From: an uncultured Trueperaceae bacterium
GTDB taxonomy: Bacteria > Deinococcota > Deinococci > Deinococcales > Trueperaceae
DNA length: 64,000 bases
Assembly: GCA_963727505.1 (NCBI GenBank)
Contig: CAVSGP010000014.1
Location: forward strand, 32,001 to 96,000
Direction: 5' to 3'
This document shows, piece by piece, positions 1-64,000 of the stretch. A program made the translations under genes and the position numbers. The number at the start of each line of letters is the position of its first letter. Positions within the stretch are counted from its first letter, which is position 1. A model generated the notes under the pieces. That model was not told the DNA's origin, did no database searches, and saw only the letters and a program-made list of their open reading frames with translations.

Positions 1-1399
1 GATGCAGTACCTCGAGGACGCGGACCTGGACGCCGACGCACTCATGCGCGCCTTCGACAAGGCCGTGCGCTCCGGCGAGCTCACGCCGGTGCTGCTCACC
101 TCCGCCACCCGCGTCATGGGCGTCAGCCTGTTGATGGATTTCATGGTCCACGGCGTGCGGCACGTGAAGGACCATCGGCCGCTGGCCGTCGAGAAGGGCG
201 AGCCGCCCGAGCTGGGCGAAGGGCATCCCTTCGGAGCCCGCGTGTTCAAGACGGTGGTCGACCCCTACCTCGGCAAGGTCTCGCTGATGCGGGTGCTGTC
301 CGGCAGCGTCAAGGCGGGTAGCAACGTGCACGACCCCAACCGCGAGGCGGACGTCCGCGTGTCGCACCTGTACGTGCCCAACGGCAAGGACCTCTCCGAG
401 GTCAAGGAGCTGAACGCCGGCATGATCGGCGCCATCACCAAGGTCGAAGAGGTCAAGACCGGCGACACGCTGTGCGATCCCGCGCATGTCTTCCAGCTCG
501 CGCCCATCCGCTTCCCCTCTCCCGTCATGGCGCTGGCGCTGACGCCCAAGTCGCGCGGCGACGAGGACAAGATGTCCGACGGGCTCCACAAGCTCCTCGA
601 CGCCGGCCCCACCCTGATGCTCGAGCGCAATGCCGACACCCACGAGACGGTGTTGTGGGGCATGGGCCACGTGCACCTCGAGATCGCCGTCAACGCCCTC
701 AAGGACCGCTTCGGGGTCGAGGTGGACACCCGCCCGCCGTCCGTCGCCTACCGGGAGACCATCGGCGGCAACGGCGACGCCCGCTACCGCCACAAGAAGC
801 AGACCGGCGGTGCCGGGCAGTTCGCCGAGGTGGCGCTTCGGGTCGCGCCCCTGACGCGCGGCGAAGGCTTCCAGTTCACGTGGAAGGTGGTGGGCGGCTC
901 CATCCCCACGCAGTTCCAGCCGAGCTGCGAGAAGGGCGTCAAGAGCGCCCTGGAGGCGGGCGTGCTGGGCGGGTTCCCGGTGCAGGACGTGCAGGTCGAG
1001 GTCTACGACGGCAAGGATCACCCCGTCGACTCCAAGGACATCGCCTTCCAGATCGCGGCGGCGCATGCGTTCAAGGAGGCCATGCAACAGGCCAAGCCGG
1101 TGCTGCTCGAGCCCGTGGCGCTCCTCAAGGTCCGCGTCCCAGACCGCTACACCGGTGACGTCATCTCGGACCTCAACACCCGCCGTGGCCGCATCCTGGG
1201 CATGGACACCGAGGGTTCGGTGAGCGTGGTCAGCGCGCACGTTCCGATGGCAGAGATCCTGAGCTACTCCCCCGACCTGCGCTCGATGACGGGCGGCCGG
1301 GGCGTGTTCTCGCTCAAGTTCGAGCGCTACGACGTGGTGCCGAGTCAGGTCGCCGACCGGGTGCTGGCCGACCGCCAGCAGGAGAAGGCGGCGTCGTAG
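1..1399 (+). CDS. Elongation factor G paralog (EF-G2-like), 5' end outside window
   Basis: EF-G domain II-V motifs: GMGHVHLEI, VAYRETI, HKKQTGGAGQFAEV, DGKDHPVDSKDIAFQIAA, DLRSMTGGRG. It is not in a str (rpsL-rpsG-fusA-tuf) context, so a paralog is likely. Confidence 0.9.
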   Translation, partial: MQYLEDADLDADALMRAFDKAVRSGELTPVLLTSATRVMGVSLLMDFMVHGVRHVKDHRPLAVEKGEPPELGEGHPFGARVFKTVVDPYLGKVSLMRVLSGSVKAGSNVHDPNREADVRVSHLYVPNGKDLSEVKELNAGMIGAITKVEEVKTGDTLCDPAHVFQLAPIRFPSPVMALALTPKSRGDEDKMSDGLHKLLDAGPTLMLERNADTHETVLWGMGHVHLEIAVNALKDRFGVEVDTRPPSVAYRETIGGNGDARYRHKKQTGGAGQFAEVALRVAPLTRGEGFQFTWKVVGGSIPTQFQPSCEKGVKSALEAGVLGGFPVQDVQVEVYDGKDHPVDSKDIAFQIAAAHAFKEAMQQAKPVLLEPVALLKVRVPDRYTGDVISDLNTRRGRILGMDTEGSVSVVSAHVPMAEILSYSPDLRSMTGGRGVFSLKFERYDVVPSQVADRVLADRQQEKAAS

Positions 1400-1477
1400 G
1401 CGCAGCGTCTCGCCTCGGTACGGCCTCCGTCCGCTTCCGCGCGCGCAGTCGCGTGCGCTGTGCCGATCGGGACGGCG

Positions 1478-2236
1478 TCAGCGCTTCTGCGGCGAGAGCA
1501 GCGGCGCCAGGTTCATGCCGCTGAGGTAGGCCAGGAACGACGGCAGGATCGGCAGCACGCAGGGGGAGAGGAAGGACAGGGCGCCGGCCCCGAAGGCCAG
1601 CGCCAGCGTGGGCGCGGCCATGGTGCCGAACAGGGCGCTCTCGGCGCTCCCCATGTTGGCCAGGTAGGGGGACAGCGCGTTGAGCGCGCCGGTCAGCAGC
1701 AGCACGCCCACGGCGATGAGCAACACCGCCCCGACCTTCTCGAGCACGCCCGAGTAGCGCCGCAGTGCCCGCGTCAGCGGCAGGAGCTGGGACAGGGCCA
1801 GGAACGGCAGCGAGAAGCCGAGCGAGTAGGCCAGCAACAGGAGCCCTCCCTGCGCCCCGCCGCCGCTGGTGGCCGCGATGCCCAGGATGCCGGCCAGGAT
1901 GGGACCGATGCAGGGCGTCCAGCCCGCGGCGAAGGCGACGCCCACCACCGCCGAGCCCAGGTAGCCGCTCGGCTTGCGCATGAGGTGCACGCGCAGCTCC
2001 TGCTTGAACACCGGCAGCGGCACCACGTCCAGCATGATGACGCCCATCACCACCAGCAGTACCCCGGAGACGACGCGCAGGGCGCTGCCGTAGGCGAACA
2101 GGAGCTGGCTCAGCAGCCCGGCGCTGAAGCCCAGCGCCACGAACACCGCCGAAAGGCCGGCGACGAAGGCCAAGGTGTGGAGGGCCAGGTGGACCCGCAG
2201 CGGGAGCCCGGTCTCGGCGCTCGCCTCCGTCCTCAT
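1478..2236 (-). CDS. ccdA: CcdA/DsbD-beta family thiol-disulfide transporter, circularly permuted
   Basis: Six hydrophobic segments. Both Pro-Cys motifs are present (GWTPCIGPIL and AGALSFLSPCVLPILP), but the normally N-terminal SPCVLP helix lies at the C-terminus. Confidence 0.85.
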   Translation of the reverse strand: MRTEASAETGLPLRVHLALHTLAFVAGLSAVFVALGFSAGLLSQLLFAYGSALRVVSGVLLVVMGVIMLDVVPLPVFKQELRVHLMRKPSGYLGSAVVGVAFAAGWTPCIGPILAGILGIAATSGGGAQGGLLLLAYSLGFSLPFLALSQLLPLTRALRRYSGVLEKVGAVLLIAVGVLLLTGALNALSPYLANMGSAESALFGTMAAPTLALAFGAGALSFLSPCVLPILPSFLAYLSGMNLAPLLSPQKR

Positions 2237-2260
2237 GGTGGTGCCTTCATGGCGCTGCCG

Positions 2261-3154
2261 TCATAGCGACGCTAGCTGACTGCGCACGTCTTGCGCGAGC
2301 TCGCGACCCAGCTCGTCGGCCTCCTTGGCCTCCCCGCTGACGCTGGCCTGCAGGGTCGTCTCGCCACGCAGCACGGCGCCGAACAGCGTCAGCTCGCCGT
2401 CGTCGGTGACGTTCGCCAGCGCGCCGACCACGCACTCGCGGCAGGCCTCGTCGCTCTCGGGCGGGCCCTGCCGCAGGGAGAAAGCGAAGGAGCGCTCGGC
2501 ACGCACGCGGTCGAAGCTGGGGCGGTGCTGCAGCGAGTAGGCCACCTCGAACGCGAGGTCATCGTCGGCGCGCACCAGCAGCCCCAGGGCGCCCTGACCG
2601 GGCGCCGGGGCGAAGGTCTCGGGATCGAGCACGTTGTCGAGCCGATTGCGATGGTCCAGCACGATGAGAGTGGCGGCGGGGACCAGCAGCCCGTCCAGTT
2701 CGCCGGAGGTCAGCAGCTTGAGGTCCCCTTCGATGGAGCCGGATACCTCGACGGCCTCGACGCCTCGATGCTGGCCGGCCAGGTAGGCGGCGTCCCGTGG
2801 CGTCAACACCCCCACGCGGGCACCCTGGGGCAGGTCGGACAGCGCGCGCGTGCCCTTGGTGACCAGCGCAGTACGCGGCTCCAGCCGGCGTGACACGGCC
2901 GCCAGCGTGACCTCCTCGGGCAGCGCCAGGGGGAGCGTCTCGAGCGGGGCCACCGCCACGCCGATCTCCCCGTTCACCAAGGCCTTCAGGAGGGGATCGT
3001 CACCGTCGGCCGGCTTCGCGGCAGCGTTCTTGATGGTGCGGAGGGCGAAGTTCACGTCCGGCCACTCGTCCGTCAGTTGCTCGAGCACTTCCCGAGCCTG
3101 GCGCAGCGCGAGTGCGCCGTCGCGGTTGCCCAGCACGATTCTTGCCATGGCCAT
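2261..3154 (-). CDS. HemC (porphobilinogen deaminase)-fold protein with degenerate active site
   Basis: LALRQA, LPQGARVG, PAPGQGALG and AERSF match HemC. The HSxKD, GTSSLRR, RGNxxTR and GGC motifs are absent. Confidence 0.8.
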   Translation of the reverse strand: MAMARIVLGNRDGALALRQAREVLEQLTDEWPDVNFALRTIKNAAAKPADGDDPLLKALVNGEIGVAVAPLETLPLALPEEVTLAAVSRRLEPRTALVTKGTRALSDLPQGARVGVLTPRDAAYLAGQHRGVEAVEVSGSIEGDLKLLTSGELDGLLVPAATLIVLDHRNRLDNVLDPETFAPAPGQGALGLLVRADDDLAFEVAYSLQHRPSFDRVRAERSFAFSLRQGPPESDEACRECVVGALANVTDDGELTLFGAVLRGETTLQASVSGEAKEADELGRELAQDVRSQLASL

Positions 3155-3299
3155 GTTGTATCACATTCGGCTGCGCCTGCGGATGCGAGAAAGCACTTGT
3201 GGAAGGGCATCGGTGGCGAGCGGGAAGGGCGGCGGACGCCAACGTGCGGGCGCCGCCCGCGGCCGTACCAGCGCCGCCGCCGAGGGCCCGTGCGGATGC

Positions 3300-4475
<1,176 letters not shown>

Positions 4476-4630
4476 GCCTGTGTCCTCCAGGGAGAGCCGT
4501 GGGGCTCGAGCGCGCCCGGCCCTCTGCCTCGGGGTGCGGCCGCGCTTCGTTCGATTCGCCATGCTAGCAGGGCGCGGCGCCGGTCAGGGTGCCGTGGGAT
4601 GGGGTCGGTGTGCGGCGCGATGGACAGGGG

Positions 4631-4731
4631 CCGGGTTGGGCTGTTCCGGGTTGGGGTGTTCCGGGTTGGGGTGTTCCTGGTTGGGGTGTTCCTGGTTGGG
4701 TTGTTCCTGGTTGCGTTGTTCCGGGTTGCGT
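4631..4731. repeat. 15-bp tandem repeat (CCKGGTTGGGGTGTT-like), 6 full units plus a partial, G-rich
   Basis: Units start at 4631, 4646, 4661, 4676, 4691, 4706 and 4721. It lies in the spacer between divergent metK and the GNAT gene. Confidence 0.95.
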
Positions 4732-4818
4732 GGGCCGGGCCGAGGGGTCCGGCGGAGCCGGCTCCGCGTTGGGCACGCGGGTCGCCGTTGCGGGAGGGAG
4801 CCGTGGCTATACTCGGGC

Positions 4819-5403
4819 ATGCCGGATACCCACGTGGGGCACGCCATCCGCCGAGCGCGCCCAGGCGACGCCCAGGAGATCGTCCGGCTCATGCGCACGA
4901 TCTACAGGGAGGGGCGCTACTTCGTCGGTAATGGCCCGCCGCTCGCCGAGTCGCTGGCCCGTCGCATCGCCGGTGACGACCCGTCGTACGCCCTGTACCT
5001 GGTGGCGGAGTGCGGGCAGGGTGATGTGCGCGAGGGCGACGGGCGCGAGGGTGATGTGCCCGATCGTGATGTGCGCGAGGGCGATGTGCGCGAGGTGGGG
5101 GCGTGGCTCGAGCTCCACCGCATGCAGCCGCGCCGCATGCAGCATGTCGCGGTGCTCACGGTGGCGGTGGCCCCCGCGTGGCGCCACAGGGGTCTGGGCC
5201 GGGGCCTGTTGCGGCGCAGCTACGCCTGGGCGGCCGAGGTCGGGGTGAGCAAGATCAGCCTCAACGTGCGCGCCGGGAACACTTCCGCCATCGCCCTCTA
5301 TCGCTCCGAGGGGTTCCTGGAGGAGGGGCGTGAGCAGGGGCAGGTGCGCACGGACGACGGTGGGTTCGAGGACAACGTGATCATGGGACGCAGGTTGCCC
5401 TGA
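4819..5403 (+). CDS. GNAT family N-acetyltransferase
   Basis: IRRARPGDA, VAPAWRHRGLGRGLL (motif A) and VRAGNTSAIALYRSEGF. TATACT lies 5 nt before ATG 4819. Confidence 0.9.
   Translation: MPDTHVGHAIRRARPGDAQEIVRLMRTIYREGRYFVGNGPPLAESLARRIAGDDPSYALYLVAECGQGDVREGDGREGDVPDRDVREGDVREVGAWLELHRMQPRRMQHVAVLTVAVAPAWRHRGLGRGLLRRSYAWAAEVGVSKISLNVRAGNTSAIALYRSEGFLEEGREQGQVRTDDGGFEDNVIMGRRLP
5017..5091 (+). repeat. In-frame 15-bp tandem repeat (GAGGGCGATGTGCGC-like x5; EGDVR) inside the GNAT gene
   Basis: Five degenerate units encoding QGDVR EGDGR EGDVP DRDVR EGDVR. Confidence 0.9.
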
Positions 5404-5481
5404 CGGGGTGCGCCGTCATCGCTCGTGCATGGGAAGGCCGGGCGGGTTCTCCCGTCTCCCGGGTTCCCCTAGACTGGCCCC

Positions 5482-6036
5482 ATGGCTGACCCCGATCCCG
5501 CCCTCGCAGCGGCGCACGGAGCGCAGGCTCCGGCCGCCCGCGTCGCGCTGTTCGTCGACACCCAGAACCTCTACTACGCTGCCCGCGACGGCTACGACGC
5601 TACCGTCGATTACGGTCGCCTGCTCGAGCTGGCGCTTCGCGGCCGCGACCTGGCATCGGCCACGGCCTACGTGGTGGAGCGAGAAGGGGACAGTACGGCC
5701 TTCGGGTTCGTCACCAAGCTCTCCGCGCTCGGGTACCGCGTGCGCCGCCGCAGCGTGCGCGTGCACCGCACCGACGAGGGCGGCGGCGTGGTGATGGAGG
5801 GGGACTGGGACATGGGGATCGCCGCGGACATGGTGCGCGCGCTGCCCTACGTCGACGTGCTGGTTCTCGGGTCCGGCGACGGCGATTTCGTGCCCATGCT
5901 GGAGCTGGCGCAGCAGCGCGGGGCCCGTGTGGAGGTGCTCGCGTTCCGCGAAGCGTCCGCCCAGAGCCTCATCGACCTCGCCGACCGCTTCAGTCACCTC
6001 GCTGACGAGGCCGAGGTGTTCGTGCGCAAGGGCTGA
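5482..6036 (+). CDS. NYN domain (LabA/DUF88) protein
   Basis: VALFVDTQNLYY, GDWDMGIAADM, LGSGDGDFVP and LIDLADRF motifs. Confidence 0.9.
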   Translation: MADPDPALAAAHGAQAPAARVALFVDTQNLYYAARDGYDATVDYGRLLELALRGRDLASATAYVVEREGDSTAFGFVTKLSALGYRVRRRSVRVHRTDEGGGVVMEGDWDMGIAADMVRALPYVDVLVLGSGDGDFVPMLELAQQRGARVEVLAFREASAQSLIDLADRFSHLADEAEVFVRKG

Positions 6037-6065
6037 GCCGATCCGTGGCCTAACCGATCCGTGGC

Positions 6066-7550
6066 CTAACCGACCCGATCTGCGCAGGTGCTGGGCCGCA
6101 CGGGCCAGGCCAACCCGGGCGCTGGTGTGGGCGCTGGTGTGCGCGCTGACGTGGGTGCTGACGTGGGCGTCGCCGCGGGCGTCGCGGACGCAGCGCTCTT
6201 CGTGTCGGGCGCGCTTGCAGCGGCCCCCCAACTGCCGTCCACGCTTTCCAGGTAATCGTAGGTCGCGCCGATCACGTCCAGCCACGCGCCGTAGACGGCG
6301 TTCTCGCGTGCGAGCAGGGCGCGGCAGGCGCTCGGCGAGGTGGCGGGCGTGGCGGCGGTGTCCCGCCAGGCGGCGAGCTCGGCTTCGAGCAGCGCGGACG
6401 CGTCGTCGACGGCAGTCCGGGCGCGTGCGACATCGGCCGCGAAGCTCGCGTCCAGCGCGTCGAGCGCGGCCCGGGCGCGCCTGACGCGCTCGACGGCGGA
6501 GCTCCGGGCCGAATCGGCGCCGCCGTCGAGCCGTAGCCGTGCACGGAGCTCGATGCTCCACTGATCGTCCGCCTGCGGGCCTAGCTGACCGTTGAGATCG
6601 GCGGCGGGCCGGCCGCGATCGAGCGACAGCGAGGTGCTCACCTGGTAACCGACGCTGCTCGACTCGTAGGTGGCGCTCAGCGTCACGTCGCGTAGCACGT
6701 CGAAGGGCACGCGGTCGCGCTCCGCAGTCGCGCGCTCCAGCTCCAGGCGCAGCCGCTCCCGCTGGGGCGCCGTCGCGGCCGGTGGCGGCAATGCGAAGCG
6801 CAGCGGCACGAACTGCGCGGCGCCCGCGAAACCGAGTCGGGCGGCCTGCGTTCGCAGCGCCTGCAGCGCGTGGCGGCGCCCGTCGACCAGGGCCTCGGTG
6901 CGGAGCAGGGAGGGGCTCGATCGGGTGGCGTTCGATCGGGTGGCGTTCGACGGGGCGGCCCGCGTGGTCGCATGGAGCCGTTCCCTCGCAAGGTCGAGTT
7001 CAGCCCGCTGCACCGCCACTTCCGCCCTCAGCGCCTTGGCTTGGAGCCTCAGCGCGGCCAGGACGTCGCTGCGCCGTGCGTGACGTAGCCGCTCGCGGGC
7101 CAGGAGCAGATCGGCGCGGTCGGCCAGGATCGCGGCGTTGTCGTAGCGCCATGCCAGGTCGAGCTCCAGGTCGGCGCGGGCCCCCAGCGCGGCGGGGTCC
7201 TCCACGTCGGCGCCGTAGCTCAGGGCGGGACGGGCCGTGAACGTGACGTCGGTGCCGGCACGGCTGACGCCGAGCGCGCGTTCGGCGTCAGCGACCGCTG
7301 CCGCCTGCCGAAGGGAGCGCTCGCTGTCGGGCGTCGACGTCAGAACGTCGGCGGGCGCGAACGCCAGCACGAACGGCGCGCACAAGAACGTGGCAAGGCA
7401 GACGGCCGCGTGCGGTCGACGGCGGGCACGCCGGCGGAGGGCGCCCCGGCGAACGGCACGCCAAGCGCCGGCACGCCAACCGGCTCCTGGCGGGGGCGTG
7501 CGGGTGGGAGCGCCGCCTGGGTGCTCGGTAGCGCTGACGAGATCCCCCAT
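6066..7550 (-). CDS. Putative exported TolC/outer-membrane-efflux-like protein (start uncertain)
   Basis: Hydrophobic signal-like stretch, then alternating coiled-coil helices and beta-strand-like segments (VTLSATYE..YQVSTSLSL; WSIELRARLRL). Family call is by pattern only. Confidence 0.45.
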   Translation of the reverse strand: MGDLVSATEHPGGAPTRTPPPGAGWRAGAWRAVRRGALRRRARRRPHAAVCLATFLCAPFVLAFAPADVLTSTPDSERSLRQAAAVADAERALGVSRAGTDVTFTARPALSYGADVEDPAALGARADLELDLAWRYDNAAILADRADLLLARERLRHARRSDVLAALRLQAKALRAEVAVQRAELDLARERLHATTRAAPSNATRSNATRSSPSLLRTEALVDGRRHALQALRTQAARLGFAGAAQFVPLRFALPPPAATAPQRERLRLELERATAERDRVPFDVLRDVTLSATYESSSVGYQVSTSLSLDRGRPAADLNGQLGPQADDQWSIELRARLRLDGGADSARSSAVERVRRARAALDALDASFAADVARARTAVDDASALLEAELAAWRDTAATPATSPSACRALLARENAVYGAWLDVIGATYDYLESVDGSWGAAASAPDTKSAASATPAATPTSAPTSARTPAPTPAPGLAWPVRPSTCADRVG

Positions 7551-7653
7551 CTCCGTCCCCCTCTCCCCGGATGTTGAGCGGGCTATACCCTAGCGGAGGG
7601 CCGGTTGCATCGGGGTCACACGGGCGTTCTGCGCTAGCGATCGACGTCGTTCC

Positions 7654-9093
7654 CTACGGCTCTTCGGGTCCTCGCCCCAGCCGTTCCTGCAACAGCCGCC
7701 GCACCGCGTCGGGTCTGGCGGCGCCGCGGCTCTCCTTCATCACGCGCCCGAGCAGGGCGTTGATCGCCTTGGGGTTCTCCCGTGCGCTCTCGACCACGGC
7801 GGGGTTGGCCTCCATGATGCGCTCCACCAACGCGGCGAGTGCCCCCTCGTCGGTGATCTGCTTGAGCCCCCTGCGCTCGACGACGGTGTCGGGCTCCTCG
7901 CCGTCGATCACGTCGGGCAGGATCTCCTTGGCGATCTTGCCGGAGATGGCGCCCTCGTCGATGAGGCGGACCATCGCGGCCAGCCCCTCTGGCTTCAGCG
8001 GCACCTCGGCCAACCCCACACCGCGCTCGTTCAACAGGCCCGCCACGTCCCCGATCAGCCAGTTGGCGATGCGTTGAGCGGCCCCGTCGGGCGCGCGCTC
8101 GTAGGCCGCCGTCGCAGCGTCGAAGAACGCGGAGGTCGGGACGTCGAAGGCGATGAGCTCCGCGTCCTCGGCGCGCACCCCGAGGGCCAGGTAGCGTTCG
8201 CGCTTGGCCTGCGGCAGCTCGGGCATGGATGCGTGGATCTCCTCGAGCCATGCGCGGTCGAGCGTCAGCGGCGGCAGGTCGGGCTCGGCCATGTAGCGGT
8301 AGTCGGCCGACTCCTCCTTGCTCCTCAGAAGGTAGGTCTTCTGGCCGCCCTCGTTCCAGCCGCGCGTCTCCTGCGCCACGGTGCGCCCGTCGTCGAGCAG
8401 ACGCTGCTGGCGCTTGATCTCGAACTCCAGCGCCGACGCCACGCTCTTGAAGGAGTTGAGGTTCTTGACCTCGACCTTGGTGCCGAAGCTGCCGTCGGCG
8501 TTGCGGAGCGACACGTTGACGTCGGCCCGCATCTTCCCCTGCTCGGGGCTGGCGTCGGACACCCCGAGGGCGCGGGCGACCGCCTGCACATGGGTGAGGA
8601 AGGCGCGTGCCTCCTCCGGGGTACGCAGGTCGGGCTCGCTCACCATCTCGATGAGCGGCGCGCCGGCGCGGTTGAGGTCGACCAGGCTGTGGTCGGCGTA
8701 AGCGGGGTGGACCAGTCGGCCGGCGTCCTCCTCGACGTGACAGCGGGTGATGCCGATGCGCCGCCCGTTCTCCAGCTCCACCCAACCGTGCTCGCCGACG
8801 GGACGGTCGAACTGGCTTATCTGGTAGTTCTTGGGCGCGTCCGGGTAGAAGTAGTGCTTGCGGTGGAACTGCGTGAGCTCGGGGACCCGGCATCGCAGTG
8901 CCAGGCTGAAGCGGACCGCCTTCAGAATGGCGTCCTCGTTCGTCACGGGCAGGCTTCCCGGCAGCCCGAGGCAGACCGGGCAGGTGTTGACGTTGGGCTC
9001 CAGCCCGAAGCTGTCGGCCGAGCAGCCGCAGAACATCTTGCTCTTCGTGCGGATGGCGAGGTGGATCTCCAGACCGATGACGGGCTCGGGCAC
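7654..9093 (-). CDS. gatB: Asp/Glu-tRNA amidotransferase subunit B
   Basis: IGLEIH, CPVCLGLPGSLP, RKHYFYPDAPKNYQISQ, EEDAG, VEVKNLNS and DYRY motifs. Confidence 0.97.
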   Translation of the reverse strand: MPEPVIGLEIHLAIRTKSKMFCGCSADSFGLEPNVNTCPVCLGLPGSLPVTNEDAILKAVRFSLALRCRVPELTQFHRKHYFYPDAPKNYQISQFDRPVGEHGWVELENGRRIGITRCHVEEDAGRLVHPAYADHSLVDLNRAGAPLIEMVSEPDLRTPEEARAFLTHVQAVARALGVSDASPEQGKMRADVNVSLRNADGSFGTKVEVKNLNSFKSVASALEFEIKRQQRLLDDGRTVAQETRGWNEGGQKTYLLRSKEESADYRYMAEPDLPPLTLDRAWLEEIHASMPELPQAKRERYLALGVRAEDAELIAFDVPTSAFFDAATAAYERAPDGAAQRIANWLIGDVAGLLNERGVGLAEVPLKPEGLAAMVRLIDEGAISGKIAKEILPDVIDGEEPDTVVERRGLKQITDEGALAALVERIMEANPAVVESARENPKAINALLGRVMKESRGAARPDAVRRLLQERLGRGPEEP

Positions 9094-9164
9094 GGGCGCA
9101 GTCTACCAGGGCCGGCGGAGGCGCCTCAGGTCGGAACACGCCGTGCCCTGCGGTAGAATGGCGC

Positions 9165-9596
9165 ATGGTCGAGGTCGAGCTCGAGGACATCGCGGTATCC
9201 GGCGACGAGAACCAGTTTCTCGTGCTGCTCCGTCGCAAGGACGGCCACGATCTCCTCCCCATCCAGATCGATGCCATGCAGGCTATCTCCATCGCCAGCG
9301 GGAGGGGCAGCGAACGCTTCGAGCGTCCGCTCACCCACGACCTGATGGTCTCGGTGCTGGAGATGCTCGGTGCCGACGTCGCCCGTGTCGAGATCACGGA
9401 TCTGGTCGAGGGAACGTACTACGCCATGCTGATCCTCGAGCGCTCGGGTGTGCGCTTCGAGGTGGACGCCCGGCCGAGCGATGCGCTGGCCCTGGCTGTG
9501 CGCGTCAAGGCCCCCGTCTTCATCGCCGAACACGTGCTCGACCAGGGTGCTTTGCAGGACGATGATTACGACGGCGAAGGTGGCGCCGAGGCCTGA
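9165..9596 (+). CDS. Bifunctional nuclease family (DUF151) protein
   Basis: LPIQI, RPLTHDL, GTYYAML and DARPSDALALAVR motifs. Confidence 0.92.
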   Translation: MVEVELEDIAVSGDENQFLVLLRRKDGHDLLPIQIDAMQAISIASGRGSERFERPLTHDLMVSVLEMLGADVARVEITDLVEGTYYAMLILERSGVRFEVDARPSDALALAVRVKAPVFIAEHVLDQGALQDDDYDGEGGAEA

Positions 9597-9731
9597 TTGG
9601 CCATGGATTAGCCCGCCAGCGAGGGACGGGCCCGAGGCGAACGCCTCGGGCCCGCATGCGTGTACGGCGACGCGACCCGTGCTCCGGGCGGCGGCGCGCG
9701 GTTTCGCGTGTTCGCTGTCGGTTGCTCGGTC

Positions 9732-10919
9732 TCAGGCGTCCGGGAGGGCCGTCCACGCCGCCCGCAAGGCGCCGTCGATCGCTTCCAGGCGCGGTCCCGC
9801 CCCCTGCGCCCGCTCCGGTCGGCCGCCTCCGCGCCCGTCCACCTCGGCCAGCGCTGCCTCGAGGACCGGTCGCAGATCCCAGGCGACGGTGGGCCCCCGG
9901 GCGAACGCCAGTCGCACGCGTTCGCCGGCTCGAGATGCCAGCAGCGCGACGACGCCATCGCGGCCTGCCAGCGCGTCGAGCGCGGGCTCGAGCATCGCGT
10001 CCTCGACCTCGGCGCGCACCACCCGGACCCCGCCGCGACGCTCGGCCCGTTCGACGAGGCGCTCCGCCAGCTCGTCGGCGCGCCGTGCATGCGCCGCGGC
10101 GAGCTCCGCGCGCGCGTCCGAGAGCTCCTGCTGGAGCCGCGCGACGCGCGACGGCAGCTCCGGGACCGGTGCGCTGAAGCGCTGCACCAGCTCCGCGGCC
10201 AGAGCGTGCTTGGCGCCGTAGTCCTCGACCGCCTCCCAGCCGGCCCGGAAGATGACGCGTCGGAGCCCGCCGCGAACCCGCTCGGACCCCAGCACCTTGA
10301 TGGGCAGGGTCTCGGCCGTGCTCGCCAGGTGCGTGCCACCGCAGGCGGCGATCTCCACATCGCCCATCGCCACCAGCCGGATGCGGCCGCGCACCTTGGG
10401 AGGGCGCCGCAAGGCGTAGCCGTCGAGATCACTCTCGTCGACCTCGAAGCTCACGATCGGCAGGGCGGCGAAGGCGAAGGTGTTGGCGAGGCCCTCGGCG
10501 CTATGGAGATCGTCGTCGGCAGGGTTGCCGGCCAGGTCGAGCGTGCACTCGGGCCCGCGGAGGCTCACGCTGCGCGTCTCGAAGGCGCGAGCGACGCGCA
10601 CGAAGGCCTGCGAGAGCAGGTGCTGCGCGCTGTGACGCTGCATGTGACGATAGCGGCGCTCCCAGTCGAGCACGCCCTCGACCTCCTCGCCCGGTTCCAG
10701 CGCGGGAGCCTCGAGGCGGTGCCAGACCGTGCCGCCGCGCACCGTCACGTCGACGACGGCAACGCCGCCCAGGCGCCCGGTGTCGTGGAGCTGGCCGCCG
10801 GAGGTGGGGTAGAAGGCACTGGCGTCGAGGGCGACCCAGAAGCCGTCGTCACGGCTCTCCACCTCGCGCACGCGGTTGTGGAAGCGGCGCAGGTAGCTGT
10901 CTCGCTGCTCGAGGCGCAT
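9732..10919 (-). CDS. AlaX-type alanyl-tRNA editing protein with C-terminal DHHA1 domain
   Basis: [18 protein letters not shown] (HxxxH), CGGTH and GRGGG..AQG motifs. ATG 10919 lies 6 nt after TACACT. Confidence 0.9.
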
Positions 10920-11254
10920 TCGGGAAGTGTACCCCGAGCCCGCCGGCCTCCCGACGCCTGCCCGCGCCCGAACCGTCGGGTGCGATACGGTCACGGATCA
11001 CCGCCCACGCCTATGTTTGCACCATGCCGCGCGGCGGCGGCCCCCGAAGGGGAGGCGCCCGCGCCCCGGAAGGAACCGGACATGGAATCGTCCCCCGAAC
11101 CGAACCCCGTCACGGCACCGAAGCGCGCGCCGTCTGCGCCTACAATGGGGGCAACGCTCGAGCCTGCCGCGTCCGGATGGGTCGCCGCCGAACCCGCCGC
11201 CGAACCGCCGCCGGACGGGCCGATTTCGAGCCGGTCGCAGCCACGGAGGTCCAC

Positions 11255-11860
11255 GTGCGGAGCTCGCCCCACCTCATCCATCCCGCCGAGCCCGAGTTCG
11301 ACGAGGTCGGCGACACCCAGCTCGACCATCTCGTCGCCGAGTTGCTCACCGCGCTCGGGGAAGATGTCACGCGCGAGGGGATGCTGCGCACCCCGCAACG
11401 CGTCGAGCGCTCGCTGCGCTTCCTCATGAGCGGCTACGACGTGTCGGTCGATCAGATCATCAACGAAGCGTTGTTCACGGCCGAGGCATCCGACATGGTG
11501 GTCGTGAAGGACATCGAGTTCTACTCGCTGTGCGAGCACCACATGCTGCCTTTCTTCGGCAAGGCGCACATCGCCTACATCCCGGGCAAGAAGATCCTCG
11601 GTCTGAGCAAGTTCGCGCGCGTGGTCGACGTCTTCGCGCGGCGCATGCAGGTCCAGGAGCGGATGACCTCCCAGATCGCCGACGCCCTGGTGGAGGTGCT
11701 CGAGCCCGCGGGCCTGGCTGTCGTCACCGAGGCCAGCCACCTCTGCATGATGATGCGCGGGGTCGAGAAGCAGGGGTCCACCACCCGCACCGCGAGCATG
11801 CGCGGTGTGTTCAAGACCGACGCGCGTACGCGCCAGGAGTTCCTCGACGCCATCGCCTGA
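11255..11860 (+). CDS. folE: GTP cyclohydrolase I
   Basis: [24 protein letters not shown] and HLCMMMRGV motifs. GTG 11255 follows GGAGG. Confidence 0.95.
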
Positions 11861-11962
11861 CGGGCGTTGCTGTGAGAGGCCCTGCCGTGAGGGAACCTGC
11901 CGTGGAAGTCCCCCGCACGACGTTCGTGCGGGGGACCGCTCTTTCGTGCCGAAGGTCGCGCC

Positions 11963-12733
11963 TCAGAGCACGTGGGTCTCGAGCCAGGCGGCCACGCCGC
12001 CGTCCTCTGGGGAACCGATGTGCTCCGCGGCGGCCGCCACCAGATCGGGATGGGCGTCGCCCACTGCCACGCCATGGCCCGCCCAGGTCACCATCGTGAA
12101 GTCGTTCATGCCGTCGCCGAAGGCGACCACCTCGCTCCGCGGGATGCCCGCGAGCTCGGCGATGAGGGCGAGCGCCGATCCCTTGTCCGCATGGGCGGGG
12201 AGCACCTCCAGGAAACCGTCGCCCCACAGGTAGCGCAGCATGTCGGGGTGGCGCGTCGCCACCTCACGGTCGACCTCGCCGCTGCGCTCCTGCGAGTAGA
12301 ACACCAGCTTGTCCGCGTCGAGGGCCATGCCGGGGCGGAAGCGGTCGACGCGCCGGCTGCGGGTGTGGGCCCAGCCCCAGCGGTCGTCGTCCGGGTCGCG
12401 CACCCATAGGACGTCGTCGACGATGCAGCTGAACTCGACCTCGCCGTCGGTGAGGTAGCCGCCCAGGAGCCCGTCGACGTGCTGCGCGGCGATGCGCCGC
12501 CGCCGCAGCTCGTGGCCGCCCTCGCCCATCACGTGGCCGCCGTGGTTGACGCTGTAGGGCCCGGCGATGCCGAGCTGGTCGAGGTAGGGCTTGGCCGCGG
12601 CGAGGGGGCGGCCGGTCAGCACCGTGACCAGGTGGCCGCGCTCGCGGCAGCCGCGGATCGCCTGCTCGATCGCGTCGGGCAGGACGAAGTCGTCGGTGAC
12701 AAGGGTCTTGTCGAGATCGAAGGCCAGCAGCAC
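11963..12733 (-). CDS. Cof-type HAD hydrolase
   Basis: FDLDKTL, TGR, DKGSAL and FGDGMND motifs. Confidence 0.92.
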   Translation of the reverse strand: MLLAFDLDKTLVTDDFVLPDAIEQAIRGCRERGHLVTVLTGRPLAAAKPYLDQLGIAGPYSVNHGGHVMGEGGHELRRRRIAAQHVDGLLGGYLTDGEVEFSCIVDDVLWVRDPDDDRWGWAHTRSRRVDRFRPGMALDADKLVFYSQERSGEVDREVATRHPDMLRYLWGDGFLEVLPAHADKGSALALIAELAGIPRSEVVAFGDGMNDFTMVTWAGHGVAVGDAHPDLVAAAAEHIGSPEDGGVAAWLETHVL

Positions 12734-12833
12734 GAGGTGAGCTTACCCCACGCCCCGGAGCGCCAGCGTCGCCGGCTCACCGGGCGGCGGCGCGGGCCGC
12801 GTGGTCGCTAGCAGCGCCGGATCCCCGGGTCCC

Positions 12834-14108
12834 TCACCGGGCTGCGGGCGGCTGCCAGAGCGAGGCGTCCAAGCCGAAGCTCTGCAGCGTCCCGTCGGCC
12901 TCGCCGGCGTAGAGCACGAGCCTGGCGCCGCGCCAGCGGGCCGCCAGGTTGCTCCGGAGCGGGGAGTCGAGCGAGAGCATGCGCTCGGTCGCGCACCCGC
13001 CAGCGGTGCAGGCGACCACCTGCACGTTTCGGAGGTCGAGACTGGGCAGGGCCAGCACGTCGACGGCGGTGCCGCCGGCATCCGCGGGCGGAGGGAGGAG
13101 CAGCCCCAGGTCCAGGTTGCGCGAGCCGAGCTGGTGGTTGGTGACGCCCAGCGCGTAGCGGGACACCTCCAGGCGGGCCCCCGCGATGCGGAAGCGTTCC
13201 AGCGGTCCGCCGAGGTGGGGCGTGCGCACGGCGTAGGCGTTCTCGCCCGAGGCGGCGAAGAGATTCGACCAGCGGTCGGGAGTGCCGATGGGCGGGGCGC
13301 TGGCCACCGCGGTGAGCGCCCCGCCCCGGAGCGCGATCGCCGTGACGCCCGCGCCCGCGTCGGGCGTGGAGCGCGTGATGAGCATGCCGTAGGGCCCGGC
13401 GGCCGGGAACGGTTGGATCCGTCGCTGCTCGATGACGGCGGGCGCGGCCACCTGGTAGGTCGCAACCGGGGAGAGGTCGTCCTGACGCAGCAGCGTCACC
13501 GCGCCGGCCTCGATCTCATCGCCGAGGATGCCGTGGCGGTAGCGCTGGGTGGGTTGCGACAGGACCGCCACACCGTCCTCCAGCGGGACCGGGTCACCGT
13601 CGGGGAGCGCGTCGAGCGACTGGCGGGCGATCGTCTTCAGTTCGGGGGAGAGCAGAAGCATGCTACGTGCGTCGGAGCTGACGGCTACCACGCGCCCGTC
13701 AGGAAGACACGCCGGCCGGCTGTGGGGACTGACCGCGGGCCCCACGTGCGAGCCCGGCCCGGTGAGCGTTCGGAGCCGCCCGTTCCCGTCGACGGCCAGG
13801 AGCTGGCCGCCGCAGAGCCGCAGGCTGTCGCCGCGCGCGGAGCCGGCCAACACCCTGACGGTGCCGTCCGCGAGATGCAACTGGACCTGGCCGTCGCTCT
13901 GCAGCGTGGCCGCCCCGTCGGGCGTCGGCGTCACCCAGATGGTGGCGGCGACGGGGGCCGCGGCGCGAGCGGGCGCGAACGCCAGGGTGGCCGCGGCGAG
14001 AACGGGCAACGCGCGCGCCAGCAGGGCTCGGGCGGGACTCCGCAGGGCGGCCGGCGACGGCCGCTCGCAGGGCTTCGTGGAGGGGGGCGAGCAACGGGCC
14101 ACGCGCAT
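12834..14108 (-). CDS. Secreted hypothetical protein, probably beta-propeller/FG-GAP-like (start uncertain)
   Basis: Signal-peptide-like LPVLAAATLAFAPARA, PTQRYRHGILGDEIEA and VRTPHLGG segments, and repeated short beta-strand pattern. Confidence 0.55.
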   Translation of the reverse strand: MRVARCSPPSTKPCERPSPAALRSPARALLARALPVLAAATLAFAPARAAAPVAATIWVTPTPDGAATLQSDGQVQLHLADGTVRVLAGSARGDSLRLCGGQLLAVDGNGRLRTLTGPGSHVGPAVSPHSRPACLPDGRVVAVSSDARSMLLLSPELKTIARQSLDALPDGDPVPLEDGVAVLSQPTQRYRHGILGDEIEAGAVTLLRQDDLSPVATYQVAAPAVIEQRRIQPFPAAGPYGMLITRSTPDAGAGVTAIALRGGALTAVASAPPIGTPDRWSNLFAASGENAYAVRTPHLGGPLERFRIAGARLEVSRYALGVTNHQLGSRNLDLGLLLPPPADAGGTAVDVLALPSLDLRNVQVVACTAGGCATERMLSLDSPLRSNLAARWRGARLVLYAGEADGTLQSFGLDASLWQPPAAR

Positions 14109-14237
14109 CGTCCTGACGGTATCAGGCGGCGGTGACCGCGACGGCCTCGCGGCGTACCCGGGTTGCGGGGGAAGCGGCCTTGTGGGATTCCAGTGTCGGG
14201 GGCGGGAGGAATCGCGGGCGGAATCGGTTGCGACCGG

Positions 14238-14246
14238 TGATACAAT
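14238..14246 (+). promoter_or_regulatory. Extended -10 promoter (TGaTACAAT) of sdhCDAB
   Basis: TGnTACAAT about 50 nt upstream of the sdhC ATG, with an AGGAGG SD at 14282-14287. Confidence 0.6.
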
Positions 14247-14293
14247 CCCGTGAACATGGTTGTGAGCGTCCGCTCGGCCCCAGGAGGTTATTC

Positions 14294-14656
14294 ATGTATC
14301 GAGGAAGAGAGGGTCAGTGGGCCTTCGTGCTCCACCGGATCACCGGTGTAGCCCTGGCGCTGTACCTGCTTCTGCACGTCTTCGATGTCGGCTTGGTGAT
14401 GTACGGGCCCAAGGGTCCGTTCAACGTGTTCCTGGCGTTCTATCACCAGTGGCCGTTCCGCATCGGCCTCGTCCTGGTGATGGCGGCCGTCGTCTACCAC
14501 GGTCTCAACGGGTTGCGCATCATCCTGATGGACTTCACCTCGTGGGGCATCCGGTACCAGCGCGGTCTGTGGTACGGCGTGCTGGCGCTGACGACGGTGA
14601 TCGGCATCCCGATCCTGATCAAGGTCGTGCCCGAGATCCTGGCAGGGAAAGCCTGA
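14294..14656 (+). CDS. sdhC: Succinate dehydrogenase cytochrome b subunit
   Basis: MYRGREGQWAFVLHRITG and YHGLNGLRIIL motifs; AGGAGG SD. Confidence 0.93.
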   Translation: MYRGREGQWAFVLHRITGVALALYLLLHVFDVGLVMYGPKGPFNVFLAFYHQWPFRIGLVLVMAAVVYHGLNGLRIILMDFTSWGIRYQRGLWYGVLALTTVIGIPILIKVVPEILAGKA

Positions 14657-15084
14657 TGGCCGCCCGCCCCCGGACTCTCAAGCAGGCGCGCGCCACGTAC
14701 GACACCAACCGCGAGCTGGCGTGGTGGGTGTTCATGCGGATCAGCGGTTTCCTGCTGATCTTCCTGGTGTTCGCGCACCTGTTCTTCAACAACATCCAGA
14801 TCAACGTCGCGACCGTCGACTACGCCTACGTCGCGCAGCGGTTGTCGAAGGCCTGGGTGAAGGTCTACGAGTCGTTCCTGCTCGGGCTCGCCATGCTGCA
14901 CGGCACCAACGGGCTGCGCTACAGCATCGAGGACTACTTCACGCGTCCATCCACCCGGTTCTGGCTCAAGGCCGTGGTGTTCACCGTGGCAGCCGCGCTG
15001 TTCGTGATCGGTGTGATGGCGCTGTGGGCCTTCAGCTACCAGCAGATGGGCGACGCCATCAACGCTGCCAGTAACGGCGGCTAG
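14656..15084 (+). CDS. sdhD: Succinate dehydrogenase hydrophobic anchor subunit
   Basis: WVFMRISG and [13 protein letters not shown] motifs; TGATG overlap with sdhC. Confidence 0.92.
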
Positions 15085-15101
15085 GAGGGCTGCACAACGC
15101 C

Positions 15102-16841
15102 ATGAAACGAGCACACAGGTACGACGTGATCGTCGTGGGCGCCGGCGGAGCCGGGCTCATGGCGGCGCGCTACGCCGCCCAGAACCCCAACGTCTCCGTG
15201 GCGGTCATCTCCAAGCTGTACCCGACGCGCTCCCACACCGGAGCGGCGCAGGGCGGCGTCGGAGCGGCGCTGGGCAACATCAGCGACGACAACCCCGAGT
15301 GGCACGCCTACGACACGGTCAAGGGCGGGGATTACCTCACCGACCAGGACGTGGCCACGACGTTCGCTCAGGAGGTCATCGAGGCCGTCTTCGACATGGA
15401 GCACATGGGGCTGCCGTTCAGCCGCACGCCCGAGGGCAAGATCGCCCAGCGCAAGTTCGGCGGGCATACCCGTGAGCACGGCAAGTCGGCCGTCGAGCGC
15501 GCCTGCTACGCGGCCGACCGCACCGGCCACATGATCCTGCAGACGCTCTACCAGCAGTCGATCAAGGACAACGTCACCTTCTTCAACGAGTTCCACGTGC
15601 TGGACGTGCTGATCGAGGATGGCGAAGCGCGCGGCGTGGTCGCTTACGAGCTGGCGACCGGCGAGCTGCACACCTTCCACGCCAAGTCCACGGTCATCGC
15701 CACGGGCGGCTTCGGGCGCATGTTCCAGGTGACCTCCAACGCCCACGCCCTCACCGGCGACCTGACGAGCATCGTCTACCGCCGCGGCATCCCCATCGAG
15801 GACCCGGAGTTCTTCCAGTTCCACCCCACCGGCCTGTATCGCATCGGCGTGCTCCTCACCGAGGGCGCGCGCGGTGAGGGCGGCATCCTGCGCAACAGCG
15901 AGGGTGAACGCTTCATGGAGCGCTACGCCCCCACCATCAAGGACCTGGCGCCGCGCGACATGGTGAGCCGCGCGATGTACCTGGAGGTTCGCGAGGGTCG
16001 CGGCGTCGGGCCCGAGAAGGATCACATCCTGCTCGACCTGACGCACATCGATGCGGCCATCATCGAGGAGCGCCTCCCCGACATCACGGAGTTCGCGCGC
16101 ATCTACCTCGGCGTCGATCCCATCAAGGAGCCGGTGCCGGTGCAGCCGACCGCGCACTACGCGATGGGCGGCATCCCCACCACCATCGACACCAACGTGA
16201 TCCGTGACGGTGCCAACACCATCGTCCCCGGTCTCTACGCCGCCGGCGAGGTGGCCTGCGCCAGCTTGCACGGCGCCAACCGCCTCGGCACCAACTCGCT
16301 GGGGGACCTGCTGGTGTTCGGCCGGCGGGCGGGTATGCATGCCGCCGAGTACGCGGCCTCTGCGAGCTTCGCGGAGCTCCCCAAGGATGCCGAGGAGCGT
16401 TCGCGCGCCCTCATCGACGCCGCGCGCGCCGGATCCGGGAAGGAGAAGGCGGGCCGGCTGCGCAAGGAGCTGCAACGCAGCATGATGGACCAGGCGTCGG
16501 TGTTCCGCACCGCCGAGACGCTCCAGGCGGAGGTCGACAAAGTCAAGGAGCTCAAGCAGCGCTACCGCGAGGTCGGCGTCGAGGACACCGGCGCCCAGTT
16601 CAATACCGAGCTCATGGAAGTGCTCGAACTCGGGTTCCTGCTCGACAACGCCGAGCAGCTCACCAACGCCGCCCTGAACAGGACGGAGTCGCGCGGCGCG
16701 CACTCGCGCGAGGACTACAAGGAGCGCGACGACGAGAACTGGCTCAAGCACACGCTGGTCTACAAGGACGGAAGCGGCGTGCGCATCGACTACAAGCCCG
16801 TGACGCTCGGCATCTATGAGCCGAAGCCCCGGGTGTACTAG
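15102..16841 (+). CDS. sdhA: Succinate dehydrogenase flavoprotein
   Basis: [16 protein letters not shown] (covalent FAD His), QFHPTG, HGANRLG and ESRGAH motifs. Confidence 0.97.
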
Positions 16842-16852
16842 GGGGCGCTTGC

Positions 16853-17551
16853 ATGGACGTCACGTTCCGCATCAAACGCTTCGATCCCGACAAGGACGCC
16901 CGGCCCCACTGGCAGGAGTTCAAGCTCCAGGCGGGGCCGATGGACCGCGTCCTCGACGTGCTCAACGAGCTCAAGTGGGAGCAGGATGGCAGCATCAGCT
17001 ACCGCCGGAGCTGCGCCCACGGCATCTGCGGCTCGGATGCCATGGTCATCAACGGCGTCAACCGGCTGGCCTGCAAGGTGCTGGTGAAGGACCTCGGCAC
17101 CGAGATCGCGGTCGAGCCGTTACGCGGCCTTCCGGTGCTCAAGGACCTGATCGTCGACATGGAGCCCTTCTTCGACGCCTACAAGGCCGTGCTCCCCTAC
17201 TTCATCAACGACGATCCGGCACCCGCGACCGAGCGCTACCAGAGCGCCGAGGATCGCGACCGCTTCGACGCCACGACCAAGTGCATCCTCTGTGCGGCGT
17301 GCACGACGAGCTGCCCGGTGTTCTGGACCAACGGTCGCTACCTGGGGCCGGCGGCCATCGTCAACGCCCACCGCTTCATCTTCGACTCGCGCGACCAGGG
17401 TGCCGACCAGCGGCTGCAGGCGCTCAACCAGATGAACGGCCTGTGGCGGTGCCGCACTGCCTACAACTGCACCGAGGCGTGTCCGCGCGGCATCCCGGTC
17501 ACGCAGGCCATCGAAGAGGTCAAGCGCGAGGTGCTGTGGCGGCGCAGTTGA
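16853..17551 (+). CDS. sdhB: Succinate dehydrogenase iron-sulfur subunit
   Basis: SCAHGICGSD, CILCAACTTSCP and CRTAYNCTEACP motifs. Confidence 0.97.
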   Translation: MDVTFRIKRFDPDKDARPHWQEFKLQAGPMDRVLDVLNELKWEQDGSISYRRSCAHGICGSDAMVINGVNRLACKVLVKDLGTEIAVEPLRGLPVLKDLIVDMEPFFDAYKAVLPYFINDDPAPATERYQSAEDRDRFDATTKCILCAACTTSCPVFWTNGRYLGPAAIVNAHRFIFDSRDQGADQRLQALNQMNGLWRCRTAYNCTEACPRGIPVTQAIEEVKREVLWRRS

Positions 17552-17673
17552 GGTCCCGTCGGGCCTCGGGCCGCACGGTCTGAGGGTCTGCCGATCGGTC
17601 CCGCGCAGGGTGTTCGCGGGTGGCGCGGCGGGGAGGTCCCCGCCGCGCGCCTGCCTCTCGGGAGGCGTCCGCT

Positions 17674-18597
17674 ATGAGCGTGGTGCTCGTCGTCGTCGGT
17701 GTTGTGCTGCTCTACGCCGGCGGGGAGGTGCTGGTCCGTTCGGCCAGCGGCCTGGCGGCGCGGCTCGGCGTTCGACCGATGGTGATCGGTCTGACGGTCG
17801 TGGCCTTCGGCACCAGCGCGCCGGAGCTGGCGGCCAGCCTGACGGCCGCCCTCTCGGGGACGCCCGAGATCGCCATCGGCAACGTGGTGGGCTCGAACAT
17901 CGCCAACGTGGGGTTGATCCTCGGTCTCACGGCGATGGTCTACCCGCTCGTCACCGGCAGCCGCTTCGTGCGGCGCGAGGTGCCACTGATGTTGCTGGTC
18001 ACCGCGCTGCTGGTGCCGGTGCTATGGGGCGGCGCGGTGCTCCGCTGGGAGGGCGTGCTCCTGCTGGCGGTGCTGGCGGGCTTCCTCTGGATCATCACGC
18101 GGACGGGCTCGAGCGTGCTGGACGAAGTGGCGGACGCGCGGCCGGCGCACGCCCCGGCCTGGCTGGGGTTGCTCGGCACCGCGGCGGGCATCGCCCTGCT
18201 CTGGTTCGGCGCCCGCTCGCTCGTCGGCGGCGCCGTGCAGATCGCGACCAGCTTCGGCATCCCGCAGCGGGTCATCGGCCTGACCCTGGTCGCGGTGGGC
18301 ACCAGCCTGCCCGAGCTGGCCAGCAGCATGGTGGCCGCCATGCGGCGCGAGACCGACATCATCCTCGGCAACATCGTGGGCTCCAACGTGTTCAACCTGC
18401 TGGCGGTGCTCGGCACCACCGCGCTGGTGCGGCCGATCCGCTTCGACGGCGCGGGCGCCACCGTCGACATCGTGGTGATGGCGCTGTTCAGCGTTGCGTT
18501 GCTGCCCCTGATGTGGCGCGGCGAGCGGCTGGGGCGCGCGGCGGGCTTCTTCTTGCTGCTGGGATACGCCGTGTACATCCTCACGCTGGTGGCGTGA
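17674..18597 (+). CDS. Ca2+/Na+ antiporter (YrbG family)
   Basis: Two alpha repeats: GTSAPE..GNVVGSN and GTSLPE..GNIVGSN. Confidence 0.93.
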   Translation: MSVVLVVVGVVLLYAGGEVLVRSASGLAARLGVRPMVIGLTVVAFGTSAPELAASLTAALSGTPEIAIGNVVGSNIANVGLILGLTAMVYPLVTGSRFVRREVPLMLLVTALLVPVLWGGAVLRWEGVLLLAVLAGFLWIITRTGSSVLDEVADARPAHAPAWLGLLGTAAGIALLWFGARSLVGGAVQIATSFGIPQRVIGLTLVAVGTSLPELASSMVAAMRRETDIILGNIVGSNVFNLLAVLGTTALVRPIRFDGAGATVDIVVMALFSVALLPLMWRGERLGRAAGFFLLLGYAVYILTLVA

Positions 18598-18666
18598 GCG
18601 GGCGCGGCCCGCGCAGCGCTTCGTGCCAGGTTCCCCAGCGCCCATGTCGCGCCCGCACCCGCCCGC

Positions 18667-19368
18667 TCAGGCCTCCCGGTCGTTCCCGAGGAAACGCTCG
18701 AAGTAGCCCAGGGTCCGGCGCCAGGCGTCCTCGGACGCGGCGGGGTCGTGGCTGCGGGGGTTGCGGTCGTTGAAGAAGGAGTGGCGGGCGCCGGGGTAGA
18801 CGACGATGTCGTGCTCGATGTCGGCGTCGTCCAGCGCGCGGTCGAGGCGTCGGCCCATGCCCGCGGTGAAGTCGTTGCCAGGGTAGGAGCCCACCACCGG
18901 GCAGAGCCGCTGGACGGCTTCGAACGGCCGCGGGTTCTGGGCGTAGAAGGGGGCGATGGCCTGCAGCCGGTCGTCGCCGGCCGCCCAGGCGATCGCGAAC
19001 GATCCCCCCATGCAGAAGCCGACGGCGCCGACGCGCTCGGCCGCCACCTCGGGCCGCACGGCGAGCCAGTCGAGGGTGCGCCGGAGGTCCCGGATGCCCT
19101 GGTGGTCGAGCGCATTGAGCAGCAGGCCGCCCATGAAGCGTGCCATGCAGAGCGCGCGGTTGCGACCCGCGAAGAGGTCCACGGCCAGGGCGGCGTAGCC
19201 CTCGGCCGCGAAACGGTCGGCCACATCCCGGATGTGGTCGTTCAGGCCGAAGATCTCGTGGATGACCACGACCGCCGGGTGCGGGCCGCCCCCCGAAGGC
19301 AGGGCCAGGTGGCCCGTCAGCGTCGCCCCGTCGCCGGAGAGCGTGACGTCGCTGGTGAGCGTCTCCAT
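18667..19368 (-). CDS. Dienelactone hydrolase family protein
   Basis: HEIFGLNDHI, GFCMGG and YPGARHSF motifs. Confidence 0.93.
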   Translation of the reverse strand: METLTSDVTLSGDGATLTGHLALPSGGGPHPAVVVIHEIFGLNDHIRDVADRFAAEGYAALAVDLFAGRNRALCMARFMGGLLLNALDHQGIRDLRRTLDWLAVRPEVAAERVGAVGFCMGGSFAIAWAAGDDRLQAIAPFYAQNPRPFEAVQRLCPVVGSYPGNDFTAGMGRRLDRALDDADIEHDIVVYPGARHSFFNDRNPRSHDPAASEDAWRRTLGYFERFLGNDREA

Positions 19369-19378
19369 GCGGCCTCCC

Positions 19379-19756
19379 TTAACCGACCTCGGCGATCGCC
19401 TCGATCTCGATGCGCACGTCCTTGGGCAGGCGCGCCACCTGGACGGCGCTGCGCGCCGGCGGCTCGGCGGTGAAGTAGCTGCCGTAGACCTCGTTGACGG
19501 CCGCGAAGTCGTTCATGTCGGCCAGGAAGCAGGTGCACTTGACGGCCCGCTCCAGGCTCGATCCGCCCGCCTCCAGCACCGCTTTGACGTTCTCCATCAC
19601 CTGGCGGGTCTGCTCGCGGATATCGCCTTCGACCAGCGTTCCGTCGGGCGTGAGCGGGATCTGGCCGGCGGTGAACAGCAGGTCGCCCACCCGAACCGCC
19701 TGCGAGTAGGGGCCCACGGCGGCCGGGGCGGCGTCGGTCTTCACGATGCGTCTCAT
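19379..19756 (-). CDS. ridA: RidA family enamine/imine deaminase
   Basis: APAAVGPYSQA, NEVYGSYF, PARSAVQVARLP and IEIEAIA motifs. Confidence 0.92.
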   Translation of the reverse strand: MRRIVKTDAAPAAVGPYSQAVRVGDLLFTAGQIPLTPDGTLVEGDIREQTRQVMENVKAVLEAGGSSLERAVKCTCFLADMNDFAAVNEVYGSYFTAEPPARSAVQVARLPKDVRIEIEAIAEVG

Positions 19757-19806
19757 GGCCACCAGCCTAGCAGGGGCAGGACGCCCGCCCACGGCGGCCG
19801 CGAGCG

Positions 19807-20790
19807 CTAGCCACGCCAGAGGCTGAAGAGCAGGAACAACAGCAGCAGGTAGAGCGAGCCCAGGATCCAGATGCGATAGGGGTACCAGGGGTGCTTGCGC
19901 AGCTTCCCGAGCGGCCCGTTGGCGGGGAACTCGTCCTCGATGTGGCGGATGCCGCTCATGGTGTCGCTGATGTCGACCGACTCGGAGCTGCCCGCCTCGT
20001 CGGGGAGCGCGTAGCGCTTGGGCCGTGGCTCGACCTGGCGGATCTCGACCACCACCGCGGTGACGTTGTCGGGCGCGCCGCGGTCGTTGGATTCGGCGAT
20101 GAGTCGGCGCGCCGCCACCTCCGGCTCGGAGTCGGTGACGATCTGACGCAGCATCGTCTCGGACAGCAGCATGCTGACCCCGTCACTCAGTAGCAGGATA
20201 CGGTCGCCGGCCCGGACGTCGAAGTGGAGCACGTCGAGGCGGAAGCTGGCGGTGGCGCCGAGCGCGTTGGTGATGACGTTGCGCCAGCGGTGGTGGCGCG
20301 CCTCGTCGGCGGTGAGAAGCCCCTGCCGGACGCGGTCGGCGACCCAGCTGTGGTCGGCGGTGAGCTGGCGGATCTCGCCGGCACGGATCAGGTAGGCGCG
20401 GGAATCGCCGACATGGCCGATCAGGCCGACCTGGTCGTCGAGGTACACGGCGGTGAGGGTGGTTCCCATGCCGCGCACCTCGGGATGCTCGGCGGCATAG
20501 TCGTAGACCTCGAAGTTGGCCGTCTGCGCGGCCTTGGCCAGCGCTACCGGCGGCAGCAGGCGGGTGCGCTCGAGCTCGCGCCGCAACACCTCGACCGCCT
20601 TGCGGCTGGCGATCTCCCCGGCCCGGTGTCCGCCCATGCCGTCGGCGACGATCGCGAGGTAGCCCATGCCGGGCACGCGCCCGACGTAGAAGCTGTCCTG
20701 GTTGACCTGTCGGACGCGTCCTTCCTCGGACTGGCCGGCCCCCACGATCCGCGTGTCGGAAGGCGGGGTCGAGGGCTTGGGCGGTGCCAT
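19807..20790 (-). CDS. PP2C-type Ser/Thr phosphatase with C-terminal membrane anchor
   Basis: RQVNQD, ADGMGGH, GMGTT, HVGDSRAY, SDG and DNVT motifs; hydrophobic C-terminus. Confidence 0.92.
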   Translation of the reverse strand: MAPPKPSTPPSDTRIVGAGQSEEGRVRQVNQDSFYVGRVPGMGYLAIVADGMGGHRAGEIASRKAVEVLRRELERTRLLPPVALAKAAQTANFEVYDYAAEHPEVRGMGTTLTAVYLDDQVGLIGHVGDSRAYLIRAGEIRQLTADHSWVADRVRQGLLTADEARHHRWRNVITNALGATASFRLDVLHFDVRAGDRILLLSDGVSMLLSETMLRQIVTDSEPEVAARRLIAESNDRGAPDNVTAVVVEIRQVEPRPKRYALPDEAGSSESVDISDTMSGIRHIEDEFPANGPLGKLRKHPWYPYRIWILGSLYLLLLFLLFSLWRG

Positions 20791-20897
20791 GGCTGTCCAT
20801 TCTAGCCGCCCGTGGTGGTGGCGGCACGATGAAACAACGCACTCGAAGGCCGTGCGGGACGTACCTCCTGCGAGATGCCTCTGGTATGCTCGCCGGC

Positions 20898-22397
20898 ATG
20901 ACGAGCGCCTGGGAGTTGGCCCGCGAGGTGCGCGCGGGCAGGCGGAGTGCAGCGCGCGTCGTGGAGGACGCGCTCCGGCGTGCCGATGCGGCGGCGCCGT
21001 TGAACGCCTTGCTGACCGTTGCGGCCGACCGTGCCCGCGAACGGGCGCGTGCGCTGGATGAGGCTGTGGCACGGGGCGAGGACCCCGGCCCGCTGGCGGG
21101 CGTGCCGGTGGTGGTGAAGGACAACCTCTGCCTCGAGGGCGTACGCACCACCGCCGGCTCGCTCAGCCTGGAGACGTTCGTGCCTCCCTACAGCGCTACC
21201 GCCGTGGCCCGCTTGGAGGACGCGGGTGCGATCGTCATCGCCAAGGCCAACCTCGACGAGTTCGGGATGGGCTCGAGCAACGAGAACTCCGCCTTCGGTC
21301 CGGTCCGCAACCCGTGGGATCCGGAGCGCGTTCCCGGCGGCTCGTCGGGCGGCTCGGCGGCCGCCGTAGCGGCGGGCGTGGTGCCGCTGGCGCTCGGCAC
21401 CGATACCGGCGGCTCGGTGCGGCTCCCTGCTGCCTTCTGCGGCGTGCTGGGCTTCAAGCCTACCTACGGCCGCGTCTCCCGCTACGGGCTCATCGCCTAC
21501 GCCAGCTCACTCGACCAGGTCGGCGTGTTGACGCGCAGCAGCCGCGACGCGGCGCTGGCGCTGGCGGTCATGGCGGGTGCCGATCCGCACGACGGTACCA
21601 GCCTGGAGGCGGACGCGGACGCCCTGCGGACCCTGGCGGGGCTGGGGCCGGAAGCGCCCGAGCCCGAGGGCGCCAAAGGGCACGAGGCCCTGCGCGGACT
21701 GCGCGTGGCGGTGGTGCGTGAGCTGGCCGGCGAGGGCAACTCCCCCGGCGTGCTGCAGGGCCTCGCACGCAGCGTCGAGGCGCTGCGCGCGCTGGGCGCC
21801 GAGGTGATGGAGGTGAGCGCGCCCAGTGTGCGTCACGCCGTCGCCGCCTACTACCTGGTCGCCACCGCCGAGGCGAGCAGCAACCTCGCCCGCTACGACG
21901 GCATGATCTACAGCACCCGCGAGGGCGAGGACGCCGACGGCCAGGAGGCGGTGATGCGGCGCTCCCGCGGCCGCACCCTCGGCCGGGAGGTGCGTCGCCG
22001 CGTGCTGATGGGCAGCTTCGCGCTGTCCGCCGGCTACTACGACGCCTACTACGGCAAGGCCCTGAAGGTGCGGCGCGTCATCGCCGACGACCTCGCACGC
22101 GCCTTCGAGAGCGCCGACGTGTTGCTCACGCCGACCGCGCCGGGGGCGGCCTACCGCCTGGGCGAGAAGCTCGACGATCCCCTGGCGATGTACGTGGGTG
22201 ACGTCTGCACCTGTCTGGCGAACCTCTCCGGGATGCCCGCCGTGAGCGTGCCGGCCGGGCGCACTGAGGAGGGCCTGCCGACCGGCGTGCAGCTGATGGC
22301 GCCCGCGCTGCAGGAGGCGCGCCTCCTCGAGGTGGCGTCCGCCCTGGAGGCGCGCGCGGGCGAGGCGTTCGCGCCGCTGGCGCCGACGCAGGCCTGA
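20898..22397 (+). CDS. gatA: Asp/Glu-tRNA amidotransferase subunit A
   Basis: KDN, GGSSGGS, GTDTGGSVR, EASSNLARYDG and YYDAYY motifs. Confidence 0.95.
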   Translation: MTSAWELAREVRAGRRSAARVVEDALRRADAAAPLNALLTVAADRARERARALDEAVARGEDPGPLAGVPVVVKDNLCLEGVRTTAGSLSLETFVPPYSATAVARLEDAGAIVIAKANLDEFGMGSSNENSAFGPVRNPWDPERVPGGSSGGSAAAVAAGVVPLALGTDTGGSVRLPAAFCGVLGFKPTYGRVSRYGLIAYASSLDQVGVLTRSSRDAALALAVMAGADPHDGTSLEADADALRTLAGLGPEAPEPEGAKGHEALRGLRVAVVRELAGEGNSPGVLQGLARSVEALRALGAEVMEVSAPSVRHAVAAYYLVATAEASSNLARYDGMIYSTREGEDADGQEAVMRRSRGRTLGREVRRRVLMGSFALSAGYYDAYYGKALKVRRVIADDLARAFESADVLLTPTAPGAAYRLGEKLDDPLAMYVGDVCTCLANLSGMPAVSVPAGRTEEGLPTGVQLMAPALQEARLLEVASALEARAGEAFAPLAPTQA

Positions 22398-22421
22398 GGG
22401 CGCGGCGCGCCAGGGTCGCCC

Positions 22422-23579
22422 TCAGGCTTCGAAGAGCTCCCTCGGGAAGTCGGTAAGGACCTCGCACCCGTCTTCGGTCACGCGGATGGTCTCGCTGCAG
22501 CCGACACCCCCCTTGCCGGGGATCTGCACCCACGGCAGCAGGTGGAAGGTCATGTTGCGCTGCAGCGGACGGCCCTCGCCGGGCTTCATGCTCAGGATCT
22601 GGCCCTCGCCCCAGTCGGGGGGCACCGCGATGCCGATGGAGTAGGCCGTGCGGGACGCCTGGTTCTCGCCGAAACCGGCGTCGGCGAGCAGCGCGCGGCA
22701 CACGCGGTCGACCTCGCCGGCGGGCACCCCGGGGCGGATGGTGCGCGTCGCGGCGTCGACCGCCTGCAGCACCACCTCGAAGGCGTGCTTCATCTCCGGG
22801 TCTGCGCGCCCGACGACGACGGTGCGCATCATCGCGGCGTGGTAGCGGTTGCGGCAGCCACCGATCTCCAGGAAGACGGTGTCGCGATCCCGGATGGTGC
22901 GCCCCTTCCAGGTGGCGTGGCCGATGGCGCCGCGCTCGCCGGAGGCGATGAAGGGCACGATCGAGGGCCAGTGGCTGCCGCCGCGGATGAGCGCAGCCAT
23001 CAGGTCGGCGGCCACCTCATCCTCGGTGCGGCCGCTCGCCACCGCCTCGACACCCGCCTGCATGCCCACGGCCGCGGCCGCCGCGGCTCGCCGGATCTGC
23101 TCGACCTCCAGGTCGGACTTGACCAGCCGGAGCTGCTCGATGAGCCCCGACACGTCCGTGAACGCGGTGGTGGGCAGCGAGTACAGCAGGCGCTGCTGCT
23201 GCGAGGCGGTGAAGAACCAGCAGTCCTGCTCGTAGCCGACGCGCGAGTTCGCCAGGCCGTTCTCGAGCAGGCGCGCGGCCAGCGACGCCATGATGTCGTC
23301 GCTGTCGTGGTAGCCGTAATTGAGCTCGATCCAGGTGCCGTCCTCGACCCCGCTGGTCTCCAACAGGCGCGAGAAGGTGAAGGGCTCGCCCTCGAGCGGC
23401 ACGACCAACCCCTGGAACCAGTAGTGGCCGGGCGAGTCGAAGCCGGTGAGGTAGGCGATGTTCTCGGGGGTGGTGGTCAGCATGGCGTCGAGCTCTTGCT
23501 CGGCCATCACGCCGCGCAGGGCGTCCAGCCGTCGCTGGTACTCCTGCATGGGAAAGACGAGGTCTTCGCGCTGCCGCAT
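22422..23579 (-). CDS. eutD: Ectoine hydrolase (M24 fold, EutD/DoeA type)
   Basis: EIGGCRNRYH, RTAYSIG..PPDWGE and NMTFH match the EutD-type metal-free M24 signature; adjacent to ehu/eut genes. Confidence 0.8.
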   Translation of the reverse strand: MRQREDLVFPMQEYQRRLDALRGVMAEQELDAMLTTTPENIAYLTGFDSPGHYWFQGLVVPLEGEPFTFSRLLETSGVEDGTWIELNYGYHDSDDIMASLAARLLENGLANSRVGYEQDCWFFTASQQQRLLYSLPTTAFTDVSGLIEQLRLVKSDLEVEQIRRAAAAAAVGMQAGVEAVASGRTEDEVAADLMAALIRGGSHWPSIVPFIASGERGAIGHATWKGRTIRDRDTVFLEIGGCRNRYHAAMMRTVVVGRADPEMKHAFEVVLQAVDAATRTIRPGVPAGEVDRVCRALLADAGFGENQASRTAYSIGIAVPPDWGEGQILSMKPGEGRPLQRNMTFHLLPWVQIPGKGGVGCSETIRVTEDGCEVLTDFPRELFEA

Positions 23580-23605
23580 CCATCGATCCCTTCCGCCCGC
23601 TACCG

Positions 23606-23666
23606 GAGGTTGACAACCTCTCGGTGGGACGCGTACACTCACGTTGTCGACAACTTGTATACAAGT
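23606..23666. promoter_or_regulatory. Putative GntR/FadR operators in the divergent eutD-gntR spacer
   Basis: Inverted repeat GAGGTTGACAACCTC (23606-23620) and perfect palindromes GTTGTCGACAAC (23643-23654) and ACTTGTATACAAGT (23653-23666). Confidence 0.65.
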
Positions 23667-23773
23667 ACGCCGCTACCCGCATTCTAGGTCCGATGTTCGC
23701 CACGGGTCAACTATCGACGAGCCCGAAGGGTACGGTGCCGGCCACCGATCGGAAGGAAGGAAGCTGCAAGTCT

Positions 23774-24460
23774 ATGCATGCCCGCGACACCGCCGACCGC
23801 CCTCGCGGCGTCGAACTCATCTACCGCGAGCTGCGCGAGAGGATCTGCCTGTTGCGCTACCCTCCGGGAGCGATGCTGAGCGAGAATCCGCTCGCCGAGG
23901 AGTTCGGCGTCAGCCGCACCCCGATCCGCCAGGCTCTGCAGCGCCTGGAGTTCGAGGGGCTGGTGATGAGCCGTCACGGGGTGGGCACCATGGTCACCAC
24001 GGTCGACCTGCAGTATCTGCGAGAGGTCTACGCGCTGCGCATCAAGCTGATCGATCTGATCGGCGAGATCCCGCCGGCGCGCATCACCGAGGGCGACCTC
24101 ACGCTGCTGGCGGACCTCGTGATGCAGGCGCGCAAGTTGCGCGGGCAGCGCGAGCCCGAAGCGTTGGCGCGCATCTACCACCACTTCAACGAGGAGCTCT
24201 CGCGCGCCATCGGCAACCAACCTCTCCGGGAGATCGCCGACCGGCTGTTCTGGCAGACGACGCGCGTGTGGCTCCAACTCCTGCCGGAGATGACCTGGGA
24301 GGACGAGGTGGACTACATCGTCGACGAGATCGAGAGCGTGCTGCAGGCCCTCAAGCGCGAGGACATGGAGGGCGTCGCGGCGGTGCGGCGCAAGCACATG
24401 GTGCTGTGCCTGAGTCGCATCAACAGCTATCTGGAAGGACCCATCCTGGCCCTGCCGTGA
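23774..24460 (+). CDS. GntR family (FadR/FCD) transcriptional regulator
   Basis: LSENPLAEEFGVSRTPIRQALQRL winged HTH followed by a helical FCD-like domain; no aminotransferase domain. Confidence 0.93.
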   Translation: MHARDTADRPRGVELIYRELRERICLLRYPPGAMLSENPLAEEFGVSRTPIRQALQRLEFEGLVMSRHGVGTMVTTVDLQYLREVYALRIKLIDLIGEIPPARITEGDLTLLADLVMQARKLRGQREPEALARIYHHFNEELSRAIGNQPLREIADRLFWQTTRVWLQLLPEMTWEDEVDYIVDEIESVLQALKREDMEGVAAVRRKHMVLCLSRINSYLEGPILALP

Positions 24461-24505
24461 GGCGGGCCGTGCACGACGAAGGAATCTTGGTTTGGAGGTC
24501 AAGGC

Positions 24506-25720
24506 ATGACGAAACGGCGTGAACCGGCGCTAGAAACGCTCGCCGTCTGGGCGGGCGAGGATCGACCCACGATGCAGGGAGCGACGCAGGTGCCTGTGGT
24601 GCACAGCGTGTCGTTCGGCTACGACGATCTCGACGAGTGGCGCGACGTCGCGCTGGGCAGGCGCGAGGGCCACATCTACGGTCGCAACACCAACCCCACG
24701 GTGCAGGTGTTCGAGGAGAAGATCCGCCAGCTCGAGGGGGGCGAGGCGGCGACCAGCTTCGCCACCGGCATGGCGGCCATCAGCAACACCCTGTTCACGC
24801 TGCTGGAGCCCGGTCAGCGAGTGGTGTCGGTGAAGGACACCTACGGTGGGACCAACAAGATCTTCACGGAGTTCTTGCCGCGCTTCGGCATCGACGTGCA
24901 GCTCTGCGAAACCACCGATTTCGATGCCATCGAGGCGGAGGTGGCCAAGGGTTGCCAGGTGCTCTACCTGGAGACCCCGACCAACCCGACGTGCAAGATC
25001 ATGGACATCCGCCGGCTGGCCGACAAGGCCCACCAGGTCGGCGCCACGGTGGTGGTGGACAACACCTTCGCCACCCCCATCAACCAGAACCCCCTCACGC
25101 TGGGAGCGGATCTGGTCATACACAGCGCTACGAAGTACCTGGGCGGGCACGCCGACGCCCTCGGCGGCGCCCTCATCGGGCCCAAGGAGACGGTGGAACG
25201 CGTCTACCACTTCCGTGAGATCAACGGCGCCACGTTGCATCCCGAGGCCGCCTACCTGTTGCTGCGCGGCATGAAGACACTGGCGCTGCGCATCGCCCGC
25301 CAGAACGAGAGTGCCCTCGCCATCGCCCGCCACCTCGCCGAGCATCCATCGGTCGCGGCCGTGTTCTACCCGGGTCTGGAGAGCCACCCCAACCACGAGG
25401 TGGCGGCGCGCCAGATGCGCGGGTTCGGCGGCATGCTGTCGTTCCAGATCCACGGTGGCTTCGATGCCGTGAAGACCTTGCTGCCCCGTCTGCGGTTCGC
25501 GCACCGCGCGGCCAACCTGGGCGCGGTCGAGACCGTGGTGGCGCCGCCGGCGACCGGCAGCCACGTCGAGCTGACCACCGAGGAGCGCGCTGCCATGGGC
25601 ATCCCCGAGAGCCTGGTGCGCTACTCGGTAGGGATCGAGAACGTCGATGATCTCATCGCCGATCTGGATGAGGCGCTCGCCTACACCGCCGAGCGGCACG
25701 GCATCGGGGAGGCCGTATGA
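24506..25720 (+). CDS. Cystathionine gamma-synthase/trans-sulfuration family PLP enzyme
   Basis: YGRNTNPT, FATGMAAI, ETPTNP, DNTFATP, HSATKYLGGH (PLP Lys) and RYSVGIE motifs. Confidence 0.9.
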   Translation: MTKRREPALETLAVWAGEDRPTMQGATQVPVVHSVSFGYDDLDEWRDVALGRREGHIYGRNTNPTVQVFEEKIRQLEGGEAATSFATGMAAISNTLFTLLEPGQRVVSVKDTYGGTNKIFTEFLPRFGIDVQLCETTDFDAIEAEVAKGCQVLYLETPTNPTCKIMDIRRLADKAHQVGATVVVDNTFATPINQNPLTLGADLVIHSATKYLGGHADALGGALIGPKETVERVYHFREINGATLHPEAAYLLLRGMKTLALRIARQNESALAIARHLAEHPSVAAVFYPGLESHPNHEVAARQMRGFGGMLSFQIHGGFDAVKTLLPRLRFAHRAANLGAVETVVAPPATGSHVELTTEERAAMGIPESLVRYSVGIENVDDLIADLDEALAYTAERHGIGEAV

Positions 25721-26748
25721 CCGTCACCCGCCTGGCCCTCATCGGGTTCGGCACCGTCGGGCAGGGCTTCGCGCAGATCCTCGCCGAGCGCGGTGACGTG
25801 CTGGCCGCCAAGCACGGACTCGAGCTCTCGATCACCGCCGTCAGCGACTTCAACCGGGGCAGCGTCTACCGGGCCGGCGGCTTCGATCCCGAGGCCCTGC
25901 TCGGCGCCGCCGACGCGCTCGAGACCCTGGATGCCGATACCAAGGGCTGGGACGCGCTCACCACCATCCGCGAGTCCGGCGCCGACGCCGTCGCCGAGCT
26001 CAGCTTCACCGACCTGAAGACCGGCGAGCCCGCGCTCACCCACGTGCGGGAGGCGCTGTCGCGCGGGATGGACGTGGTGACCACCAACAAGGGGCCCATC
26101 GCGCTGCGTTTCGCCGAGCTGCGCCGTCTCGGCGCCGAGCACGGCGCGGGCCTCGGCGTGGAGGGCACGGTGATGAGCGGCACGCCCACCCTGGCGCTGG
26201 GCGCGGGGCTGCTGGCCGGGGCCGGCGTGCGTCGCATCCAGGGCATCCTGAACGGCACCACGAATTTCATCCTCACGCGCATGGAGGCCGGCCTCGACTT
26301 CGACAACGCACTGGCCGAGGCGCAGCGCGAGGGGTACGCCGAGGCCGATCCCAGCGGCGACGTGGACGGCATCGACGCCGCCGGGAAGGTGGTGATCCTC
26401 GCCAACCTGGTCATGGACGCGCCGCTGGCGATGGACGACGTGGAGCGCCAGGGCATCCGTTCCATCACGCCGGCCGATATCGAGGCCGCCGCGGCGGCAG
26501 GCGAACGCTGGAAACTGCTCGGCAGCGTCGAGCGTGCCGCCGACGGCAGCGTCACGGGGCGCGTGGGGCCGCAGCGCGTGCCGCTGTCGCATCCGCTGGC
26601 GGGTATCGGCGGCCCGACCAACGCCTGCACCTTCACGACCGATCTGCTCGACGACGTCACCATCGTCGGCCCCGGGGCCGGCCGTCTCGCGACCGGCTAC
26701 GCGCTCGTCGAGGACCTCATCGCGCTCCGCGGTGGCGGGAGGCGCTGA
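25717..26748 (+). CDS. hom: Homoserine dehydrogenase (short form, no ACT domain)
   Basis: GFGTVG, TNKGP, ILNGTTNFIL, GYAEADPSGDVDG and GPGAG motifs; 343 aa. Confidence 0.92.
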   Translation: MTVTRLALIGFGTVGQGFAQILAERGDVLAAKHGLELSITAVSDFNRGSVYRAGGFDPEALLGAADALETLDADTKGWDALTTIRESGADAVAELSFTDLKTGEPALTHVREALSRGMDVVTTNKGPIALRFAELRRLGAEHGAGLGVEGTVMSGTPTLALGAGLLAGAGVRRIQGILNGTTNFILTRMEAGLDFDNALAEAQREGYAEADPSGDVDGIDAAGKVVILANLVMDAPLAMDDVERQGIRSITPADIEAAAAAGERWKLLGSVERAADGSVTGRVGPQRVPLSHPLAGIGGPTNACTFTTDLLDDVTIVGPGAGRLATGYALVEDLIALRGGGRR

Positions 26749-26751
26749 GTC

Positions 26752-28167
26752 ATGGAGATGCTGCTGGCCGGGGACTGGGTGGCGCGCGACGCGGTCATCG
26801 AGATCCTGGACCCAGACGACGAGAGCGTCATCGACACCGTGCCGCAGGCCACCACCGACGACATGGAGCGCGCGTTGGCCGCAGCCGAGCGCGGCGCGGA
26901 ACTCGCCCGCGCGCTCCCGACGCACCGCCGCATGGCGGTGCTGATGGAGGCGTCGCAGCGCCTCGAGCGCAACCAGGAGACGTTCGCCCGCCTGATCGCG
27001 CGCGAGGGGATCAAGACCATCCGGGAGGCGCGCAAGGAGGCGAACCGTGCGGTGGACACGCTGCGCCTCAGTGCCGAGGAAGCGCGCAGGCTGCACGGGG
27101 AGACGCTGGCCTTCGATCAGCGTCCGGGCAGCGAGGGGCGCTTCGGTTACTACGTTCCGGAGCCCGTGGGTATCGTGGCGGCCATCACGCCCTTCAACGA
27201 TCCGCTGAACCTGGTCGCGCACAAGGTCGGTCCGGCCCTCGCCGCGGGCAACGCCGTCGTGCTCAAGCCCGATTCGAAGACGCCGCTCAGCGCGCTCAAG
27301 CTCGGCGAGCTGCTGCTCGAGAGCGGCCTGCCGCCGGACGTGTTGCAGGTCATCACGGGCCGCGGCAGCGTGGTCGGCGACGCGCTGGTGCGCGACCCGC
27401 GGGTGCGCGTGGTGTCGTTCACGGGGGGCAAGGAGACGGGCGAGGCGATCGTGCGCGCGGGCGGGCTCAAGCGCTACAGCATGGAACTCGGTAGCAACGC
27501 GCCCACCATCGTCATGGACGACGCCGATCTCGATGCCGCGCTCCCTGCCATCGTGTCGGGAGCCTTCTGGGCCGCTGGCCAGAACTGCCTACACGTGCAA
27601 CGCCTGTTGGTCCACGAAGATGTCTACGACGAGGTCCGCGAGCGCATGGTGGCGGGCGCGCAGGCGGTGCGTACCGGCCCGAAGCTCGAGGAGGCCACCG
27701 ACATGGGCCCCGTCATCGACACGGGCAACGTGGAGCGGATCGCGAGTATGGTAGAAGAGGCACGGACCGCTGGAGCCCGCCTCCTCACGGGAGGTGGTTA
27801 CGAAGGCACGCACTTCGAGCCCACGTTGCTCGAGGGTGTTACGGCTGACAGCCGCCTCGCCCGCGATGAGGTGTACGGTCCGGTCACGATCCTCCAACGG
27901 GTGCGTGACCTGGACGAAGCGGTCCGCGTGGCGAACGACGTTGACTACGGCCTTCAGGCCGCGGTGTTCACCCGTGACCTCGACACCGCGCATCGCGCGG
28001 TCTCCGCACTCCACTACGGGGGCGTGATGGTGAACGACAGCACCGACTACCGCATCGACGCCATGCCTTTCGGCGGGGTGAAAGGTTCCGGGCTTGGCAG
28101 GGAAGGCGTGCGATTCGCCGTCCAGGAGATGACCGAGCTGAAGCTCGCGAGCTTCGCATTGCGCTGA
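26752..28167 (+). CDS. NAD(P)-dependent aldehyde dehydrogenase
   Basis: ITPFNDP, FTGG, ELGSN, GQNC (catalytic Cys) and [14 protein letters not shown] motifs. Confidence 0.93.
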
Positions 28168-28199
28168 CGCCCGTTACGCGAACATATGAGGAGGGACCC

Positions 28200-29039
28200 G
28201 TGGCAGTGACGACCGGAAGCGAGGCATCCCAACACGACGAGGCCGCCAGGGCCGCGGCCCTGGCGAATGCGGAGCCGATGGTGCGTTTCGAGAAGGTGCG
28301 TAAGTCTTTCGGCTCGCTCACGGTGCTTCACGATCTCGATTTCACCGTGCGCTCGGGGGAGAAGGTGGCGATCGTCGGCCCCAGCGGCTCCGGTAAGACC
28401 ACCATCCTCCGGGTGCTGATGACACTGGTGAAGCCCGACGGCGGCAAGGTGTTCGTCGGTGGCGAGCCGCTCTGGCACCGCGAGGTCGACGGCAAGGTGC
28501 TGCCCGCTCCCGAGAGCCAGCTCAGGCAGGTGCGTAACCGCATCGGCATGGTGTTCCAGCACTTCAACCTGTTCCCCAACATGAGCGTGCTGCGCAACGT
28601 CACCGAGGCGCCCATCCACGTCAAGGGGGTGGCCCGCGCCGACGCCGAGAAGCGCGGCAAGGAGCTGCTCGACATGGTGGGTCTGGCCGACAAGCACAGC
28701 GCGTTCCCGTCGCAGCTCTCCGGCGGCCAGAAGCAGCGCGTCGCCATCGCCAGGGCGCTGGCCATGGACCCCGACCTGATGCTGTTCGACGAGGTCACCT
28801 CCGCGCTCGACCCGGAGCTGGTGGGCGAGGTGCTGGGCATCCTCCGTCAACTCGCGCACGAGACCAACATGACGATGCTGATCGTGACCCACGAGATGGG
28901 GTTCGCACGCGACGTCTCCGACCGGGTCGTGTTCTTCGACGCCGGGCAGGTCGCGGAGGAGGGGCCGCCGTCCAAGATCTTCAGCAACCCCGAGAACCCC
29001 AGGACGCAGAGTTTCCTGAAAGCAGTCCTGGAGCATTGA
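28200..29039 (+). CDS. ehuA: Ectoine/hydroxyectoine ABC transporter ATPase
   Basis: [27 protein letters not shown] and THEMGFA motifs; operon context. Confidence 0.88.
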
Positions 29040-29294
29040 CCCCGCGTGATCGGCTGCCGCGCTCGGTGCGTGGCCGCCTGGAGATGCCGGGGAACGCCCC
29101 GGCCACGGGAAGGATGTGAAGCGATGTCCGAGGAGCCGCCGTCAGGAGCCGAGGTTCCGTGCACGTGCGCGGAGCGCGGCCGCCCGACCGGCACCGGCCT
29201 GGCGCCCCCAGGCGCCTGCCGGATACGCCGCGTGGCGCGCACGTGGCCGCGTGCCCGCCCGAAGAACACGACGTTCGAATCGCAAGGAGGAACC

Positions 29295-30158
29295 ATGGCC
29301 AACCGTACGCTGAAAGCCCTGACACTGACGTTGTTCGCTGCCCTGATCGGCGCGCTGGCATTCGCCCAGGGCGACCTGATGCAGCAGATCCAACAGCGGG
29401 GATACATCCGCGTCGCGACCGCCAACGAGATCCCGTACGGCTACATCGACCAGAAGGGTGACGCCAAGGGGATCGCCCCCGACGTTGCCACGGCCGTGCT
29501 CAAGAGCATGGGGATCACCGACATCCAGTGGATCGTCACCGAGTTCGGCTCGCTGATCCCCGGCCTCAAGGCCAACCGCTTCGACATGGCGGCCGCCAGC
29601 CAAGCGATCCTTCCGGCGCGCTGCCAGCAGGTGATCTACTCGAAGCCCAACTCCAGCTACGGTGAAGGCCTCATGGTGGCCGCTGGCAACCCGAAGAACA
29701 TCCACGGCTACCAGGACTTCGTGAACAACTCGAGCCTCAAGATGGGGATCGTGTCCGGCGCCGACCAGCTCGACTTCGCGCATGCCATGAACATCCCCGA
29801 TAGCCAGCTCGTGAGCATCCCGTCCAACACCGATGCGCTCTCGGCCGTCACGACCGGCCGCATCGACGCCTACGCCGGCACGGGCCTGACGGTCGACCGT
29901 CTCGCCGCCAAGTCCGACAAGGTCCAGCCCGCCGACCCGTTCAACGACCCCGTCGTCAACGGCAAGGCTGTTCGCAGCTGGGGCGGCTTCACGTTCAACA
30001 TGAACAACACCGCCTTCCGTGACGCCTACAACAAGGCGCTCGCAGCGTTCCAGCAGACGCCCGAGTACGAGAAGATCCTGACGAGCTACGGCTTGAGCAA
30101 GGGCGACGTTCAGCAGGCCCTCGCCAAGACGACCCAGGAGCTGTGCAGCGGACAGTAA
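29295..30158 (+). CDS. ehuB: Ectoine/hydroxyectoine ABC transporter substrate-binding protein
   Basis: Signal peptide; ANEIPYGY, EFGSLIPGL..RFD, ILPARCQQV and GNPKNIHGY; C-terminal ELC; AGGAGG SD. Confidence 0.88.
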   Translation: MANRTLKALTLTLFAALIGALAFAQGDLMQQIQQRGYIRVATANEIPYGYIDQKGDAKGIAPDVATAVLKSMGITDIQWIVTEFGSLIPGLKANRFDMAAASQAILPARCQQVIYSKPNSSYGEGLMVAAGNPKNIHGYQDFVNNSSLKMGIVSGADQLDFAHAMNIPDSQLVSIPSNTDALSAVTTGRIDAYAGTGLTVDRLAAKSDKVQPADPFNDPVVNGKAVRSWGGFTFNMNNTAFRDAYNKALAAFQQTPEYEKILTSYGLSKGDVQQALAKTTQELCSGQ

Positions 30159-30171
30159 CCGCTGCTGATCC

Positions 30172-30203
30172 GGCGGATGGGAGCCCTGAGGCTCCCATCC
30201 GCC
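30172..30203 (+). terminator. 14-bp stem-loop after ehuB (attenuating or stabilising hairpin)
   Basis: GGCGGATGGGAGCC-ctga-GGCTCCCATCCGCC followed by a pyrimidine-rich tract. Confidence 0.7.
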
Positions 30204-30363
30204 CCCCTATCTTTCTTCAGGCCGTGACGCCCATCCGCCCCGCCCGGCGCCTCCTCGCGAGGCGCGTCGTCGTGTCGGAGCCCCGCCAGATCTGGCGGGG
30301 GTTCCCGGCGACCTGGCGAGGTCGAAGGCTCACGCGCTACCTCTGGGAAGGGGGAGGACGGGC

Positions 30364-31032
30364 ATGGACCTGAGCACCCTGTTGCCGCCGTTGCTCAAAG
30401 GCGCGCGGGTCACGGCCGAACTGGCACTGATGTCGACGGTTCTGGGAGGTGTGATGGCCTTCCTGACCGGGATCGGCAAGCTGTCGCGCTTCTGGCCGGC
30501 GCGCATCCTGTCGATCATCTATGTGGAAGTCTTTCGCGGCACCAGTCTTCTGGTGCAGATGTTCTGGATCTATTACGCGTTGCCGCTGCTGGGCGTGAGC
30601 CTGGGCGCCACCCTGGCCGGCGTCCTGGCGCTCGGCCTCAACATCGGCGCCTACGGTGCCGAGGTCGTGCGTGGCGCCATCCTGTCCGTGCCTACGGGGC
30701 AGTACGAGGCCTCGGTGGCGCTCAACTTCACGCGCCGCCACACGCTCTGGAACGTGGTGCTTCCGCAGGCGCTGGTGGAGATGATGCCGCCGTTCGGCAA
30801 CCTGGTCGTGCAGAACCTCAAGGATACCGCCCTGGTATCGCTGATCACCCTGAGCGACCTCACCTTCCGCGCCCAGAACATCCGCAACCTGACGTTGGAG
30901 ACGGTGCCCATCTACAGTCTCACGTTGCTCCTGTACTTCGCCATGGCGCTGGTGCTGATGTTCGGCATGCGCTGGCTCGAGCGCGTCATCGCGAACCGCG
31001 TCGGCGTGACCGCTGCGAGGGCACGCTCATGA
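30364..31032 (+). CDS. ehuC: Ectoine ABC transporter permease
   Basis: EVFRGTSLLVQMFW and GAYGAEVVRGAI motifs; polar amino-acid permease. Confidence 0.88.
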   Translation: MDLSTLLPPLLKGARVTAELALMSTVLGGVMAFLTGIGKLSRFWPARILSIIYVEVFRGTSLLVQMFWIYYALPLLGVSLGATLAGVLALGLNIGAYGAEVVRGAILSVPTGQYEASVALNFTRRHTLWNVVLPQALVEMMPPFGNLVVQNLKDTALVSLITLSDLTFRAQNIRNLTLETVPIYSLTLLLYFAMALVLMFGMRWLERVIANRVGVTAARARS

Positions 31033-31721
31033 TGTTCGGCATCCACTGGGACCTCAGTTCCAACTGGGCGTTCGCAGTGTCCATCATCCCCATCCTGCTG
31101 CGCGGCATGATCATCACCGTCGAGGCCACGGCGCTCGGCTTCCTGGTCGCGTTGCTGCTCGGCATGGTCTTCGCGTTGTTGCGGGCCGTTCCGCTCAAGA
31201 TCGTGTCCTGGCCGGTGGCCTTCATCATCGAGTTCGTGCGCGACACGCCGCTGCTGGTGCAGCTCTACTTCCTCTATTTCGTGCTGCCCAATTACGGCAT
31301 CGTGCTGCCGGCCTTCATGACCGGCGCCATCGCGCTGGGCGTGCAGTACAGCGCCTACACCTCGGAGGTGTACCGGGCCGGGCTCGAGGCCGTGCCTCGC
31401 GGGCAGTGGGAAGCGTCGCTGGCGCTCAACATGCCCACCTGGCTGGTGTACCGCGACGTGGTGGTGCCCCAGGCCGTCCCGCGCGTGATCCCTGCGCTCG
31501 GCAACTACCTGGTGTCGATGCTCAAGGACACACCTATCCTGTCGGCCGTGACGGTGCTGGAGATGCTGAACCTGGCGACCATCATCGGGGACCGTACCTT
31601 CCGCTACCTGGTCCCGCTGTCGATGGTGGGTGGCCTGTTCCTGCTCCTGACCATCTTCAGCTCCTGGCTGGTGCGGGTGCTCGAGCGGCGGATGCCCAAC
31701 GACGGCATCCCGCTGCGCTAG
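31029..31721 (+). CDS. ehuD: Ectoine ABC transporter permease
   Basis: EFVRDTPLLVQ, YTSEVYRAG and LGNYLVSMLKDTP motifs. Confidence 0.88.
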   Translation: MMFGIHWDLSSNWAFAVSIIPILLRGMIITVEATALGFLVALLLGMVFALLRAVPLKIVSWPVAFIIEFVRDTPLLVQLYFLYFVLPNYGIVLPAFMTGAIALGVQYSAYTSEVYRAGLEAVPRGQWEASLALNMPTWLVYRDVVVPQAVPRVIPALGNYLVSMLKDTPILSAVTVLEMLNLATIIGDRTFRYLVPLSMVGGLFLLLTIFSSWLVRVLERRMPNDGIPLR

Positions 31722-31730
31722 GCGCAAGGA

Positions 31731-32756
31731 GTGGACCGACCCACGCTCCGCGACGTCTACGTGGCCGCCCGCGCCATGGCGGGCGTGGTGCGGCGCACGC
31801 CGCTGGTCGAGAGCGCAGCGCTGGCGGGCGCGGCCGGCGGCCCCGTGCACCTGAAGCTGGAGAACCTCCAGCTCACCGGCGCCTTCAAGGCGCGCGGCGC
31901 CACCAACGCCCTGGCCGCGCTCTCCGCCGAGCAGCGCGAACGTGGCGTGATCGCCGTCTCCACCGGTAACCACGGGCGCGCCGTGGCCACGGCGGCGCAG
32001 CGGCTCGGCGTGAGCGCCACCGTGTGCGTATCGGGGCGCGTGCCCGAGGACAAGATCACCGCGTTGCGCGCCACGGGGTGCGAGCTCGTGATCGCCGGCG
32101 ACAGCCAGGATGACGCCGAGGTGGGCGCCCGGCAGCTCGTCGAGGAACGCGGCCTCACCCTGGTGCACCCCTTCGACGACCCCGCGGTCATCGCGGGACA
32201 GGGCACCATCGGCCTGGAGATCCTGGAGGAGCTGCCGGAGCTCAGGCGTGTCGTGGTTCCGCTGTCGGGAGGCGGCTTGATCGCGGGCGTGGCGCTCGCG
32301 ATCAAGTCGGCCGATCCCACGGTGCGCGTCGTCGGTGTCTCGATGGAGCGGGGCGCTGCCATGGCGCACAGCCTCCGGGCCGGACGTCCGGTGCCCACAC
32401 CCGAGGAGCCCACGCTGGCCGACAGCCTGCAGGGCGGTATCGGCGAGCACAACCGCTACACCCTGATGATGGTGGGCGAGTTGGTCGATGATGTCGTGCT
32501 GGTGAGCGAGGAGGCCATCGCGCGCGCCATGCGCTTCGGCTTCCTGCAGGAGCGGCAGGTGCTGGAGGGCGCCGCGGCCGTGGGCATCGCGGCGCTCCTG
32601 GAGGGCGCGCTGCCCGAGATGGAGGGGCCGACGGCGGTCGTGTGTTCGGGAGGGAACATCGACCCCGAGCGCTTCCTCGCGATCATCGGCGGCGACGCGG
32701 CAGCGGCCGAGGCAGGGGCGGCGCCGGCGGCATCCGGCGGAGAGGGGGCCTCGTGA
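31731..32756 (+). CDS. eutB: Hydroxyectoine utilisation dehydratase (threonine dehydratase family)
   Basis: KLENLQLTGAFKARGA, STGNHG, SGGGL, LADSLQGGIG and SGGNID motifs. Confidence 0.88.
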   Translation: MDRPTLRDVYVAARAMAGVVRRTPLVESAALAGAAGGPVHLKLENLQLTGAFKARGATNALAALSAEQRERGVIAVSTGNHGRAVATAAQRLGVSATVCVSGRVPEDKITALRATGCELVIAGDSQDDAEVGARQLVEERGLTLVHPFDDPAVIAGQGTIGLEILEELPELRRVVVPLSGGGLIAGVALAIKSADPTVRVVGVSMERGAAMAHSLRAGRPVPTPEEPTLADSLQGGIGEHNRYTLMMVGELVDDVVLVSEEAIARAMRFGFLQERQVLEGAAAVGIAALLEGALPEMEGPTAVVCSGGNIDPERFLAIIGGDAAAAEAGAAPAASGGEGAS

Positions 32757-33793
32757 GCGAGCCCGACCCGAACGAGCCCGACCCGAACGAGCCCGACCCG
32801 AACGAACCTGCCCGGAACGAGCACGCTCCCGTGCAGGTCCTTCGTGAGGACGCCATCCGGGCACGGGTCGGCCTGGACGCCGAGGGGCTCGAGGCGGTAC
32901 GCGAGGCGCTGCGGCGCCTGTCGGCGGGCGACGCCGTGCAGCCGCCGGTGATGCGCATCGACGTGCCCGAGCACCACGGCGAGGTGGACATCAAGGGCGC
33001 CTACATCCGGGGCCTGGACAGCTTCGCGGTGAAGATGTCTTCCGGCTTCTTCGACAACCCCAGGCGTGGCCTGCCGACGTCCAGCGGCCTGATGGTGCTC
33101 CTGGACGCCGAGACCGGCGTGCCACGTGCCGTGCTGCTCGACAACGGCTACCTCACCGACGTGCGCACGGCGCTCGCTGGTGCCGTGGCGGCCGACGCCC
33201 TGGCGCGCGCCGCCATCGACACGGTGGCGGTGCTGGGAGCGGGTGCGCAGGCGCGCTGGCAGCTCCGCGCCCTCATGCTGGTGCGCTCGCCCCGCCGAGC
33301 GCTGGTGTGGGCGCGCAGGCGCGCCGAGGCCGGACGCCTGGCCACGGAGATGACCGAGCAGCTCGGCATACCGGTGGAGGCGGTCGACGAGGCTGAACGG
33401 GCGGTGCGCGAGAGCGACCTCGTCGTGACCACCACGCCGGCCACGGCGCCGATCCTGGAGGCAGCCTGGTTGCGCGCGGGCGTGCATGTCACGGCCATGG
33501 GGTCGGACTCCGAGCACAAGCAGGAGCTCGAGCCCGCCGTGCTGGGTCGCGCCGACGTTGTTGTGAGCGACCGCCGTAGCCAGGGCCTGGCGATCGGCGA
33601 GTTGCGCTCCGCGAAGGCGGCGGGGGTCGACGTGAGCGAGGCGCGGGTCGCCGAGCTGGGGGAGGTGCTCGCCGGCACCCGCGACGGGCGCACCTCGGAG
33701 GACCAGATCACCGTCTGCGACCTCACGGGGACGGGTGTCCAGGACACCGCTATCGCGCGGCTGGCGGCGGCGCGGGCGGCGGCACGCGGTTAG
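32753..33793 (+). CDS. eutC: Cyclodeaminase-family ectoine utilisation protein
   Basis: GFFDNP..GLP, DNGYLTDVRTA, GAGAQA, GSDSEHKQE and DLTGTGVQD motifs; GTGA overlap with eutB. Confidence 0.88.
   Translation: MSEPDPNEPDPNEPDPNEPARNEHAPVQVLREDAIRARVGLDAEGLEAVREALRRLSAGDAVQPPVMRIDVPEHHGEVDIKGAYIRGLDSFAVKMSSGFFDNPRRGLPTSSGLMVLLDAETGVPRAVLLDNGYLTDVRTALAGAVAADALARAAIDTVAVLGAGAQARWQLRALMLVRSPRRALVWARRRAEAGRLATEMTEQLGIPVEAVDEAERAVRESDLVVTTTPATAPILEAAWLRAGVHVTAMGSDSEHKQELEPAVLGRADVVVSDRRSQGLAIGELRSAKAAGVDVSEARVAELGEVLAGTRDGRTSEDQITVCDLTGTGVQDTAIARLAAARAAARG
32759..32818 (+). repeat. In-frame 15-bp tandem repeat GAGCCCGACCCGAAC x3 plus a degenerate unit (EPDPN)
   Basis: Three identical units at 32759, 32774 and 32789 at the eutC N-terminus. 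Confidence 0.93.
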
Positions 33794-33875
33794 CGGCGCG
33801 GCCCCCGCGGCCGCGGGGTGGTCGGCCGGCTCTGGTTTGTTGGCGAGGCCGGGAACGCTGTGCTATGCTCTTACG

Positions 33876-34004
33876 GCTTGACCGTTCAGGCGGACCGTCA
33901 GGCCCCGCCAGCGGCCCACCGGACTGCAATCCCGAAAGGGCCCCCTGTGGGCTGAACGCCGCGATCCCCGCTTCGGCGGAGCGGCGGGTTCCCAAAAGGA
34001 GAAC
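33876..34004 (+). promoter_or_regulatory. Structured 5' leader of the rnpA/rpmH operon
   Basis: TGcTATGCT -10 at 33861-33869. Helices CGTTCAG/CTGAACG, CCCAC/GTGGG, CCC-GAAA-GGG and CCGC-TTCG-GCGG. Confidence 0.55.
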
Positions 34005-34514
34005 GTGAATGAAGCGCACGTACCAACCGAACAAGCGCAAGCGCGCCAAGACACACGGCTTCCGCGTCCGCATGGCGACACCCGGAGGCCGCAACGTCAT
34101 CAAGCGCCGCCGTGCCAAGGGACGCAAACGCCTGTCGGTATCCGATCGCTGACGCCGGTTCCGGTCCTTCGTTCGCTGAAGGGGGACCGAGCCTTCCAGC
34201 GGCTACGCAAGGGGCGAACGGGTGGCGCGAAGCATCTCAGTCTGCGTTGGCGTCCTGCACAGCACGGTGAGGTGCGGGTGGGCATCGTGGTGAGTGGCAA
34301 GGTGGGCAAGGCGGTCGTTCGCAACCGCGTTCGTCGCCGCCTGCGCGAAGCATTGGGTGCGCTGCTGGCCGACGGCGTGCGGCCCGAGGCCTGCCACGCT
34401 GGTGAGGCCTCGTTCGAGCTGGTGGTCATCGCCCGGCCGTCGGCGGCCGAGGTCGGCTACTGGGAGCTGAAGGCCGCCCTGGCGCGAGCCCTGGAGAGGG
34501 CACGGCTCACGTGA
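34005..34514 (+). CDS. rnpA: Ribonuclease P protein component, N-terminally extended and overlapping rpmH
   Basis: [25 protein letters not shown] (RNR motif). The only in-frame ATG/GTG/TTG upstream of the conserved domain is GTG 34005. Confidence 0.88.
34009..34152 (+). CDS. rpmH: 50S ribosomal protein L34 (missing from the ORF track)
   Basis: [55 protein letters not shown]. Confidence 0.97.
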
Positions 34515-34870
34515 GTCGCCTCGCCCGCCGCTTGCTGACGGCGCCGATCCGCTTCTACCGGCGCTTTCTCTCGCCGCTGAAGGGGCCGCCGAGCTGTCGC
34601 TTCCATCCCACCTGCAGCGCCTACGCCATCGAGGCGATCGAGGTGCACGGCGTCTTCAAGGGTAGCTACCTGGCCGTGCGCCGCGTGCTGAAGTGCCACC
34701 CACTGCACCCCGGCGGGCTCGACCCTGTGCCGCCACGATCGCAGGCGCGTCCTGCCCGACGACGGCGCGACGCCGCGAGCATCCCCCCTCAGTTGTCGTC
34801 CGTCCCCCGGGCGGACGGGCTCGATGGGCCGGGACGGCCGCGTACGGAGACCCCCACGGAGGCATCTTGA
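34511..34870 (+). CDS. yidD: Membrane protein insertion efficiency factor
   Basis: [11 protein letters not shown] and [17 protein letters not shown] motifs. Confidence 0.95.
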
Positions 34871-36480
34871 AGACCGCTCGCACTCTGACCCTGGCGCTGC
34901 TCCTGCTCGCGGCGCTCGTTTCCGGCGTCGCGCAAGCCCGCATCGTCTTCGGCGCCAACGACTTCAACGTCTCCGACTTCAAGAACTTCGACAAGGTGAC
35001 GGCCACCTGCAAGTCGGCCGATCCATCCTTCCTGTGCCGCCTCCAGGACGGGACTCTCACCCGCATCCCCACCAAGGGCGTCGATCTGTTCTTCGACGAT
35101 GCCGGCGAGCTGGTGGCGGCGTACGCCAAGGCGCAGAAGGGGCAGACCTACAACGACTACCCCATCGATCGCCGGCAGAACCTGATCCCGTTCGAGTCGA
35201 GCGTTCCCGGCGGAGCGGTGTTCATCGATGGGTCCTACCGCGTACCGCAGGAAGCCAGCGGGGGCTGGCAGCGCGCCAGCAAGATCGAGCTGGTGGGCAC
35301 CTTCCACTTCCGCGCCGGCGACTACCAGGTGGAGCGGGTGGTCACGGTCAGCGCGATCCGGGAGCACGTCAACGTCAAGGTGAGCGTGCAGCCCGCGAAG
35401 GGTGCTTCCGCCGCCTCGGGCGCAGCGGCATCGGGAAGCGCCGGCGGGGCTTCGGGAGCCGCGGGGGGCGCCTCGAGCGGAAGCGCGCAGCCGACGGTGG
35501 CGCTCGTCACCCCCGGGATCGGCCGCACCGGCAGCCCGGTGGTCAAGATCGGTCACGGTTCCGACTTCACGCTCTCACCACCGGTCGGCAAGAGCTACGC
35601 CGACCCGACCTATGCAGCGCTGCAGAACAACAACAACAACAACGGCGATGCCATCGTGCTGCGTCCGGCCCAGGGCGCGGAGAACGTTCAGGCCGAGTTC
35701 CTGCAACCCGATCGCGTGGCTCTCGTGAAGCCGCTGGGAACCGACGGACAGGCCTCGTTCCAGACCGAGTACTACACCGGTAGGAACGAGCTGGTGCGCT
35801 ACTACCAGGAGGGCTATCTCGGCCTTCCCGGCCTGTTCCGCCCCAACATCCTGGGACGTCTCTCGCTCTACATCGTCCAGCTGCTGGTCTTCATCCACGA
35901 GTACGTGGGCAGCTGGGGCCTCGCCATCATCGTTCTGACGCTCATCTTCAGGGCTCTGATCTGGCCGCTGATCGCCACGCAGACGAAGTCGATGTTCGGC
36001 ATGCAGAAGCTCCAGCCGAAGATCAAGGAGCTGCAGTCCAAGTACAAGGACGACCGCGAGAAGCTGACGCAGGAGACCATGAAGCTGTACCAGGAGGCGG
36101 GCGTGAACCCCGCCGGGGGCTGCCTGCCGATCCTGTTGCAGATGCCGCTGTTCATCATCCTTTGGCGCGTGTTCGTCAACTTCGAGTTCAACCAGGGGTT
36201 CTTGTGGTTGCCCGACCTCGGGCAGTCCGACCCCTTCTACATCCTGCCTGTGCTGTACGTCCTCGTGATGCTGGCGACCTCCTACTTCTCGGCCCGCGGC
36301 AACCCCCAGACGCTGCGGCAGTCGATGTTCATCAACTTGATCTTCGTCTTCATCATCATCAACTTCCCCGCCGGGGTGCTGCTGTACTATGTGGTATCCA
36401 TGCTGGTACAGGTATTCCAGTACTGGCTGCTGAGCCGCGGCCAACCCGCGGCGGTGGTGCCCGCCAAGCGGGCGAAGTGA
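34867..36480 (+). CDS. yidC: Membrane protein insertase
   Basis: [21 protein letters not shown] and [16 protein letters not shown] motifs. TTG start at 34867 follows GGAGG. Confidence 0.93.
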
Positions 36481-36487
36481 GGCATCG

Positions 36488-37081
36488 ATGGACGACCGCG
36501 ATCTCGACAGGTACCTAGAGGACCTCGGCATCAACATGGAGGAGGAGGACGTCCAAGAGGCGCTCCTCCCAGACGAAGACGATGACGGCTACGAGGTTCC
36601 CCTCGCTGTTCCCGCCGCCCCCCTCGAGGGTAGCCCCCGGGAGCGCTGCGAGGCGTTCCTGGTCGACCTCCTGCTCAATTTCGACCCGACCTACGCGGTC
36701 GAGGTGGACGAGGTGGACGATGAGGAGCTGCGCGTCGAGATCTACGGAGGCGATCCCGGCAAGGTGATCGGGCGCGCGGGCCGCACGCTGGCGGCGCTCG
36801 AGTACATCACCAATGCCGTCATCAATCGCGATGAGGGCTCGCGTGTACGCGTGTCGGTCGACGTCGGCGGCTACAAGCGCCGGCGCGACGAGCGCCTGCG
36901 TGGCGAGGCCCGCAAGGCCGCGGGGCGTGTCCGCAAGACCGGCCGCCCGGTGGAACTCGAGGCCATGAGCGCGGCCGAGCGCCGCGTGGTGCACATGGCG
37001 CTCGCCGACGATCCCGACATCGTGAGCGAGTCTTCCGGAGAGGGCAAGAACCGACACGTGGTGGTGAAGCCCGCGCCCTAG
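36488..37081 (+). CDS. jag: Jag/EloR RNA-binding protein (KH + R3H)
   Basis: KVIGRAGRTLAALEY, DVGGYKRRR and MSAAERRVVH motifs. Confidence 0.92.
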   Translation: MDDRDLDRYLEDLGINMEEEDVQEALLPDEDDDGYEVPLAVPAAPLEGSPRERCEAFLVDLLLNFDPTYAVEVDEVDDEELRVEIYGGDPGKVIGRAGRTLAALEYITNAVINRDEGSRVRVSVDVGGYKRRRDERLRGEARKAAGRVRKTGRPVELEAMSAAERRVVHMALADDPDIVSESSGEGKNRHVVVKPAP

Positions 37082-37098
37082 GCGGCGTAGGATGGGCC

Positions 37099-38049
37099 AT
37101 GCTTGAACGCATCCGCGGCGCCTGCGCGCGGGTGGCGGGCCGGGCGCGCTACGTCCGCGTCGTGAGCGACGTCGAGGACTACCTGGCGACGTTCGACCGG
37201 TCTACGCTGAGCCGGCCCCGATACGACACCGACCATCACTTCCTAGGCGACCCCGAAGCCACGGTGGCCTTCGTGTTGGTGTGCGACACGATCAACTTCG
37301 GGTCGGGCTACTTCCCCCGACTGCAGCTCCCGCCCGGGACCTCGGGCTATGTCGCCGTGGCAAGCGCGTTGACGCGCTGGTTCGAGGAGGCGGGGCCTCC
37401 GTCGCCCGAGGCGCTGACACGGCTCGACGCCGTGGCCGTGGCCGAGGTGCTCGGGCAGGATCTCAAGGATCCCCTACGTTCGGAGCTCATGCACCTGTAC
37501 GCCGCTGCGCTCGCGGAGCTCGGCGCCTACGTCACGGCGCGCTTTGCGGGACGCTTCGAGGTCCTGGTGGCTGCGGCGTCGCACAGCGCCGAGCGCCTTG
37601 CAGCGCTCCTGACGGAGATGCCCTTCTTCCGCGACGTGTGGCGCTACGGCGCGCTGGAGGTGCCGCTGTACAAGAGGGCGCAGATCACCGCGTCCGACCT
37701 GTCCCTGGCGCTCGACGGCGAAGGCTACGGTGCGTTCACCGACCTGGACAGACTCACGATCTTCGCCGACAACGTCGTGCCGCACGTGCTTCGCGCCGAC
37801 GGGGTGCTCGAGTACGACCCCGCGCTGGCCCGGCGCATCGAGGCGGGGGAGCGTCTCGAGGCCGGCTCACCCGAGGAGATCGAGGTGCGCGCGGTGGCAC
37901 TGCACGCCGTCGAGCGCCTGACAGCCGCCGCGCGGCGCCGCGGTTGGGCGGTGTGCGCGCGTGAGTTCGACGTGGCGTTGTGGCAACGCGGCCAGCGTCC
38001 GCCCTACACCGGGCAGCCGCCGCACCGCACCCTCACGACCGCCTATTGA
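37099..38049 (+). CDS. Queuosine salvage protein (DUF2419/Qng1 family)
   Basis: DTINFGSG, YKRAQITASDL, LTIFADNVVPHVL, EIEVRA and C-terminal HRTLTTAY motifs. Confidence 0.85.
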   Translation: MLERIRGACARVAGRARYVRVVSDVEDYLATFDRSTLSRPRYDTDHHFLGDPEATVAFVLVCDTINFGSGYFPRLQLPPGTSGYVAVASALTRWFEEAGPPSPEALTRLDAVAVAEVLGQDLKDPLRSELMHLYAAALAELGAYVTARFAGRFEVLVAAASHSAERLAALLTEMPFFRDVWRYGALEVPLYKRAQITASDLSLALDGEGYGAFTDLDRLTIFADNVVPHVLRADGVLEYDPALARRIEAGERLEAGSPEEIEVRAVALHAVERLTAAARRRGWAVCAREFDVALWQRGQRPPYTGQPPHRTLTTAY

Positions 38050-39944
38050 CCGGCGTCTCCCAGCACCAGGTAGCGCCAACCCAGCGGCGGCAGGTCGACC
38101 TCTCCCCGGTAGCGCGTGTGCGTCACGGCGTCGGTCCAGCCGCCCGGGGGCAGTTCGAGAGCGGCCGGCGCCGCGCCGCTGTTGAAGGCCGCCAGCACGC
38201 GCCCGGTGCCCGGATCCCCGCGGAAGAACGCGAGGACCGACCCCTGACCCCGGTAGGCGATCCACAGCGGGCTTGCGAGGGCCGGCAGTGCGGCCTTGAG
38301 GTTGCCCAGGCGGGCATAGTGCGCCTGCATGCCGGGGTTGCAGGACCCCCACTGCACCGGGTAGCGCTCGAAGTCGCCCACCTTCTGCCCGAGTTGCGCA
38401 CACTCGTCCCCCTGGAAGGTGACCGGCATGCCCGGCATGGCGTAGAGCAGCGCGGAGGCCAGGCGCAGCCGTGCGAGGGCCGTCGGGGGCGGCGTGGCGC
38501 CCCAGTCTCCTCCGCCGAGCTCGGTGAGAAGGCGGCCGGTGTCGTGCGAGTCGATGACGTTGAAGCCCATGGCAGCGACGGCCGTGGGATAGCGCATGGT
38601 CAGGTCGCTGAGCTGCGCCAGGGCCCACCGTCCCCCGAACAGCGGGGAGGCGCCCTTGGCGTACTTGAGCAGCACGTCCCGTCCGAGAGCGTAGTTCATC
38701 AGGCTATCGAACTGATCTCCCTGCAACCAGCTGGCGTCTGCGGTCCAGATCTCGCCGACCAGATAGGCACCGGGTCGCAGCGTCTTGACCGTGCGCCGCA
38801 ACGCACGCACGAAGCCGTGACCGTCGACGAGCGCGTTGGGCGCGTCCACGCGGAGGCCGTCGAACCCGACCGTGAGCCAGTAGCGCGCGACCTCGAGGAG
38901 GTAGCGCTCCACGCCCGGGTCGCTGAGGTTGAGTTGCGGCAGGCTGGCGACCCCCGACCAGCTCGCGTACGCAGAGGCGTCGCCGGGTTCGAACGGCCAG
39001 TGACGGACGACATACCAGTTCCAGTAGGGGGAGTTGGGACCGTAGCGCACCACGTTCCGGAATGCCCAGAACCCCAGGCCGGTGTGGTCCGGCACGAAGT
39101 CGAACAGCACGCGCATTCCCAGGGCGTGTGCACGGGCCAGGAGACGCCGCAGGGTCGTGAGGTCGCCGAGGTGGGGAGCAACCTCGAGGAAGCTGCTGGC
39201 GTCGTAGCCGTGGGCCGAGCCGGCGTCCACGATGGGGTTGAGGTAGAGCACGTTCACTCCCTCGGCGGCCAGGTAGGGGAGTTTGTCCAAGATGCCCTGC
39301 AGGTCGCCTCCGTAGTAGGCGTGGCAGCACAGGCTGTCGGGCGGTGGCGCGGACCAGGAGGGAAGCACGACAGGCGGCGGGCCGCTCCAACGGGGATCGA
39401 CGTTGAACTCGTCGCTGGCGAGGGCCAGCGCATCGTTGCCGGGATCGCTGTTGAAGAAGCGGTCGGGGAAGATCTGGTAGCCGATCCCGTGCCCGACCCA
39501 GGGCAGGGCCGCGGGCACGGAGGCGGGAACCTCGAAGGGGCCGACAGCGATGCGGCCGCCGGACGTCGGCGTGAGCTCGATCCGGTAGCGGCGCAACGCG
39601 ACCGGAAGGGCTGCGATCCAGGCCGTGTGCCCACGCGCCTGCGCCTGACGCGCCATCGCCACGGGCGCACCGCGCACGGACCCGTCGCTCAGGTCCTGCA
39701 CGGAGGCCGCTGCCAGCGTGTCGGCATCGACACGGATGCGCAGGTACAGGTGGCCGTCGGCGAGCGAGAGGTCGGCGGGGTCCGTCGGATCGTGCCCGAA
39801 CCCCAGCGCGGCCGCGGCGGGAGGCGTCGCGGCCGCGGCCCGGGAGAATGCGGCCGCACCCACCAGGAGCGTCGCCAGCAGGAGGGCCAGGTACACGGGG
39901 CGCGGCCCCTGCTGGACGGTCGAGGGCCTGAAGCGGGGCATCAC
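38043..39944 (-). CDS. Secreted GH13 pullulan/maltodextrin hydrolase
   Basis: Signal peptide; YQIFPDRF, GGDLQG, DFVPDH, DGLRVDAP, VGEIW and DSHDT motifs. Confidence 0.9.
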   Translation of the reverse strand: MMPRFRPSTVQQGPRPVYLALLLATLLVGAAAFSRAAAATPPAAAALGFGHDPTDPADLSLADGHLYLRIRVDADTLAAASVQDLSDGSVRGAPVAMARQAQARGHTAWIAALPVALRRYRIELTPTSGGRIAVGPFEVPASVPAALPWVGHGIGYQIFPDRFFNSDPGNDALALASDEFNVDPRWSGPPPVVLPSWSAPPPDSLCCHAYYGGDLQGILDKLPYLAAEGVNVLYLNPIVDAGSAHGYDASSFLEVAPHLGDLTTLRRLLARAHALGMRVLFDFVPDHTGLGFWAFRNVVRYGPNSPYWNWYVVRHWPFEPGDASAYASWSGVASLPQLNLSDPGVERYLLEVARYWLTVGFDGLRVDAPNALVDGHGFVRALRRTVKTLRPGAYLVGEIWTADASWLQGDQFDSLMNYALGRDVLLKYAKGASPLFGGRWALAQLSDLTMRYPTAVAAMGFNVIDSHDTGRLLTELGGGDWGATPPPTALARLRLASALLYAMPGMPVTFQGDECAQLGQKVGDFERYPVQWGSCNPGMQAHYARLGNLKAALPALASPLWIAYRGQGSVLAFFRGDPGTGRVLAAFNSGAAPAALELPPGGWTDAVTHTRYRGEVDLPPLGWRYLVLGDAGQ

Positions 39945-41776
39945 GGTACCTCCGGCCGGGCCTCGGGCCGGACGAGCGCGAGCCCATCAACGGAGCGTTC
40001 CCCGGCCACGGCCTTGCCGCCGTCGAGAAGGTCGCGGCAGGGCGGCAACCGCACGGTGGCAGGCTCGGGCGCGGCGAAGGCCCACACCTCGTCCCCCTGG
40101 TAGCGCCGGCGGTAGGCCAGCACGCGCGGCGGGTAGGCGGGCCCGCCCGCGTCAGGGTCGGTGCTGGGCAGGGGAGCCAGACCGCCACGGCGCAACACCG
40201 CCATGGACCGTCGAAGGCCGATGAGGAAGCGCAGGTGATCGCGCAGCTCCAGGTCCCACGCGTTCCGGTCCCAGGGGAAGGTGCCGCGGCACATCGGGTC
40301 CCCGCGGAAGTCCTGGTATCCGTTGGCCTGGTCGAGCCCGATCTCGTCACCGTAGTACACGCTAGGACTGCCGGGAAAGGTGAGCAGGACTCCGTACGCC
40401 AGCTTCAGCCGCTCGCGGTCGCCCCGAAGGCGCCACAGGGCGCGCGGGATGTCGTGCGAGGAGACGAGCGTCAACATGGTCTGGCGCACGCCCAGTGGGA
40501 GGGCGGCGTAGTGGTCCCAGAGGGCGTGCCAGGCGGCGGCGGCCGTGACCTCCGCCGGTGAACCGTACACGTCGCTGCCGCACAGCCAGTCCATGACGGG
40601 GTGGGTGAAGCCGGCGTAGTGCATGGAACCGTCCAGCGTGTGGCGCCGCAGGGTCGGGACGGTGTCGAACGACAGCTCGCCGAAGACCCAGGCCTCCTCG
40701 TTCTCCTCGCGGGCAACGCGGTGGACGGTCCTCAGCAGGGCTTCGTTCGCGCGCGCCGTGCCGCCCTCGCCGATCTGGTGGGCGACGTCCAGGCGCCAGC
40801 CATCGATGTCGCGCCGGAGCCAGTGCCGCACCGGGGCGCGAGGCCCCTCCAGGAAGCGCTCGCGCGCCAGCGGCGAGGCGTAGTCGATCTTGGGCAGGGT
40901 GTGAACGTCGTAGAACGCGGCGTAGTCGCCACCGGGACGGAAGGTGAACATCTCGCGCTGTGGGGATGCGGGGTCCGAGAGTGCGGCAAGGAAGTCGGGG
41001 TGGCGGTGGCCGGTGTGGTTGAAGACCCCGTCCAGCACCAGCCGCATGCCGCGGGCGTGGAGGCCCTCCAGCAGAGCCTCGAAGGCGGTGTCGCCGCCGA
41101 GATGCGGATCGACGCGGAGGTAGTCGACGGTGTCGTAGCGGTGACTCGACTCCGCCTGGAAGATGGGGGTCAGATAGAGGGTCTCGATCCCGAGCTCGTG
41201 GAGCTCGTCGAGTGCCGCGACGATGCCCCACAGGTCACCGCCGTAGATCTCGAGCTGACCCTGGCGCGGGTCGGGCGGCGCGCTCCAGGCCTTGGCCACG
41301 ATCGGCCGGCCGTCGAACGTCCACTCGCCGCTCGCCGGCGCGGGGTCGGCGCTTCCCCTGCGGAAGCGGTCGGGGAAGATCTGGTAGACGGTCGTGCCGA
41401 CCGCCCACTCCGGTACGGTGGGTTGGGCCGGCAGGTGGAAGAAGCGATCGTAGCGGGGCAGCACGCTCTCGACGCCGTGGCTCGCCAGGTAGCCGTGGGG
41501 AAGCCGGAAGACGTAGCGGAGCGGCGACGCATGCATGCCTACACTCGCCTCTAGGCCCCCGTCGACTCGTCGAAGGGGGAGGCGCGCGAGCTCGCCGTGA
41601 TGCTCGACCGTCAGCCAGCCGTTGGGCGCGTCCGTGCGTACGCGCAGGCGGACCGTCTGGCCCAGCTCGGGCCGCAGCGGCTCGATGCAGAACGGCTCCC
41701 AGTCGTGGTAGGCGTCACCCGCTGGCGCGGCGGTGTCCCGGGGCGGGATGCGACGGCTCCGCGGAGCGCCGCTCAC
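39941..41776 (-). CDS. Cytoplasmic GH13 maltodextrin glucosidase/neopullulanase-like enzyme
   Basis: YQIFPDRF, GGDLWG, DGVFNH, DGWRLDVA, FGE, SSHD and YYGDEIG motifs. GTG start at 41776 overlaps the malG stop. Confidence 0.9.
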   Translation of the reverse strand: MSGAPRSRRIPPRDTAAPAGDAYHDWEPFCIEPLRPELGQTVRLRVRTDAPNGWLTVEHHGELARLPLRRVDGGLEASVGMHASPLRYVFRLPHGYLASHGVESVLPRYDRFFHLPAQPTVPEWAVGTTVYQIFPDRFRRGSADPAPASGEWTFDGRPIVAKAWSAPPDPRQGQLEIYGGDLWGIVAALDELHELGIETLYLTPIFQAESSHRYDTVDYLRVDPHLGGDTAFEALLEGLHARGMRLVLDGVFNHTGHRHPDFLAALSDPASPQREMFTFRPGGDYAAFYDVHTLPKIDYASPLARERFLEGPRAPVRHWLRRDIDGWRLDVAHQIGEGGTARANEALLRTVHRVAREENEEAWVFGELSFDTVPTLRRHTLDGSMHYAGFTHPVMDWLCGSDVYGSPAEVTAAAAWHALWDHYAALPLGVRQTMLTLVSSHDIPRALWRLRGDRERLKLAYGVLLTFPGSPSVYYGDEIGLDQANGYQDFRGDPMCRGTFPWDRNAWDLELRDHLRFLIGLRRSMAVLRRGGLAPLPSTDPDAGGPAYPPRVLAYRRRYQGDEVWAFAAPEPATVRLPPCRDLLDGGKAVAGERSVDGLALVRPEARPEVP

Positions 41777-43089
41777 TCCTTGACCGCCCCCGCCGTGTAG
41801 CCCGACACGAAGTAGCGCTGGAAGCCGTAGAAGACCGCCAGGATGGGGAGCGACCCGAGCACGCTGGCCGCGGCGAACACCCCCCAGCGGGTGCTGAAGC
41901 TCCCGGTGGTGAAGTTGTAAAGGCCGATGCCCACCGTCCACGATTTTACGCCGGTCAGCACCAGGCTGGCCAGCACGAACTCGGAGTAGGTGCCTACGAA
42001 CTGCAACAGGAAGATGAACACGAACATCGGCGCGGAGAGGGGCAGCAGCACGCGCAGGAAGGCCTGGAAACGGGAGGCACCATCGATCATGGCAGCCTCC
42101 TCCAGGCTCGGGCTCAGCGACTCCACGTACCCCTTGAACACCCAGGTGCCGAAGCTGATCACGCCCCCGGAGTAGGCCAGCAACAGGCCGGAGAAGGTGT
42201 TGATGAGGTCGAGGGTGCTGAGCAGGTAGTAGATGGCGATGAGGGCGAGGAATCCGGGGAACATCTGGATGAACACGAACACCATCAACATGCCGTAGCG
42301 TCCCGGGAAGCGGAAGCGCGCGAAGGCGTAGCCGGCCGTGGCGGTCAGCAGCACCGCCAGCATGCCGGTGGCTCCCGACAACAGCAGCGTGTTCCTGGCC
42401 CACAGCACGAAGTGAGACTCGGTGCTCATGCCCGTGAACTGCGACGGCGACAACGCCATCAGCCCTCCGAAGAGCAGGACGGCGAAGGCGAGCAGGGTAC
42501 GGTTCTGCCAGCGTTCGAGGCGGTGCGCGCCGGGGGCCCAACGCCGCCCCAGGCCGAGGGCCAGGGCACCGATGAGCAGCGCCGCCAGCACCGCGATCAG
42601 GACCCACTGCCAGGCGGGCACGACCACACCCTCGATCAGCTTGGCGTAGTTCTCGAGGCTGGCCTGCGACAGGTCGGGCAGGACCTTGGCTCGGACGAGC
42701 AGGTTGCTGCTCTTGATCTGGCGGAAGCTGAACAGGTTGTTGCGGGGGTCGAAGGAAGCGCCGACGACCTGCAGCACCGGGTAGTACACGACCACGATCA
42801 GGATCCACAGCCCCAGGTGCGTCACGCTCTGCCGGAACAGCGGCCACGGGGTGCGGGTCCGTCCGCGCGAGCGGTTGGCGAGGGAGGTGTAGATCAGGCT
42901 GTAGGCCAGCAGCGCCACCACGGCGCCGACCAGCGACAGCGTGACGGTGAGCCAGCCGTTCGCGATGAAGACGCTGCCGAACGCCTTGCTGTGCGGCACG
43001 CTCGCTACCATCGAGCGGAACAGGAGAGCGCTGTAGACGAGCACGGCGAGGCCGATCAGCCAGCCGACCGCGATGCGCGCGAGCCTCAT
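41773..43089 (-). CDS. malG: Maltodextrin ABC permease, MalG-like
   Basis: AGYAFARFRFPGR, QMFP and LEEAAMIDGAS (EAA) motifs. Confidence 0.85.
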   Translation of the reverse strand: MRLARIAVGWLIGLAVLVYSALLFRSMVASVPHSKAFGSVFIANGWLTVTLSLVGAVVALLAYSLIYTSLANRSRGRTRTPWPLFRQSVTHLGLWILIVVVYYPVLQVVGASFDPRNNLFSFRQIKSSNLLVRAKVLPDLSQASLENYAKLIEGVVVPAWQWVLIAVLAALLIGALALGLGRRWAPGAHRLERWQNRTLLAFAVLLFGGLMALSPSQFTGMSTESHFVLWARNTLLLSGATGMLAVLLTATAGYAFARFRFPGRYGMLMVFVFIQMFPGFLALIAIYYLLSTLDLINTFSGLLLAYSGGVISFGTWVFKGYVESLSPSLEEAAMIDGASRFQAFLRVLLPLSAPMFVFIFLLQFVGTYSEFVLASLVLTGVKSWTVGIGLYNFTTGSFSTRWGVFAAASVLGSLPILAVFYGFQRYFVSGYTAGAVKE

Positions 43090-44447
43090 CGCGCTTCCTC
43101 CTTGAACGCGCCGGTGATGTTGAAGTTGATGAGGCTGATGCCCACGGTCACCACGAAGATGATCAAGGCGATCGCCGACCCGAGCCCGTAGGCCGAGCCG
43201 CCCTCAGCGCGGAAGGCGGTCTTGTAGGCCCAGGAGATCAGGATGTCGGTGGAGTTGGCGGTCGCCATCCCGCCGGGGATCGCCGGGCCCCCCTGCGGGA
43301 GCAGCAGGTAGATCAGGTTGAAGTTGTTGAAGTTGAAGGCGAACGACGTCAGCAACACCGGGGTGAAGGCGGTCCTCACCAGCGGCAGGGTGATGCCGCG
43401 GAAGGCCTGCCAGGGGCTGGCGCCGTCGATCTGCGCCGACTCGTAGAGCTCGTTGGGGATGGTCGACAGCGCTCCCAGGGTGGCGGTCATCATGAAGGGG
43501 AAGCCCAGCCACAGGTTCACCAGGATGATGCCGAGCTTGGCCCAGTCGGTCTGCGTGAGCCAGGGGATGGAGTAGATGCCGAGCAATCCCAGCAGCCGAT
43601 TGACGGCGCCGAACTGCTGGTTGAGCAGCGCGTTCCACATCTGGATGGTGATGATGTTCGGCAGCGCCCAGCTGATGATCAGGGCGGTCCGGTAGAAGTT
43701 GCGGAAGCGCAACTTGGCGTCGTTGAGCACCACGCCCAGAATCAGCCCCATCAGGGCCGTGAGGAGCACGCTGGCGGCGGCGAACACCACGTTCCAGCGG
43801 AACACCGGCCACAGCGAGGTGGCGGCGTTGGACAGGATGTACGTGAAGTTCTTGAAGCCGATGAAGCGGTAGTTGCTGATCCTCGCGGCGTAGAGCTGGC
43901 CTGCCTGCGTCGAGGGAGCGAACGCCGGAACGCGGTTCAGGGTGAGCGTCATCCGCCCTTCGCCCGTCACCGTCTGCCGCGCCCGGTCGTTGCCCCGGTA
44001 CACCTCCAGCTGGGCGCCCACGCAGCTGTCGCCGCACTGGAGCGCCTGGCTCGGATCGGAGGGGAAGAGCAGGGTGTCGGGCGCAACGAACGTCACGGCG
44101 GTCTCGGTGGCGCGATCGGGCCGCCCGTAGTTCTTGCCGGAGAAGTTCGTGAATGCCAGCGCCATCGTCAGCACGATGGGGTAGACGGTGAAGGCGAGCA
44201 GGAAGAGGGTGGCCGGAAGCAGATAATACCAGTCGGAAAGGAACGGGAAGCGTCGCCGGAACAGCGCCAGCATGGGCAGCAACGCCAGCCCGGTGGTGAG
44301 CAGCAGAAGATAGTTCGGCAGGTCGTGAACCCACACGCGGACGAGCCAGAACAGCAGCACGCCCACCACCACCGCCAGGCCTACGGCAGCGGTGAGGGTG
44401 GCCAGTGCGAGCAGCAGACCGCGGAATCCCGGGGGGTGTCGGGTCAT
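43086..44447 (-). CDS. malF: Maltodextrin ABC permease, MalF-like
   Basis: NLWLGFPFMM, LYESAQIDGA, FAFNFNNFNLIYLL and TDILISWAY motifs. Confidence 0.88.
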   Translation of the reverse strand: MTRHPPGFRGLLLALATLTAAVGLAVVVGVLLFWLVRVWVHDLPNYLLLLTTGLALLPMLALFRRRFPFLSDWYYLLPATLFLLAFTVYPIVLTMALAFTNFSGKNYGRPDRATETAVTFVAPDTLLFPSDPSQALQCGDSCVGAQLEVYRGNDRARQTVTGEGRMTLTLNRVPAFAPSTQAGQLYAARISNYRFIGFKNFTYILSNAATSLWPVFRWNVVFAAASVLLTALMGLILGVVLNDAKLRFRNFYRTALIISWALPNIITIQMWNALLNQQFGAVNRLLGLLGIYSIPWLTQTDWAKLGIILVNLWLGFPFMMTATLGALSTIPNELYESAQIDGASPWQAFRGITLPLVRTAFTPVLLTSFAFNFNNFNLIYLLLPQGGPAIPGGMATANSTDILISWAYKTAFRAEGGSAYGLGSAIALIIFVVTVGISLINFNITGAFKEEAR

Positions 44448-44543
44448 CGGGGTCCTCCAGAGGGGCGGGCGGCGTACGGGAAGCGCCCCCGACCGGCGAT
44501 CGGCCGGGCCGGGGGCGCTCGGAGTCCGTGCGGGGCCGGCGCG

Positions 44544-45746
44544 CTACTGCGCGCCGGCGATGCCCTTCTGGATCTGCGAAACGAAGTCGCTGGCGATCTG
44601 GGTGGTGTTCGAGTCCTGCTTGGCCTCGGCGAGCTTCAGGGCGTCGGCCATCGGGCCCCAGACCTTGCCCATCGCCGGCACGTTGGGCATCGGGGTGCCC
44701 AGAGCGATGGCCTCCGAGAAGCCCTTGACCACCGGATCGGACGAGAGTTGCGCGAGGGCGCTCTTGGAGACCGGGATGCGGCCGCCGGCCTGGTTGAACG
44801 ACACCTGTGACTCCGCCGTCACCAGGAACTTGGCGAAGTTGACCGCGGCGATCTTGTCCCGGGAATAGGCGTTGACGACGACGCCCTGCACGCCCACGAA
44901 CGGGCCCCACGGCTGCTTGGTGCCTGGAGGGGTCGGGAACGGCATGACGCCGAAGTCGAGGTTCGCCTTCTTGTAGTCGCCCAGTGCCCACGGGCCGTTG
45001 AGGATCATGGCCAGCGCGCCGTCCTTGAAGGCCCCGTCGGCCACTCCGTAATCGACACCGTCGGGGACGAGCCCGTAGGTGTAGCGGAGGTCCTTGATGA
45101 AGTCGAGCGCCTTGGCGCCGGCCGCTCCGCCCATCCCGATGTCGGAGGTGTTGGCGCTGCCGTCGGCGTTCTTGCCGAAGACGTAGGCGCCCTCCATGCG
45201 GAAGAATCCGTAGTTGAAGTAGGCGTCGGTCTCGTTGTAGAGGAAGCCGAAGGTGTCGCCGGTGGTGTGCTTCTTGGCGATCGCCAGGAACTCGTCCCAG
45301 TTCTTGGGCGGGTTCGGAACGAGCTTCTTGTTGTAGATGAGCGCCACGGACTCGGCGCTCATCGGCATGCCGAAGAGCTTGCCTCCGTAGGTGAAGGCGT
45401 CCACGGCGACGGACTCGAGCCCGGAGACGTAGTTCTGGGTGACATACTTGTCGAGCGGCTCCAGCACCCCGGCGACCGCCATCTCGCCCATCTGATCCTG
45501 TGGGAGGGTCACGACCAGATCGGGCCCCTTGCCCTGCGGCGCGCCAAGGATGAACTTCTGCTTGATGTCCGCGAACGGCACCGTGACGATGTTGACCGTG
45601 GTGCCGCTGGCTTTCTGGAAGCTCTGGGCGGCCGACTGAAGCCACTGGAGCTCGGGTCCGCCGAAATGGGTCCACACGGTGATGGTGCCTTGCGCGAAAA
45701 CGGATCCGAACAAGGCCAAGAAGAGCGTGAACAGCACCTTCCTCAT
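44544..45746 (-). CDS. malE: Maltose/maltodextrin-binding protein
   Basis: Signal peptide; GPD, ALIYNK, NGPW, PFVGVQG and PMPNVPAMGKVW motifs. Confidence 0.88.
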   Translation of the reverse strand: MRKVLFTLFLALFGSVFAQGTITVWTHFGGPELQWLQSAAQSFQKASGTTVNIVTVPFADIKQKFILGAPQGKGPDLVVTLPQDQMGEMAVAGVLEPLDKYVTQNYVSGLESVAVDAFTYGGKLFGMPMSAESVALIYNKKLVPNPPKNWDEFLAIAKKHTTGDTFGFLYNETDAYFNYGFFRMEGAYVFGKNADGSANTSDIGMGGAAGAKALDFIKDLRYTYGLVPDGVDYGVADGAFKDGALAMILNGPWALGDYKKANLDFGVMPFPTPPGTKQPWGPFVGVQGVVVNAYSRDKIAAVNFAKFLVTAESQVSFNQAGGRIPVSKSALAQLSSDPVVKGFSEAIALGTPMPNVPAMGKVWGPMADALKLAEAKQDSNTTQIASDFVSQIQKGIAGAQ

Positions 45747-46016
45747 GCGGATACCTCCCCTGGGGGATCTCCTGGGAGATCCAATTTTCGAAACTACACG
45801 ACGATACCAGTTCGAGCGTGGTGCGCCGTGTGGTGTTTTCCAGTGTTTTCGGAATCCTTGGCCAATCGCGAGCTGCGTTCGCGGCCGGGGTACCGGGGCG
45901 GCGCCGGAACCGAGGAGGGACGACGTACACTACCCGTCGCGTATGGACGGCGGAGGCAGACGACGTGAGCCCGACCCGATGGTCGGCGGGATAACGCTCG
46001 GAGAGGCGCGCCGCTC

Positions 46017-46829
46017 GTGGTGCGGCGCCTGGAGGCCGCCGGCGTGGACAGCCCCGGACCCGAGGCGTTGGCGCTGCTCGAGGCGGCCACCGGGCTCGAG
46101 CGCAGCGCCCTGATGCTGAACCCGGAACGCGAGCTGGCAGACGAGGAGAGGGTGCGCCTGCTCGACACCCTGCGTCGCCGCGTGTCGCGCGAACCCCTGC
46201 AGCACATCCTGGGCACCGCGCCCTTCTACGGGCTCGAGCTGGCGGTCGACGCCACCGTGCTCGTGCCTCGACCGGAGACCGAGCGACTGGTGGAGCTGGT
46301 CCTGGATGCGCTGCGCGGCGTCGAGCGGCCGCATGTGCTCGATGTCGGGACGGGCTGCGGTGCCATCGCGCTGGCGCTGCGCGCGGAGCGCTCCGATGCC
46401 GAGGTGGTCGCGAGCGACATCGCGCCCGAGGCGGTCGCGCTGGCACGCCGCAACGCCGGTCGCCTCGCGCTTCCGGTCCGGGTGCTGCGCTCGGACCTGC
46501 TCGCCGAGGCCGACGTCGCAACCGTGGCGGCCGGCTGCGACGTCCTGGTCGCGAACCTACCCTACCTGCCGCTCTCCGACGCGGACGCGCTGCAACCCGA
46601 GGCCGGGCACGACCCGGCGCTGGCGCTCTACGCCGGCAAGGACGGGCTCGGCGTCGCTCGCAGGCTCATCCGGCAGGCCGCCCGCCTGCTGCCGAGCGGG
46701 GCGCTGCTGGCGCTGGAGCTCGACCCGCGCAATGTCCGCAAGGCGCTCGTCGAAGTGGCGGCGTGGCGCGACGCGCGTGTGGAGCGCGACCTCCCGGGTC
46801 GAGAGCGCTACCTGCTGGCCCGTCGTTGA
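46017..46829 (+). CDS. prmC: Release factor glutamine methyltransferase (5' end possibly frameshifted)
   Basis: REPLQHILG, LVPRPETERLVE, DVGTGCGAIAL and ANLPY (NPPY variant) motifs. Confidence 0.9.
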   Translation: MVRRLEAAGVDSPGPEALALLEAATGLERSALMLNPERELADEERVRLLDTLRRRVSREPLQHILGTAPFYGLELAVDATVLVPRPETERLVELVLDALRGVERPHVLDVGTGCGAIALALRAERSDAEVVASDIAPEAVALARRNAGRLALPVRVLRSDLLAEADVATVAAGCDVLVANLPYLPLSDADALQPEAGHDPALALYAGKDGLGVARRLIRQAARLLPSGALLALELDPRNVRKALVEVAAWRDARVERDLPGRERYLLARR

Positions 46830-46859
46830 GCCGTTGGGGTTGCGGGCGTGGGCCCTGCG

Positions 46860-47498
46860 TCAGGCGCCGTGGTCGCGCGACGCGCGCTCGGCCCCGCCGC
46901 CCTCGCGGGGGCCCTGCCGCAACGGCGGGACCTCCGGGAAGTCCGGTGCGGCATCGAGCGGAGAATTGGAGCGCGGATGGCTGGGCCCGCGCCGTCCCGG
47001 AGGGTGCGTTCGTTCGGCGCGGCCCGGGGGGAGTACGCTCGCGAGCAGCAGGAGCGCGGCTCCGATCACGATGCTGGCGTCGGCGACGTTGAACACCGCG
47101 AAGTCGAAGCCGCGTACGTGGAAGTGGATGAAGTCCACCACGTAATGCAGGCGGAACCGGTCGATCATGTTGCCCACGGCGCCGGCGAGCACCAGCGCCA
47201 GGGCGACGCGCGTGAGCGCCGCCAGGCGTCGGCCGCTGCGCAGCAGGTACAGAGCGATCACCAGCGCTACCAGCGCCGATAGGATGCCGAGCATGACCGT
47301 GCCGTCGACGGTGAGCGGCCCGAGTTGCACGTTGAGGTTGCGGAGCATGCCGAAGGCGGCGCCGTTGTTACGGATGTGCACGATGGAGAAGCCGAGGCCG
47401 ACCGACACCTCGCGGCTCCCCTCCGGCAACGCCGTCACGACCCACGCCTTGCTGATCTGGTCCGCGGCGACGAGCAGGGCCGCTAGGAACAATGCCAT
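46860..47498 (-). CDS. lspA: Lipoprotein signal peptidase II
   Basis: DQISK, NNGAAFG, GAVGNMIDR, VVDFI and FNVAD motifs. ATG 47498 lies 7 nt after TATACT. Confidence 0.95.
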   Translation of the reverse strand: MALFLAALLVAADQISKAWVVTALPEGSREVSVGLGFSIVHIRNNGAAFGMLRNLNVQLGPLTVDGTVMLGILSALVALVIALYLLRSGRRLAALTRVALALVLAGAVGNMIDRFRLHYVVDFIHFHVRGFDFAVFNVADASIVIGAALLLLASVLPPGRAERTHPPGRRGPSHPRSNSPLDAAPDFPEVPPLRQGPREGGGAERASRDHGA

Positions 47499-47711
47499 CC
47501 CCGACAGTATAAGCGCGTCGGGCACGGCGGGCGGGGCGGCGCGCCACGTGCTCCGGCGGCGCCAGCTGCCGCTCCCGTTGCGCGGTGTTCCGCGCGCCCC
47601 GAGGGGTCCGGGACCCGCTCCTGGACCCTTCGTTATAGTGGGGCGCATACGTGCAAGCGTTTGCCGGCCCGGGCCCTGGTGCGCCGACGGGCCGTTGAGA
47701 GGCGGCAGCAC

Positions 47712-50700
47712 ATGCCAGCAACCCTGGAACAGGTACGCAAGCGGATCCAGCGCTCCGCCAGCCAGGAAGGCCCCCTCCTGACGCGGTTCGCCGAGATCCT
47801 CTTCGACAAGGCCGACGACGCCTTCCTGGAGGAGTTCGACTCCGACAGCCTCTTCGCCATGACCGTTGACGGGCTCCACTTCCTGGGGGGCGGCCTCGAG
47901 GACGGCCCCCGCGTGCAGGTGTTCAACCCGCGGTTCGAGACCGACGGTTGGGACGCGCCCTACACCGTGATCCGCTTGCTGCTCGACGACCGGCCCTTCA
48001 TCGTCGACTCGGTGCGGGCCGAACTGAGCCGGCATGGCGTCGAGCTCTTCCACCTGCTGCACCCGATCGTCGTACCGGTGCGCGACGCCTCGGGGGCTGT
48101 GGTCGGGCTGGACGTCAAGGGAGAGCGGGAGCAGCGCGAGGCGGTCGAGATGTACTTCGTCGAGCGCCTCGAGGACGAGGAACAGCGGGCCGATCTCGCC
48201 GCCGCCGTGACGCAGGTGCTGCAGGACGTCCTGCTCGCGACCGGCGACTACCAGGCGATGCGCGAGCGGGCGCTGGCGATGCGAGAGCATGTGGCCGGGC
48301 TGCGGAAGAAGAGCGCGCAGGGCTATCATCGCGATCGCGGCGAGGAGCTGGAGGAGTACGGCGCCTTCATGGAGTGGCTCGACGACGAGAACTTCGTGTT
48401 CCTCGGCTACCGCGAGTACGACATCAAGGTGGTCGGCGGGGTGCGCTCGTTGCAGGTCACGCCGGGCAGCGGTCTAGGCATCCTGCGCAATACCGAGACC
48501 AGCGCCTACGACGAGGCGGTGCCCATCGCCGATCTCCCCGAGGGGTTGCGGGAGCGCGTGACCGGCGGCCGCGTGTTCGTGGTCACCAAGACCAACGCCG
48601 AGGCCACCGTGCACCGGCCCGCCCGCATGGATTACATCGGTATCAAGAAGCTCTCCGACAGCTGGCAGGTGATGGGCGAGCACCGCTTCCTGGGCCTGTT
48701 CACCTCCAAGGCCCACTCCACACCGGTCGAGGACATCCCGATCCTGCGGCGCAAACTGCGGCAGGTGCTCGAGCTCGACGACGCGCTTCCCGGCTCCCAC
48801 GACTACAAGGGGATCGTGGCGGTGTTCAACAGCATGCCGCGCGAGGAGCTCTTCTGGTCGGACGCCGAGCAGCTTCATCGCGACATCCGCACCATCCTCG
48901 GGCTCGAGCAGGAGCGCGGCGTGCGCGTGACGCTGCGCCCCGACCCGCTGGGTCGAGGCATCGGCGTGATGGTGATCATGCCGCGCGAGAGCTTCAACGC
49001 CGAGGTGCGGCGCACCGTGCAGCGCTTCCTCGCCCGCAAGCTCGCCGCCGACCACGTCGACTACAACCTGGCGATGGGCGAGGACCAGGCCCAGGTCCGC
49101 TTCCACTTCTTCTTCACCACCGGACTGCGGCCCGACGACATCGACCTCAAGGGGCTGGAGCGCGAGGTCGCCGAGCTCGCGCGGAGCTGGCGCGACGAGC
49201 TGCGCGAGCGGCTGTTGGCCGCCCATGGTGCGCGCGAGGGTCGCAAGCTGGCCGAGCGCTACGCGGGCGCCTTCGACCCCCGCTACACCGCCGATACCGG
49301 CGCCGCCCTGGCGGTGCGCGACATCGCCAACCTCGAGAGGCTCGGCGAGGACACGATGCTGGCCGACGTCCTCAACCCGCCCGAGGAGCGCGGGGAGGAC
49401 GCTGCCAGCCTCGTACGCATCTACCACCACGGGCACGGCATGGCACTCTCCGACGTGCTCCCCGTGCTCGAGAACGTCGGCTTCCGGGTGATCGAGCAGG
49501 TGCCCTACATGCTCACTCCCGAAGGCGGCAAGCGCGGCATCGAGGTGTTCCGCGTGCACGACGCCGAGCGTCGCGCGCTGGACGTACGCCGCCATCGCGA
49601 GCGGCTCGTCGACGCCCTCGAGGGCCTGCTGCTGGGCCGCGCCGAGAACGACCGCCTGAACCGGCTGGTGCTGCAGGCCGGACTCACCGTGCGCCAGGTG
49701 GCGCTGCTGCGCGCCTACCAGATGGATTTCTCGCAGCTCAACGCGGTGACCAGCCGCAGGTTCATCAACGACACGCTTCTGGCGCACCCGTCGGTGGCGG
49801 CGGACCTGGTCGCGTACTTCGAGGCGCGCTTCGACCCCGCGCGCGAGGAAGGACGCCACGAGCGCATGGAGGCCGCCCGGCAGGCGGTGCTCTCAGGGCT
49901 GGCCAAGGTGCGCTCGCTGACGGAAGATCGCACCTTGCGCGGCCTGCTCGATCTGATGGAGGCCACGGTCCGCACCAACTACTTCCTCGACAAGGACTAC
50001 ATCGCCTTCAAGCTCGCCTCCGGACAGGTGGCCAGCATGCCCGATCCCCGGCCGCTCTACGAGATCGCGGTGGCCGGCCTCGGCGTCGAGGGCGTACACC
50101 TCCGCGGCGGAAAGGTGGCGCGCGGCGGCATCCGCTGGAGCGACCGCCCCGACGACTTCCGTACCGAGGTCCTGGGGCTCATGAAGACGCAGATGACCAA
50201 GAACGCCGTCATCGTGCCGGTCGGCTCCAAGGGCGGCTTCGTGCTCAAGCGGGCGCCCGCCGGCCGCGACGCGCTGCGCGCCTACGTCCGCGAGCAGTAC
50301 CAGGTGTTCATCCGCGGCCTGCTCGATCTCACGGACAACCGCGTCGACGACCGGGTGGTCCACCCCGAAGGACTCGTCATCTACGACGAGGACGACCCCT
50401 ACCTCGTCGTCGCGGCCGACAAGGGCACCGCGACGTTCTCCGACCTGGCGAACGAGACCGCCGCCGAGTACGACTACTGGCTGGGCGACGCCTTCGCGTC
50501 GGGCGGCTCGCACGGCTACGACCACAAGGTCATGGGCATCACCGCGCGCGGGGCCTGGGAGTGCGTGGCGCGCCACTTCGACGAGCTGGGCGTCGACGTC
50601 TTCGAGGACACCTTCAGCGTGGTGGGGATCGGCGACATGTCCGGTGACGTCTTCGGCAACGGCATGCTCTACACCGACCGCATCCAGCTCAAGGCGGCCT

Positions 50701-52535
50701 TCAACCACCTGCACATCTTCCTCGACCCGAACCCCGACCCGAAGGCGAGCTTCGCGGAGCGCAAGCGGCTGTTCGAGCTGGCGCGCTCCTCGTGGAACGA
50801 CTACGACGGGAAGCTCATCAGCGCCGGCGGAGGCGTTTTCGAACGCGGCGCCAAGAGCATCCCACTGAGCGCCGAGGTCCGCAAGATGCTTGGCGTCGAC
50901 GACGAGGCGCTCAGCGGGCAGGACCTGGTGCGCGCCATCCTGGCCATGCCGGCCGACCTGCTGTGGAACGGCGGCATCGGCACCTACGTGCGCGCCAGCA
51001 GCGAGCGCGACGCCGACGTCGGCGACGCCACCAACGATCCGGTGCGTATCACGGCCCCCGAGCTCCGCTGCAAGGTGGTGGGGGAGGGCGGCAACCTCGG
51101 CCTGACCCAGCTCGCGCGCATCGAGTTCGCGCGCGCCGGGGGCCGGATCAACACGGACGCCATCGACAACTCCGCCGGCGTGGACACCTCCGACCACGAG
51201 GTCAACATCAAGATCCTGCTGCAGCCGCTGGTCAGCTCGGGCGAGCTCAACTTCAAGCAGCGCAACCGCCTGCTCAAGGAGATGGAGGACGAGGTGGCGC
51301 GGCTGGTGTTGCGCGACAACGACCAGCAGTCGCTGGCGCTCAGCCTGGCCGAGCGCCGCAGCGTCGAGGACCTCGGGCTGTTCGACTCGCTGCTCGAGGA
51401 GCTGGCCGTGCGCGGGGGGCTCAACGCGCGGGTGGAGTTCCTTCCCACGCGGCGGCAGCTCCAGGAGCGCCAGCGCGCGGGCGAGGGGCTCAGCCGCCCC
51501 GAGCTGGCCGTGACCATGGCCTACGTGAAGATGGGGCTGTACCGGAAACTGCTGGAGACCGGGCTGCCGGACGAGCCCGACTTCGAGCACTACCTGTTCG
51601 AGTACTTCCCGGCCGCGGTCAAGGAACGCTACGTCGAGGTCATCCGGCGGCACACCCTGCGGCGCGAGATCACCGCGACGCAGTTCACCAACATCGTGGT
51701 CGACCTGCTGGGGGCCAGCTTCGTGCACCGCACGGCGCGCGATAGCGGGGCCGCGGACGTCGACGTCGTCAAGGCGGCCCTGATGGCCCTCGAGGTCCTC
51801 GACGCACGCGGCGTGGGGGAGCGGCTGGAGCGGCACCAGCCCCGTCTGCCCGCGGAGGCCCACTACGAGGCCCTGCACCACCTGGTGCACGCCGTGGAAG
51901 GCGTGGTGAGCTGGATGCTGTTCAACGACCTCACCCGCCGCAACGTGGGCGACTTCGTCGATACCTACCGGGAGCCGCTGCTGACGCTCCGCAACGGCAT
52001 CGAGGGGATGTTGCCGGTTGCAGAGCGCCGGCGCTTCAAGCGCCGCACCAAGCAGCTCGGCAAGCTCGGCTTCGGCGCCGAGCTGGCGGCCGAGATCGCC
52101 AGCCTGGACTACCTGCCGAGCAGCGTCGGCGTGATCGAGGTCAGCCGCCGGACCGAGGTGGGGTTGGAGGAGGCCGCCACGCGCTTCTACGCCCTGGGCG
52201 AGCGTCTGGCGCTGGGGTGGCTGCGCGACGGTCTGTCGCAGCTCCCCACGCAGGGGAGCTGGGAGAAGATCGCGGCCGTCGGACTGGTGATGGACCTGCG
52301 CGAAGCGCAGCGGAAGCTCGCCACCACCTTCATCGAGGCCCGCAAGCAGGAGGACGGGCTGTCGGCCGAGGGGTTCCTGGAGCGCCACCCGCACCTGCTG
52401 GAGCGCTTCGACGAGGCGCTCGAGGAACTCAAGCTGCCCGGAGCGTTGACGCTGGCGGGCGGCGCGGTGCTGGTGAGGCTGCTGGCACAGGCGCAACGCA
52501 CCGGCGTCAACGGCGCGGTGGCGCGCGCCGGTTGA
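47712..52535 (+). CDS. Large (about 1600 aa) NAD-specific glutamate dehydrogenase
   Basis: RGGKVARGGIRWSDR, KNAVIVPVGSKGGF, AADKGTA, GDMSGDVFGNG and NTDAIDNSAGV motifs. Confidence 0.95.
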   Translation: MPATLEQVRKRIQRSASQEGPLLTRFAEILFDKADDAFLEEFDSDSLFAMTVDGLHFLGGGLEDGPRVQVFNPRFETDGWDAPYTVIRLLLDDRPFIVDSVRAELSRHGVELFHLLHPIVVPVRDASGAVVGLDVKGEREQREAVEMYFVERLEDEEQRADLAAAVTQVLQDVLLATGDYQAMRERALAMREHVAGLRKKSAQGYHRDRGEELEEYGAFMEWLDDENFVFLGYREYDIKVVGGVRSLQVTPGSGLGILRNTETSAYDEAVPIADLPEGLRERVTGGRVFVVTKTNAEATVHRPARMDYIGIKKLSDSWQVMGEHRFLGLFTSKAHSTPVEDIPILRRKLRQVLELDDALPGSHDYKGIVAVFNSMPREELFWSDAEQLHRDIRTILGLEQERGVRVTLRPDPLGRGIGVMVIMPRESFNAEVRRTVQRFLARKLAADHVDYNLAMGEDQAQVRFHFFFTTGLRPDDIDLKGLEREVAELARSWRDELRERLLAAHGAREGRKLAERYAGAFDPRYTADTGAALAVRDIANLERLGEDTMLADVLNPPEERGEDAASLVRIYHHGHGMALSDVLPVLENVGFRVIEQVPYMLTPEGGKRGIEVFRVHDAERRALDVRRHRERLVDALEGLLLGRAENDRLNRLVLQAGLTVRQVALLRAYQMDFSQLNAVTSRRFINDTLLAHPSVAADLVAYFEARFDPAREEGRHERMEAARQAVLSGLAKVRSLTEDRTLRGLLDLMEATVRTNYFLDKDYIAFKLASGQVASMPDPRPLYEIAVAGLGVEGVHLRGGKVARGGIRWSDRPDDFRTEVLGLMKTQMTKNAVIVPVGSKGGFVLKRAPAGRDALRAYVREQYQVFIRGLLDLTDNRVDDRVVHPEGLVIYDEDDPYLVVAADKGTATFSDLANETAAEYDYWLGDAFASGGSHGYDHKVMGITARGAWECVARHFDELGVDVFEDTFSVVGIGDMSGDVFGNGMLYTDRIQLKAAFNHLHIFLDPNPDPKASFAERKRLFELARSSWNDYDGKLISAGGGVFERGAKSIPLSAEVRKMLGVDDEALSGQDLVRAILAMPADLLWNGGIGTYVRASSERDADVGDATNDPVRITAPELRCKVVGEGGNLGLTQLARIEFARAGGRINTDAIDNSAGVDTSDHEVNIKILLQPLVSSGELNFKQRNRLLKEMEDEVARLVLRDNDQQSLALSLAERRSVEDLGLFDSLLEELAVRGGLNARVEFLPTRRQLQERQRAGEGLSRPELAVTMAYVKMGLYRKLLETGLPDEPDFEHYLFEYFPAAVKERYVEVIRRHTLRREITATQFTNIVVDLLGASFVHRTARDSGAADVDVVKAALMALEVLDARGVGERLERHQPRLPAEAHYEALHHLVHAVEGVVSWMLFNDLTRRNVGDFVDTYREPLLTLRNGIEGMLPVAERRRFKRRTKQLGKLGFGAELAAEIASLDYLPSSVGVIEVSRRTEVGLEEAATRFYALGERLALGWLRDGLSQLPTQGSWEKIAAVGLVMDLREAQRKLATTFIEARKQEDGLSAEGFLERHPHLLERFDEALEELKLPGALTLAGGAVLVRLLAQAQRTGVNGAVARAG

Positions 52536-52574
52536 ACGACGGCGCGGCTCACGGCGCTCCTCACGGCCCGGACG

Positions 52575-53678
52575 TCAGGCCGCCCTCACGAACGCCCGTA
52601 GCAGGGCGTCGAGCCGGGCGATGCCGTCATCGGTGGCGCGCAGACGGGTGCCGTCGCGGGCGAGCAGGCGGTGACGGAGCACGTCGTCCAGCCAGCGGGG
52701 CGCCACGTCCTCCGGCCCAAGCCCGGTGAGGGCTCGCAGCCCGGCGAGGTCGACCCCCTCGCGCGTGCGCAAGCCGGTCAGTAGCCGATCGAGCACCACG
52801 CCCTTGGCGTCGAGCACGTCGCGCTCGGGCGGCGCTCCTTCGAGCCAGCCGCGGATCGGCGGGTTGCGCAGGCGGGTACCGTAGAGCCCGCCCTCGGGCA
52901 GGTAGGAGGAGGCCGAGGGGCCGAGTCCGAGGTAGAACGCGCCGCGCCACGCGCCCAGGTTGTGGCGCGCCTCCTCGCCCGGGCGCGCGTAGTTCGACAC
53001 CTCGTAGCGTCGTAGTCCGTAGGCCGCCAGCAGCGGGGCGGTGGCCTCGAAGTCGTCGGCCTCGCGTTCCGGGTCGACCCGTACGCCGCGAAGCGCGAAG
53101 GGCGTGTTCGGCTCGATGGTGAGCGAGTAGACGCTCATGTGGCCCACCCCCGTCTCCGCGACGCGCCGCAGGTCGAGCGCGGCGTCCTGGCCCGGCACGG
53201 CGGTGATCACGTCGGCGTTGACGCGCAGGCCCGACGCCTGCGCCCACTCCACTGCCTGCATCCCCTGCGCACTGTCGTGGACGCGGCCGAGGAAGCGCAG
53301 AACGGAGTCCTGCGTCGACTGCAGGCCGATCGACAGCCGGTCGAAGCCGAGGTCCCGGAAACGCCCCAGGCGCTCGGGCGTGAACGTGAGCGGGTCGGCC
53401 TCGAGGGTCGTCTCGAGGCGGGCCGGGAAGCCGAAGGTGCCTTGCAGGAGGCTCGTGACGCGGGCCATCTCGTCGTCGGTGAGGTGCGAGGGCGTGCCGC
53501 CGCCGAAGTAGACGGTGTCGAGCGGTCCGGGGTAGCGCTCGGCCAGCGCGCGGGCCTCGCGTTCGAGCCGCTCGAGGTAGCGCGCCACCAGCCCTTCGTT
53601 GCGCAGCATCTTGTGGAAGTCGCAGTACGGGCAGACGCTGGGGCAGAAGGGGACGTGCAGGTAGAGGGAGCGCACCAC
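52575..53678 (-). CDS. hemW: Radical SAM heme chaperone HemW
   Basis: LYLHVPFCPSVCPYCDF, YFGGGTPS, YEVSNY and HN..W motifs. GTG 53678 lies 6 nt after TACGCT. Confidence 0.9.
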   Translation of the reverse strand: MVRSLYLHVPFCPSVCPYCDFHKMLRNEGLVARYLERLEREARALAERYPGPLDTVYFGGGTPSHLTDDEMARVTSLLQGTFGFPARLETTLEADPLTFTPERLGRFRDLGFDRLSIGLQSTQDSVLRFLGRVHDSAQGMQAVEWAQASGLRVNADVITAVPGQDAALDLRRVAETGVGHMSVYSLTIEPNTPFALRGVRVDPEREADDFEATAPLLAAYGLRRYEVSNYARPGEEARHNLGAWRGAFYLGLGPSASSYLPEGGLYGTRLRNPPIRGWLEGAPPERDVLDAKGVVLDRLLTGLRTREGVDLAGLRALTGLGPEDVAPRWLDDVLRHRLLARDGTRLRATDDGIARLDALLRAFVRAA

Positions 53679-53852
53679 GATGCAAGCGTAGTCCCTCACG
53701 AGGCCGGTGGAGGTCGGGTCGGTCGTTCGCGTGCCCCGCCGCTCGATGAGCATCGGATGTCAACAATGTGAGAAACCTTGGACAGCCTCGGGACATTTGT
53801 CCTATCGTGGGGCCGAACTGAGGCTTGTCTAGATTCATGGAGGAGGCCAGAC

Positions 53853-55421
53853 ATGAAACGAATGTTCCTTGCCGTCGCTGCCCTCGTTCTTACGGTGCTA
53901 TTGGCATCGTGTGGGCAGCAGGCCAGTCTGTCGGTCCAGCTCGGTAGCAGCAGCGGTTCGGTATTGCGCGGCGACCAGGTCAGCGTCCCGGTCACCGTGA
54001 GCAACGCTTCCGGGACCGTGAACCTCTCGGTCAGCGGTGCCCCTGCGGGTGTGACGGCGACGTTGGCCTCGTCGACCCTGAGTGGTGGAGCGACCTCGAC
54101 GACGCTCGATGTGCAGGTGTCGGCGGCCGCCACGGACGGCTCTGCGACCTTGACAGTGAGTGCGGCGGAAGGGAGCAACGCGAGCTCGGCGACGTTCGAT
54201 CTGACGGTCTCCAGTCTGTCCGTGACCGGGACCGTGGTGGACCTGGTCGGCAAGGGCATGTCGGGCGCCACCGTGGCGATCCAGGGCACCACCGCCACAA
54301 CCGACGCGAACGGGGAGTTCACGATCGGCGGGGTCGCCGTTCCCTACGACCTGATCGTCAAGCAGACGCTCGTCTCGGCGACCATCGCCCAGGTGTTCGA
54401 GGGCTTGACCAGCGCGACGCCCGTGGTGAACCCCTACGCCTCGGTCATCGGGTTGACCTCGCTGCCGATGTCCGCCACCATCTCCGGGAACCTCTCGTCG
54501 GCGGTGTCCGCGGGCTACACCGCGAACGTCTGCGTTCAGAGCACCTCCACGTTCATGAGCGGCTGTGACACCGTGGCCGCAGGCTCGACCGCCTATTCGA
54601 TCAGTGCTGCATGGCTCGCGGGATCGAGCGTCTCGGTGACGCTCCACGCGATCGAAGTCGCGACGGACGCCGACGGCATGGCGACCGGCTACGACCAGTA
54701 CGGTACGGCGTCGGGGACGGTGGCCAACGGTGGGACGCCCACCATCGACGTTGCGTGGGGGAGCACCCCTTCCAGCGGCACGATCGCCGGCCACGTCAAC
54801 GTGCCGGCCGGGTTCCAGCTCGAAAATGTGGAGGGTGCGGCCGAGTTGAGCTCCTCCACGGCGTTGCCGCTGTTCCGCGCCAACAACAGCAGTGGCCTCG
54901 GCACCAGCTTCAACGCCGTCGTGCCGCAGCTCGGGAGCTCGGGCCATACGCTGATGGTTGTGGGGTACCCTTCCGGTACCGGCGCTTCGACAACGATCGC
55001 CTGGCAAGGCGGCCTCAGCGCCGGATCCAGCCCCACCTTCAACCTTCCGACGCCGCCGACGATGACGGCCCCCGTCGATGGGGCAACCGGGGTGGGTGTC
55101 GGATCGACGCTGAGCCTCAGCTCGGCAAACGGCGCCGCGTCGTTCATCATCTCGGGCACGTCGCAGGCGATCATCGTGACGACAACGAACGCGAGCATCA
55201 CCCTCCCCGATCTGAGTTCGGTCGGGATGCCCCTGACTTCGGGCAGCTACTCGTGGCAGGCGATCGTCACTCCCGGCTTGGCGACGCCGGAGGACGCTGC
55301 AGCGCACTGGATCTCCGACTACTACCTCACCTTCACCTCCCTCGAGTCCGGCGGGACCCTGTCGAGCCAGTCCAGCGGCTCCATCATGGGAACGGGTTCG
55401 CGGGGGTTCACCGTCCCCTGA
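53853..55421 (+). CDS. Ser/Thr/Gly-rich surface lipoprotein (Ig-like and carboxypeptidase-regulatory-like domains), paralog 1
   Basis: Lipobox LLASC; VTGTVVD..GATVAIQG..TTDANGEFTI; GGAGG SD. Confidence 0.8.
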   Translation: MKRMFLAVAALVLTVLLASCGQQASLSVQLGSSSGSVLRGDQVSVPVTVSNASGTVNLSVSGAPAGVTATLASSTLSGGATSTTLDVQVSAAATDGSATLTVSAAEGSNASSATFDLTVSSLSVTGTVVDLVGKGMSGATVAIQGTTATTDANGEFTIGGVAVPYDLIVKQTLVSATIAQVFEGLTSATPVVNPYASVIGLTSLPMSATISGNLSSAVSAGYTANVCVQSTSTFMSGCDTVAAGSTAYSISAAWLAGSSVSVTLHAIEVATDADGMATGYDQYGTASGTVANGGTPTIDVAWGSTPSSGTIAGHVNVPAGFQLENVEGAAELSSSTALPLFRANNSSGLGTSFNAVVPQLGSSGHTLMVVGYPSGTGASTTIAWQGGLSAGSSPTFNLPTPPTMTAPVDGATGVGVGSTLSLSSANGAASFIISGTSQAIIVTTTNASITLPDLSSVGMPLTSGSYSWQAIVTPGLATPEDAAAHWISDYYLTFTSLESGGTLSSQSSGSIMGTGSRGFTVP

Positions 55422-55454
55422 GGACGAGGCACGCTCCTGTGCTACATCGATTGT

Positions 55455-55487
55455 GCTGGGGGCGGCCTTCGGGCCGCCCCCAGCTTT
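55455..55487 (+). terminator. Intrinsic terminator
   Basis: GCTGGGGGCGGCC-TTCG-GGCCGCCCCCAGC followed by TTT. Confidence 0.8.
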
Positions 55488-55591
55488 CGTTCCCTCGACC
55501 AGACCCGTTGCGTTGCGATCGCGGCCGTGCTCGACGGCTCGAGCAAGAGGGGCTTCGGGCGGCTTCGCCCCCGGGCGCCTGGCGAAGCGGA

Positions 55592-55681
55592 CTAGACCCT
55601 ACGCCGGAGCATCTTGCGGAAGTCGCGGCGGGGATGGACGGTGGGGCAGAAGCGCACGTGCAGGTAGAGGGAGTGGACCAC
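55592..55681 (-). pseudogene. Decayed duplicate of the hemW 5' end
   Basis: Reads VVHSLYLHVRFCPTVHPRRDFRKMLRRRV-stop versus hemW VVRSLYLHVPFCPSVCPYCDFHKMLR. Confidence 0.9.
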
Positions 55682-55860
55682 GAGGCACGGGTCATCCACC
55701 AAACCCTACGTGTGCCGGGTAGGCCCGTGGCCGGGGCGTTCGAGCGGTCATGAGAGGTGCGTGGCCTGGGAGTGAGAAACCTGTGGCCTGCGCCGGGACG
55801 TTTGTCCTATCTTTGAGCTGTCCGCTCACGCATCGTCGTTCAAGAAGGAGACGAAATTCT

Positions 55861-57426
55861 ATGAAGCGATTGTTCCTCATTGTGGCTGCGTTGGTGCTCA
55901 CCGGGCTCCTGGCTTCGTGCGGCCAACAGGCCAGCCTCTCGGTCTCGCTCGGAAGCGCCAGCGGTTCTGTGGTGCGTGGTGACCACGTAAGCGTGCCTGT
56001 CACGGTGAGCAACGCCTCTGGCACCGTGACCCTGTCGGTCAGTGGTGTGCCTTCCGGGGTGACGGCGAGCCTCGCGAGCTCTACGCTGAGTGGCGGGTCC
56101 ACCTCGACCGCCCTGGACGTGCAGGTCTCGGCGGCGGCCGCCGAGGGCGCCACCACGTTGACGATCAACGCCGTGGACGGGAGCAACGCCGCGGCCGCGA
56201 CGTACGACGTGACGATCACCAGCCTGTCCGTTCACGGGAAGGTGGTGGGGCTGCTCGACGTCCCCGTGTCGGGAGCGGTCGTCTCGATCCAGGGCACCAA
56301 CGCCACCACGGCCTCGGACGGTAGCTTCACCATCGGCGGTGTCGCCGTCCCCTACGACCTGGACGTCGTGCAGACCGTCACGACCCCTTCGACCACCACC
56401 TACGCGCACGTCTTCGAAGGACTCACGGACCCCAGTCCGACGGTGATGCCCGTGAGCGCGCTCGGCGGCGCGTCGACGTTCCAGACCGGCACGATCAACG
56501 GCACCCTCGGGTCGGCCGTGGCGACCGGTTCCACGGCGAGGGTGTGCGCGGCCGGCGTCTCGATGGTCGTGTTCGGCTGCACGACCGTGTCTGCCGGAGG
56601 CAGCACCTTCACGCTGAATGCGGACTGGGCGACGGGATCGACCGCGAACGTGACGGTCCGCGTGCTCGAGGTGCAGACCGATGCCAACGGGGTGGCGACG
56701 GGCTACGGCAGGTACGGCACGGCCAACGCCACGTTGACCGCCAGCGGCAGCACGCCGGTCACCGTGAACTTCGGGGCGGGGCCCTCCACGGCGACGGAGT
56801 CGGCGAGCGTCACCGTTCCGTCCGGCTTCGCGCTCAGCGGCATCGAGGTGAGTGCCTCGCTCGACGCCTTGAGCGGCCTGGCGCTGTTCGGCGCGAACGC
56901 GGTGTCCAGCTTCACTGCGGTGGTGCCGCAGTTCGCAGGGGCCAGCTACAACGTGTTGGCGAGCGCCTACCCCTCCGGTGCCGGGAGTTCGGCAACGATC
57001 GCTTGGAAGGTGGGTCTTGCGGGCGGCGGCGCCGCGACGTTCGACCTCTCCACGCCCCCGGCCCAGATCGCGCCGGCCGACGGCGCCACCGGCGTCGGGG
57101 TCGGTTCGACGCTGAGCGTGGCGTCGGCGGGGGGCGCGGCGGTCACCTTCGTCGTTCAGCACTCGGGCCAGCAGCTCGGGATCACGTCCATGAACGCGAG
57201 CGCGACCATCCCCGACCTCAGCGCGCTGGGATTCACGCTCGCCTCCGCTAGCAGCTACATGTGGTCGGCGATCGTCTCGCCGACGGTAACGACGGCCGAC
57301 GGCGCCCCCGACGGCTGGATCGGCGACTACTACGATGCGATCCTTTCGGCCACCGGTGGTGGGCCGGCACCGGCCGCCGACGGTGCGATCATGGGAACGG
57401 ATTCGCGAGGCTTCACGACGCCCTGA
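55861..57426 (+). CDS. Surface lipoprotein, paralog 2
   Basis: Lipobox LLASC; colinear with 53853-55421 from MKR to GFTxP; AAGGAG SD. Confidence 0.8.
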   Translation: MKRLFLIVAALVLTGLLASCGQQASLSVSLGSASGSVVRGDHVSVPVTVSNASGTVTLSVSGVPSGVTASLASSTLSGGSTSTALDVQVSAAAAEGATTLTINAVDGSNAAAATYDVTITSLSVHGKVVGLLDVPVSGAVVSIQGTNATTASDGSFTIGGVAVPYDLDVVQTVTTPSTTTYAHVFEGLTDPSPTVMPVSALGGASTFQTGTINGTLGSAVATGSTARVCAAGVSMVVFGCTTVSAGGSTFTLNADWATGSTANVTVRVLEVQTDANGVATGYGRYGTANATLTASGSTPVTVNFGAGPSTATESASVTVPSGFALSGIEVSASLDALSGLALFGANAVSSFTAVVPQFAGASYNVLASAYPSGAGSSATIAWKVGLAGGGAATFDLSTPPAQIAPADGATGVGVGSTLSVASAGGAAVTFVVQHSGQQLGITSMNASATIPDLSALGFTLASASSYMWSAIVSPTVTTADGAPDGWIGDYYDAILSATGGGPAPAADGAIMGTDSRGFTTP

Positions 57427-57449
57427 TCGAGGGTGGCGCTAGAAGCGAT

Positions 57450-57503
57450 CAAGAGACGCGCGGCGGGGGCGGCCTTCGGGCCGCCCCCGCCGCGCGTCTC
57501 TTG
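57450..57503. terminator. 25-bp perfect hairpin with cUUCGg loop between convergent genes
   Basis: CAAGAGACGCGCGGCGGGGGCGGCC-TTCG-GGCCGCCCCCGCCGCGCGTCTCTTG. Confidence 0.8.
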
Positions 57504-57532
57504 CCGCGCACGATGCGTCGGGCCCGCGTCCG

Positions 57533-58885
57533 TCAGTTCTTCGGCAGGCCCTTGAGCTGGTCGGCCAGGATCTCGTTGGCCGTGGCGTTGGCGGTCTTCA
57601 GGGTGTCGGCGACCGGCGCGCCGTCCATGATGGCGGCCATGTCGCTGGCGATCTCGTCGCGCACGAAGTCGTAGCCGGGCACGGGGGGCTCGGCGATGCC
57701 GTAGGGAAGCAGGTCGAAGGCCGTCTTGTAGGCCGGGTGCGTGTCGAAGTAGTCGGTGAGCTGGTTCGCCACGCTCTTGCGTACCGGGAAGTACTCGCTG
57801 GCCTTGGCCCACTGGGCCTGCACCGTGGGGCTGGTGTAGTACTCGATGAAGATCCAGGACGCCAGGTTGGCCTCCTTGGAGTGGCCGGTGGGGATGCTGA
57901 CGCTGGCCCCGTAGATGTTCATGACCGGGTCGGGCGTGGTGTGGGGGATGGCGGCCACGCTCCAGGAGAACTTGGCGCCCTCGTCGACGGCGCTCTTGTA
58001 GAAAGGCAGCCCCGAGGAGGAGCCGACGGTGAAGAGCGTGCGGCTGGCGCCGAAGTCGGTCTGGTCGCCGTAGTTCTCGGTGACGATGCTGGCGCACCCC
58101 TGGTCGAACAGTCCCTGCAGGAACGTCATCGCCTGGTTCGCGGCCTCGGAGTCGTAGGTGAAGCGGTTGGCGTTGTCATCGAAGATGTTGCCGCCGAATG
58201 CGAAGGTCCAGCTCGCGAAGCGGCTGGCGTCGATGGACAGCTCGTAGCCGATGGAGCCGCGGGTGGTGGCCTTGCTGTAGGGGCTCTTGGTGGCGGCGCA
58301 GGCGGCCTGTTGGAACTGCGCCGGGGTGGTGGGGGGGCCGTCGAAGTCGACCTTGCCGGCCGCGCGCAGCTCCTTCAGCCAGTCGATGTTGTAGTACAGG
58401 ACCTCCATCGAGCGGTTGGGTGGGAAGCCGTAGCGTGCGCCCCCGAAGCTCGGGAACACGTCTGCGCTGAAGAAGCCGGGGAAGAAGTCTGCCTTGTCGG
58501 CGGCGCTGATGCCCCACTTGGGCGAGTCCACCAGGGGTCGCATGTCGGTGACGCCGTTGCCGAGCGCGTACGTGGCCGACTGGTTCTGGTAGGCGACGAC
58601 GATGTTGGGCGCGTCGCTGGTGCCGAGCACGGGCAACATCTTGCGGAAGATGTCGTTGTAGCCGCCCTGGTACTCGGCCTTGACGGTGATGTTGTAGGGA
58701 TTCGAGCTGTTGAACGCCGTGACGATCTCCTGCAGCACCGTCTCGCGGTCGAGCGTGTGCTGGTGCCAGAAGGTGATGGTCTGGCCGGTGGGGTCGACGT
58801 TCTCGTAGGTGGCCTGGGCCGATGCCGTGGCCGCGATGGCGAAGAGCCAGACGGCCCCCAATAGGACGAACAGACCTCGCTTCAT
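57533..58885 (-). CDS. CUT1 ABC substrate-binding protein (UgpB-like)
   Basis: Signal peptide; ITFWH, YQGGY and PPNRSMEVLYYN motifs. Confidence 0.85.
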   Translation of the reverse strand: MKRGLFVLLGAVWLFAIAATASAQATYENVDPTGQTITFWHQHTLDRETVLQEIVTAFNSSNPYNITVKAEYQGGYNDIFRKMLPVLGTSDAPNIVVAYQNQSATYALGNGVTDMRPLVDSPKWGISAADKADFFPGFFSADVFPSFGGARYGFPPNRSMEVLYYNIDWLKELRAAGKVDFDGPPTTPAQFQQAACAATKSPYSKATTRGSIGYELSIDASRFASWTFAFGGNIFDDNANRFTYDSEAANQAMTFLQGLFDQGCASIVTENYGDQTDFGASRTLFTVGSSSGLPFYKSAVDEGAKFSWSVAAIPHTTPDPVMNIYGASVSIPTGHSKEANLASWIFIEYYTSPTVQAQWAKASEYFPVRKSVANQLTDYFDTHPAYKTAFDLLPYGIAEPPVPGYDFVRDEIASDMAAIMDGAPVADTLKTANATANEILADQLKGLPKN

Positions 58886-58916
58886 GCTGTCTCCCTTCCC
58901 TCCTGAGGTATGGCGA

Positions 58917-59846
58917 TCATCCTTTCAGCCCCGAGGTGGCGATCCCCTCGGTGAACTGACGCTGGGTGAAGAAGTAGACCACCATGACGGGCAGGATGGT
59001 GATGACCGCTCCCGCCATGAGGTAGTGCGTCTGGGGGCCCGCTTCCGTGATGAAGGTGTAGAGGCCCACGCCGAGCGGGCGCCAGGTGGGCGTCGTCGTG
59101 ACCAGGAGCGGCCACAGGAACTCGTTCCAGGTGCGTACGAAGGTCAACAGGGCGGCGGTCATCATGACGGGGCGGCTCATCGGCACCACGATCGCCGTCA
59201 GGAAGCGGAGGTGCCCGGCGCCGTCGATGCGCGCAGCGTCCCACAGCTCGTCGGGGATGCCCTGGAAGAACTGCCGGAACAGGAAGATGATGAACGCCGT
59301 CGACAGGAACGGCACGGTCAGGGCCGGCAGTTTGTTGATCCAGGAGCCCCAGGGGATGATGTCGCCCCGGATGAGCAGGAAGTTGGGGATGAACGTGACG
59401 GTGCTGGGGATCATCAGCGTGGTGAGGAGGACCATGAAGATGATCTCGCGCCCGGGGAACTGGATCTTCGCGAAGGCGTATCCCGCCAGCGTGCAGGTGA
59501 CGAGCACGCCCAGGATGACGATGGCGCTGATGACCACGCTGTTGCGGAAGTAGAGCGCGAAGTCGGCCTCCGTCCAGGCCCGCTGGTAGTTGACCCACTG
59601 CGGGTGGGCGGGCACCAGGCGCCGATTGATGGTCTCGCCGAGTGTCATCAGCGAGGTGGAGGCCATGTAGAAGAACGGCGTGAACGAGACCAGGGCGCCT
59701 ACCAGCAGCAGGAAGTAGACGGGCAACTGGGAGAGCTTGAACTCGAAGGGCTCGCTCCGGGCGCGCGCCTTCCGCCCGGCGCCGGCGCCGGGCGCGACAC
59801 GTGCCCCGCGCACCGAACGGTTCGATTCCGATGGCAGGCTAGCCAC
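58917..59846 (-). CDS. CUT1 ABC permease (UgpE-like)
   Basis: LAGYAFAK, LFRQFF..IPDELWDAARIDGA and WNEFLWPL motifs. Confidence 0.88.
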   Translation of the reverse strand: MASLPSESNRSVRGARVAPGAGAGRKARARSEPFEFKLSQLPVYFLLLVGALVSFTPFFYMASTSLMTLGETINRRLVPAHPQWVNYQRAWTEADFALYFRNSVVISAIVILGVLVTCTLAGYAFAKIQFPGREIIFMVLLTTLMIPSTVTFIPNFLLIRGDIIPWGSWINKLPALTVPFLSTAFIIFLFRQFFQGIPDELWDAARIDGAGHLRFLTAIVVPMSRPVMMTAALLTFVRTWNEFLWPLLVTTTPTWRPLGVGLYTFITEAGPQTHYLMAGAVITILPVMVVYFFTQRQFTEGIATSGLKG

Positions 59847-61017
59847 GGAACACCCCCCGTCCGAAGAAGCGACTCTGGTAGAGCGTGAGGATCAGGATGA
59901 TGGCGAACAGCACCACCGACTGCGCGGCCGCCAGGCTCCAGTTGTTGCGCTTGTAGAAGGTGTCGAAGATCACGATGCTGGCCGTATCGACGGCGTCCCG
60001 CACCGCCAGCTGGCGCATCACGTAGATGTGGGTGAACGCCTGGAAGGTTCCGATGAAGCCGAGCACCGTCAGGTAGAAGGTGACCGGCGAGAGCAGGGGC
60101 ACGGTGATGTGGCGGAAGCTCTGGACGCGGTTGGCGCCATCGATGGCGGCGGCCTCGTAGAGGTCCTGCGGGATGTTGCCCAGACCCGCCAGGAAGATCA
60201 CGGCGTTGTAGCCCGTGAAGGTCCAGATGCCGAACAGGATGATCGTCACCAGCGCCAGGCTGGGGCCCGCCCAGAACCCGGTGATGTGCTCGACGCCCAG
60301 GCTGTGCAGCAGGCCCCCGAAGAGCACCTCGGTGACCGGTTTGGTCTCGAACAGCCAGCGCTGCGGCGGGATGTGCAGCCACGACAGCACGGTGTTGGCG
60401 AGGAACTCGGGTCGCGGGCTGAAGATGGCCCGGAACACCGCGGCGCCCGCGACGGCGGGAGCGACGTAGGGCAGGAAGTAGAGCATGCGGAAGAATTCGC
60501 GCCCGCGGATGCGTTGGAACAGCAGGCTCGCGACCACCAGCGCCAGCGCGATCTGGATGGGCACCGAGCCGAAGCCGTAGTACACGGTGCGCACCAGTCC
60601 TTGCAGGAAGGCGCGGTCGCCGCTCCGGACCATCAACTGCCACCCCAGGGCGACGCTCACGCCGCTGCCCAGCAAGAGCAGGGCGCCGCCGGCCTGCAGG
60701 TAGCGCCTCGCCTCGCCGCGACCGCCACCGAAGGCGTCGGTCCACAAGCCGTGCGCGACCAGAACCAGCAGCAGCCCCCCGAAGAACGCCACGGCCCCGC
60801 TGGCGTGCCCGAGGGTGTGGCTGTAGTTCTCGAGCCCGATGAACGCGCCCTGACGCACCCGCCAGCTGTACAGGCTCATGTAGAGCGCGTAGACGATGGG
60901 GAAGAGCCCGAAGATGGCGATGATCACTACCGCCGGCAGGATGAAGACATAGCCAGTCAACCACTCGCGCCATACCCGTCGTGGGAGGCGCTTGCGTGGA
61001 CCGGTGTTGACCGTCAC
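59839..61017 (-). CDS. CUT1 ABC permease (UgpA-like)
   Basis: GYVFILPA, FIGLENY and FLAGLGNIPQDLYEAAAIDGA motifs; probable GTG start at 61017. Confidence 0.85.
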   Translation of the reverse strand: MTVNTGPRKRLPRRVWREWLTGYVFILPAVVIIAIFGLFPIVYALYMSLYSWRVRQGAFIGLENYSHTLGHASGAVAFFGGLLLVLVAHGLWTDAFGGGRGEARRYLQAGGALLLLGSGVSVALGWQLMVRSGDRAFLQGLVRTVYYGFGSVPIQIALALVVASLLFQRIRGREFFRMLYFLPYVAPAVAGAAVFRAIFSPRPEFLANTVLSWLHIPPQRWLFETKPVTEVLFGGLLHSLGVEHITGFWAGPSLALVTIILFGIWTFTGYNAVIFLAGLGNIPQDLYEAAAIDGANRVQSFRHITVPLLSPVTFYLTVLGFIGTFQAFTHIYVMRQLAVRDAVDTASIVIFDTFYKRNNWSLAAAQSVVLFAIILILTLYQSRFFGRGVFRG

Positions 61018-61113
61018 GGCCGCTTCACCACCCCAAGTATAGGTGGCGGGTCGGCGTGTGACACGGGCACCTGTCCCGCATCGGGGCACGCCGGGGGGAC
61101 GGTACAGTGCGGC

Positions 61114-62139
61114 GTGCCGGATACGTTCGAGATCGAGGTGCTGGAGGGCCTTGTGCCCTACGCGCGGCGGGAGCTGGACGCCGCCGGCTGGAGCGTCGTG
61201 GCCGAGCACGCCGACGGCCTGACGGTCCGCGCCGCCGGCCCCGATGCCCTCCTGGCGCTCCGGCTCGCCAGCGCGGTCTACCGCCGCCTCCACTTCGACG
61301 TTCCGCGCCCCAAGGCGCTGCTCGGCGATCAGCACTTCCGACGCCTGCTGGCCGCGGTCCGCGAGGCGACCGGGCGCGGGCGCTTCCAGGGCTTCCGCTT
61401 CGCCGCGGCTGGCGCCGATTCCCCGGTGTTCCTCAGGCTGGCGCGGGCCCTGCAGGACGCCACCGGGTTGCGCTTCGACCCCGCCGCGGGGGAGCTACTC
61501 TTGCGGGTGCGGCCCGCGCCGGACGGGCCCGGTTGGGAGGTGCTGGTGCGGTTGACGCCCAGGCCCCTGTCGGCGAGGTCCTGGCGCGTGTGCAATCGTG
61601 CTGGTGGTCTCAACGCGACGCTGGCCGCGGCGATGGTGGCCGCGTCGCAACCACGCCCCGGCGACCGCTTCCTGAACCTGATGTGTGGCTCCGGCACGCT
61701 GCTGGCCGAGCGCTTCCTGGCGGGGCGCGCCGCCGAGCTCACGGGCCTGGACCTGGACGCCGAGGCGCTGGCGTGTGCGCGCGCCAACCTGGAGGCTGCA
61801 GGTGCGGCCGAGGCCTGCCGCCTGGTGCACGCCGACGTCCGCACGGCGCCGTTGGAACCCGGCGCGTACGACGTGATTCAGGCCGATCTGCCCTGGGGCG
61901 ACGCCGTGGGCAGCCATGCCGAGAACCGCTCCCTCCACCCTGCCGTGCTCGAGGCTGCCGGCCGGTTGGGGGGGCCGGACGCGCGTCTGGTGGTCTTGAA
62001 CCACGAGCTCAAGCTGTTCCGCCGGGTGCTGGCGGAGCAGGGGTGGTGGCGGGTGGAGTCGGAGCGCAAGGTCGCGCACGGAGGGCATTTCCCCCACCTC
62101 TACGTGCTTCGGCGGCTCGGAGCGGGCGGAGGCCCGTGA
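61114..62139 (+). CDS. THUMP/TrmN-like SAM-dependent RNA methyltransferase
   Basis: RPLSARSW, LNATLAAAM, NLMCGSGTL and ADLPWG motifs. GTG 61114 lies 5 nt after TACAGT. Confidence 0.8.
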   Translation: MPDTFEIEVLEGLVPYARRELDAAGWSVVAEHADGLTVRAAGPDALLALRLASAVYRRLHFDVPRPKALLGDQHFRRLLAAVREATGRGRFQGFRFAAAGADSPVFLRLARALQDATGLRFDPAAGELLLRVRPAPDGPGWEVLVRLTPRPLSARSWRVCNRAGGLNATLAAAMVAASQPRPGDRFLNLMCGSGTLLAERFLAGRAAELTGLDLDAEALACARANLEAAGAAEACRLVHADVRTAPLEPGAYDVIQADLPWGDAVGSHAENRSLHPAVLEAAGRLGGPDARLVVLNHELKLFRRVLAEQGWWRVESERKVAHGGHFPHLYVLRRLGAGGGP

Positions 62140-62258
62140 GGCGCGTGAGGCGCGCCCCTCACGGAACGGAGTCGCCGTCGGGGCGCGTGATAGACTCGCG
62201 GCGTGAGGAACGGGTGGCGCGCTCTGGGACCCTACGCGCGGCCGGGGACGGATAGGTC

Positions 62259-63080
62259 GTGAGCCGCATGGCGCGCATCCGGCCCGGCTGGTACCTGCTC
62301 ATCGCGCTGGCGCTCTATGCCCTGGTGGTGACGGTGCTGCTGCGCGGCAGCCAGGCCGAGGTGCAGCGACTGCGCGCCCAGACGGCGACGCCGGCCACGG
62401 CATCGTCGTCTGCGGACGCGCCCGCGTCTCTGCCGCGCTCTGCCGCCGCGTCCCCGTCGAGCCCGCTCCCAGCGACCGCCCCCCGCTCGTCCGCGAAGGC
62501 GGCGGCCGGCGCGCTCGCGCCGGCTGGCCTGTGGTTTCCGCTGCCCGGGGCGGGCGTGCCGAAGGACGCCAACGACCTGCCCGGCGCGCAGCGTCCCTAT
62601 CGGCACGGGGTCAGCCAGGGCTTCGACTTCGTCGACGGTGACGCTGGAATCCCCGTTGCCTACGGTCAGCCGGTCATCGCCGCGGCCGCGGGCGAGATCG
62701 TGCGGGCCGACACCAACTACGTCGAGATGACGCAGGACGCCTGGAAGCAGCTCCTGACCCAGGTCGGGAGCGGTGGCGCGGACGCCGGCGAGCTCGACAA
62801 GCTGCGCGGCCGCCAGGTGTGGGAGCGGCTCCCGGACGGGCGGGTGCTGCGCTACGGCTTCCTCTCTGGCGTCCGGGACGGCATCACCACCGGCATAAGG
62901 GTCTACCGTGGCGAAGTGATCGGCTACGTCGGCAACTCCGGAACGGGCGACGGCGTGGCGCAGACGACCCTCCATCCCCGGCTCCACTTCGAGATCTGGC
63001 AGGGCGATCAGTTCTTCGGTGAGGGGCTCAAGCCCGACGAGGTCCGCATGCAGGCCGCCTCCCTGTTCGTGGGGCCCTAG
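62259..63080 (+). CDS. Membrane-anchored M23/LytM-fold protein, degenerate
   Basis: N-terminal TM; PVIAAAAGEIV, VYRGEVIGYVGNSG and LHFEI motifs; key His residues missing. Confidence 0.85.
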   Translation: MSRMARIRPGWYLLIALALYALVVTVLLRGSQAEVQRLRAQTATPATASSSADAPASLPRSAAASPSSPLPATAPRSSAKAAAGALAPAGLWFPLPGAGVPKDANDLPGAQRPYRHGVSQGFDFVDGDAGIPVAYGQPVIAAAAGEIVRADTNYVEMTQDAWKQLLTQVGSGGADAGELDKLRGRQVWERLPDGRVLRYGFLSGVRDGITTGIRVYRGEVIGYVGNSGTGDGVAQTTLHPRLHFEIWQGDQFFGEGLKPDEVRMQAASLFVGP

Positions 63081-63084
63081 GGCC

Positions 63085-64000
63085 GTGACCGACGGCCCGG
63101 ACTCCCGCGCGCCGGAGGGCCAGCGCGTCACCGCTGTGGAGGTGGTGTGGCGCAACGTGTGGGTACGCGCCTGCAGCTACGTGGCGCTGGCCGCCTTCCT
63201 CGTCTACACGCTGTGGCGGTTGCGCGGCGGCTACGGCTTCGCGCTCCAGGTCGGGGTCGTCGGGTTCATCATCGCCTACATCCTCAACCCCGTGGTGGAG
63301 GCGCTCGAGCGCCTGCGCATCCGGCGCCCGGTGGCCGTGGTCATCGTGTTCTTCCTGCTGCTGAACCTACTGGTGCTCGGCTCGGTGCTGGTGAGCCAGG
63401 TGGTCACCGAGATGGGGCGCTTCGTCAACCTCGTGCCCAAGGCCATCGACAACCTGACCTCGCTGTCGACCCATTTCCAGGCATGGTTGGCGGGGGTGGT
63501 GACCAACCTGCCGGATGCCATCTCGAGCAGGCTGGGGGTGCCCGCCAACCAGACCCAGCTCAGCCAGCAGATCCGCCAGGAGCTCGTGAACTTCGCCACC
63601 CAGCTCGCGCAGAGCCTCAACCGCCTGCTGCAGCACATCATCACCGGCGGCCCCAGCCTGTTGCTGAGCGGGGCCACGGCTGTCATCTCCACCACCTTCC
63701 AGGTGGTGCTCATCTTCATCGCCAGCGCGTACTTCCTGTACGACTACCCGCGCTTCACGTCGAACTTCCGACGGTTCGTGCCGGTGCGTTGGCGGCCCCT
63801 CTACGAGGACCTCACGGAGAAAGCCGACCGCGCGGTGGGGGGCTATTTGCGCGGCCAGCTCCTGATCACGCTGACGCTGGGAGTCCTCATCTGGCTGGGC
63901 CTGACGATCATCGGCGTGCCGCTCGCCACAGCCATCAGCTTCCTGGCCGCCATCTTCAACCTGGTGCCCTACCTGGGGCCGATCATCGGCGTGTTGCCGG
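63085..64000 (+). CDS. AI-2E family transporter (3' end outside window; missing from the ORF track)
   Basis: Open frame from GTG 63085: IAYILNPVVEALER, VGGYLRGQLLI and FNLVPYLGP. Confidence 0.88.
   Translation, partial: MTDGPDSRAPEGQRVTAVEVVWRNVWVRACSYVALAAFLVYTLWRLRGGYGFALQVGVVGFIIAYILNPVVEALERLRIRRPVAVVIVFFLLLNLLVLGSVLVSQVVTEMGRFVNLVPKAIDNLTSLSTHFQAWLAGVVTNLPDAISSRLGVPANQTQLSQQIRQELVNFATQLAQSLNRLLQHIITGGPSLLLSGATAVISTTFQVVLIFIASAYFLYDYPRFTSNFRRFVPVRWRPLYEDLTEKADRAVGGYLRGQLLITLTLGVLIWLGLTIIGVPLATAISFLAAIFNLVPYLGPIIGVLP

Follow-up and report, generated by a model that had tools for sequence, protein, structure and literature searches.

Canonical CcdA has both of its termini outside, and the prototype of the family is the six-helix CcdA of Thermus thermophilus (PDB 5VKV). 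Natural circular permutation has rarely been documented in helical membrane proteins. An inverted-repeat, elevator-type mechanism was proposed for CcdA in a preprint (bioRxiv 10.1101/2022.09.07.506916). DsbD and ScsB, as described by Cho et al. (2012; PMC3322552), have eight helices and bear periplasmic domains (alpha and gamma) on either end. In the case of the thiol-redox pair DsbB/VKOR, circular permutation via gene duplication and deletion was proposed by Bevans et al. (2015; PMC4555120), and that paper called this ancient case the first report of such a permutation in helical membrane proteins. This hypothesised event (PMC4555120) was the nearest precedent found. No published description of a permuted CcdA or DsbD was found in the literature searched, which lay mostly outside subscription papers, and the string "permut" was absent from Cho et al. 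(2012; PMC3322552). The permuted CcdA form reported here is apparently undescribed; the original prediction knew of no description either, but allowed for one.

The locus lies in a window of 64,000 nucleotides (the whole stretch of DNA that was analysed, with a GC content of 69.8%) from an uncultured Trueperaceae bacterium. An open reading frame at 1478–2236 on the minus strand starts with ATG, stops at 1478–1480, and encodes a complete protein of 252 amino acids, in which the helices follow the order TM2-3-4-5-6-linker-TM1. The GC3 of this ccdA is 0.98, similar to that of its neighbours, and AAGG is present 8–11 nt 5' of the ATG. The nearest in-frame stop codon on the 5' side is a TGA at 2261–2263, separated from the ATG by 24 nt (spacer and TGA together 2237–2263, minus strand), which doubles as the stop of the upstream gene. 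This co-directional gene (2261–3154, minus strand) is hydroxymethylbilane synthase-like (hemC-like); its Pfam Porphobil_deam match (4.9e-29) covers the N-terminal domain only, and TIGR00212 scored 134.9 bits, under the NCBIfam cut-off of 164. Because the in-frame TGA closes the hemC-like gene 24 nt 5' of the ATG, a TM1 encoded upstream is excluded, in agreement with what had been predicted from the short distance to the previous stop. The supply of TM1 via read-through from the same-frame upstream ORF was also ruled out, since that ORF encodes a soluble hemC-like protein. The hemC-like gene and ccdA are probably co-transcribed. No promoter- or terminator-like sites were found in a scan of 1300–3400, and the hemC-ccdA synteny was not conserved at three permuted loci of other genomes, namely, L001, L038, and L039.

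Convergent with ccdA lies an EF-G paralog (2–1399, plus strand), which is cut by the window start and matched the NCBIfam elongation factor G subfamily with 595 bits against a cut-off of 583. Upstream of metK (3300–4562, minus strand), 15-nt tandem arrays were located at 4631–4728 (6.5 copies) and 5018–5095 (5.2 copies), and these arrays yield short peptide repeats in several frames. No Rfam family, SAM riboswitches included, reached its threshold in 1–8000. Moreover, a very large bacterial NAD-specific glutamate dehydrogenase (1624 aa) is encoded at 47661–52535 on the plus strand, with all ACT and helical-motif domains present.

When all PDB chains were searched with phmmer, the only protein matched was Thermus CcdA 5VKV (E 2e-26, 96.5 bits). 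Residues 20–192 of the window protein aligned to 42–210 of the 5VKV chain, corresponding to TM2–TM6 (i-E 1.9e-19), and residues 210–247 aligned to chain 4–41, corresponding to TM1 (i-E 9e-06). In 5VKV, one range ends at 41 and the other starts at 42, with neither gap nor overlap, and the window protein carries them in swapped order, which is the pattern of a clean circular permutation. The Pfam family DsbD_TM (PF02683) was likewise matched in two stretches, with 45.6 bits against a gathering cut-off of 27.1 (E 6.6e-12). The original prediction had proposed the order TM2-3-4-5-6-1 and an alignment to PF02683 as a check; the swapped 5VKV stretches and the two-piece profile match above cut-off bore this out, and two abutting pieces in swapped order were obtained rather than a single colinear CcdA alignment. 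All six 5VKV helices were matched, and both the hydropathy profile and the AlphaFold2 helices agreed with six. Since the match order is reversed and the charge bias would put both termini inside, the protein is called a CcdA variant and not an ordinary member; the colinear TM1–TM6 order with both termini outside that characterises CcdA/DsbD_TM proteins is not found in it. The scores for DsbD NF001419 (12.3 bits against a cut-off of 330) and TsoB NF045694 (31.5 bits against 805) came from the membrane part alone, and neither full-length DsbD nor full-length TsoB, with periplasmic or rhodanese domains, is represented.

All parts of the protein are encoded on the minus strand. The N-terminal tail (residues 1–19; 2180–2236) is the counterpart of the latter half of the canonical TM1–TM2 cytoplasmic loop, aligns to residues 45–59 of the canonical-order protein P0114, and is predicted to be cytoplasmic. 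The core (residues 20–192; 1661–2179), with a TM2-like helix that begins at about residue 19, covers positions 48–215 of the 219 of the DsbD_TM profile. It holds the TM4 motif WTPCIGP (residues 106–112; 1901–1921), with the redox Cys109 at nt 1910–1912. The linker between TM6 and TM1 (residues 193–209; 1610–1660), predicted to be extracytoplasmic, occupies the gap between the two 5VKV stretches. Its length had been put at about 25 residues, which was too long: the unaligned linker is 17 residues, with about 20 between the hydrophobic cores. The relocated TM1 (residues ~210–240; 1517–1609) carries an SPC motif with the redox Cys226 at nt 1559–1561. The C-terminal tail (residues 241–252; 1481–1516), which terminates in K and R, is equivalent to the first half of the TM1–TM2 loop in canonical proteins, aligns to P0114 at about 39–50, and is predicted to be cytoplasmic.

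The topology was evaluated from the mean K+R per segment over 30 family sequences. For the segments predicted inside, the means were 2.67 (N-tail), 3.63 (loop 3-4), 2.83 (loop 5-6), and 1.10 (C-tail), and for those predicted outside, 0.17 (loop 2-3), 0.13 (loop 4-5), and 0.37 (TM6-TM1 linker). This charge distribution fits a six-helix N-in/C-in topology, the opposite of canonical CcdA, and by the positive-inside rule it supports the proposal that the termini were shifted across the membrane to the cytoplasmic side. An AlphaFold2 model built from the alignment reached a mean pLDDT of 77.1 and a pTM of 0.73. In this model, each PC motif interrupts its helix (at 105/107 and 221/228, with the TM1 break at 222–227), and the linker forms short helices, one of them at 198–203. 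On comparing the model with the PDB by Foldseek, 5VKV was the top match (probability 1.00, TM 0.46/0.50, 180 columns, 38% identity, E 0.07), in an alignment that is sequential and so covers TM2–TM6 only and is silent on the placement of TM1; all other matches had TM ≤0.29. Because none of the six helices has been lost and the two broken ones that bear the cysteines are among them, the fold should be the usual CcdA bundle (an inverted repeat with TM1 and TM4 at its centre), with both termini now expected in the cytoplasm.

The permuted CcdA is a real, conserved family. In a search of 5.8 billion proteins, the TM4 motif preceded the TM1 motif by pattern in 98 of the 100 best matches; of the remaining two, P0078 has the same order by cysteine spacing and P0094 is a 145-aa fragment. 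The hunt for homologs of the same order that had been proposed along with the prediction was thus successful. The permuted homologs are 47–96% identical to the window protein and lie on independent contigs of up to 5.8 Mb from several sources, and those with source names belong to Trueperaceae, Deinococcales, and Deinococcota MAGs. Their ORFs are intact and of uniform length (235–290 aa). The next 20 matches (coverage 64–77%) were canonical, as shown by pattern for 12 and by the position of the cysteines for 8. Among the best 150 matches of the family profile to 50%-identity representatives, 16 were permuted, 15 by pattern and P0236 by its single full-length match and its place in the alignment of diverse permuted sequences (A2). 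A profile search of genome contigs gave 80 loci among the matches listed, of which 77 were canonical and three permuted, the latter being L001 (Deinococcales), L038 (Chloroflexi), and L039 (Anaerolineales) from separate assemblies.

The claim that both redox cysteines are kept was upheld, as C109 and C226 (TPC and SPC) are invariant in 30 close permuted sequences (alignment A1) and in the 21 diverse ones of A2. The 30-member alignment contains 48 invariant columns, which include both cysteines and the W-x-P-C-x-G-P and S-P-C-V-L-P motifs. W106, P108, C109, and G111 are invariant in A1 and A2, and G218, F222, P225, C226, L228, and P232 in A2. Within the Deinococcota-type clade (30 sequences), S197 and E199 of the linker are also invariant. 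One homolog, P0084 (373 aa), is a permuted CcdA with a hydrophobic C-terminal extension of about 125 residues, which may have come from a genuine fusion or from read-through into a membrane gene that lies downstream. The fusion of a cytoplasmic domain was rejected in this case, as the extension consists of hydrophobic sequence alone with no Pfam match. In a Trueperaceae MAG, locus L030 (6001–6678) encodes a canonical-order CcdA, whereas the permuted form occurs in other members of Trueperaceae; both may be present together in Deinococcota.

Judged from its sequence, the gene very probably encodes a functional, naturally circularly permuted CcdA, which belongs to the DsbD superfamily and would transport electrons between thiols and disulfides. 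Its chain starts in the former cytoplasmic TM1–TM2 loop, passes through TM2–TM6, continues into a linker of about 17 residues that is predicted outside, and finishes with TM1, which carries the first redox cysteine. Cytoplasmic thioredoxin would reduce the C109-C226 pair, which would next face the outside and there reduce thioredoxin-like proteins of the ResA/TlpA/CcmG type, serving cytochrome c maturation as well as other reduction in the envelope. The motion could follow the inverted-repeat, elevator-type mechanism put forward in the preprint (bioRxiv 10.1101/2022.09.07.506916). Fold detail, redox activity, and partners are what we infer; ordinary CcdA chemistry would be expected because the cysteines are invariant, functional-type CcdAs are close, and L039 has an adjacent ResA/TlpA-like gene. 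In L039, this redoxin gene begins 7 nt downstream of the permuted ccdA, and another redoxin gene lies about 1 kb upstream. In the window, no thioredoxin or redoxin Pfam match at E ≤1e-5 was obtained in the 50 other ORFs scanned, and the sole thematic neighbour of ccdA is the hemC-like gene of haem synthesis.

The protein could also be a neofunctionalised relative that kept the fold and took another role, for instance transport, a non-cytochrome pathway, or exchange with another donor or acceptor. This is considered unlikely. One source named P0009 as a "sulfite exporter TauE/SafE" family protein, and many members also match PF13386; however, the best family match is DsbD_TM/CcdA, and both redox cysteines, which an exporter would not need, are invariant. 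A changed role would also suit the cut in the cytoplasmic TM1–TM2 loop, a possible thioredoxin-facing element, and the clade-specific invariance of S197 and E199 in the linker. The canonical CcdA at Trueperaceae L030 points the same way, as two coexisting forms may have separate jobs. Nevertheless, the permuted lineages adjoin ordinary CcdAs at 54–59% identity, and L039 retains the classical ccdA-resA arrangement.

The gene is even less probably a non-functional remnant, that is, a decaying leftover of a tandem ccdA duplication in which electron transfer was lost, and such a reading is regarded as highly improbable. In its favour, duplications give rise to circular permutants, and the window has no partner gene next to ccdA. 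However, a family that spans 47–96% identity has nonetheless kept 48 invariant columns with both cysteines and both PC motifs, its ORFs are intact and uniform in length, the GC3 of 0.98 is that of the neighbouring genes, and a ResA-like gene adjoins the permuted ccdA in L039. Finally, an artefact, in which a misassembly, a frameshift, or a wrong gene call would mimic the permutation from an ordinary or tandem ccdA, can be practically dismissed: although the stop of the upstream gene shares its frame with ccdA, the upstream ORF is the soluble hemC-like protein and not a TM1, the three genome loci from separate assemblies are also permuted, and the junction, which the original prediction had named as a possible misassembly, is not one, as the start, the order, and the end are shared by at least 98 of the 100 best homologs, on independent contigs (some of 2.8–5.8 Mb) and from independent sources.

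The recurrence of the permuted form was evaluated in other CcdA lineages. The TM2–TM6 core, which is colinear in both forms, was cut from 342 proteins with an HMM from the family alignment; 115 of these proteins were permuted, 221 were canonical, and 6 were without a TM1 motif within 70 residues of the core. In a FastTree analysis of 336 rows, the window clade comprised 98 permuted rows and was pure (support 99), and the other 17 permuted rows were scattered. The order trait took 14 changes on this tree, at least four of them forced by starred branches. The numbers were again 14 changes and at least four forced when 76 of the 336 rows (17 outlying permuted, 11 from the big clade, 27 nearest canonical, and 21 random canonical) were analysed by IQ-TREE under LG+C20. 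In an AU test on the TM2–TM6 core, the best tree uniting all permuted rows was rejected (delta lnL 207, p 3.5e-10). A single origin of all permuted forms was rejected on the basis of this test and the pairwise identities.

In the case of P0218, a permuted protein, the identity was 56% over 209 residues to the canonical P0239 and 35% to the window protein. Similarly, the permuted L038 of Chloroflexi and the canonical P0223 shared 54% over 212 residues and 67% over TM1. Overall, the permuted lineages adjoin ordinary CcdAs at 54–59% identity. For the other outlying permutants, the best canonical and the best permuted relative differed by 1–8 points, except in two close pairs; because these margins are so small, three lineages are counted as secure, and four by the starred branches. 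When P0218 was used as its own query, 8 of 120 matches were permuted (62–100% identity, on different contigs) and 112 were canonical, and the named canonical matches were alphaproteobacterial. Going by these alignments, the shift of TM1 to the C-terminus is also present in alphaproteobacterial-type and Chloroflexota CcdAs that are nearer to canonical CcdAs than to the window protein. The permuted form seems to have arisen more than once. The balance leans towards a minimum of three to four independent gains or reversals of the shift of TM1 behind TM6, in Deinococcota-type, alphaproteobacterial-type, and Chloroflexota proteins, and possibly in more.

Every permuted form has its break in the same TM1–TM2 loop, as seen in the A2 alignment. 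This loop tolerates large insertions (about 50–75 residues), because in four canonical-order proteins of the 342 (P0140, P0132, P0179, and P0261) the TM1 motif lies 77–104 residues before the core, where about 28 is normal. If the repeated origin is true, CcdA would be a polytopic membrane family with recurrent natural circular permutation evident at the sequence level, and the N-in/C-in form would carry no disadvantage and might even be advantageous, for instance by sparing TM1, which is weakly hydrophobic and bears a cysteine, from N-terminus-first insertion.

As for the origin of the permutation, the most likely route would be a ccdA that was duplicated or fused head to tail and then trimmed at its two ends, a mechanism that we infer from the tails of the permuted proteins. 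The first 26 residues of the P0218 linker align to the C-terminal tail of the canonical P0239, and the N-tail and C-tail of P0218 align to overlapping parts of the P0239 TM1–TM2 loop. The N-tail and C-tail of the window protein overlap likewise on the TM1–TM2 loop of P0114. Duplication and trimming is favoured because such an overlap would be expected from it, whereas cut-and-paste would leave none. Duplication intermediates were looked for as proteins with TM1 on both sides of the core (0 of 342) and as longer matches with two motif sets (0 of 120), and a second ccdA was found at none of the 80 loci among the matches listed. In addition, a third BLASTP HSP aligned residues 100–236 of the window protein to 11–159 of P0114 (E 1e-06). 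The internal repeat of CcdA (TM1-3 ~ TM4-6) is visible by BLASTP in this way, with TM4-5-6-TM1 of the permutant aligned to canonical TM1-2-3-TM4.

The two forms, at 54–59% identity, provide a natural experiment on how connectivity and terminus location bear on insertion and folding. The same experiment extends to the elevator-type motion that was proposed for this inverted-repeat transporter of electrons and to thioredoxin docking after the TM1–TM2 loop is cut. For annotation, it is relevant that profiles see permutants as partial or two-piece DsbD_TM matches, or mislabel them, as with P0009 and the TauE/SafE exporter name.

Compared with the prototype 5VKV, the window protein is homologous over six helices and likewise has two PC-motif cysteines in broken helices. 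However, its order is TM2-3-4-5-6-1 instead of 1-2-3-4-5-6, the cytoplasmic TM1–TM2 loop is interrupted, TM6 and TM1 are joined on the outside by a new linker of about 17 residues, and the termini are predicted inside, not outside. The nearest canonical rows to the window clade by tree path length are CcdAs of the P0114 type. P0114 itself (source name CcdA family, Effusibacillus) is 41% identical to the window protein over TM2–TM6 and 39% over TM1; it has the canonical order and ends 7 residues after the aligned TM6 part, whereas the window protein continues into the linker and TM1. The beta domains of DsbD and ScsB belong to the same Pfam family and share the same essential membrane cysteine pair (PMC3322552). 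Unlike DsbD and ScsB, the window protein consists of six helices without any additional domain, and its predicted inward termini could not bear periplasmic domains. The 120 longer homologs listed, mostly redoxin-CcdA fusions, were all canonical but one, and that one was without a TM4 motif by pattern. In the case of DsbB/VKOR, the relation is ancient and was deduced from the structures of two distinct families (PMC4555120). In contrast, the CcdA permutation occurs within one family, is obvious in sequence at 54–59% identity between the two forms, and appears to be recurrent.

Follow-up and report, generated by a model that had tools for sequence, protein, structure and literature searches.

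HemC, the porphobilinogen (PBG) deaminase or PBGD, is known from textbooks as a monomeric enzyme and commonly serves as a marker of heme synthesis; the residues whose roles are considered below are, in the E. coli numbering, Asp84, Lys83, Arg132, Arg149, Arg155, Arg176 and Cys242. Enzyme-derived non-catalytic subunits are known with other folds, such as HisZ, a pseudo-HisRS that regulates HisG, or MAT2B, the regulator of MAT2A, and offer an analogy only. According to section 7.5 of PMC13564367, the dipyrromethane cofactor of the monomeric HemC is held covalently by a conserved cysteine. In plants, HEMC (SPL42 in rice) binds RNA-editing factors in the plastid and provides an example of a HemC protein acting as a protein-binding factor outside tetrapyrrole synthesis. 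However, it is still a working enzyme, its MORF and PPR partners are plant-specific and no dead stand-alone form is described in the accessible text of that work (PMC9866984). In the same phylum as the locus studied here, the accessible text of another work describes three catalytically dead enzyme homologues kept by T. thermophilus, GdhA, APRTh and ADLP, as regulators; ADLP is presented there as a duplicate that binds a known enzyme encoded next door (bioRxiv 10.1101/2025.10.31.685773). Searches of mainly open literature gave neither a paper about a dead HemC nor one about the HemC of Deinococcota, and a HemC partner could already figure in proteomic or interaction tables from Thermus or Deinococcus.

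The window analysed here, a stretch of 64,000 nucleotides from an uncultured Trueperaceae bacterium, carries a dead HemC homologue that is a real and conserved pseudoenzyme, with its motifs lost, its fold and frame intact and its sequence under purifying selection. The gene, called hemC* hereafter (protein HemC*), and its neighbours are as follows.

1478..2236, minus strand: circularly permuted CcdA, the downstream neighbour (assigned by Pfam)
2261..3154, minus strand: hemC*, encoding a HemC-fold pseudoenzyme of 297 aa when read from the first ATG; the more probable start, the ATG at 3148, gives 295 aa
3300..4472, minus strand: metK, encoding the SAM synthetase (assigned by Pfam), a usual neighbour in the HemC* family only

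Translation of 2261-3154 on the minus strand runs without a stop over 297 aa, in agreement with the intact frame claimed in an earlier, sequence-only reading of this DNA. The HemC fold proposed there is borne out by a Pfam profile search (PF01379, 101.8 bits, cut-off 22.1), by the matches among solved structures, which are all PBG deaminases (17/17), and by an AlphaFold2 model built on a 90-sequence alignment (mean pLDDT 95.2, pTM 0.92). The three-domain PBGD fold is present in this model, which gives TM scores of 0.82-0.87 with bacterial PBGDs (0.86 with the E. coli PBG deaminase). Thus, HemC* resembles the described HemC/PBGD proteins (PF01379 and PF03900; TIGR00212; PDB 1pda and 4mlq) in its fold, its PAxGQG and AERxF motifs, R11, R120 and its direct descent from an active HemC, but it lacks the catalytic Asp and the cofactor loop, has four basic cleft residues lost or reversed, scores below the cut-off of the hemC equivalog TIGR00212 (134.9 bits against 164) and is kept without PBG supply. 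Its closest relatives, taken as the best 120 of 1779 protein-search matches (8000 candidates), are 53-94% identical to it, and 90 sequences of the HemC* family align with 31 invariant columns and a mean identity of 58%. Family f1 is called Trueperaceae-like here because some of these best 120 matches are labelled Deinococcales or Trueperaceae at source; Thermus-like (g19), Deinococcus-like (g17) and Meiothermus-like (g22, g56, g57) are labels that we presume, in part from gene order. Met3 is found in 117 of the 121 aligned proteins and Met1 in 22, and the true start is probably the second ATG (3148, MARIV, 295 aa), 6 nt past a conserved -10-like motif.

The changes in hemC* were read from alignments to the B. 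megaterium PBGD and to one active relative. They agree with all the motif replacements that the sequence-only reading had listed, with the missing KGLF loop (T-x-G-D/KGLF) and with the retained PAPGQGALG and AERSF.

2936..2950, minus strand: APLET in place of HSxKD (residues 69-73); the catalytic Asp is gone and the Lys position is acidic, E/D in 118/121
2792..2812, minus strand: GVLTPRD in place of GTSSxRR (115-121); R120 is kept in 121/121 and the second Arg has become D121 in 121/121
2720..2743, minus strand: SGSIEGDL in place of RGNxDTRL (138-145); both arginines are gone
2657..2674, minus strand: ATLIVL in place of AGLxRL (161-166); the arginine is gone
2432..2443, minus strand: CxxC (C238, C241) in the loop that holds the cofactor cysteine in active HemC, a feature of genus g1

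Extended to the orthologues, the comparison shows that these motif losses span the whole HemC* family. HSxKD is found in none of 156 family sequences, a partly redundant set (hemC* has T73), versus 123 of 127 outside HemCs; the SSxRR motif and the GC-x-x-P cofactor loop are also at 0/156 and RGN at 2/156. The four motifs (HSxKD, SSxRR, GC loop and RGN) are all present in 12/12 active orthologues and in 23/23 operon-type HemCs. Of the cleft arginines, the HemC* family retains R11 and R120 but has lost the second of SSxRR and those of TRL and GLxRL. With its catalytic motifs gone, the protein almost certainly lacks HMB synthase activity as far as sequence can tell, in line with the earlier statement that it cannot polymerise porphobilinogen.

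The second, canonical hemC for which the sequence-only reading had advised a search does exist in this genome. It lies on contig C15 (TIGR00212, 270 bits) in a cluster ordered hemA-hemC-hemD-hemB-two-component-hemE-hemF-hemH, where hemE and hemF are names that we presume from the translations. The hemD and hemB genes of this contig contain low-complexity insertions. HemC* shares 43% identity, along its whole length, with an active HemC from a g19 genome, but 28% over 190 aa with the canonical HemC of its own genome. A tree was built from 125 sequences, of which 70 came from the loci, 15 were near representatives and 40 were far ones drawn at random. In it, a native clade of 62 sequences joins the dead proteins to the active single HemCs of families f2, f3 and f4 with a support of 1.0, and the 23 operon-type HemCs of f1, f4 and f5 form a separate clade, also with a support of 1.0, among the outside HemCs. 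The hemC-fur gene order is common to the dead f4 copies and to the active g19 and f3 copies. On this phylogeny, hemC* was inherited vertically, is orthologous to the single, active HemC of Thermus-/Deinococcus-like genomes and is not a copy of the operon hemC found in the same genome; the two belong to different clades, and an origin of hemC* by duplication is not what is found. That the dead gene is the native orthologue and the working hemC a member of another clade goes beyond the earlier reading. In G169, the second intact hemC (L161, G169:C13:48334-49212) scores 140 bits as against 53-106 for the usual operon clade, which suggests a separate acquisition.

The distribution of hemC* was tallied in 102 family genomes, each at least 85% complete; one of them is G281, an unpublished genome that has both hemC* and HemB and on which no conclusion rests. 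The gene is full length in 81 of them, partial because cut by the assembly in 2 and absent from 19, and only one of the 81 full-length matches, that of G277, has a stop, the frame of the other 80 being open. HemB is found in 79 of the 102 genomes. All the 23 genomes that lack it keep hemC*, including 14/14 of genus g12, three of these 23 holders being assigned by subtraction of tallies (Fisher p=0.006 for the 2x2 table of HemB absence and hemC* retention, in which relatives are not independent). Among the HemB-less holders tested, hemA and hemD are each absent in 4/4; ferrochelatase is absent in the single-contig genome G020 and kept in three other HemB-less genomes, and heme-copper oxidases are found in 5/5 HemB-less genomes tested. 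Three genomes of three other families (G143, G151, G188) likewise have a dead copy only and no HemB. In genus g20, none of 5 genomes has hemC*, and four of them (89-94% complete) have neither HemB nor any HemC. The absence of a detectable HemB points to apparent heme auxotrophy in genus g12 (G020, G264-G276), in G143, G151 and G188 and in genus g20. In the single-contig genome G287, hemC* is cleanly gone and metK runs straight into tlpA and ccdA. This deletion, and the absence of the gene from 19/102 family genomes and 5/5 g20 genomes, indicate that hemC* is dispensable. The survival of the gene without heme synthesis was missed by the sequence-only reading, and hemC* very probably has a selected function that is independent of this pathway. 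Since a dead orthologue is kept in genomes devoid of the heme pathway, annotation over-calls heme synthesis there; several HemC* relatives are named hydroxymethylbilane synthase at source.

Degenerate copies of the native orthologue also occur in the Meiothermus-like group, family f5, G153 (f3) and G143; the congener of the last, G142, has an intact one. Each dead-copy genome examined either has a second hemC or misses HemB. Where the native copy is the sole hemC, its motifs are intact in the genomes checked for motif integrity, a minority of the single-copy ones, save for an apparent frameshift in two g19 assemblies. In these two, at L147 (G198) and L152 (G205), the native gene is interrupted near codon 46, owing to a sequencing error or to a real frameshift. 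A single origin of all dead copies is rejected by the AU test (p=0.0006, 39 sequences), as is the grouping of f1, f4 and f5 as one dead group (p=0.006), with 2000 replicates, below the number advised by the program. A tree without the fast f1 branch, which also leaves out G153 and G138, pairs G143 with G142 (99%), dead f4 with active f4 (95%) and f5 with f2 (100%). Together with the rejected single origin, these pairings imply at least three losses, so that catalysis was lost independently at least three times in the native orthologue, and perhaps five. A long stem branch (0.5-0.8) leads to the HemC* family, whose cleft has acquired new invariant residues (D121, E/D72), and the position of the family within the native clade is unstable, with f5 in two analyses and with f4 in another; for this reason neither a sister group nor an exact number of losses is claimed. 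Unlike ADLP, HemC* is an original orthologue of the enzyme, which died several times in different gene neighbourhoods.

The earlier reading had proposed a check for neutral decay, and none is seen: hemC* is under purifying selection, with dN/dS values of 0.17-0.36 in six pairs (Nei-Gojobori), to be compared with 0.29 and 0.31 for canonical hemC and with 0.07 and 0.16 for metK. These values are probably biased upward by the high GC content. The gene also has a putative promoter of its own, at the following site.

3155..3163, minus strand: extended -10-like motif TGATACAAC, 6 nt before the ATG at 3148; its last base is C/A and not the usual T

The consensus TGnTAnAA is found 4-22 nt from the start in 35 of 41 family loci (out of 42) and in 0 of 369 upstream control windows, and TAnnnT is similarly positioned ahead of 20 orthologues, active and dead, examined in the other families. 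Its position just before the start points to a leaderless transcript that would begin at the ATG 3148, separate from that of metK, and hemC* would thus have its own leaderless promoter. The last base of the motif is C or A in 33 of the 35 motif-bearing loci, and T in 186 of 312 comparable sites genome-wide; such a non-T motif may mark a promoter that is weak by design, or else the site of a regulator. In this genome the motif forms an imperfect palindrome. A sigma-70 scan finds no two-hexamer promoter at hemC*, and no regulon is evident for the variant motif, whose 13 sites in this genome precede mixed genes. One metatranscriptome (0.06 word share) yields two short relative-derived contigs over 2510-2736 and 2969-3162, which are no proof of transcription.

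Compared with outside HemCs, a more diverse set for which only the pattern along the chain is meaningful, conservation in HemC* is highest at residues 205-216, 249-260, 268-279, 192-203, 29-40 and 285-296 and lowest around the cleft. In these alignments, the conserved part of the chain is therefore no longer the cleft but residues 192-216 and 249-296. Three stretches deserve mention.

2492..2572, minus strand: residues 195-221, the most conserved stretch of the family, at the end of domain 1, the hinge and the first helix of domain 3
2288..2410, minus strand: strands and last helix of domain 3, residues 249-289, with the clade-specific E278, E285 and D289
3056..3067, minus strand: EWPD at the end of helix 1; W31 is invariant in active and dead clade members

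The stretch 195-221 comprises an acidic triplet, F202, E203 and Y206, followed by QHRPSFDR, and is a candidate binding surface that would be exposed to solvent. About ten positions besides the start Met are common to the active and dead members of the clade and rare in the 127 outside and 23 operon HemCs, the clade-specific residues being R21, W31, T40, R169, D199, A205, Y206, R216, E278, E285 and D289. According to the architecture of PBGD and the secondary structure of the model, they may form one exposed face. The clade is also more acidic, with a net charge per 100 aa of -3.3 for its active members and -4.7 and -5.1 for its dead members; the operon clade has -1.3 and the outside HemCs have +0.2.

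These observations lead to the reading preferred here, to which we give a probability of about 0.5: HemC would be a two-function protein throughout the phylum Deinococcota, the working single enzymes of Thermus-/Deinococcus-like genomes included, with a conserved partner-binding surface serving a heme-unrelated process. This second function would have been isolated three to five times as stand-alone pseudoenzymes, and the cleft of the HemC* family would have been rewired for cofactor-free stability or for a new ligand. The ancestral Deinococcota HemC would have had a second, non-catalytic job; once catalysis passed to a second hemC or the cell gave up heme synthesis, this job alone would still be selected. 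HemC* could then act as a cofactor-free scaffold, either a protein-binding adaptor or a regulatory subunit. Binding would involve the acidic and aromatic face formed by domain 1, the hinge and domain 3 (W31, D199, E203, Y206, R211-R216 and E278/E285/D289), and the empty cleft may be held without cofactor by the pairing of E72 and D121 with the remaining R11 and R120. It seems likely that the function of hemC* is common to the active orthologue; that it consists in binding a protein partner through such a scaffold, a job also of the active enzyme, stands at even odds. On the other hand, the clade-specific arginines, acids and aromatics could be the legacy of a thermophilic ancestor, forming salt bridges and stacks inside the protein, and the long stem of the HemC* family with its new invariant cleft residues also fits a new, family-specific function. 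The repeated loss of catalysis with retention of the gene amounts to a natural experiment, which suggests that the active HemC of two genetically tractable model genera has a second role so far hidden. The main value of hemC* lies in the evidence from its evolution that the HemC of Deinococcota would have a second function.

Other explanations place the function in the former active site. The sequence-only reading had drawn attention to the CxxC, and the pair is indeed present at 2432-2443 (C241 at 2432-2434, C238 at 2441-2443), near the position of the cofactor cysteine but out of register with it in the alignment to the active relative. As the functional key, it does not hold: the orthologues that this reading wished to see aligned have CxxC in 14 of 121 HemC* proteins, query included, and in the corresponding loop of 0 of 33 non-g1 family loci. 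The cofactor loop is deleted or shortened in most HemC* relatives; genus g1 being nested among them in the tree, the CxxC looks like a late gain, probably in a re-lengthened loop, and not like a relic of the cofactor cysteine. Within g1, both cysteines are fixed in an otherwise freely varying loop in 9 of 10 genomes and are lost jointly in G007, which suggests a disulfide or a metal site; the g1 CxxC is most likely a loop-closing disulfide or a redox/metal switch. A functional centre at this site, a metal site or a redox relay that might reach the adjacent CcdA, would be in line with the presence of ccdA directly downstream of hemC* in all ten g1 loci, without the tlpA of other lineages. However, G007 and G019 have the same ccdA arrangement and no CxxC, and a pair that is confined to g1 and missing from 107 of the 121 proteins cannot explain the retention of the gene across the family, so that a CxxC-centred role is highly unlikely. 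Alternatively, the remodelled cleft could bind another small molecule, as a sensor, or catalyse another reaction. R11 (120/121), R120 (121/121), D121 (121/121) and acidic residue 72 (118/121) are nearly invariant in HemC*; the fold is that of type II periplasmic-binding proteins, solute-binding proteins and HisG come next after PBGDs in a fold search with the hemC* model, and R11/R120 with E72/D121 could hold a zwitterion, for example an amino acid. Ligand-sensing pseudoenzymes are also described in T. thermophilus, in the accessible text of bioRxiv 10.1101/2025.10.31.685773. Yet the remainder of the cleft (62-73, 136-147 and 157-168) is less conserved in the HemC* family than in outside HemCs, and the dead lineages differ there: D121 and acidic residue 72 are invariant in the HemC* family, whereas the others keep the second Arg and the Lys. 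There is thus no cleft chemistry common to all, and a shared function is likelier outside the cleft than in it; a cleft-based role for HemC* appears unlikely.

The ancestry of the protein and its retention in all 23 HemB-less family genomes would also agree with a chaperone or sensor for the binding or traffic of tetrapyrroles (PBG, HMB, porphyrins or imported heme), the more so since HemB-less genomes with heme-copper oxidases must handle imported heme or porphyrin. This is quite unlikely given that the cationic cleft for pyrrole carboxylates is neutralised or reversed in the HemC* family and that HemB-less cells can do without HemC*, as the four g20 genomes without HemB and any HemC indicate. 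A regulatory subunit of the adjacent SAM synthetase MetK would have a parallel in ADLP (TT_C1082), which regulates the adjacent CoA transferase TT_C1083 (bioRxiv 10.1101/2025.10.31.685773, accessible text), and metK adjoins hemC* in 34 of 42 family loci. However, no metK link is seen in the other families examined, hemC* has its own promoter motif and it is convergent to metK in 2 of the 34 adjacent loci. A comparison of MetK between 32 holders and 5 non-holders gives four differing positions; as 21 of 500 random sets also reach four and the holder G296 departs from the holder consensus at 3/4 of these positions, this signal follows lineage, and a MetK-bound role is very unlikely. Finally, a slowly decaying relic without function would account for the losses in 19/102 family genomes and for a few very divergent representatives (P0133, P0135, P0136), but dN/dS is well below 1 and equal to that of working hemC, the frames are open in all but one of the full-length copies, and the invariant columns and the promoter motif are conserved; this reading, barely tenable, is already largely refuted.

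Candidate partners of HemC* that were tried have been rejected. HemD is absent from 4/4 holders tested. The elongation factor EF-G2 is present in the non-holders G287, G224 and G021 and was not found in the holders G296, G012, G235 and G143. The Fur/PerR-like neighbour of f3 and f4 has at most 38% identity in 26 family genomes, and matches of 48-50% in g20 non-holders. The protein of about 80 aa encoded upstream of dead f4 copies is found in 38 of 101 family genomes, in 0/14 of g12 and in non-holders. Fused HemC* forms are also missing, which is weak evidence, the 57 longer matches among 8000 candidates being ordinary HemA/HemC/HemD/CysG-type fusions (at most 184 bits), and a search of the ESM Atlas with HemC* returned ordinary HemC clusters only.

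The permuted CcdA is probably not functionally tied to hemC*, and its gene stays when hemC* is deleted (G287). Its residues 210-247 correspond to 5VKV 4-41 and its residues 20-192 to 5VKV 42-210. This order is found in 18/18 complete family copies, with tlpA directly upstream in 8, and the literature search found no paper on it. The unannotated protein of 80 aa mentioned above (L100, G000:C6:101633-101881; L045; L057-L059) has no Pfam match and occurs in 173 of 299 genomes of the phylum; it is encoded upstream of the dead hemC in f4 loci and upstream of a proB-like gene in the present genome. The gene at 2-1399 on the plus strand encodes a second elongation factor G of the EF-G2 type, 40% identical to the other copy and patchy in the family. 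On the other side of metK, arrays of 15-bp tandem repeats are found at 4631-4728 (6.5 copies) and 5018-5095 (5.2 copies), one between metK and a GNAT-like gene and one inside the GNAT-like frame, and further short tandem arrays lie at 6038-7213.

Follow-up and report, generated by a model that had tools for sequence, protein, structure and literature searches.

A Trueperaceae ectoine catabolism cluster with a possible homoserine route to aspartate

How might ectoine be broken down to aspartate when the usual lower-pathway genes are missing from the cluster that encodes its uptake and ring opening? The question is raised by positions 22422-33793 of the window, i.e. the whole 64,000-nucleotide stretch analyzed here, from contig CAVSGP010000014.1 of an uncultured Trueperaceae bacterium. 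Canonical systems are ehuABCD-eutABCDE of S. meliloti, eutABCDE-asnC-ssd-atf of R. pomeroyi and doeABXCD of H. elongata. Common to these and the present cluster are the Ehu importer, an M24 hydrolase, EutB, EutC and an aldehyde dehydrogenase (ALDH) as the last step to aspartate. Unlike them, the present cluster is devoid of EutE/DoeB, DoeD/Atf, EutA, AsnC and EnuR, has a GntR/FCD regulator and an EutD under the cut-offs of both DoeA models, and carries an inserted Cys/Met-family PLP enzyme and homoserine dehydrogenase (Hom). A PLP lyase-like enzyme with Hom and ALDH in place of the usual transaminase points to a possible homoserine route to aspartate.

Cluster organization and control region

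Genes were called from open reading frames (ORFs) and from Pfam and NCBIfam matches with family cut-offs (Table 1), which bore out the gene set and order of an earlier, sequence-only reading, i.e. gntR, the PLP gene, hom, ALDH, ehuABCD, eutB and eutC running divergently from a eutD-like hydrolase gene. EhuA, EhuB, EhuC and EhuD each exceed their own NCBIfam equivalog cut-off, and EutB and EutC pass curated cut-offs as well; judged by its gene content, the region is an ectoine/hydroxyectoine uptake and catabolism unit, as that reading had held. No NCBIfam equivalog cut-off was reached by the ALDH. In the sequence, as first described, the PLP gene overlaps hom by ATGA and 3 nt separate hom from the ALDH gene; a Shine-Dalgarno-like GGAGG lies upstream at both junctions. 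The EutC model match begins only at residue 63 of the longest ORF; the true start of eutC is probably near 32.8 kb, the overlap with eutB probably being an artefact of the longest ORF. The cluster's neighbors are RidA, PP2C and GatA at one end and rnpA, yidC and jag at the other. The neighboring "amidase" gene was considered as an acetamidase and rejected, as it is GatA. A hairpin directly 3' of ehuB, inside the 205-nt gap ahead of ehuC, has a z-score of -4.3 (0 out of 200 shuffles equally stable).

Table 1. Features of the ectoine cluster (positions in the window; scores in bits, with cut-offs after > or <).
Feature	Position	Strand	Evidence
eutD-like ectoine hydrolase, M24/creatinase fold	22422..23579	-	Pfam Peptidase_M24 + Creatinase_N; longest ORF to 23642
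Divergent control region	23580..23773		two promoter-like sites, two palindromes
GntR-family regulator, FCD subfamily	23774..24460	+	Pfam GntR 74, FCD 35; longest ORF from 23624
Cys/Met-metabolism PLP enzyme, PRK08249 clade; proposed DABA gamma-lyase to homoserine	24506..25720	+	PF01053 442; NF006097/PRK08249 688 > 600
Homoserine dehydrogenase (Hom), ACT-less, "module" clade	25717..26748	+	PF00742 197; PRK06270 393 > 373
NAD(P)-dependent aldehyde dehydrogenase; proposed aspartate semialdehyde to aspartate	26752..28167	+	PF00171 520
ehuA, ATPase of ectoine/hydroxyectoine ABC importer	28200..29039	+	TIGR03005 394 > 345
ehuB, substrate-binding protein	29046..30158	+	TIGR02995 283 > 191
Strong hairpin, 14-bp stem, loop CTGA	30172..30203	+	fold -33.4 kcal/mol
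ehuC, permease	30364..31032	+	TIGR03004 287 > 197
ehuD, permease	31029..31721	+	TIGR03003 313 > 205
eutB, threonine-dehydratase-like PLP enzyme, hydroxyectoine branch	31731..32756	+	NF005680 439 > 413; TIGR02991 399 < 413
eutC, ornithine-cyclodeaminase/mu-crystallin family	32642..33793	+	NF006141 449 > 408; TIGR02992 405 < 472

For the divergent pair, the likely starts are ATG 23579 (eutD) and ATG 23774 (gntR), which gives a control region of 194 bp. Two divergent promoter-like sites, at 23610-23639 (+) and 23710-23681 (-), are the only ones in the 14.1 kb scanned, where 0.5 would be expected. The palindromes GTTGTCGACAAC (23643-23654) and ACTTGTATACAAGT (23653-23666) are likely the GntR operator. 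TTGTATACAA was found once in the 3.26-Mb genome and stands at the same place in 5 out of 5 same-genus loci and 9 out of 10 close metagenome loci, its position being kept also in loci L131-L135 and L147. A genome-unique palindrome between divergent promoter-like sites, kept across relatives, argues for common regulation of the cluster.

Lower-pathway genes and deacetylase candidates

Neither in the cluster, as already reported from the sequence, nor in its flanks did we find a gene for a deacetylase, a class-III (DABA) aminotransferase, EutA, AsnC or a MocR-type regulator. A genome-wide search for EutE/DoeB and DoeD/Atf-type transaminases, as suggested by the earlier reading, gave nothing above cut-off in this 97%-complete genome; the best EutE match reaches 117 bits, the cut-off being 403, and what comes closest to an EctB/DABA transaminase is GabT and a PRK06917 enzyme. 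By Pfam annotation, class-III aminotransferases are absent from ten loci of the PLP-eutD type as well.

Neighboring genes of related PLP loci were counted by tblastn (E at most 1e-8, coverage at least 45%) on contigs of named genomes. A deacetylase candidate was found in 19 out of 22 loci with eutD and the PLP gene, namely an M20 amidohydrolase in 18 and an EutE-like protein in one; the gene order in locus L053 is EutD-EutD, EutE-like, PLP. N2-acetyl-DABA deacetylases of the M20 type have a curated family of their own (DoeB2), to which the M20 proteins of the 18 loci are related (L042, 235 bits to NF038260). The candidate in the present genome is an unlinked M20 amidohydrolase (G000:C2:47730-49175), which reaches only 304 bits where the cut-off is 550. 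In the window's family, 102 out of 121 genomes have M20 homologues, whatever their ectoine genes, and their presence thus gives no signal; no deacetylase gene was found in any of the 18 fetched PLP loci of this family. Among the metagenome relatives, it is precisely in those without the PLP gene and hom (L133 and L145/146) that eutD is followed by an EutE-like gene (TIGR02994, 324 and 294 bits, respectively), a pattern that agrees with a PLP enzyme standing in for the deacetylase as well.

Which isomer the hydrolase produces bears on the same point. The best match of the EutD-like protein is the ectoine hydrolase model DoeA_2 (NF038259, 410 bits, under the cut-off of 575); with TIGR02993 it scores 222 bits, under the cut-off of 613. 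Canonical-type EutD enzymes (TIGR02993) make N-alpha-acetyl-DABA, and in genomes G015 and G242 the PLP-hom-ALDH unit is paired with an EutD of this type (684 bits, over the cut-off of 613, in G015, with which the G242 protein shares 77% identity). Presumably, the doeBDAC cluster of Methylotuvimicrobium alcaliphilum is the source of both NCBIfam models, DoeA_2 and DoeB2. According to the accessible text of PMC7192451, the DoeA_2-type enzyme of Methylotuvimicrobium yielded N-alpha-acetyl-DABA, and doeBDAC keeps the transaminase DoeD and DoeC, with neither a PLP lyase nor Hom.

The PLP enzyme and its companion Hom

The PLP enzyme is a member of a tight clade (62-72% identity). Out of 44 loci whose PLP protein is at least 60% identical to it, 22 hold eutD, 18 hom, 17 ALDH, 20 M20 and one an EutE-like gene, while none of these was found in 36 loci below 50% identity. 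ALDH adjoins hom in 17 of the 18 hom-bearing loci. Within the window's own family, eutD was present at 11 out of 18 fetched PLP loci; hom and ALDH are missing from six of these 11, and other members of the clade sit in unrelated contexts. The gene combination recurs in all five fetched same-genus genomes, in metagenome contigs and in other phyla, so that the co-occurrence of eutD, PLP clade, hom and ALDH, a check suggested by the earlier reading, holds widely, and at the level of gene content this recurrence rules out a chance combination. Stand-alone units of gntR, PLP, hom and ALDH, accompanied by an amino-acid permease or aspartase, were found in L024, L045 and L054. No Pseudomonas or Rhizobium gene was found among the best 80 PLP loci. 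Locus L033 is labelled Pseudomonas, yet groups with Bacillaceae.

The solved structures closest to the PLP enzyme are those of methionine gamma-lyases (335 bits). It retains the Lys that binds PLP, the Tyr, and the Arg that binds the carboxylate; Gly takes the place of the Cys specific to methionine gamma-lyases, and Asn337 that of the conserved Ser, a clade-specific change seen in 48 out of 59 members and in every member with hom nearby. In these residues the enzyme looks like an intact gamma-lyase.

By Pfam, Hom has no ACT domain, as the sequence-only reading had noted; the idea of a spare, catabolic copy finds no support, as this is the only Hom match in the genome. MetX is present, adjoining a MetY-like gene, and there are two further paralogues of the Cys/Met PLP family. 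As ThrB and ThrC are present along with MetX, the presence of this sole hom could partly be explained by biosynthesis. In the tree, however, 13 in-cluster Homs of the family and 18 Bacillota module Homs form one clade (support 100/99), separate from the native Homs of the order (100/99), which include the second Homs of four genomes that have both types. Judged from this topology, the module Hom is a dedicated paralogue found together with the PLP gene in two phyla. Unexpectedly, this genome has lost the native hom that would lie upstream of thrC, and the module Hom would therefore have taken over the biosynthetic role in this genus.

Proposed route, precedents and alternatives

We consider it somewhat probable, by analogy, that the cluster forms a regulon for ectoine/hydroxyectoine uptake and catabolism under GntR control, with a non-canonical lower pathway from DABA via homoserine and aspartate semialdehyde to aspartate. 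Going by family membership, EhuABCD would import the solute and the EutD-like hydrolase would cleave the ring and give N-acetyl-DABA (as the N-alpha isomer, most likely), from which a deacetylase, possibly the unlinked M20 protein, would free DABA. The PLP enzyme may then eliminate the gamma-amino group via a vinylglycine ketimine, to which water would be added to give homoserine, the key step of the analogy. The co-translated Hom would convert homoserine to aspartate semialdehyde and the ALDH the semialdehyde to aspartate, while EutB and EutC would supply this route with intermediates derived from hydroxyectoine. The DABA transaminase DoeD/Atf would thus give way to the pair of PLP enzyme and Hom. 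Given the deacetylase candidates in 19 of 22 loci and the N-alpha product of the closest DoeA type, the PLP enzyme most likely takes the place of the transaminase alone, with free DABA as its substrate.

The precedent is canavanine catabolism, in which a canavanine gamma-lyase, an NAD-specific Hom, an aldehyde dehydrogenase and an aspartase take part, and for which every step from canavanine over homoserine and aspartate semialdehyde to aspartate was reconstituted with purified enzymes (accessible text of PMC9533460). It offers an exact biochemical counterpart to the homoserine-to-aspartate steps of the sequence-only reading, and shares with the present system, known from genes alone, the logic and gene neighborhood of gamma-lyase, Hom and ALDH; the presumed substrate here has nitrogen at the gamma position where canavanine has oxygen. 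A catabolic, NAD-only, ACT-less Hom is described from Arthrobacter nicotinovorans (bioRxiv 10.1101/2021.02.09.430557). By description the present Hom is likewise short and ACT-less; that enzyme is proposed to work oxidatively and was reported to be without reductive activity, with which the sole Hom here cannot dispense. A gamma-lyase acting on DABA was not found described in the searchable literature. With the PLP-hom-ALDH junctions, the stand-alone units, the canavanine precedent and the catabolic Hom class, homoserine is a likely intermediate.

The gene set is not new but was described in 2026 for putative Gram-positive ectoine clusters, "pucR-eutBCD-atf, abgB-thrA-adh" (PMC13188858). The enzyme set is the same, with PLP at the "atf" position, then Hom (thrA) and ALDH (adh), and identities to the Gram-positive cluster proteins of 62-72% for PLP, 42-49% for Hom and 50-57% for ALDH. 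Different here are GntR instead of PucR, the lack of M20 (abgB), the divergent EutD of another type, and the phylum; the present genome is devoid of WhiB and thus probably not actinobacterial. As far as the accessible text of PMC13188858 goes, no function is assigned to abgB, thrA and adh and no homoserine route is proposed.

The sequence-only reading had EutD form N-gamma-acetyl-DABA, an amide isosteric with O-acetylhomoserine, from which the PLP enzyme would release acetamide to give homoserine directly, PLP enzyme and Hom thereby replacing EutE as well as DoeD. The lack of EutE and DoeD stands and the gene combination is conserved, but direct acetamide release looks unlikely. The lack of deacetylase genes in the cluster and the 18 family loci and the EutE-like genes of L133 and L145/146 speak for it, and with EutD under both DoeA cut-offs the match does not fix the regiochemistry; set against this are the deacetylase candidates in named genomes (M20 in 18 and EutE-like in one out of 22), the canonical-type EutD of G015 and G242, and GatA where an acetamidase might have been sought. 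An ammonium group also leaves more readily than an amide nitrogen. The N-alpha product of the DoeA_2-type enzyme weakens it further (PMC7192451, accessible text). Against homoserine as the product stand the six of 11 family loci with eutD and PLP but without hom and ALDH and the unrelated contexts of other members. DABA or a related compound could instead be cleaved by the PLP enzyme in the manner of a methionine gamma-lyase, yielding 2-oxobutyrate and ammonia, while Hom and ALDH use semialdehyde from elsewhere or are loosely attached. This would agree with its closest solved relatives, with several Bacillota loci that likewise lack hom or ALDH, with a 2-oxoacid-dehydrogenase E3-like gene directly after the PLP gene in L053, and with the 2-oxobutyrate formed in part by the canavanine lyase (PMC9533460, accessible text); we nevertheless give it quite a low probability, considering the translational coupling of PLP gene and hom, the second Hom clade accompanying the PLP gene in two phyla, the uselessness of Hom in stand-alone units and the missing Cys.

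That the PLP enzyme works as a transaminase, giving aspartate semialdehyde from DABA for the ALDH to turn into aspartate while Hom serves only to channel semialdehyde towards threonine and methionine, is suggested by the "atf" label (PMC13188858, accessible text) and by the sole biosynthetic Hom, but appears very improbable for a full-length Cys_Met_Meta_PP protein (442 bits) with weak aminotransferase-family matches, and relatives hold a native Hom alongside the module Hom. The Cys/Met-metabolism PLP family binds the alpha-amino group and performs gamma or beta chemistry. Lastly, the PLP gene and hom could be ordinary methionine/threonine biosynthesis genes placed by chance within the ectoine operon, as the only Hom and the location of ThrB, ThrC and MetX elsewhere might suggest. 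This can hardly be credited, since the genome already holds MetX next to a MetY-like gene and two more family paralogues, the Hom falls in the module clade and outside the native one, the ALDH would have no biosynthetic role, and eutD accompanies the PLP gene in 22 out of 44 close loci against 0 out of 36 distant ones.

Gene content and control region of the cluster

The gene list of an earlier sequence-only reading, which had proposed an ectoine catabolism cluster here, proved by ORF calls and by Pfam and NCBIfam matches to consist of exactly the long, high-GC3 ORFs at 22422-33793 of the window, where the G+C content is about 70%. The four EhuABCD subunit genes are adjacent and each scores over its equivalog cut-off. 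The eutD product aligns over its full length with its two best models but stays below the cut-off of each (222 bits against 613 for DoeA/EutD, TIGR02993; 410 bits against 575 for DoeA_2, NF038259); in a relative, G015, EutD is a true TIGR02993 member (684 bits). The Ehu, EutB and EutC context supports a role of the window's EutD as a putative ectoine hydrolase yielding N-acetyl-L-2,4-diaminobutyrate (N-acetyl-DABA). The junction between the gene for the Cys/Met-family PLP enzyme and hom is an ATGA overlap, and a GGAGG-like ribosome site precedes both this junction and that between hom and the aldehyde dehydrogenase (ALDH) gene. The cluster is flanked on one side by RidA, PP2C phosphatase and 'amidase' genes and on the other by rnpA, yidC and jag. 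An Rfam scan of the window gave no match.

Features of the window and of associated loci. Unprefixed positions are those of the window; G000 is its source genome, with C numbers for contigs. Scores are given relative to model cut-offs (> or <)
Feature	Position	Strand	Match or remark
EF-G paralogue	2-1399	+	best solved match 'elongation factor G homolog' 1wdt/2dy1
GatB	7654-9093	-	12 kb from GatA
RidA-type enamine/imine deaminase	19379-19792	-	TIGR00004 181 > 106; upstream of gatA
PP2C phosphatase	19807-21072	-	upstream of gatA
'Amidase' (GatA)	20784-22397	+	TIGR00132 538 > 481; convergent with eutD
eutD-like M24/creatinase-type hydrolase	22422-23579 (longest ORF to 23642)	-	best NCBIfam matches DoeA_2, DoeA/EutD
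GntR/FCD regulator	from 23774	+	first gene of plus-strand run
Cys_Met_Meta_PP (PLP) enzyme	24506-25720	+	PRK08249 NF006097, 688 bits > 600
Asn at conserved Ser position, residue 337	~25514-25516	+	in PLP enzyme; motif AANLG
Homoserine dehydrogenase (Hom), 343 aa	25717-26748	+	after PLP gene; PF00742 197 bits; PRK06270 393 > 373; no ACT match
ALDH		+	starts 3 nt after hom stop
EhuA	after ALDH	+	394 > 345
EhuB	after ALDH	+	283 > 191
Hairpin	30172-30203	+	205-nt gap between ehuB and ehuC
EhuC	after ALDH	+	287 > 197
EhuD	after ALDH	+	313 > 205
EutB	after Ehu genes	+	NF005680 439 > 413; TIGR02991 narrowly missed, 399 < 413
EutC	after EutB	+	NF006141 449 > 408; older TIGR02992 narrowly missed, 405 < 472
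NAD-specific glutamate dehydrogenase, 1624 aa	47661-52535	+	large bacterial type
C2 M20 region (L196)	G000:C2:44823-49175		
C2 M20	G000:C2:47730-49175		
DapA-like gene	G000:C2:51167-52072		~2 kb past C2 M20
Best EutE/DoeB match	G000:C5:120488-121678		
Empty native hom slot with flanks	G000:C9:437291-439980		
Twin arrangement	G000:C10:20014-26600 and G000:C3:19453-26017		
Fused double EutD, Denitromonas, 751 aa	L053:6644-8899		followed by EutE-like gene, PLP gene

The 'amidase' was considered as an acetamidase or deacetylase and rejected, since its transcription converges with that of eutD and it is GatA, thus a housekeeping neighbor rather than a pathway enzyme; GatB is encoded in the same window. 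Members of the genus and close metagenome contigs keep gatA next to eutD, which looks like plain synteny. RidA would be at home in a pathway containing PLP lyases as well as dehydratases; no link between it and the cluster was found.

From reading of the intergenic sequence, eutD likely starts at ATG 23579 and gntR at ATG 23774. The 194 bp between the two genes contain two sigma-70-like sites, one per strand, which are the only ones in the 14.1 kb scanned (0.5 expected). Two palindromes, GTTGTCGACAAC and ACTTGTATACAAGT, lie between these divergent promoter-like sites; they were spotted by reading the sequence, and occurrences were counted by script. An automated repeat search of the control region returned nothing. 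The palindrome core TTGTATACAA occurs a single time in the 3.26-Mb genome, and was found at the same position in 5/5 same-genus loci and in nine out of ten close metagenome loci, the tenth record beginning within eutD. L131-L135 and L147, where EutD is only 56-65% identical, retain it as well. We read the palindrome as one candidate GntR operator for both divergent units. Inside the plus-strand run, the very stable hairpin between ehuB and ehuC (perfect 14-bp stem, weakly T-rich tail, z-score -4.3) may serve in transcript stabilisation or attenuation.

Distribution of the PLP clade and its operon neighbors

By scanning the PLP protein against one genome per species we obtained 80 loci, which were screened by tblastn (E <= 1e-8, coverage >= 45%); the queries were the window's own proteins plus Bacillota EutD, an M20 amidohydrolase (the family related to the N2-acetyl-DABA deacetylase DoeB2) and an EutE-like protein (a DoeB-type deacetylase candidate). 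Where the PLP protein was at least 60% identical (44 loci), eutD was found in 22 loci, hom in 18, ALDH in 17, M20 in 20 and the EutE-like gene in one; where it was less than 50% identical (36 loci), none of the five was found. The co-occurrence of eutD with the PLP, hom and ALDH genes is thus a recurrent one, and 19 of the 22 eutD loci also contain a deacetylase candidate, either an M20 or the EutE-like gene.

The typical Bacillota operon has the order PucR, EutB, EutD, EutC, PLP, M20, Hom, ALDH. Salipaludibacillus has PucR, EutD, PLP, Hom and ALDH, together with an M20 in divergent orientation and a sodium symporter, a Desulforhopalus MAG has M20, a TRAP transporter, a MocR-type regulator, EutA, EutD, AsnC and PLP, and Denitromonas has EutB, EutC, a fused EutD-EutD, an EutE-like gene and PLP. 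No class-III aminotransferase was found in ten Pfam-annotated eutD-bearing loci. In three Bacillota loci, gntR, PLP, Hom and ALDH stand by themselves as a unit, joined by an amino-acid permease or aspartase, and the PLP enzymes of such units nest inside the Bacillota ectoine-cluster branch. The contexts of PLP-clade members without eutD are mixed and share no theme, and the clade is consequently not exclusive to ectoine. One Bacillota-type operon comes from a record titled Pseudomonas sp. ISL-84 (L033), whose PLP enzyme and Hom fall inside Bacillaceae in both trees; the Pseudomonas label may be wrong.

Closer to the window, a phylum sample of 301 genomes (a single order, five families) contained PLP orthologues of at least 68% identity in 46 genomes, 44 of which, counting the source genome, belong to the window's own family, Trueperaceae. 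The source genome has no WhiB, which, together with the make-up of the phylum sample and the Thermus origin of the best solved match of the window's EF-G paralogue, suggests a member of the Deinococcota rather than an actinobacterium. Eighteen of the orthologue loci were fetched and examined. In 11, eutD lies beside gntR and the PLP gene, five times with hom and ALDH and six times with neither; another locus has PLP, hom and ALDH with no eutD in view, and six show no ectoine-cluster gene, one of them at a contig end. M20 homologues occur in 102 out of 121 family genomes, which makes a phyletic test of an unlinked M20 uninformative. Among metagenome contigs found with EutD, L121-L130 carry the same unit with an identity of 79-94%, and L131, L132, L134 and L135 do so with 63-65%.

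Two clades of homoserine dehydrogenase

The genome has no Hom domain besides that of the in-cluster gene, although ThrC, ThrB and MetX are present. Hom was found in 30/30 relatives searched, exactly once in every genome of the genus, and in 5/5 same-genus genomes fetched this sole Hom is the in-cluster gene. Seven loci from other genera, six in the family and one in family f4, have hom directly upstream of thrC. When the corresponding C9 region of the source genome is compared with one such relative locus (L111), the flanking genes are syntenic and the native hom slot is empty, at about 245 bp. Four family genomes have a second Hom beside the module Hom, i.e. the in-cluster type, and one, G209, has the module Hom only.

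A Hom tree of 49 rows, from which two long-branch rows were excluded, resolved two clades, each with support 100/99. One consists of the native Homs of the order, including the four second Homs, and the other of 13 in-cluster family Homs and 18 Bacillota module Homs. This topology implies that the module Hom is a distinct paralogue travelling with the PLP gene. Judging from the gene complements, native hom was lost afterwards in the window's genus, in G209 and in the genus of G015. Given this loss, the sole Hom must also run biosynthetically and cannot be fully repressed.

Candidate enzymes and the proposed route

Neither EutE/DoeB nor DoeD/Atf, both noted earlier as missing from the cluster, scores over its cut-off anywhere in the genome, which is 97.4% complete. 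The best match to EutE/DoeB (TIGR02994) reached 117 bits against 402.7 and was rejected, being located in an unrelated context beside a deoxyhypusine-synthase-like gene. With the DoeB2 model (NF038260), an unlinked M20 on contig C2 scored 304 bits, under the cut-off of 550; this protein scores higher to CpsA (417 bits, cut-off 500). For class-III DABA transaminases (DoeD/Atf/EctB-type), the best genomic match to TIGR02407 was 226 against 552, the top genes being GabT (TIGR00700, 529 > 507) and a PRK06917 aminotransferase, and the NF005393 DABA-transaminase model gave 268 against 671. No match to EutA or EctC was found in the genome, nor in the control genomes. Near the C2 M20 there are also a diaminopropionate ammonia-lyase-like gene (PRK08206, 269.5 bits, cut-off 276) and a DapA-like gene. 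Contigs C10 and C3 share the same order of amidase, polar amino-acid ABC transporter, PRK06917 aminotransferase and GabT, reflecting either duplication or double assembly of one region.

The closest solved relatives of the PLP enzyme are methionine gamma-lyases (MGL; 335 bits), with a score to the corresponding model, TIGR01328, of 402, under the equivalog cut-off of 550. In an active-site comparison based on MGL residue numbering, the PLP-binding lysine, catalytic tyrosine and carboxylate-binding arginine are retained, and the MGL-specific cysteine (motif YGCT) is a glycine (YGGT). Furthermore, a serine described as conserved in the Cys/Met PLP subclass (PMC9307983) is replaced by asparagine. 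This Asn is found in 48 of the 59 sequences in the clade of at least 60% identity, among them every member with hom nearby. Ser occurs in 11 basal or exceptional members and in 38/38 more distant homologues, with the genome's own paralogues among them.

The adjacent and coupled genes for the putative gamma-lyase, Hom and ALDH have the same layout as the canavanine gamma-lyase pathway, the likeness being one of gene arrangement. There, the lyase eliminates the gamma substituent via a vinylglycine ketimine and water addition yields homoserine, from which an NAD-specific Hom and an ALDH give aspartate, all steps having been reconstituted (PMC9533460). Moreover, bioRxiv 10.1101/2021.02.09.430557 describes an ACT-less class of catabolic Hom.

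By analogy, the gamma-substituted 2-aminobutyrate derived from ectoine would be either DABA or N-gamma-acetyl-DABA. The sequence-only reading had chosen the latter, with the PLP enzyme displacing acetamide so that no deacetylase step is needed. To this minority reading it can be credited that none of the 18 family loci has an M20 or EutE-like match, and that the metagenome loci L133 and L145/146 are complementary, having an EutE-like gene (324 and 294 bits) after eutD where the PLP gene and hom are missing. We favor DABA as the probable substrate, because 19 of the 22 named-genome loci with eutD and the PLP gene also encode a deacetylase candidate, because the EutD, EutE-like and PLP genes are consecutive in Denitromonas, because relatives combine the same unit with a canonical EutD, and because a DoeA_2-type enzyme, that of Methylotuvimicrobium, gave the N-alpha isomer of acetyl-DABA (PMC7192451), which is unable to bind a Cys/Met-family enzyme via its alpha-amino group.

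With DABA as substrate, the PLP enzyme and Hom would replace the transaminase DoeD/Atf, and the earlier claim that the PLP enzyme stands in for the deacetylase is most likely to be corrected in this sense. The best candidate for the deacetylase here would be the unlinked C2 M20. In clusters without hom and ALDH, native Hom would serve, or the product would be 2-oxobutyrate. Taken as a whole, we tentatively propose, at somewhat less than an even chance, that the Asn-branch PRK08249 enzyme is a new DABA gamma-ammonia-lyase hydrating its intermediate to homoserine, and that with a dedicated Hom and ALDH it forms a transaminase-free lower pathway for ectoine, common to halophilic Bacillota, Trueperaceae, sulfate reducers and others. 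The catabolic Hom would then have displaced the native biosynthetic one in the window's genus and two sister genera, leaving threonine and methionine synthesis dependent on a gene in an operon for osmolyte catabolism under the control of a GntR repressor.

Ectoine ranks among the most abundant osmolytes of microbes and, on turnover, provides saline and soil communities with carbon and nitrogen; to our knowledge, experiments have demonstrated its catabolism in a few Proteobacteria only. For Bacillota, Actinomycetota and Thermodesulfobacteriota, the gene set was published in 2026 (PMC13188858), in a paper whose text gives thrA and adh no function and labels the PLP gene atf. From its position, this 'atf' would be the Cys/Met-family PLP enzyme. 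The limited literature collection searched yielded no proposal of a gamma-lyase route or of a DABA gamma-lyase. What is new here is the link between PLP clade and eutD expressed in counts, the recognition of a module Hom clade and of the loss of native hom, the Ser-to-Asn signature, the candidate operator between eutD and gntR and, most likely, the reassignment of the PLP enzyme from deacetylase to transaminase replacement. If the proposal is true, ectoine has a second lower pathway that includes a novel PLP reaction on diaminobutyrate, the so far unexplained 'thrA' and 'adh' genes of the 2026 clusters are accounted for, and their 'atf' label is corrected. The proposal would also provide sequence markers for annotating ectoine consumers in metagenomes, namely the Asn-bearing PRK08249 clade and the clade of module Homs, and would be a clear example of a housekeeping enzyme of amino-acid biosynthesis being replaced by a catabolic paralogue.

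Lastly, outside the cluster, the window encodes a large NAD-specific glutamate dehydrogenase and an EF-G paralogue, for which the 'elongation factor G homolog' entries, of which 1wdt is a Thermus protein, rank ahead of the standard EF-G entries.
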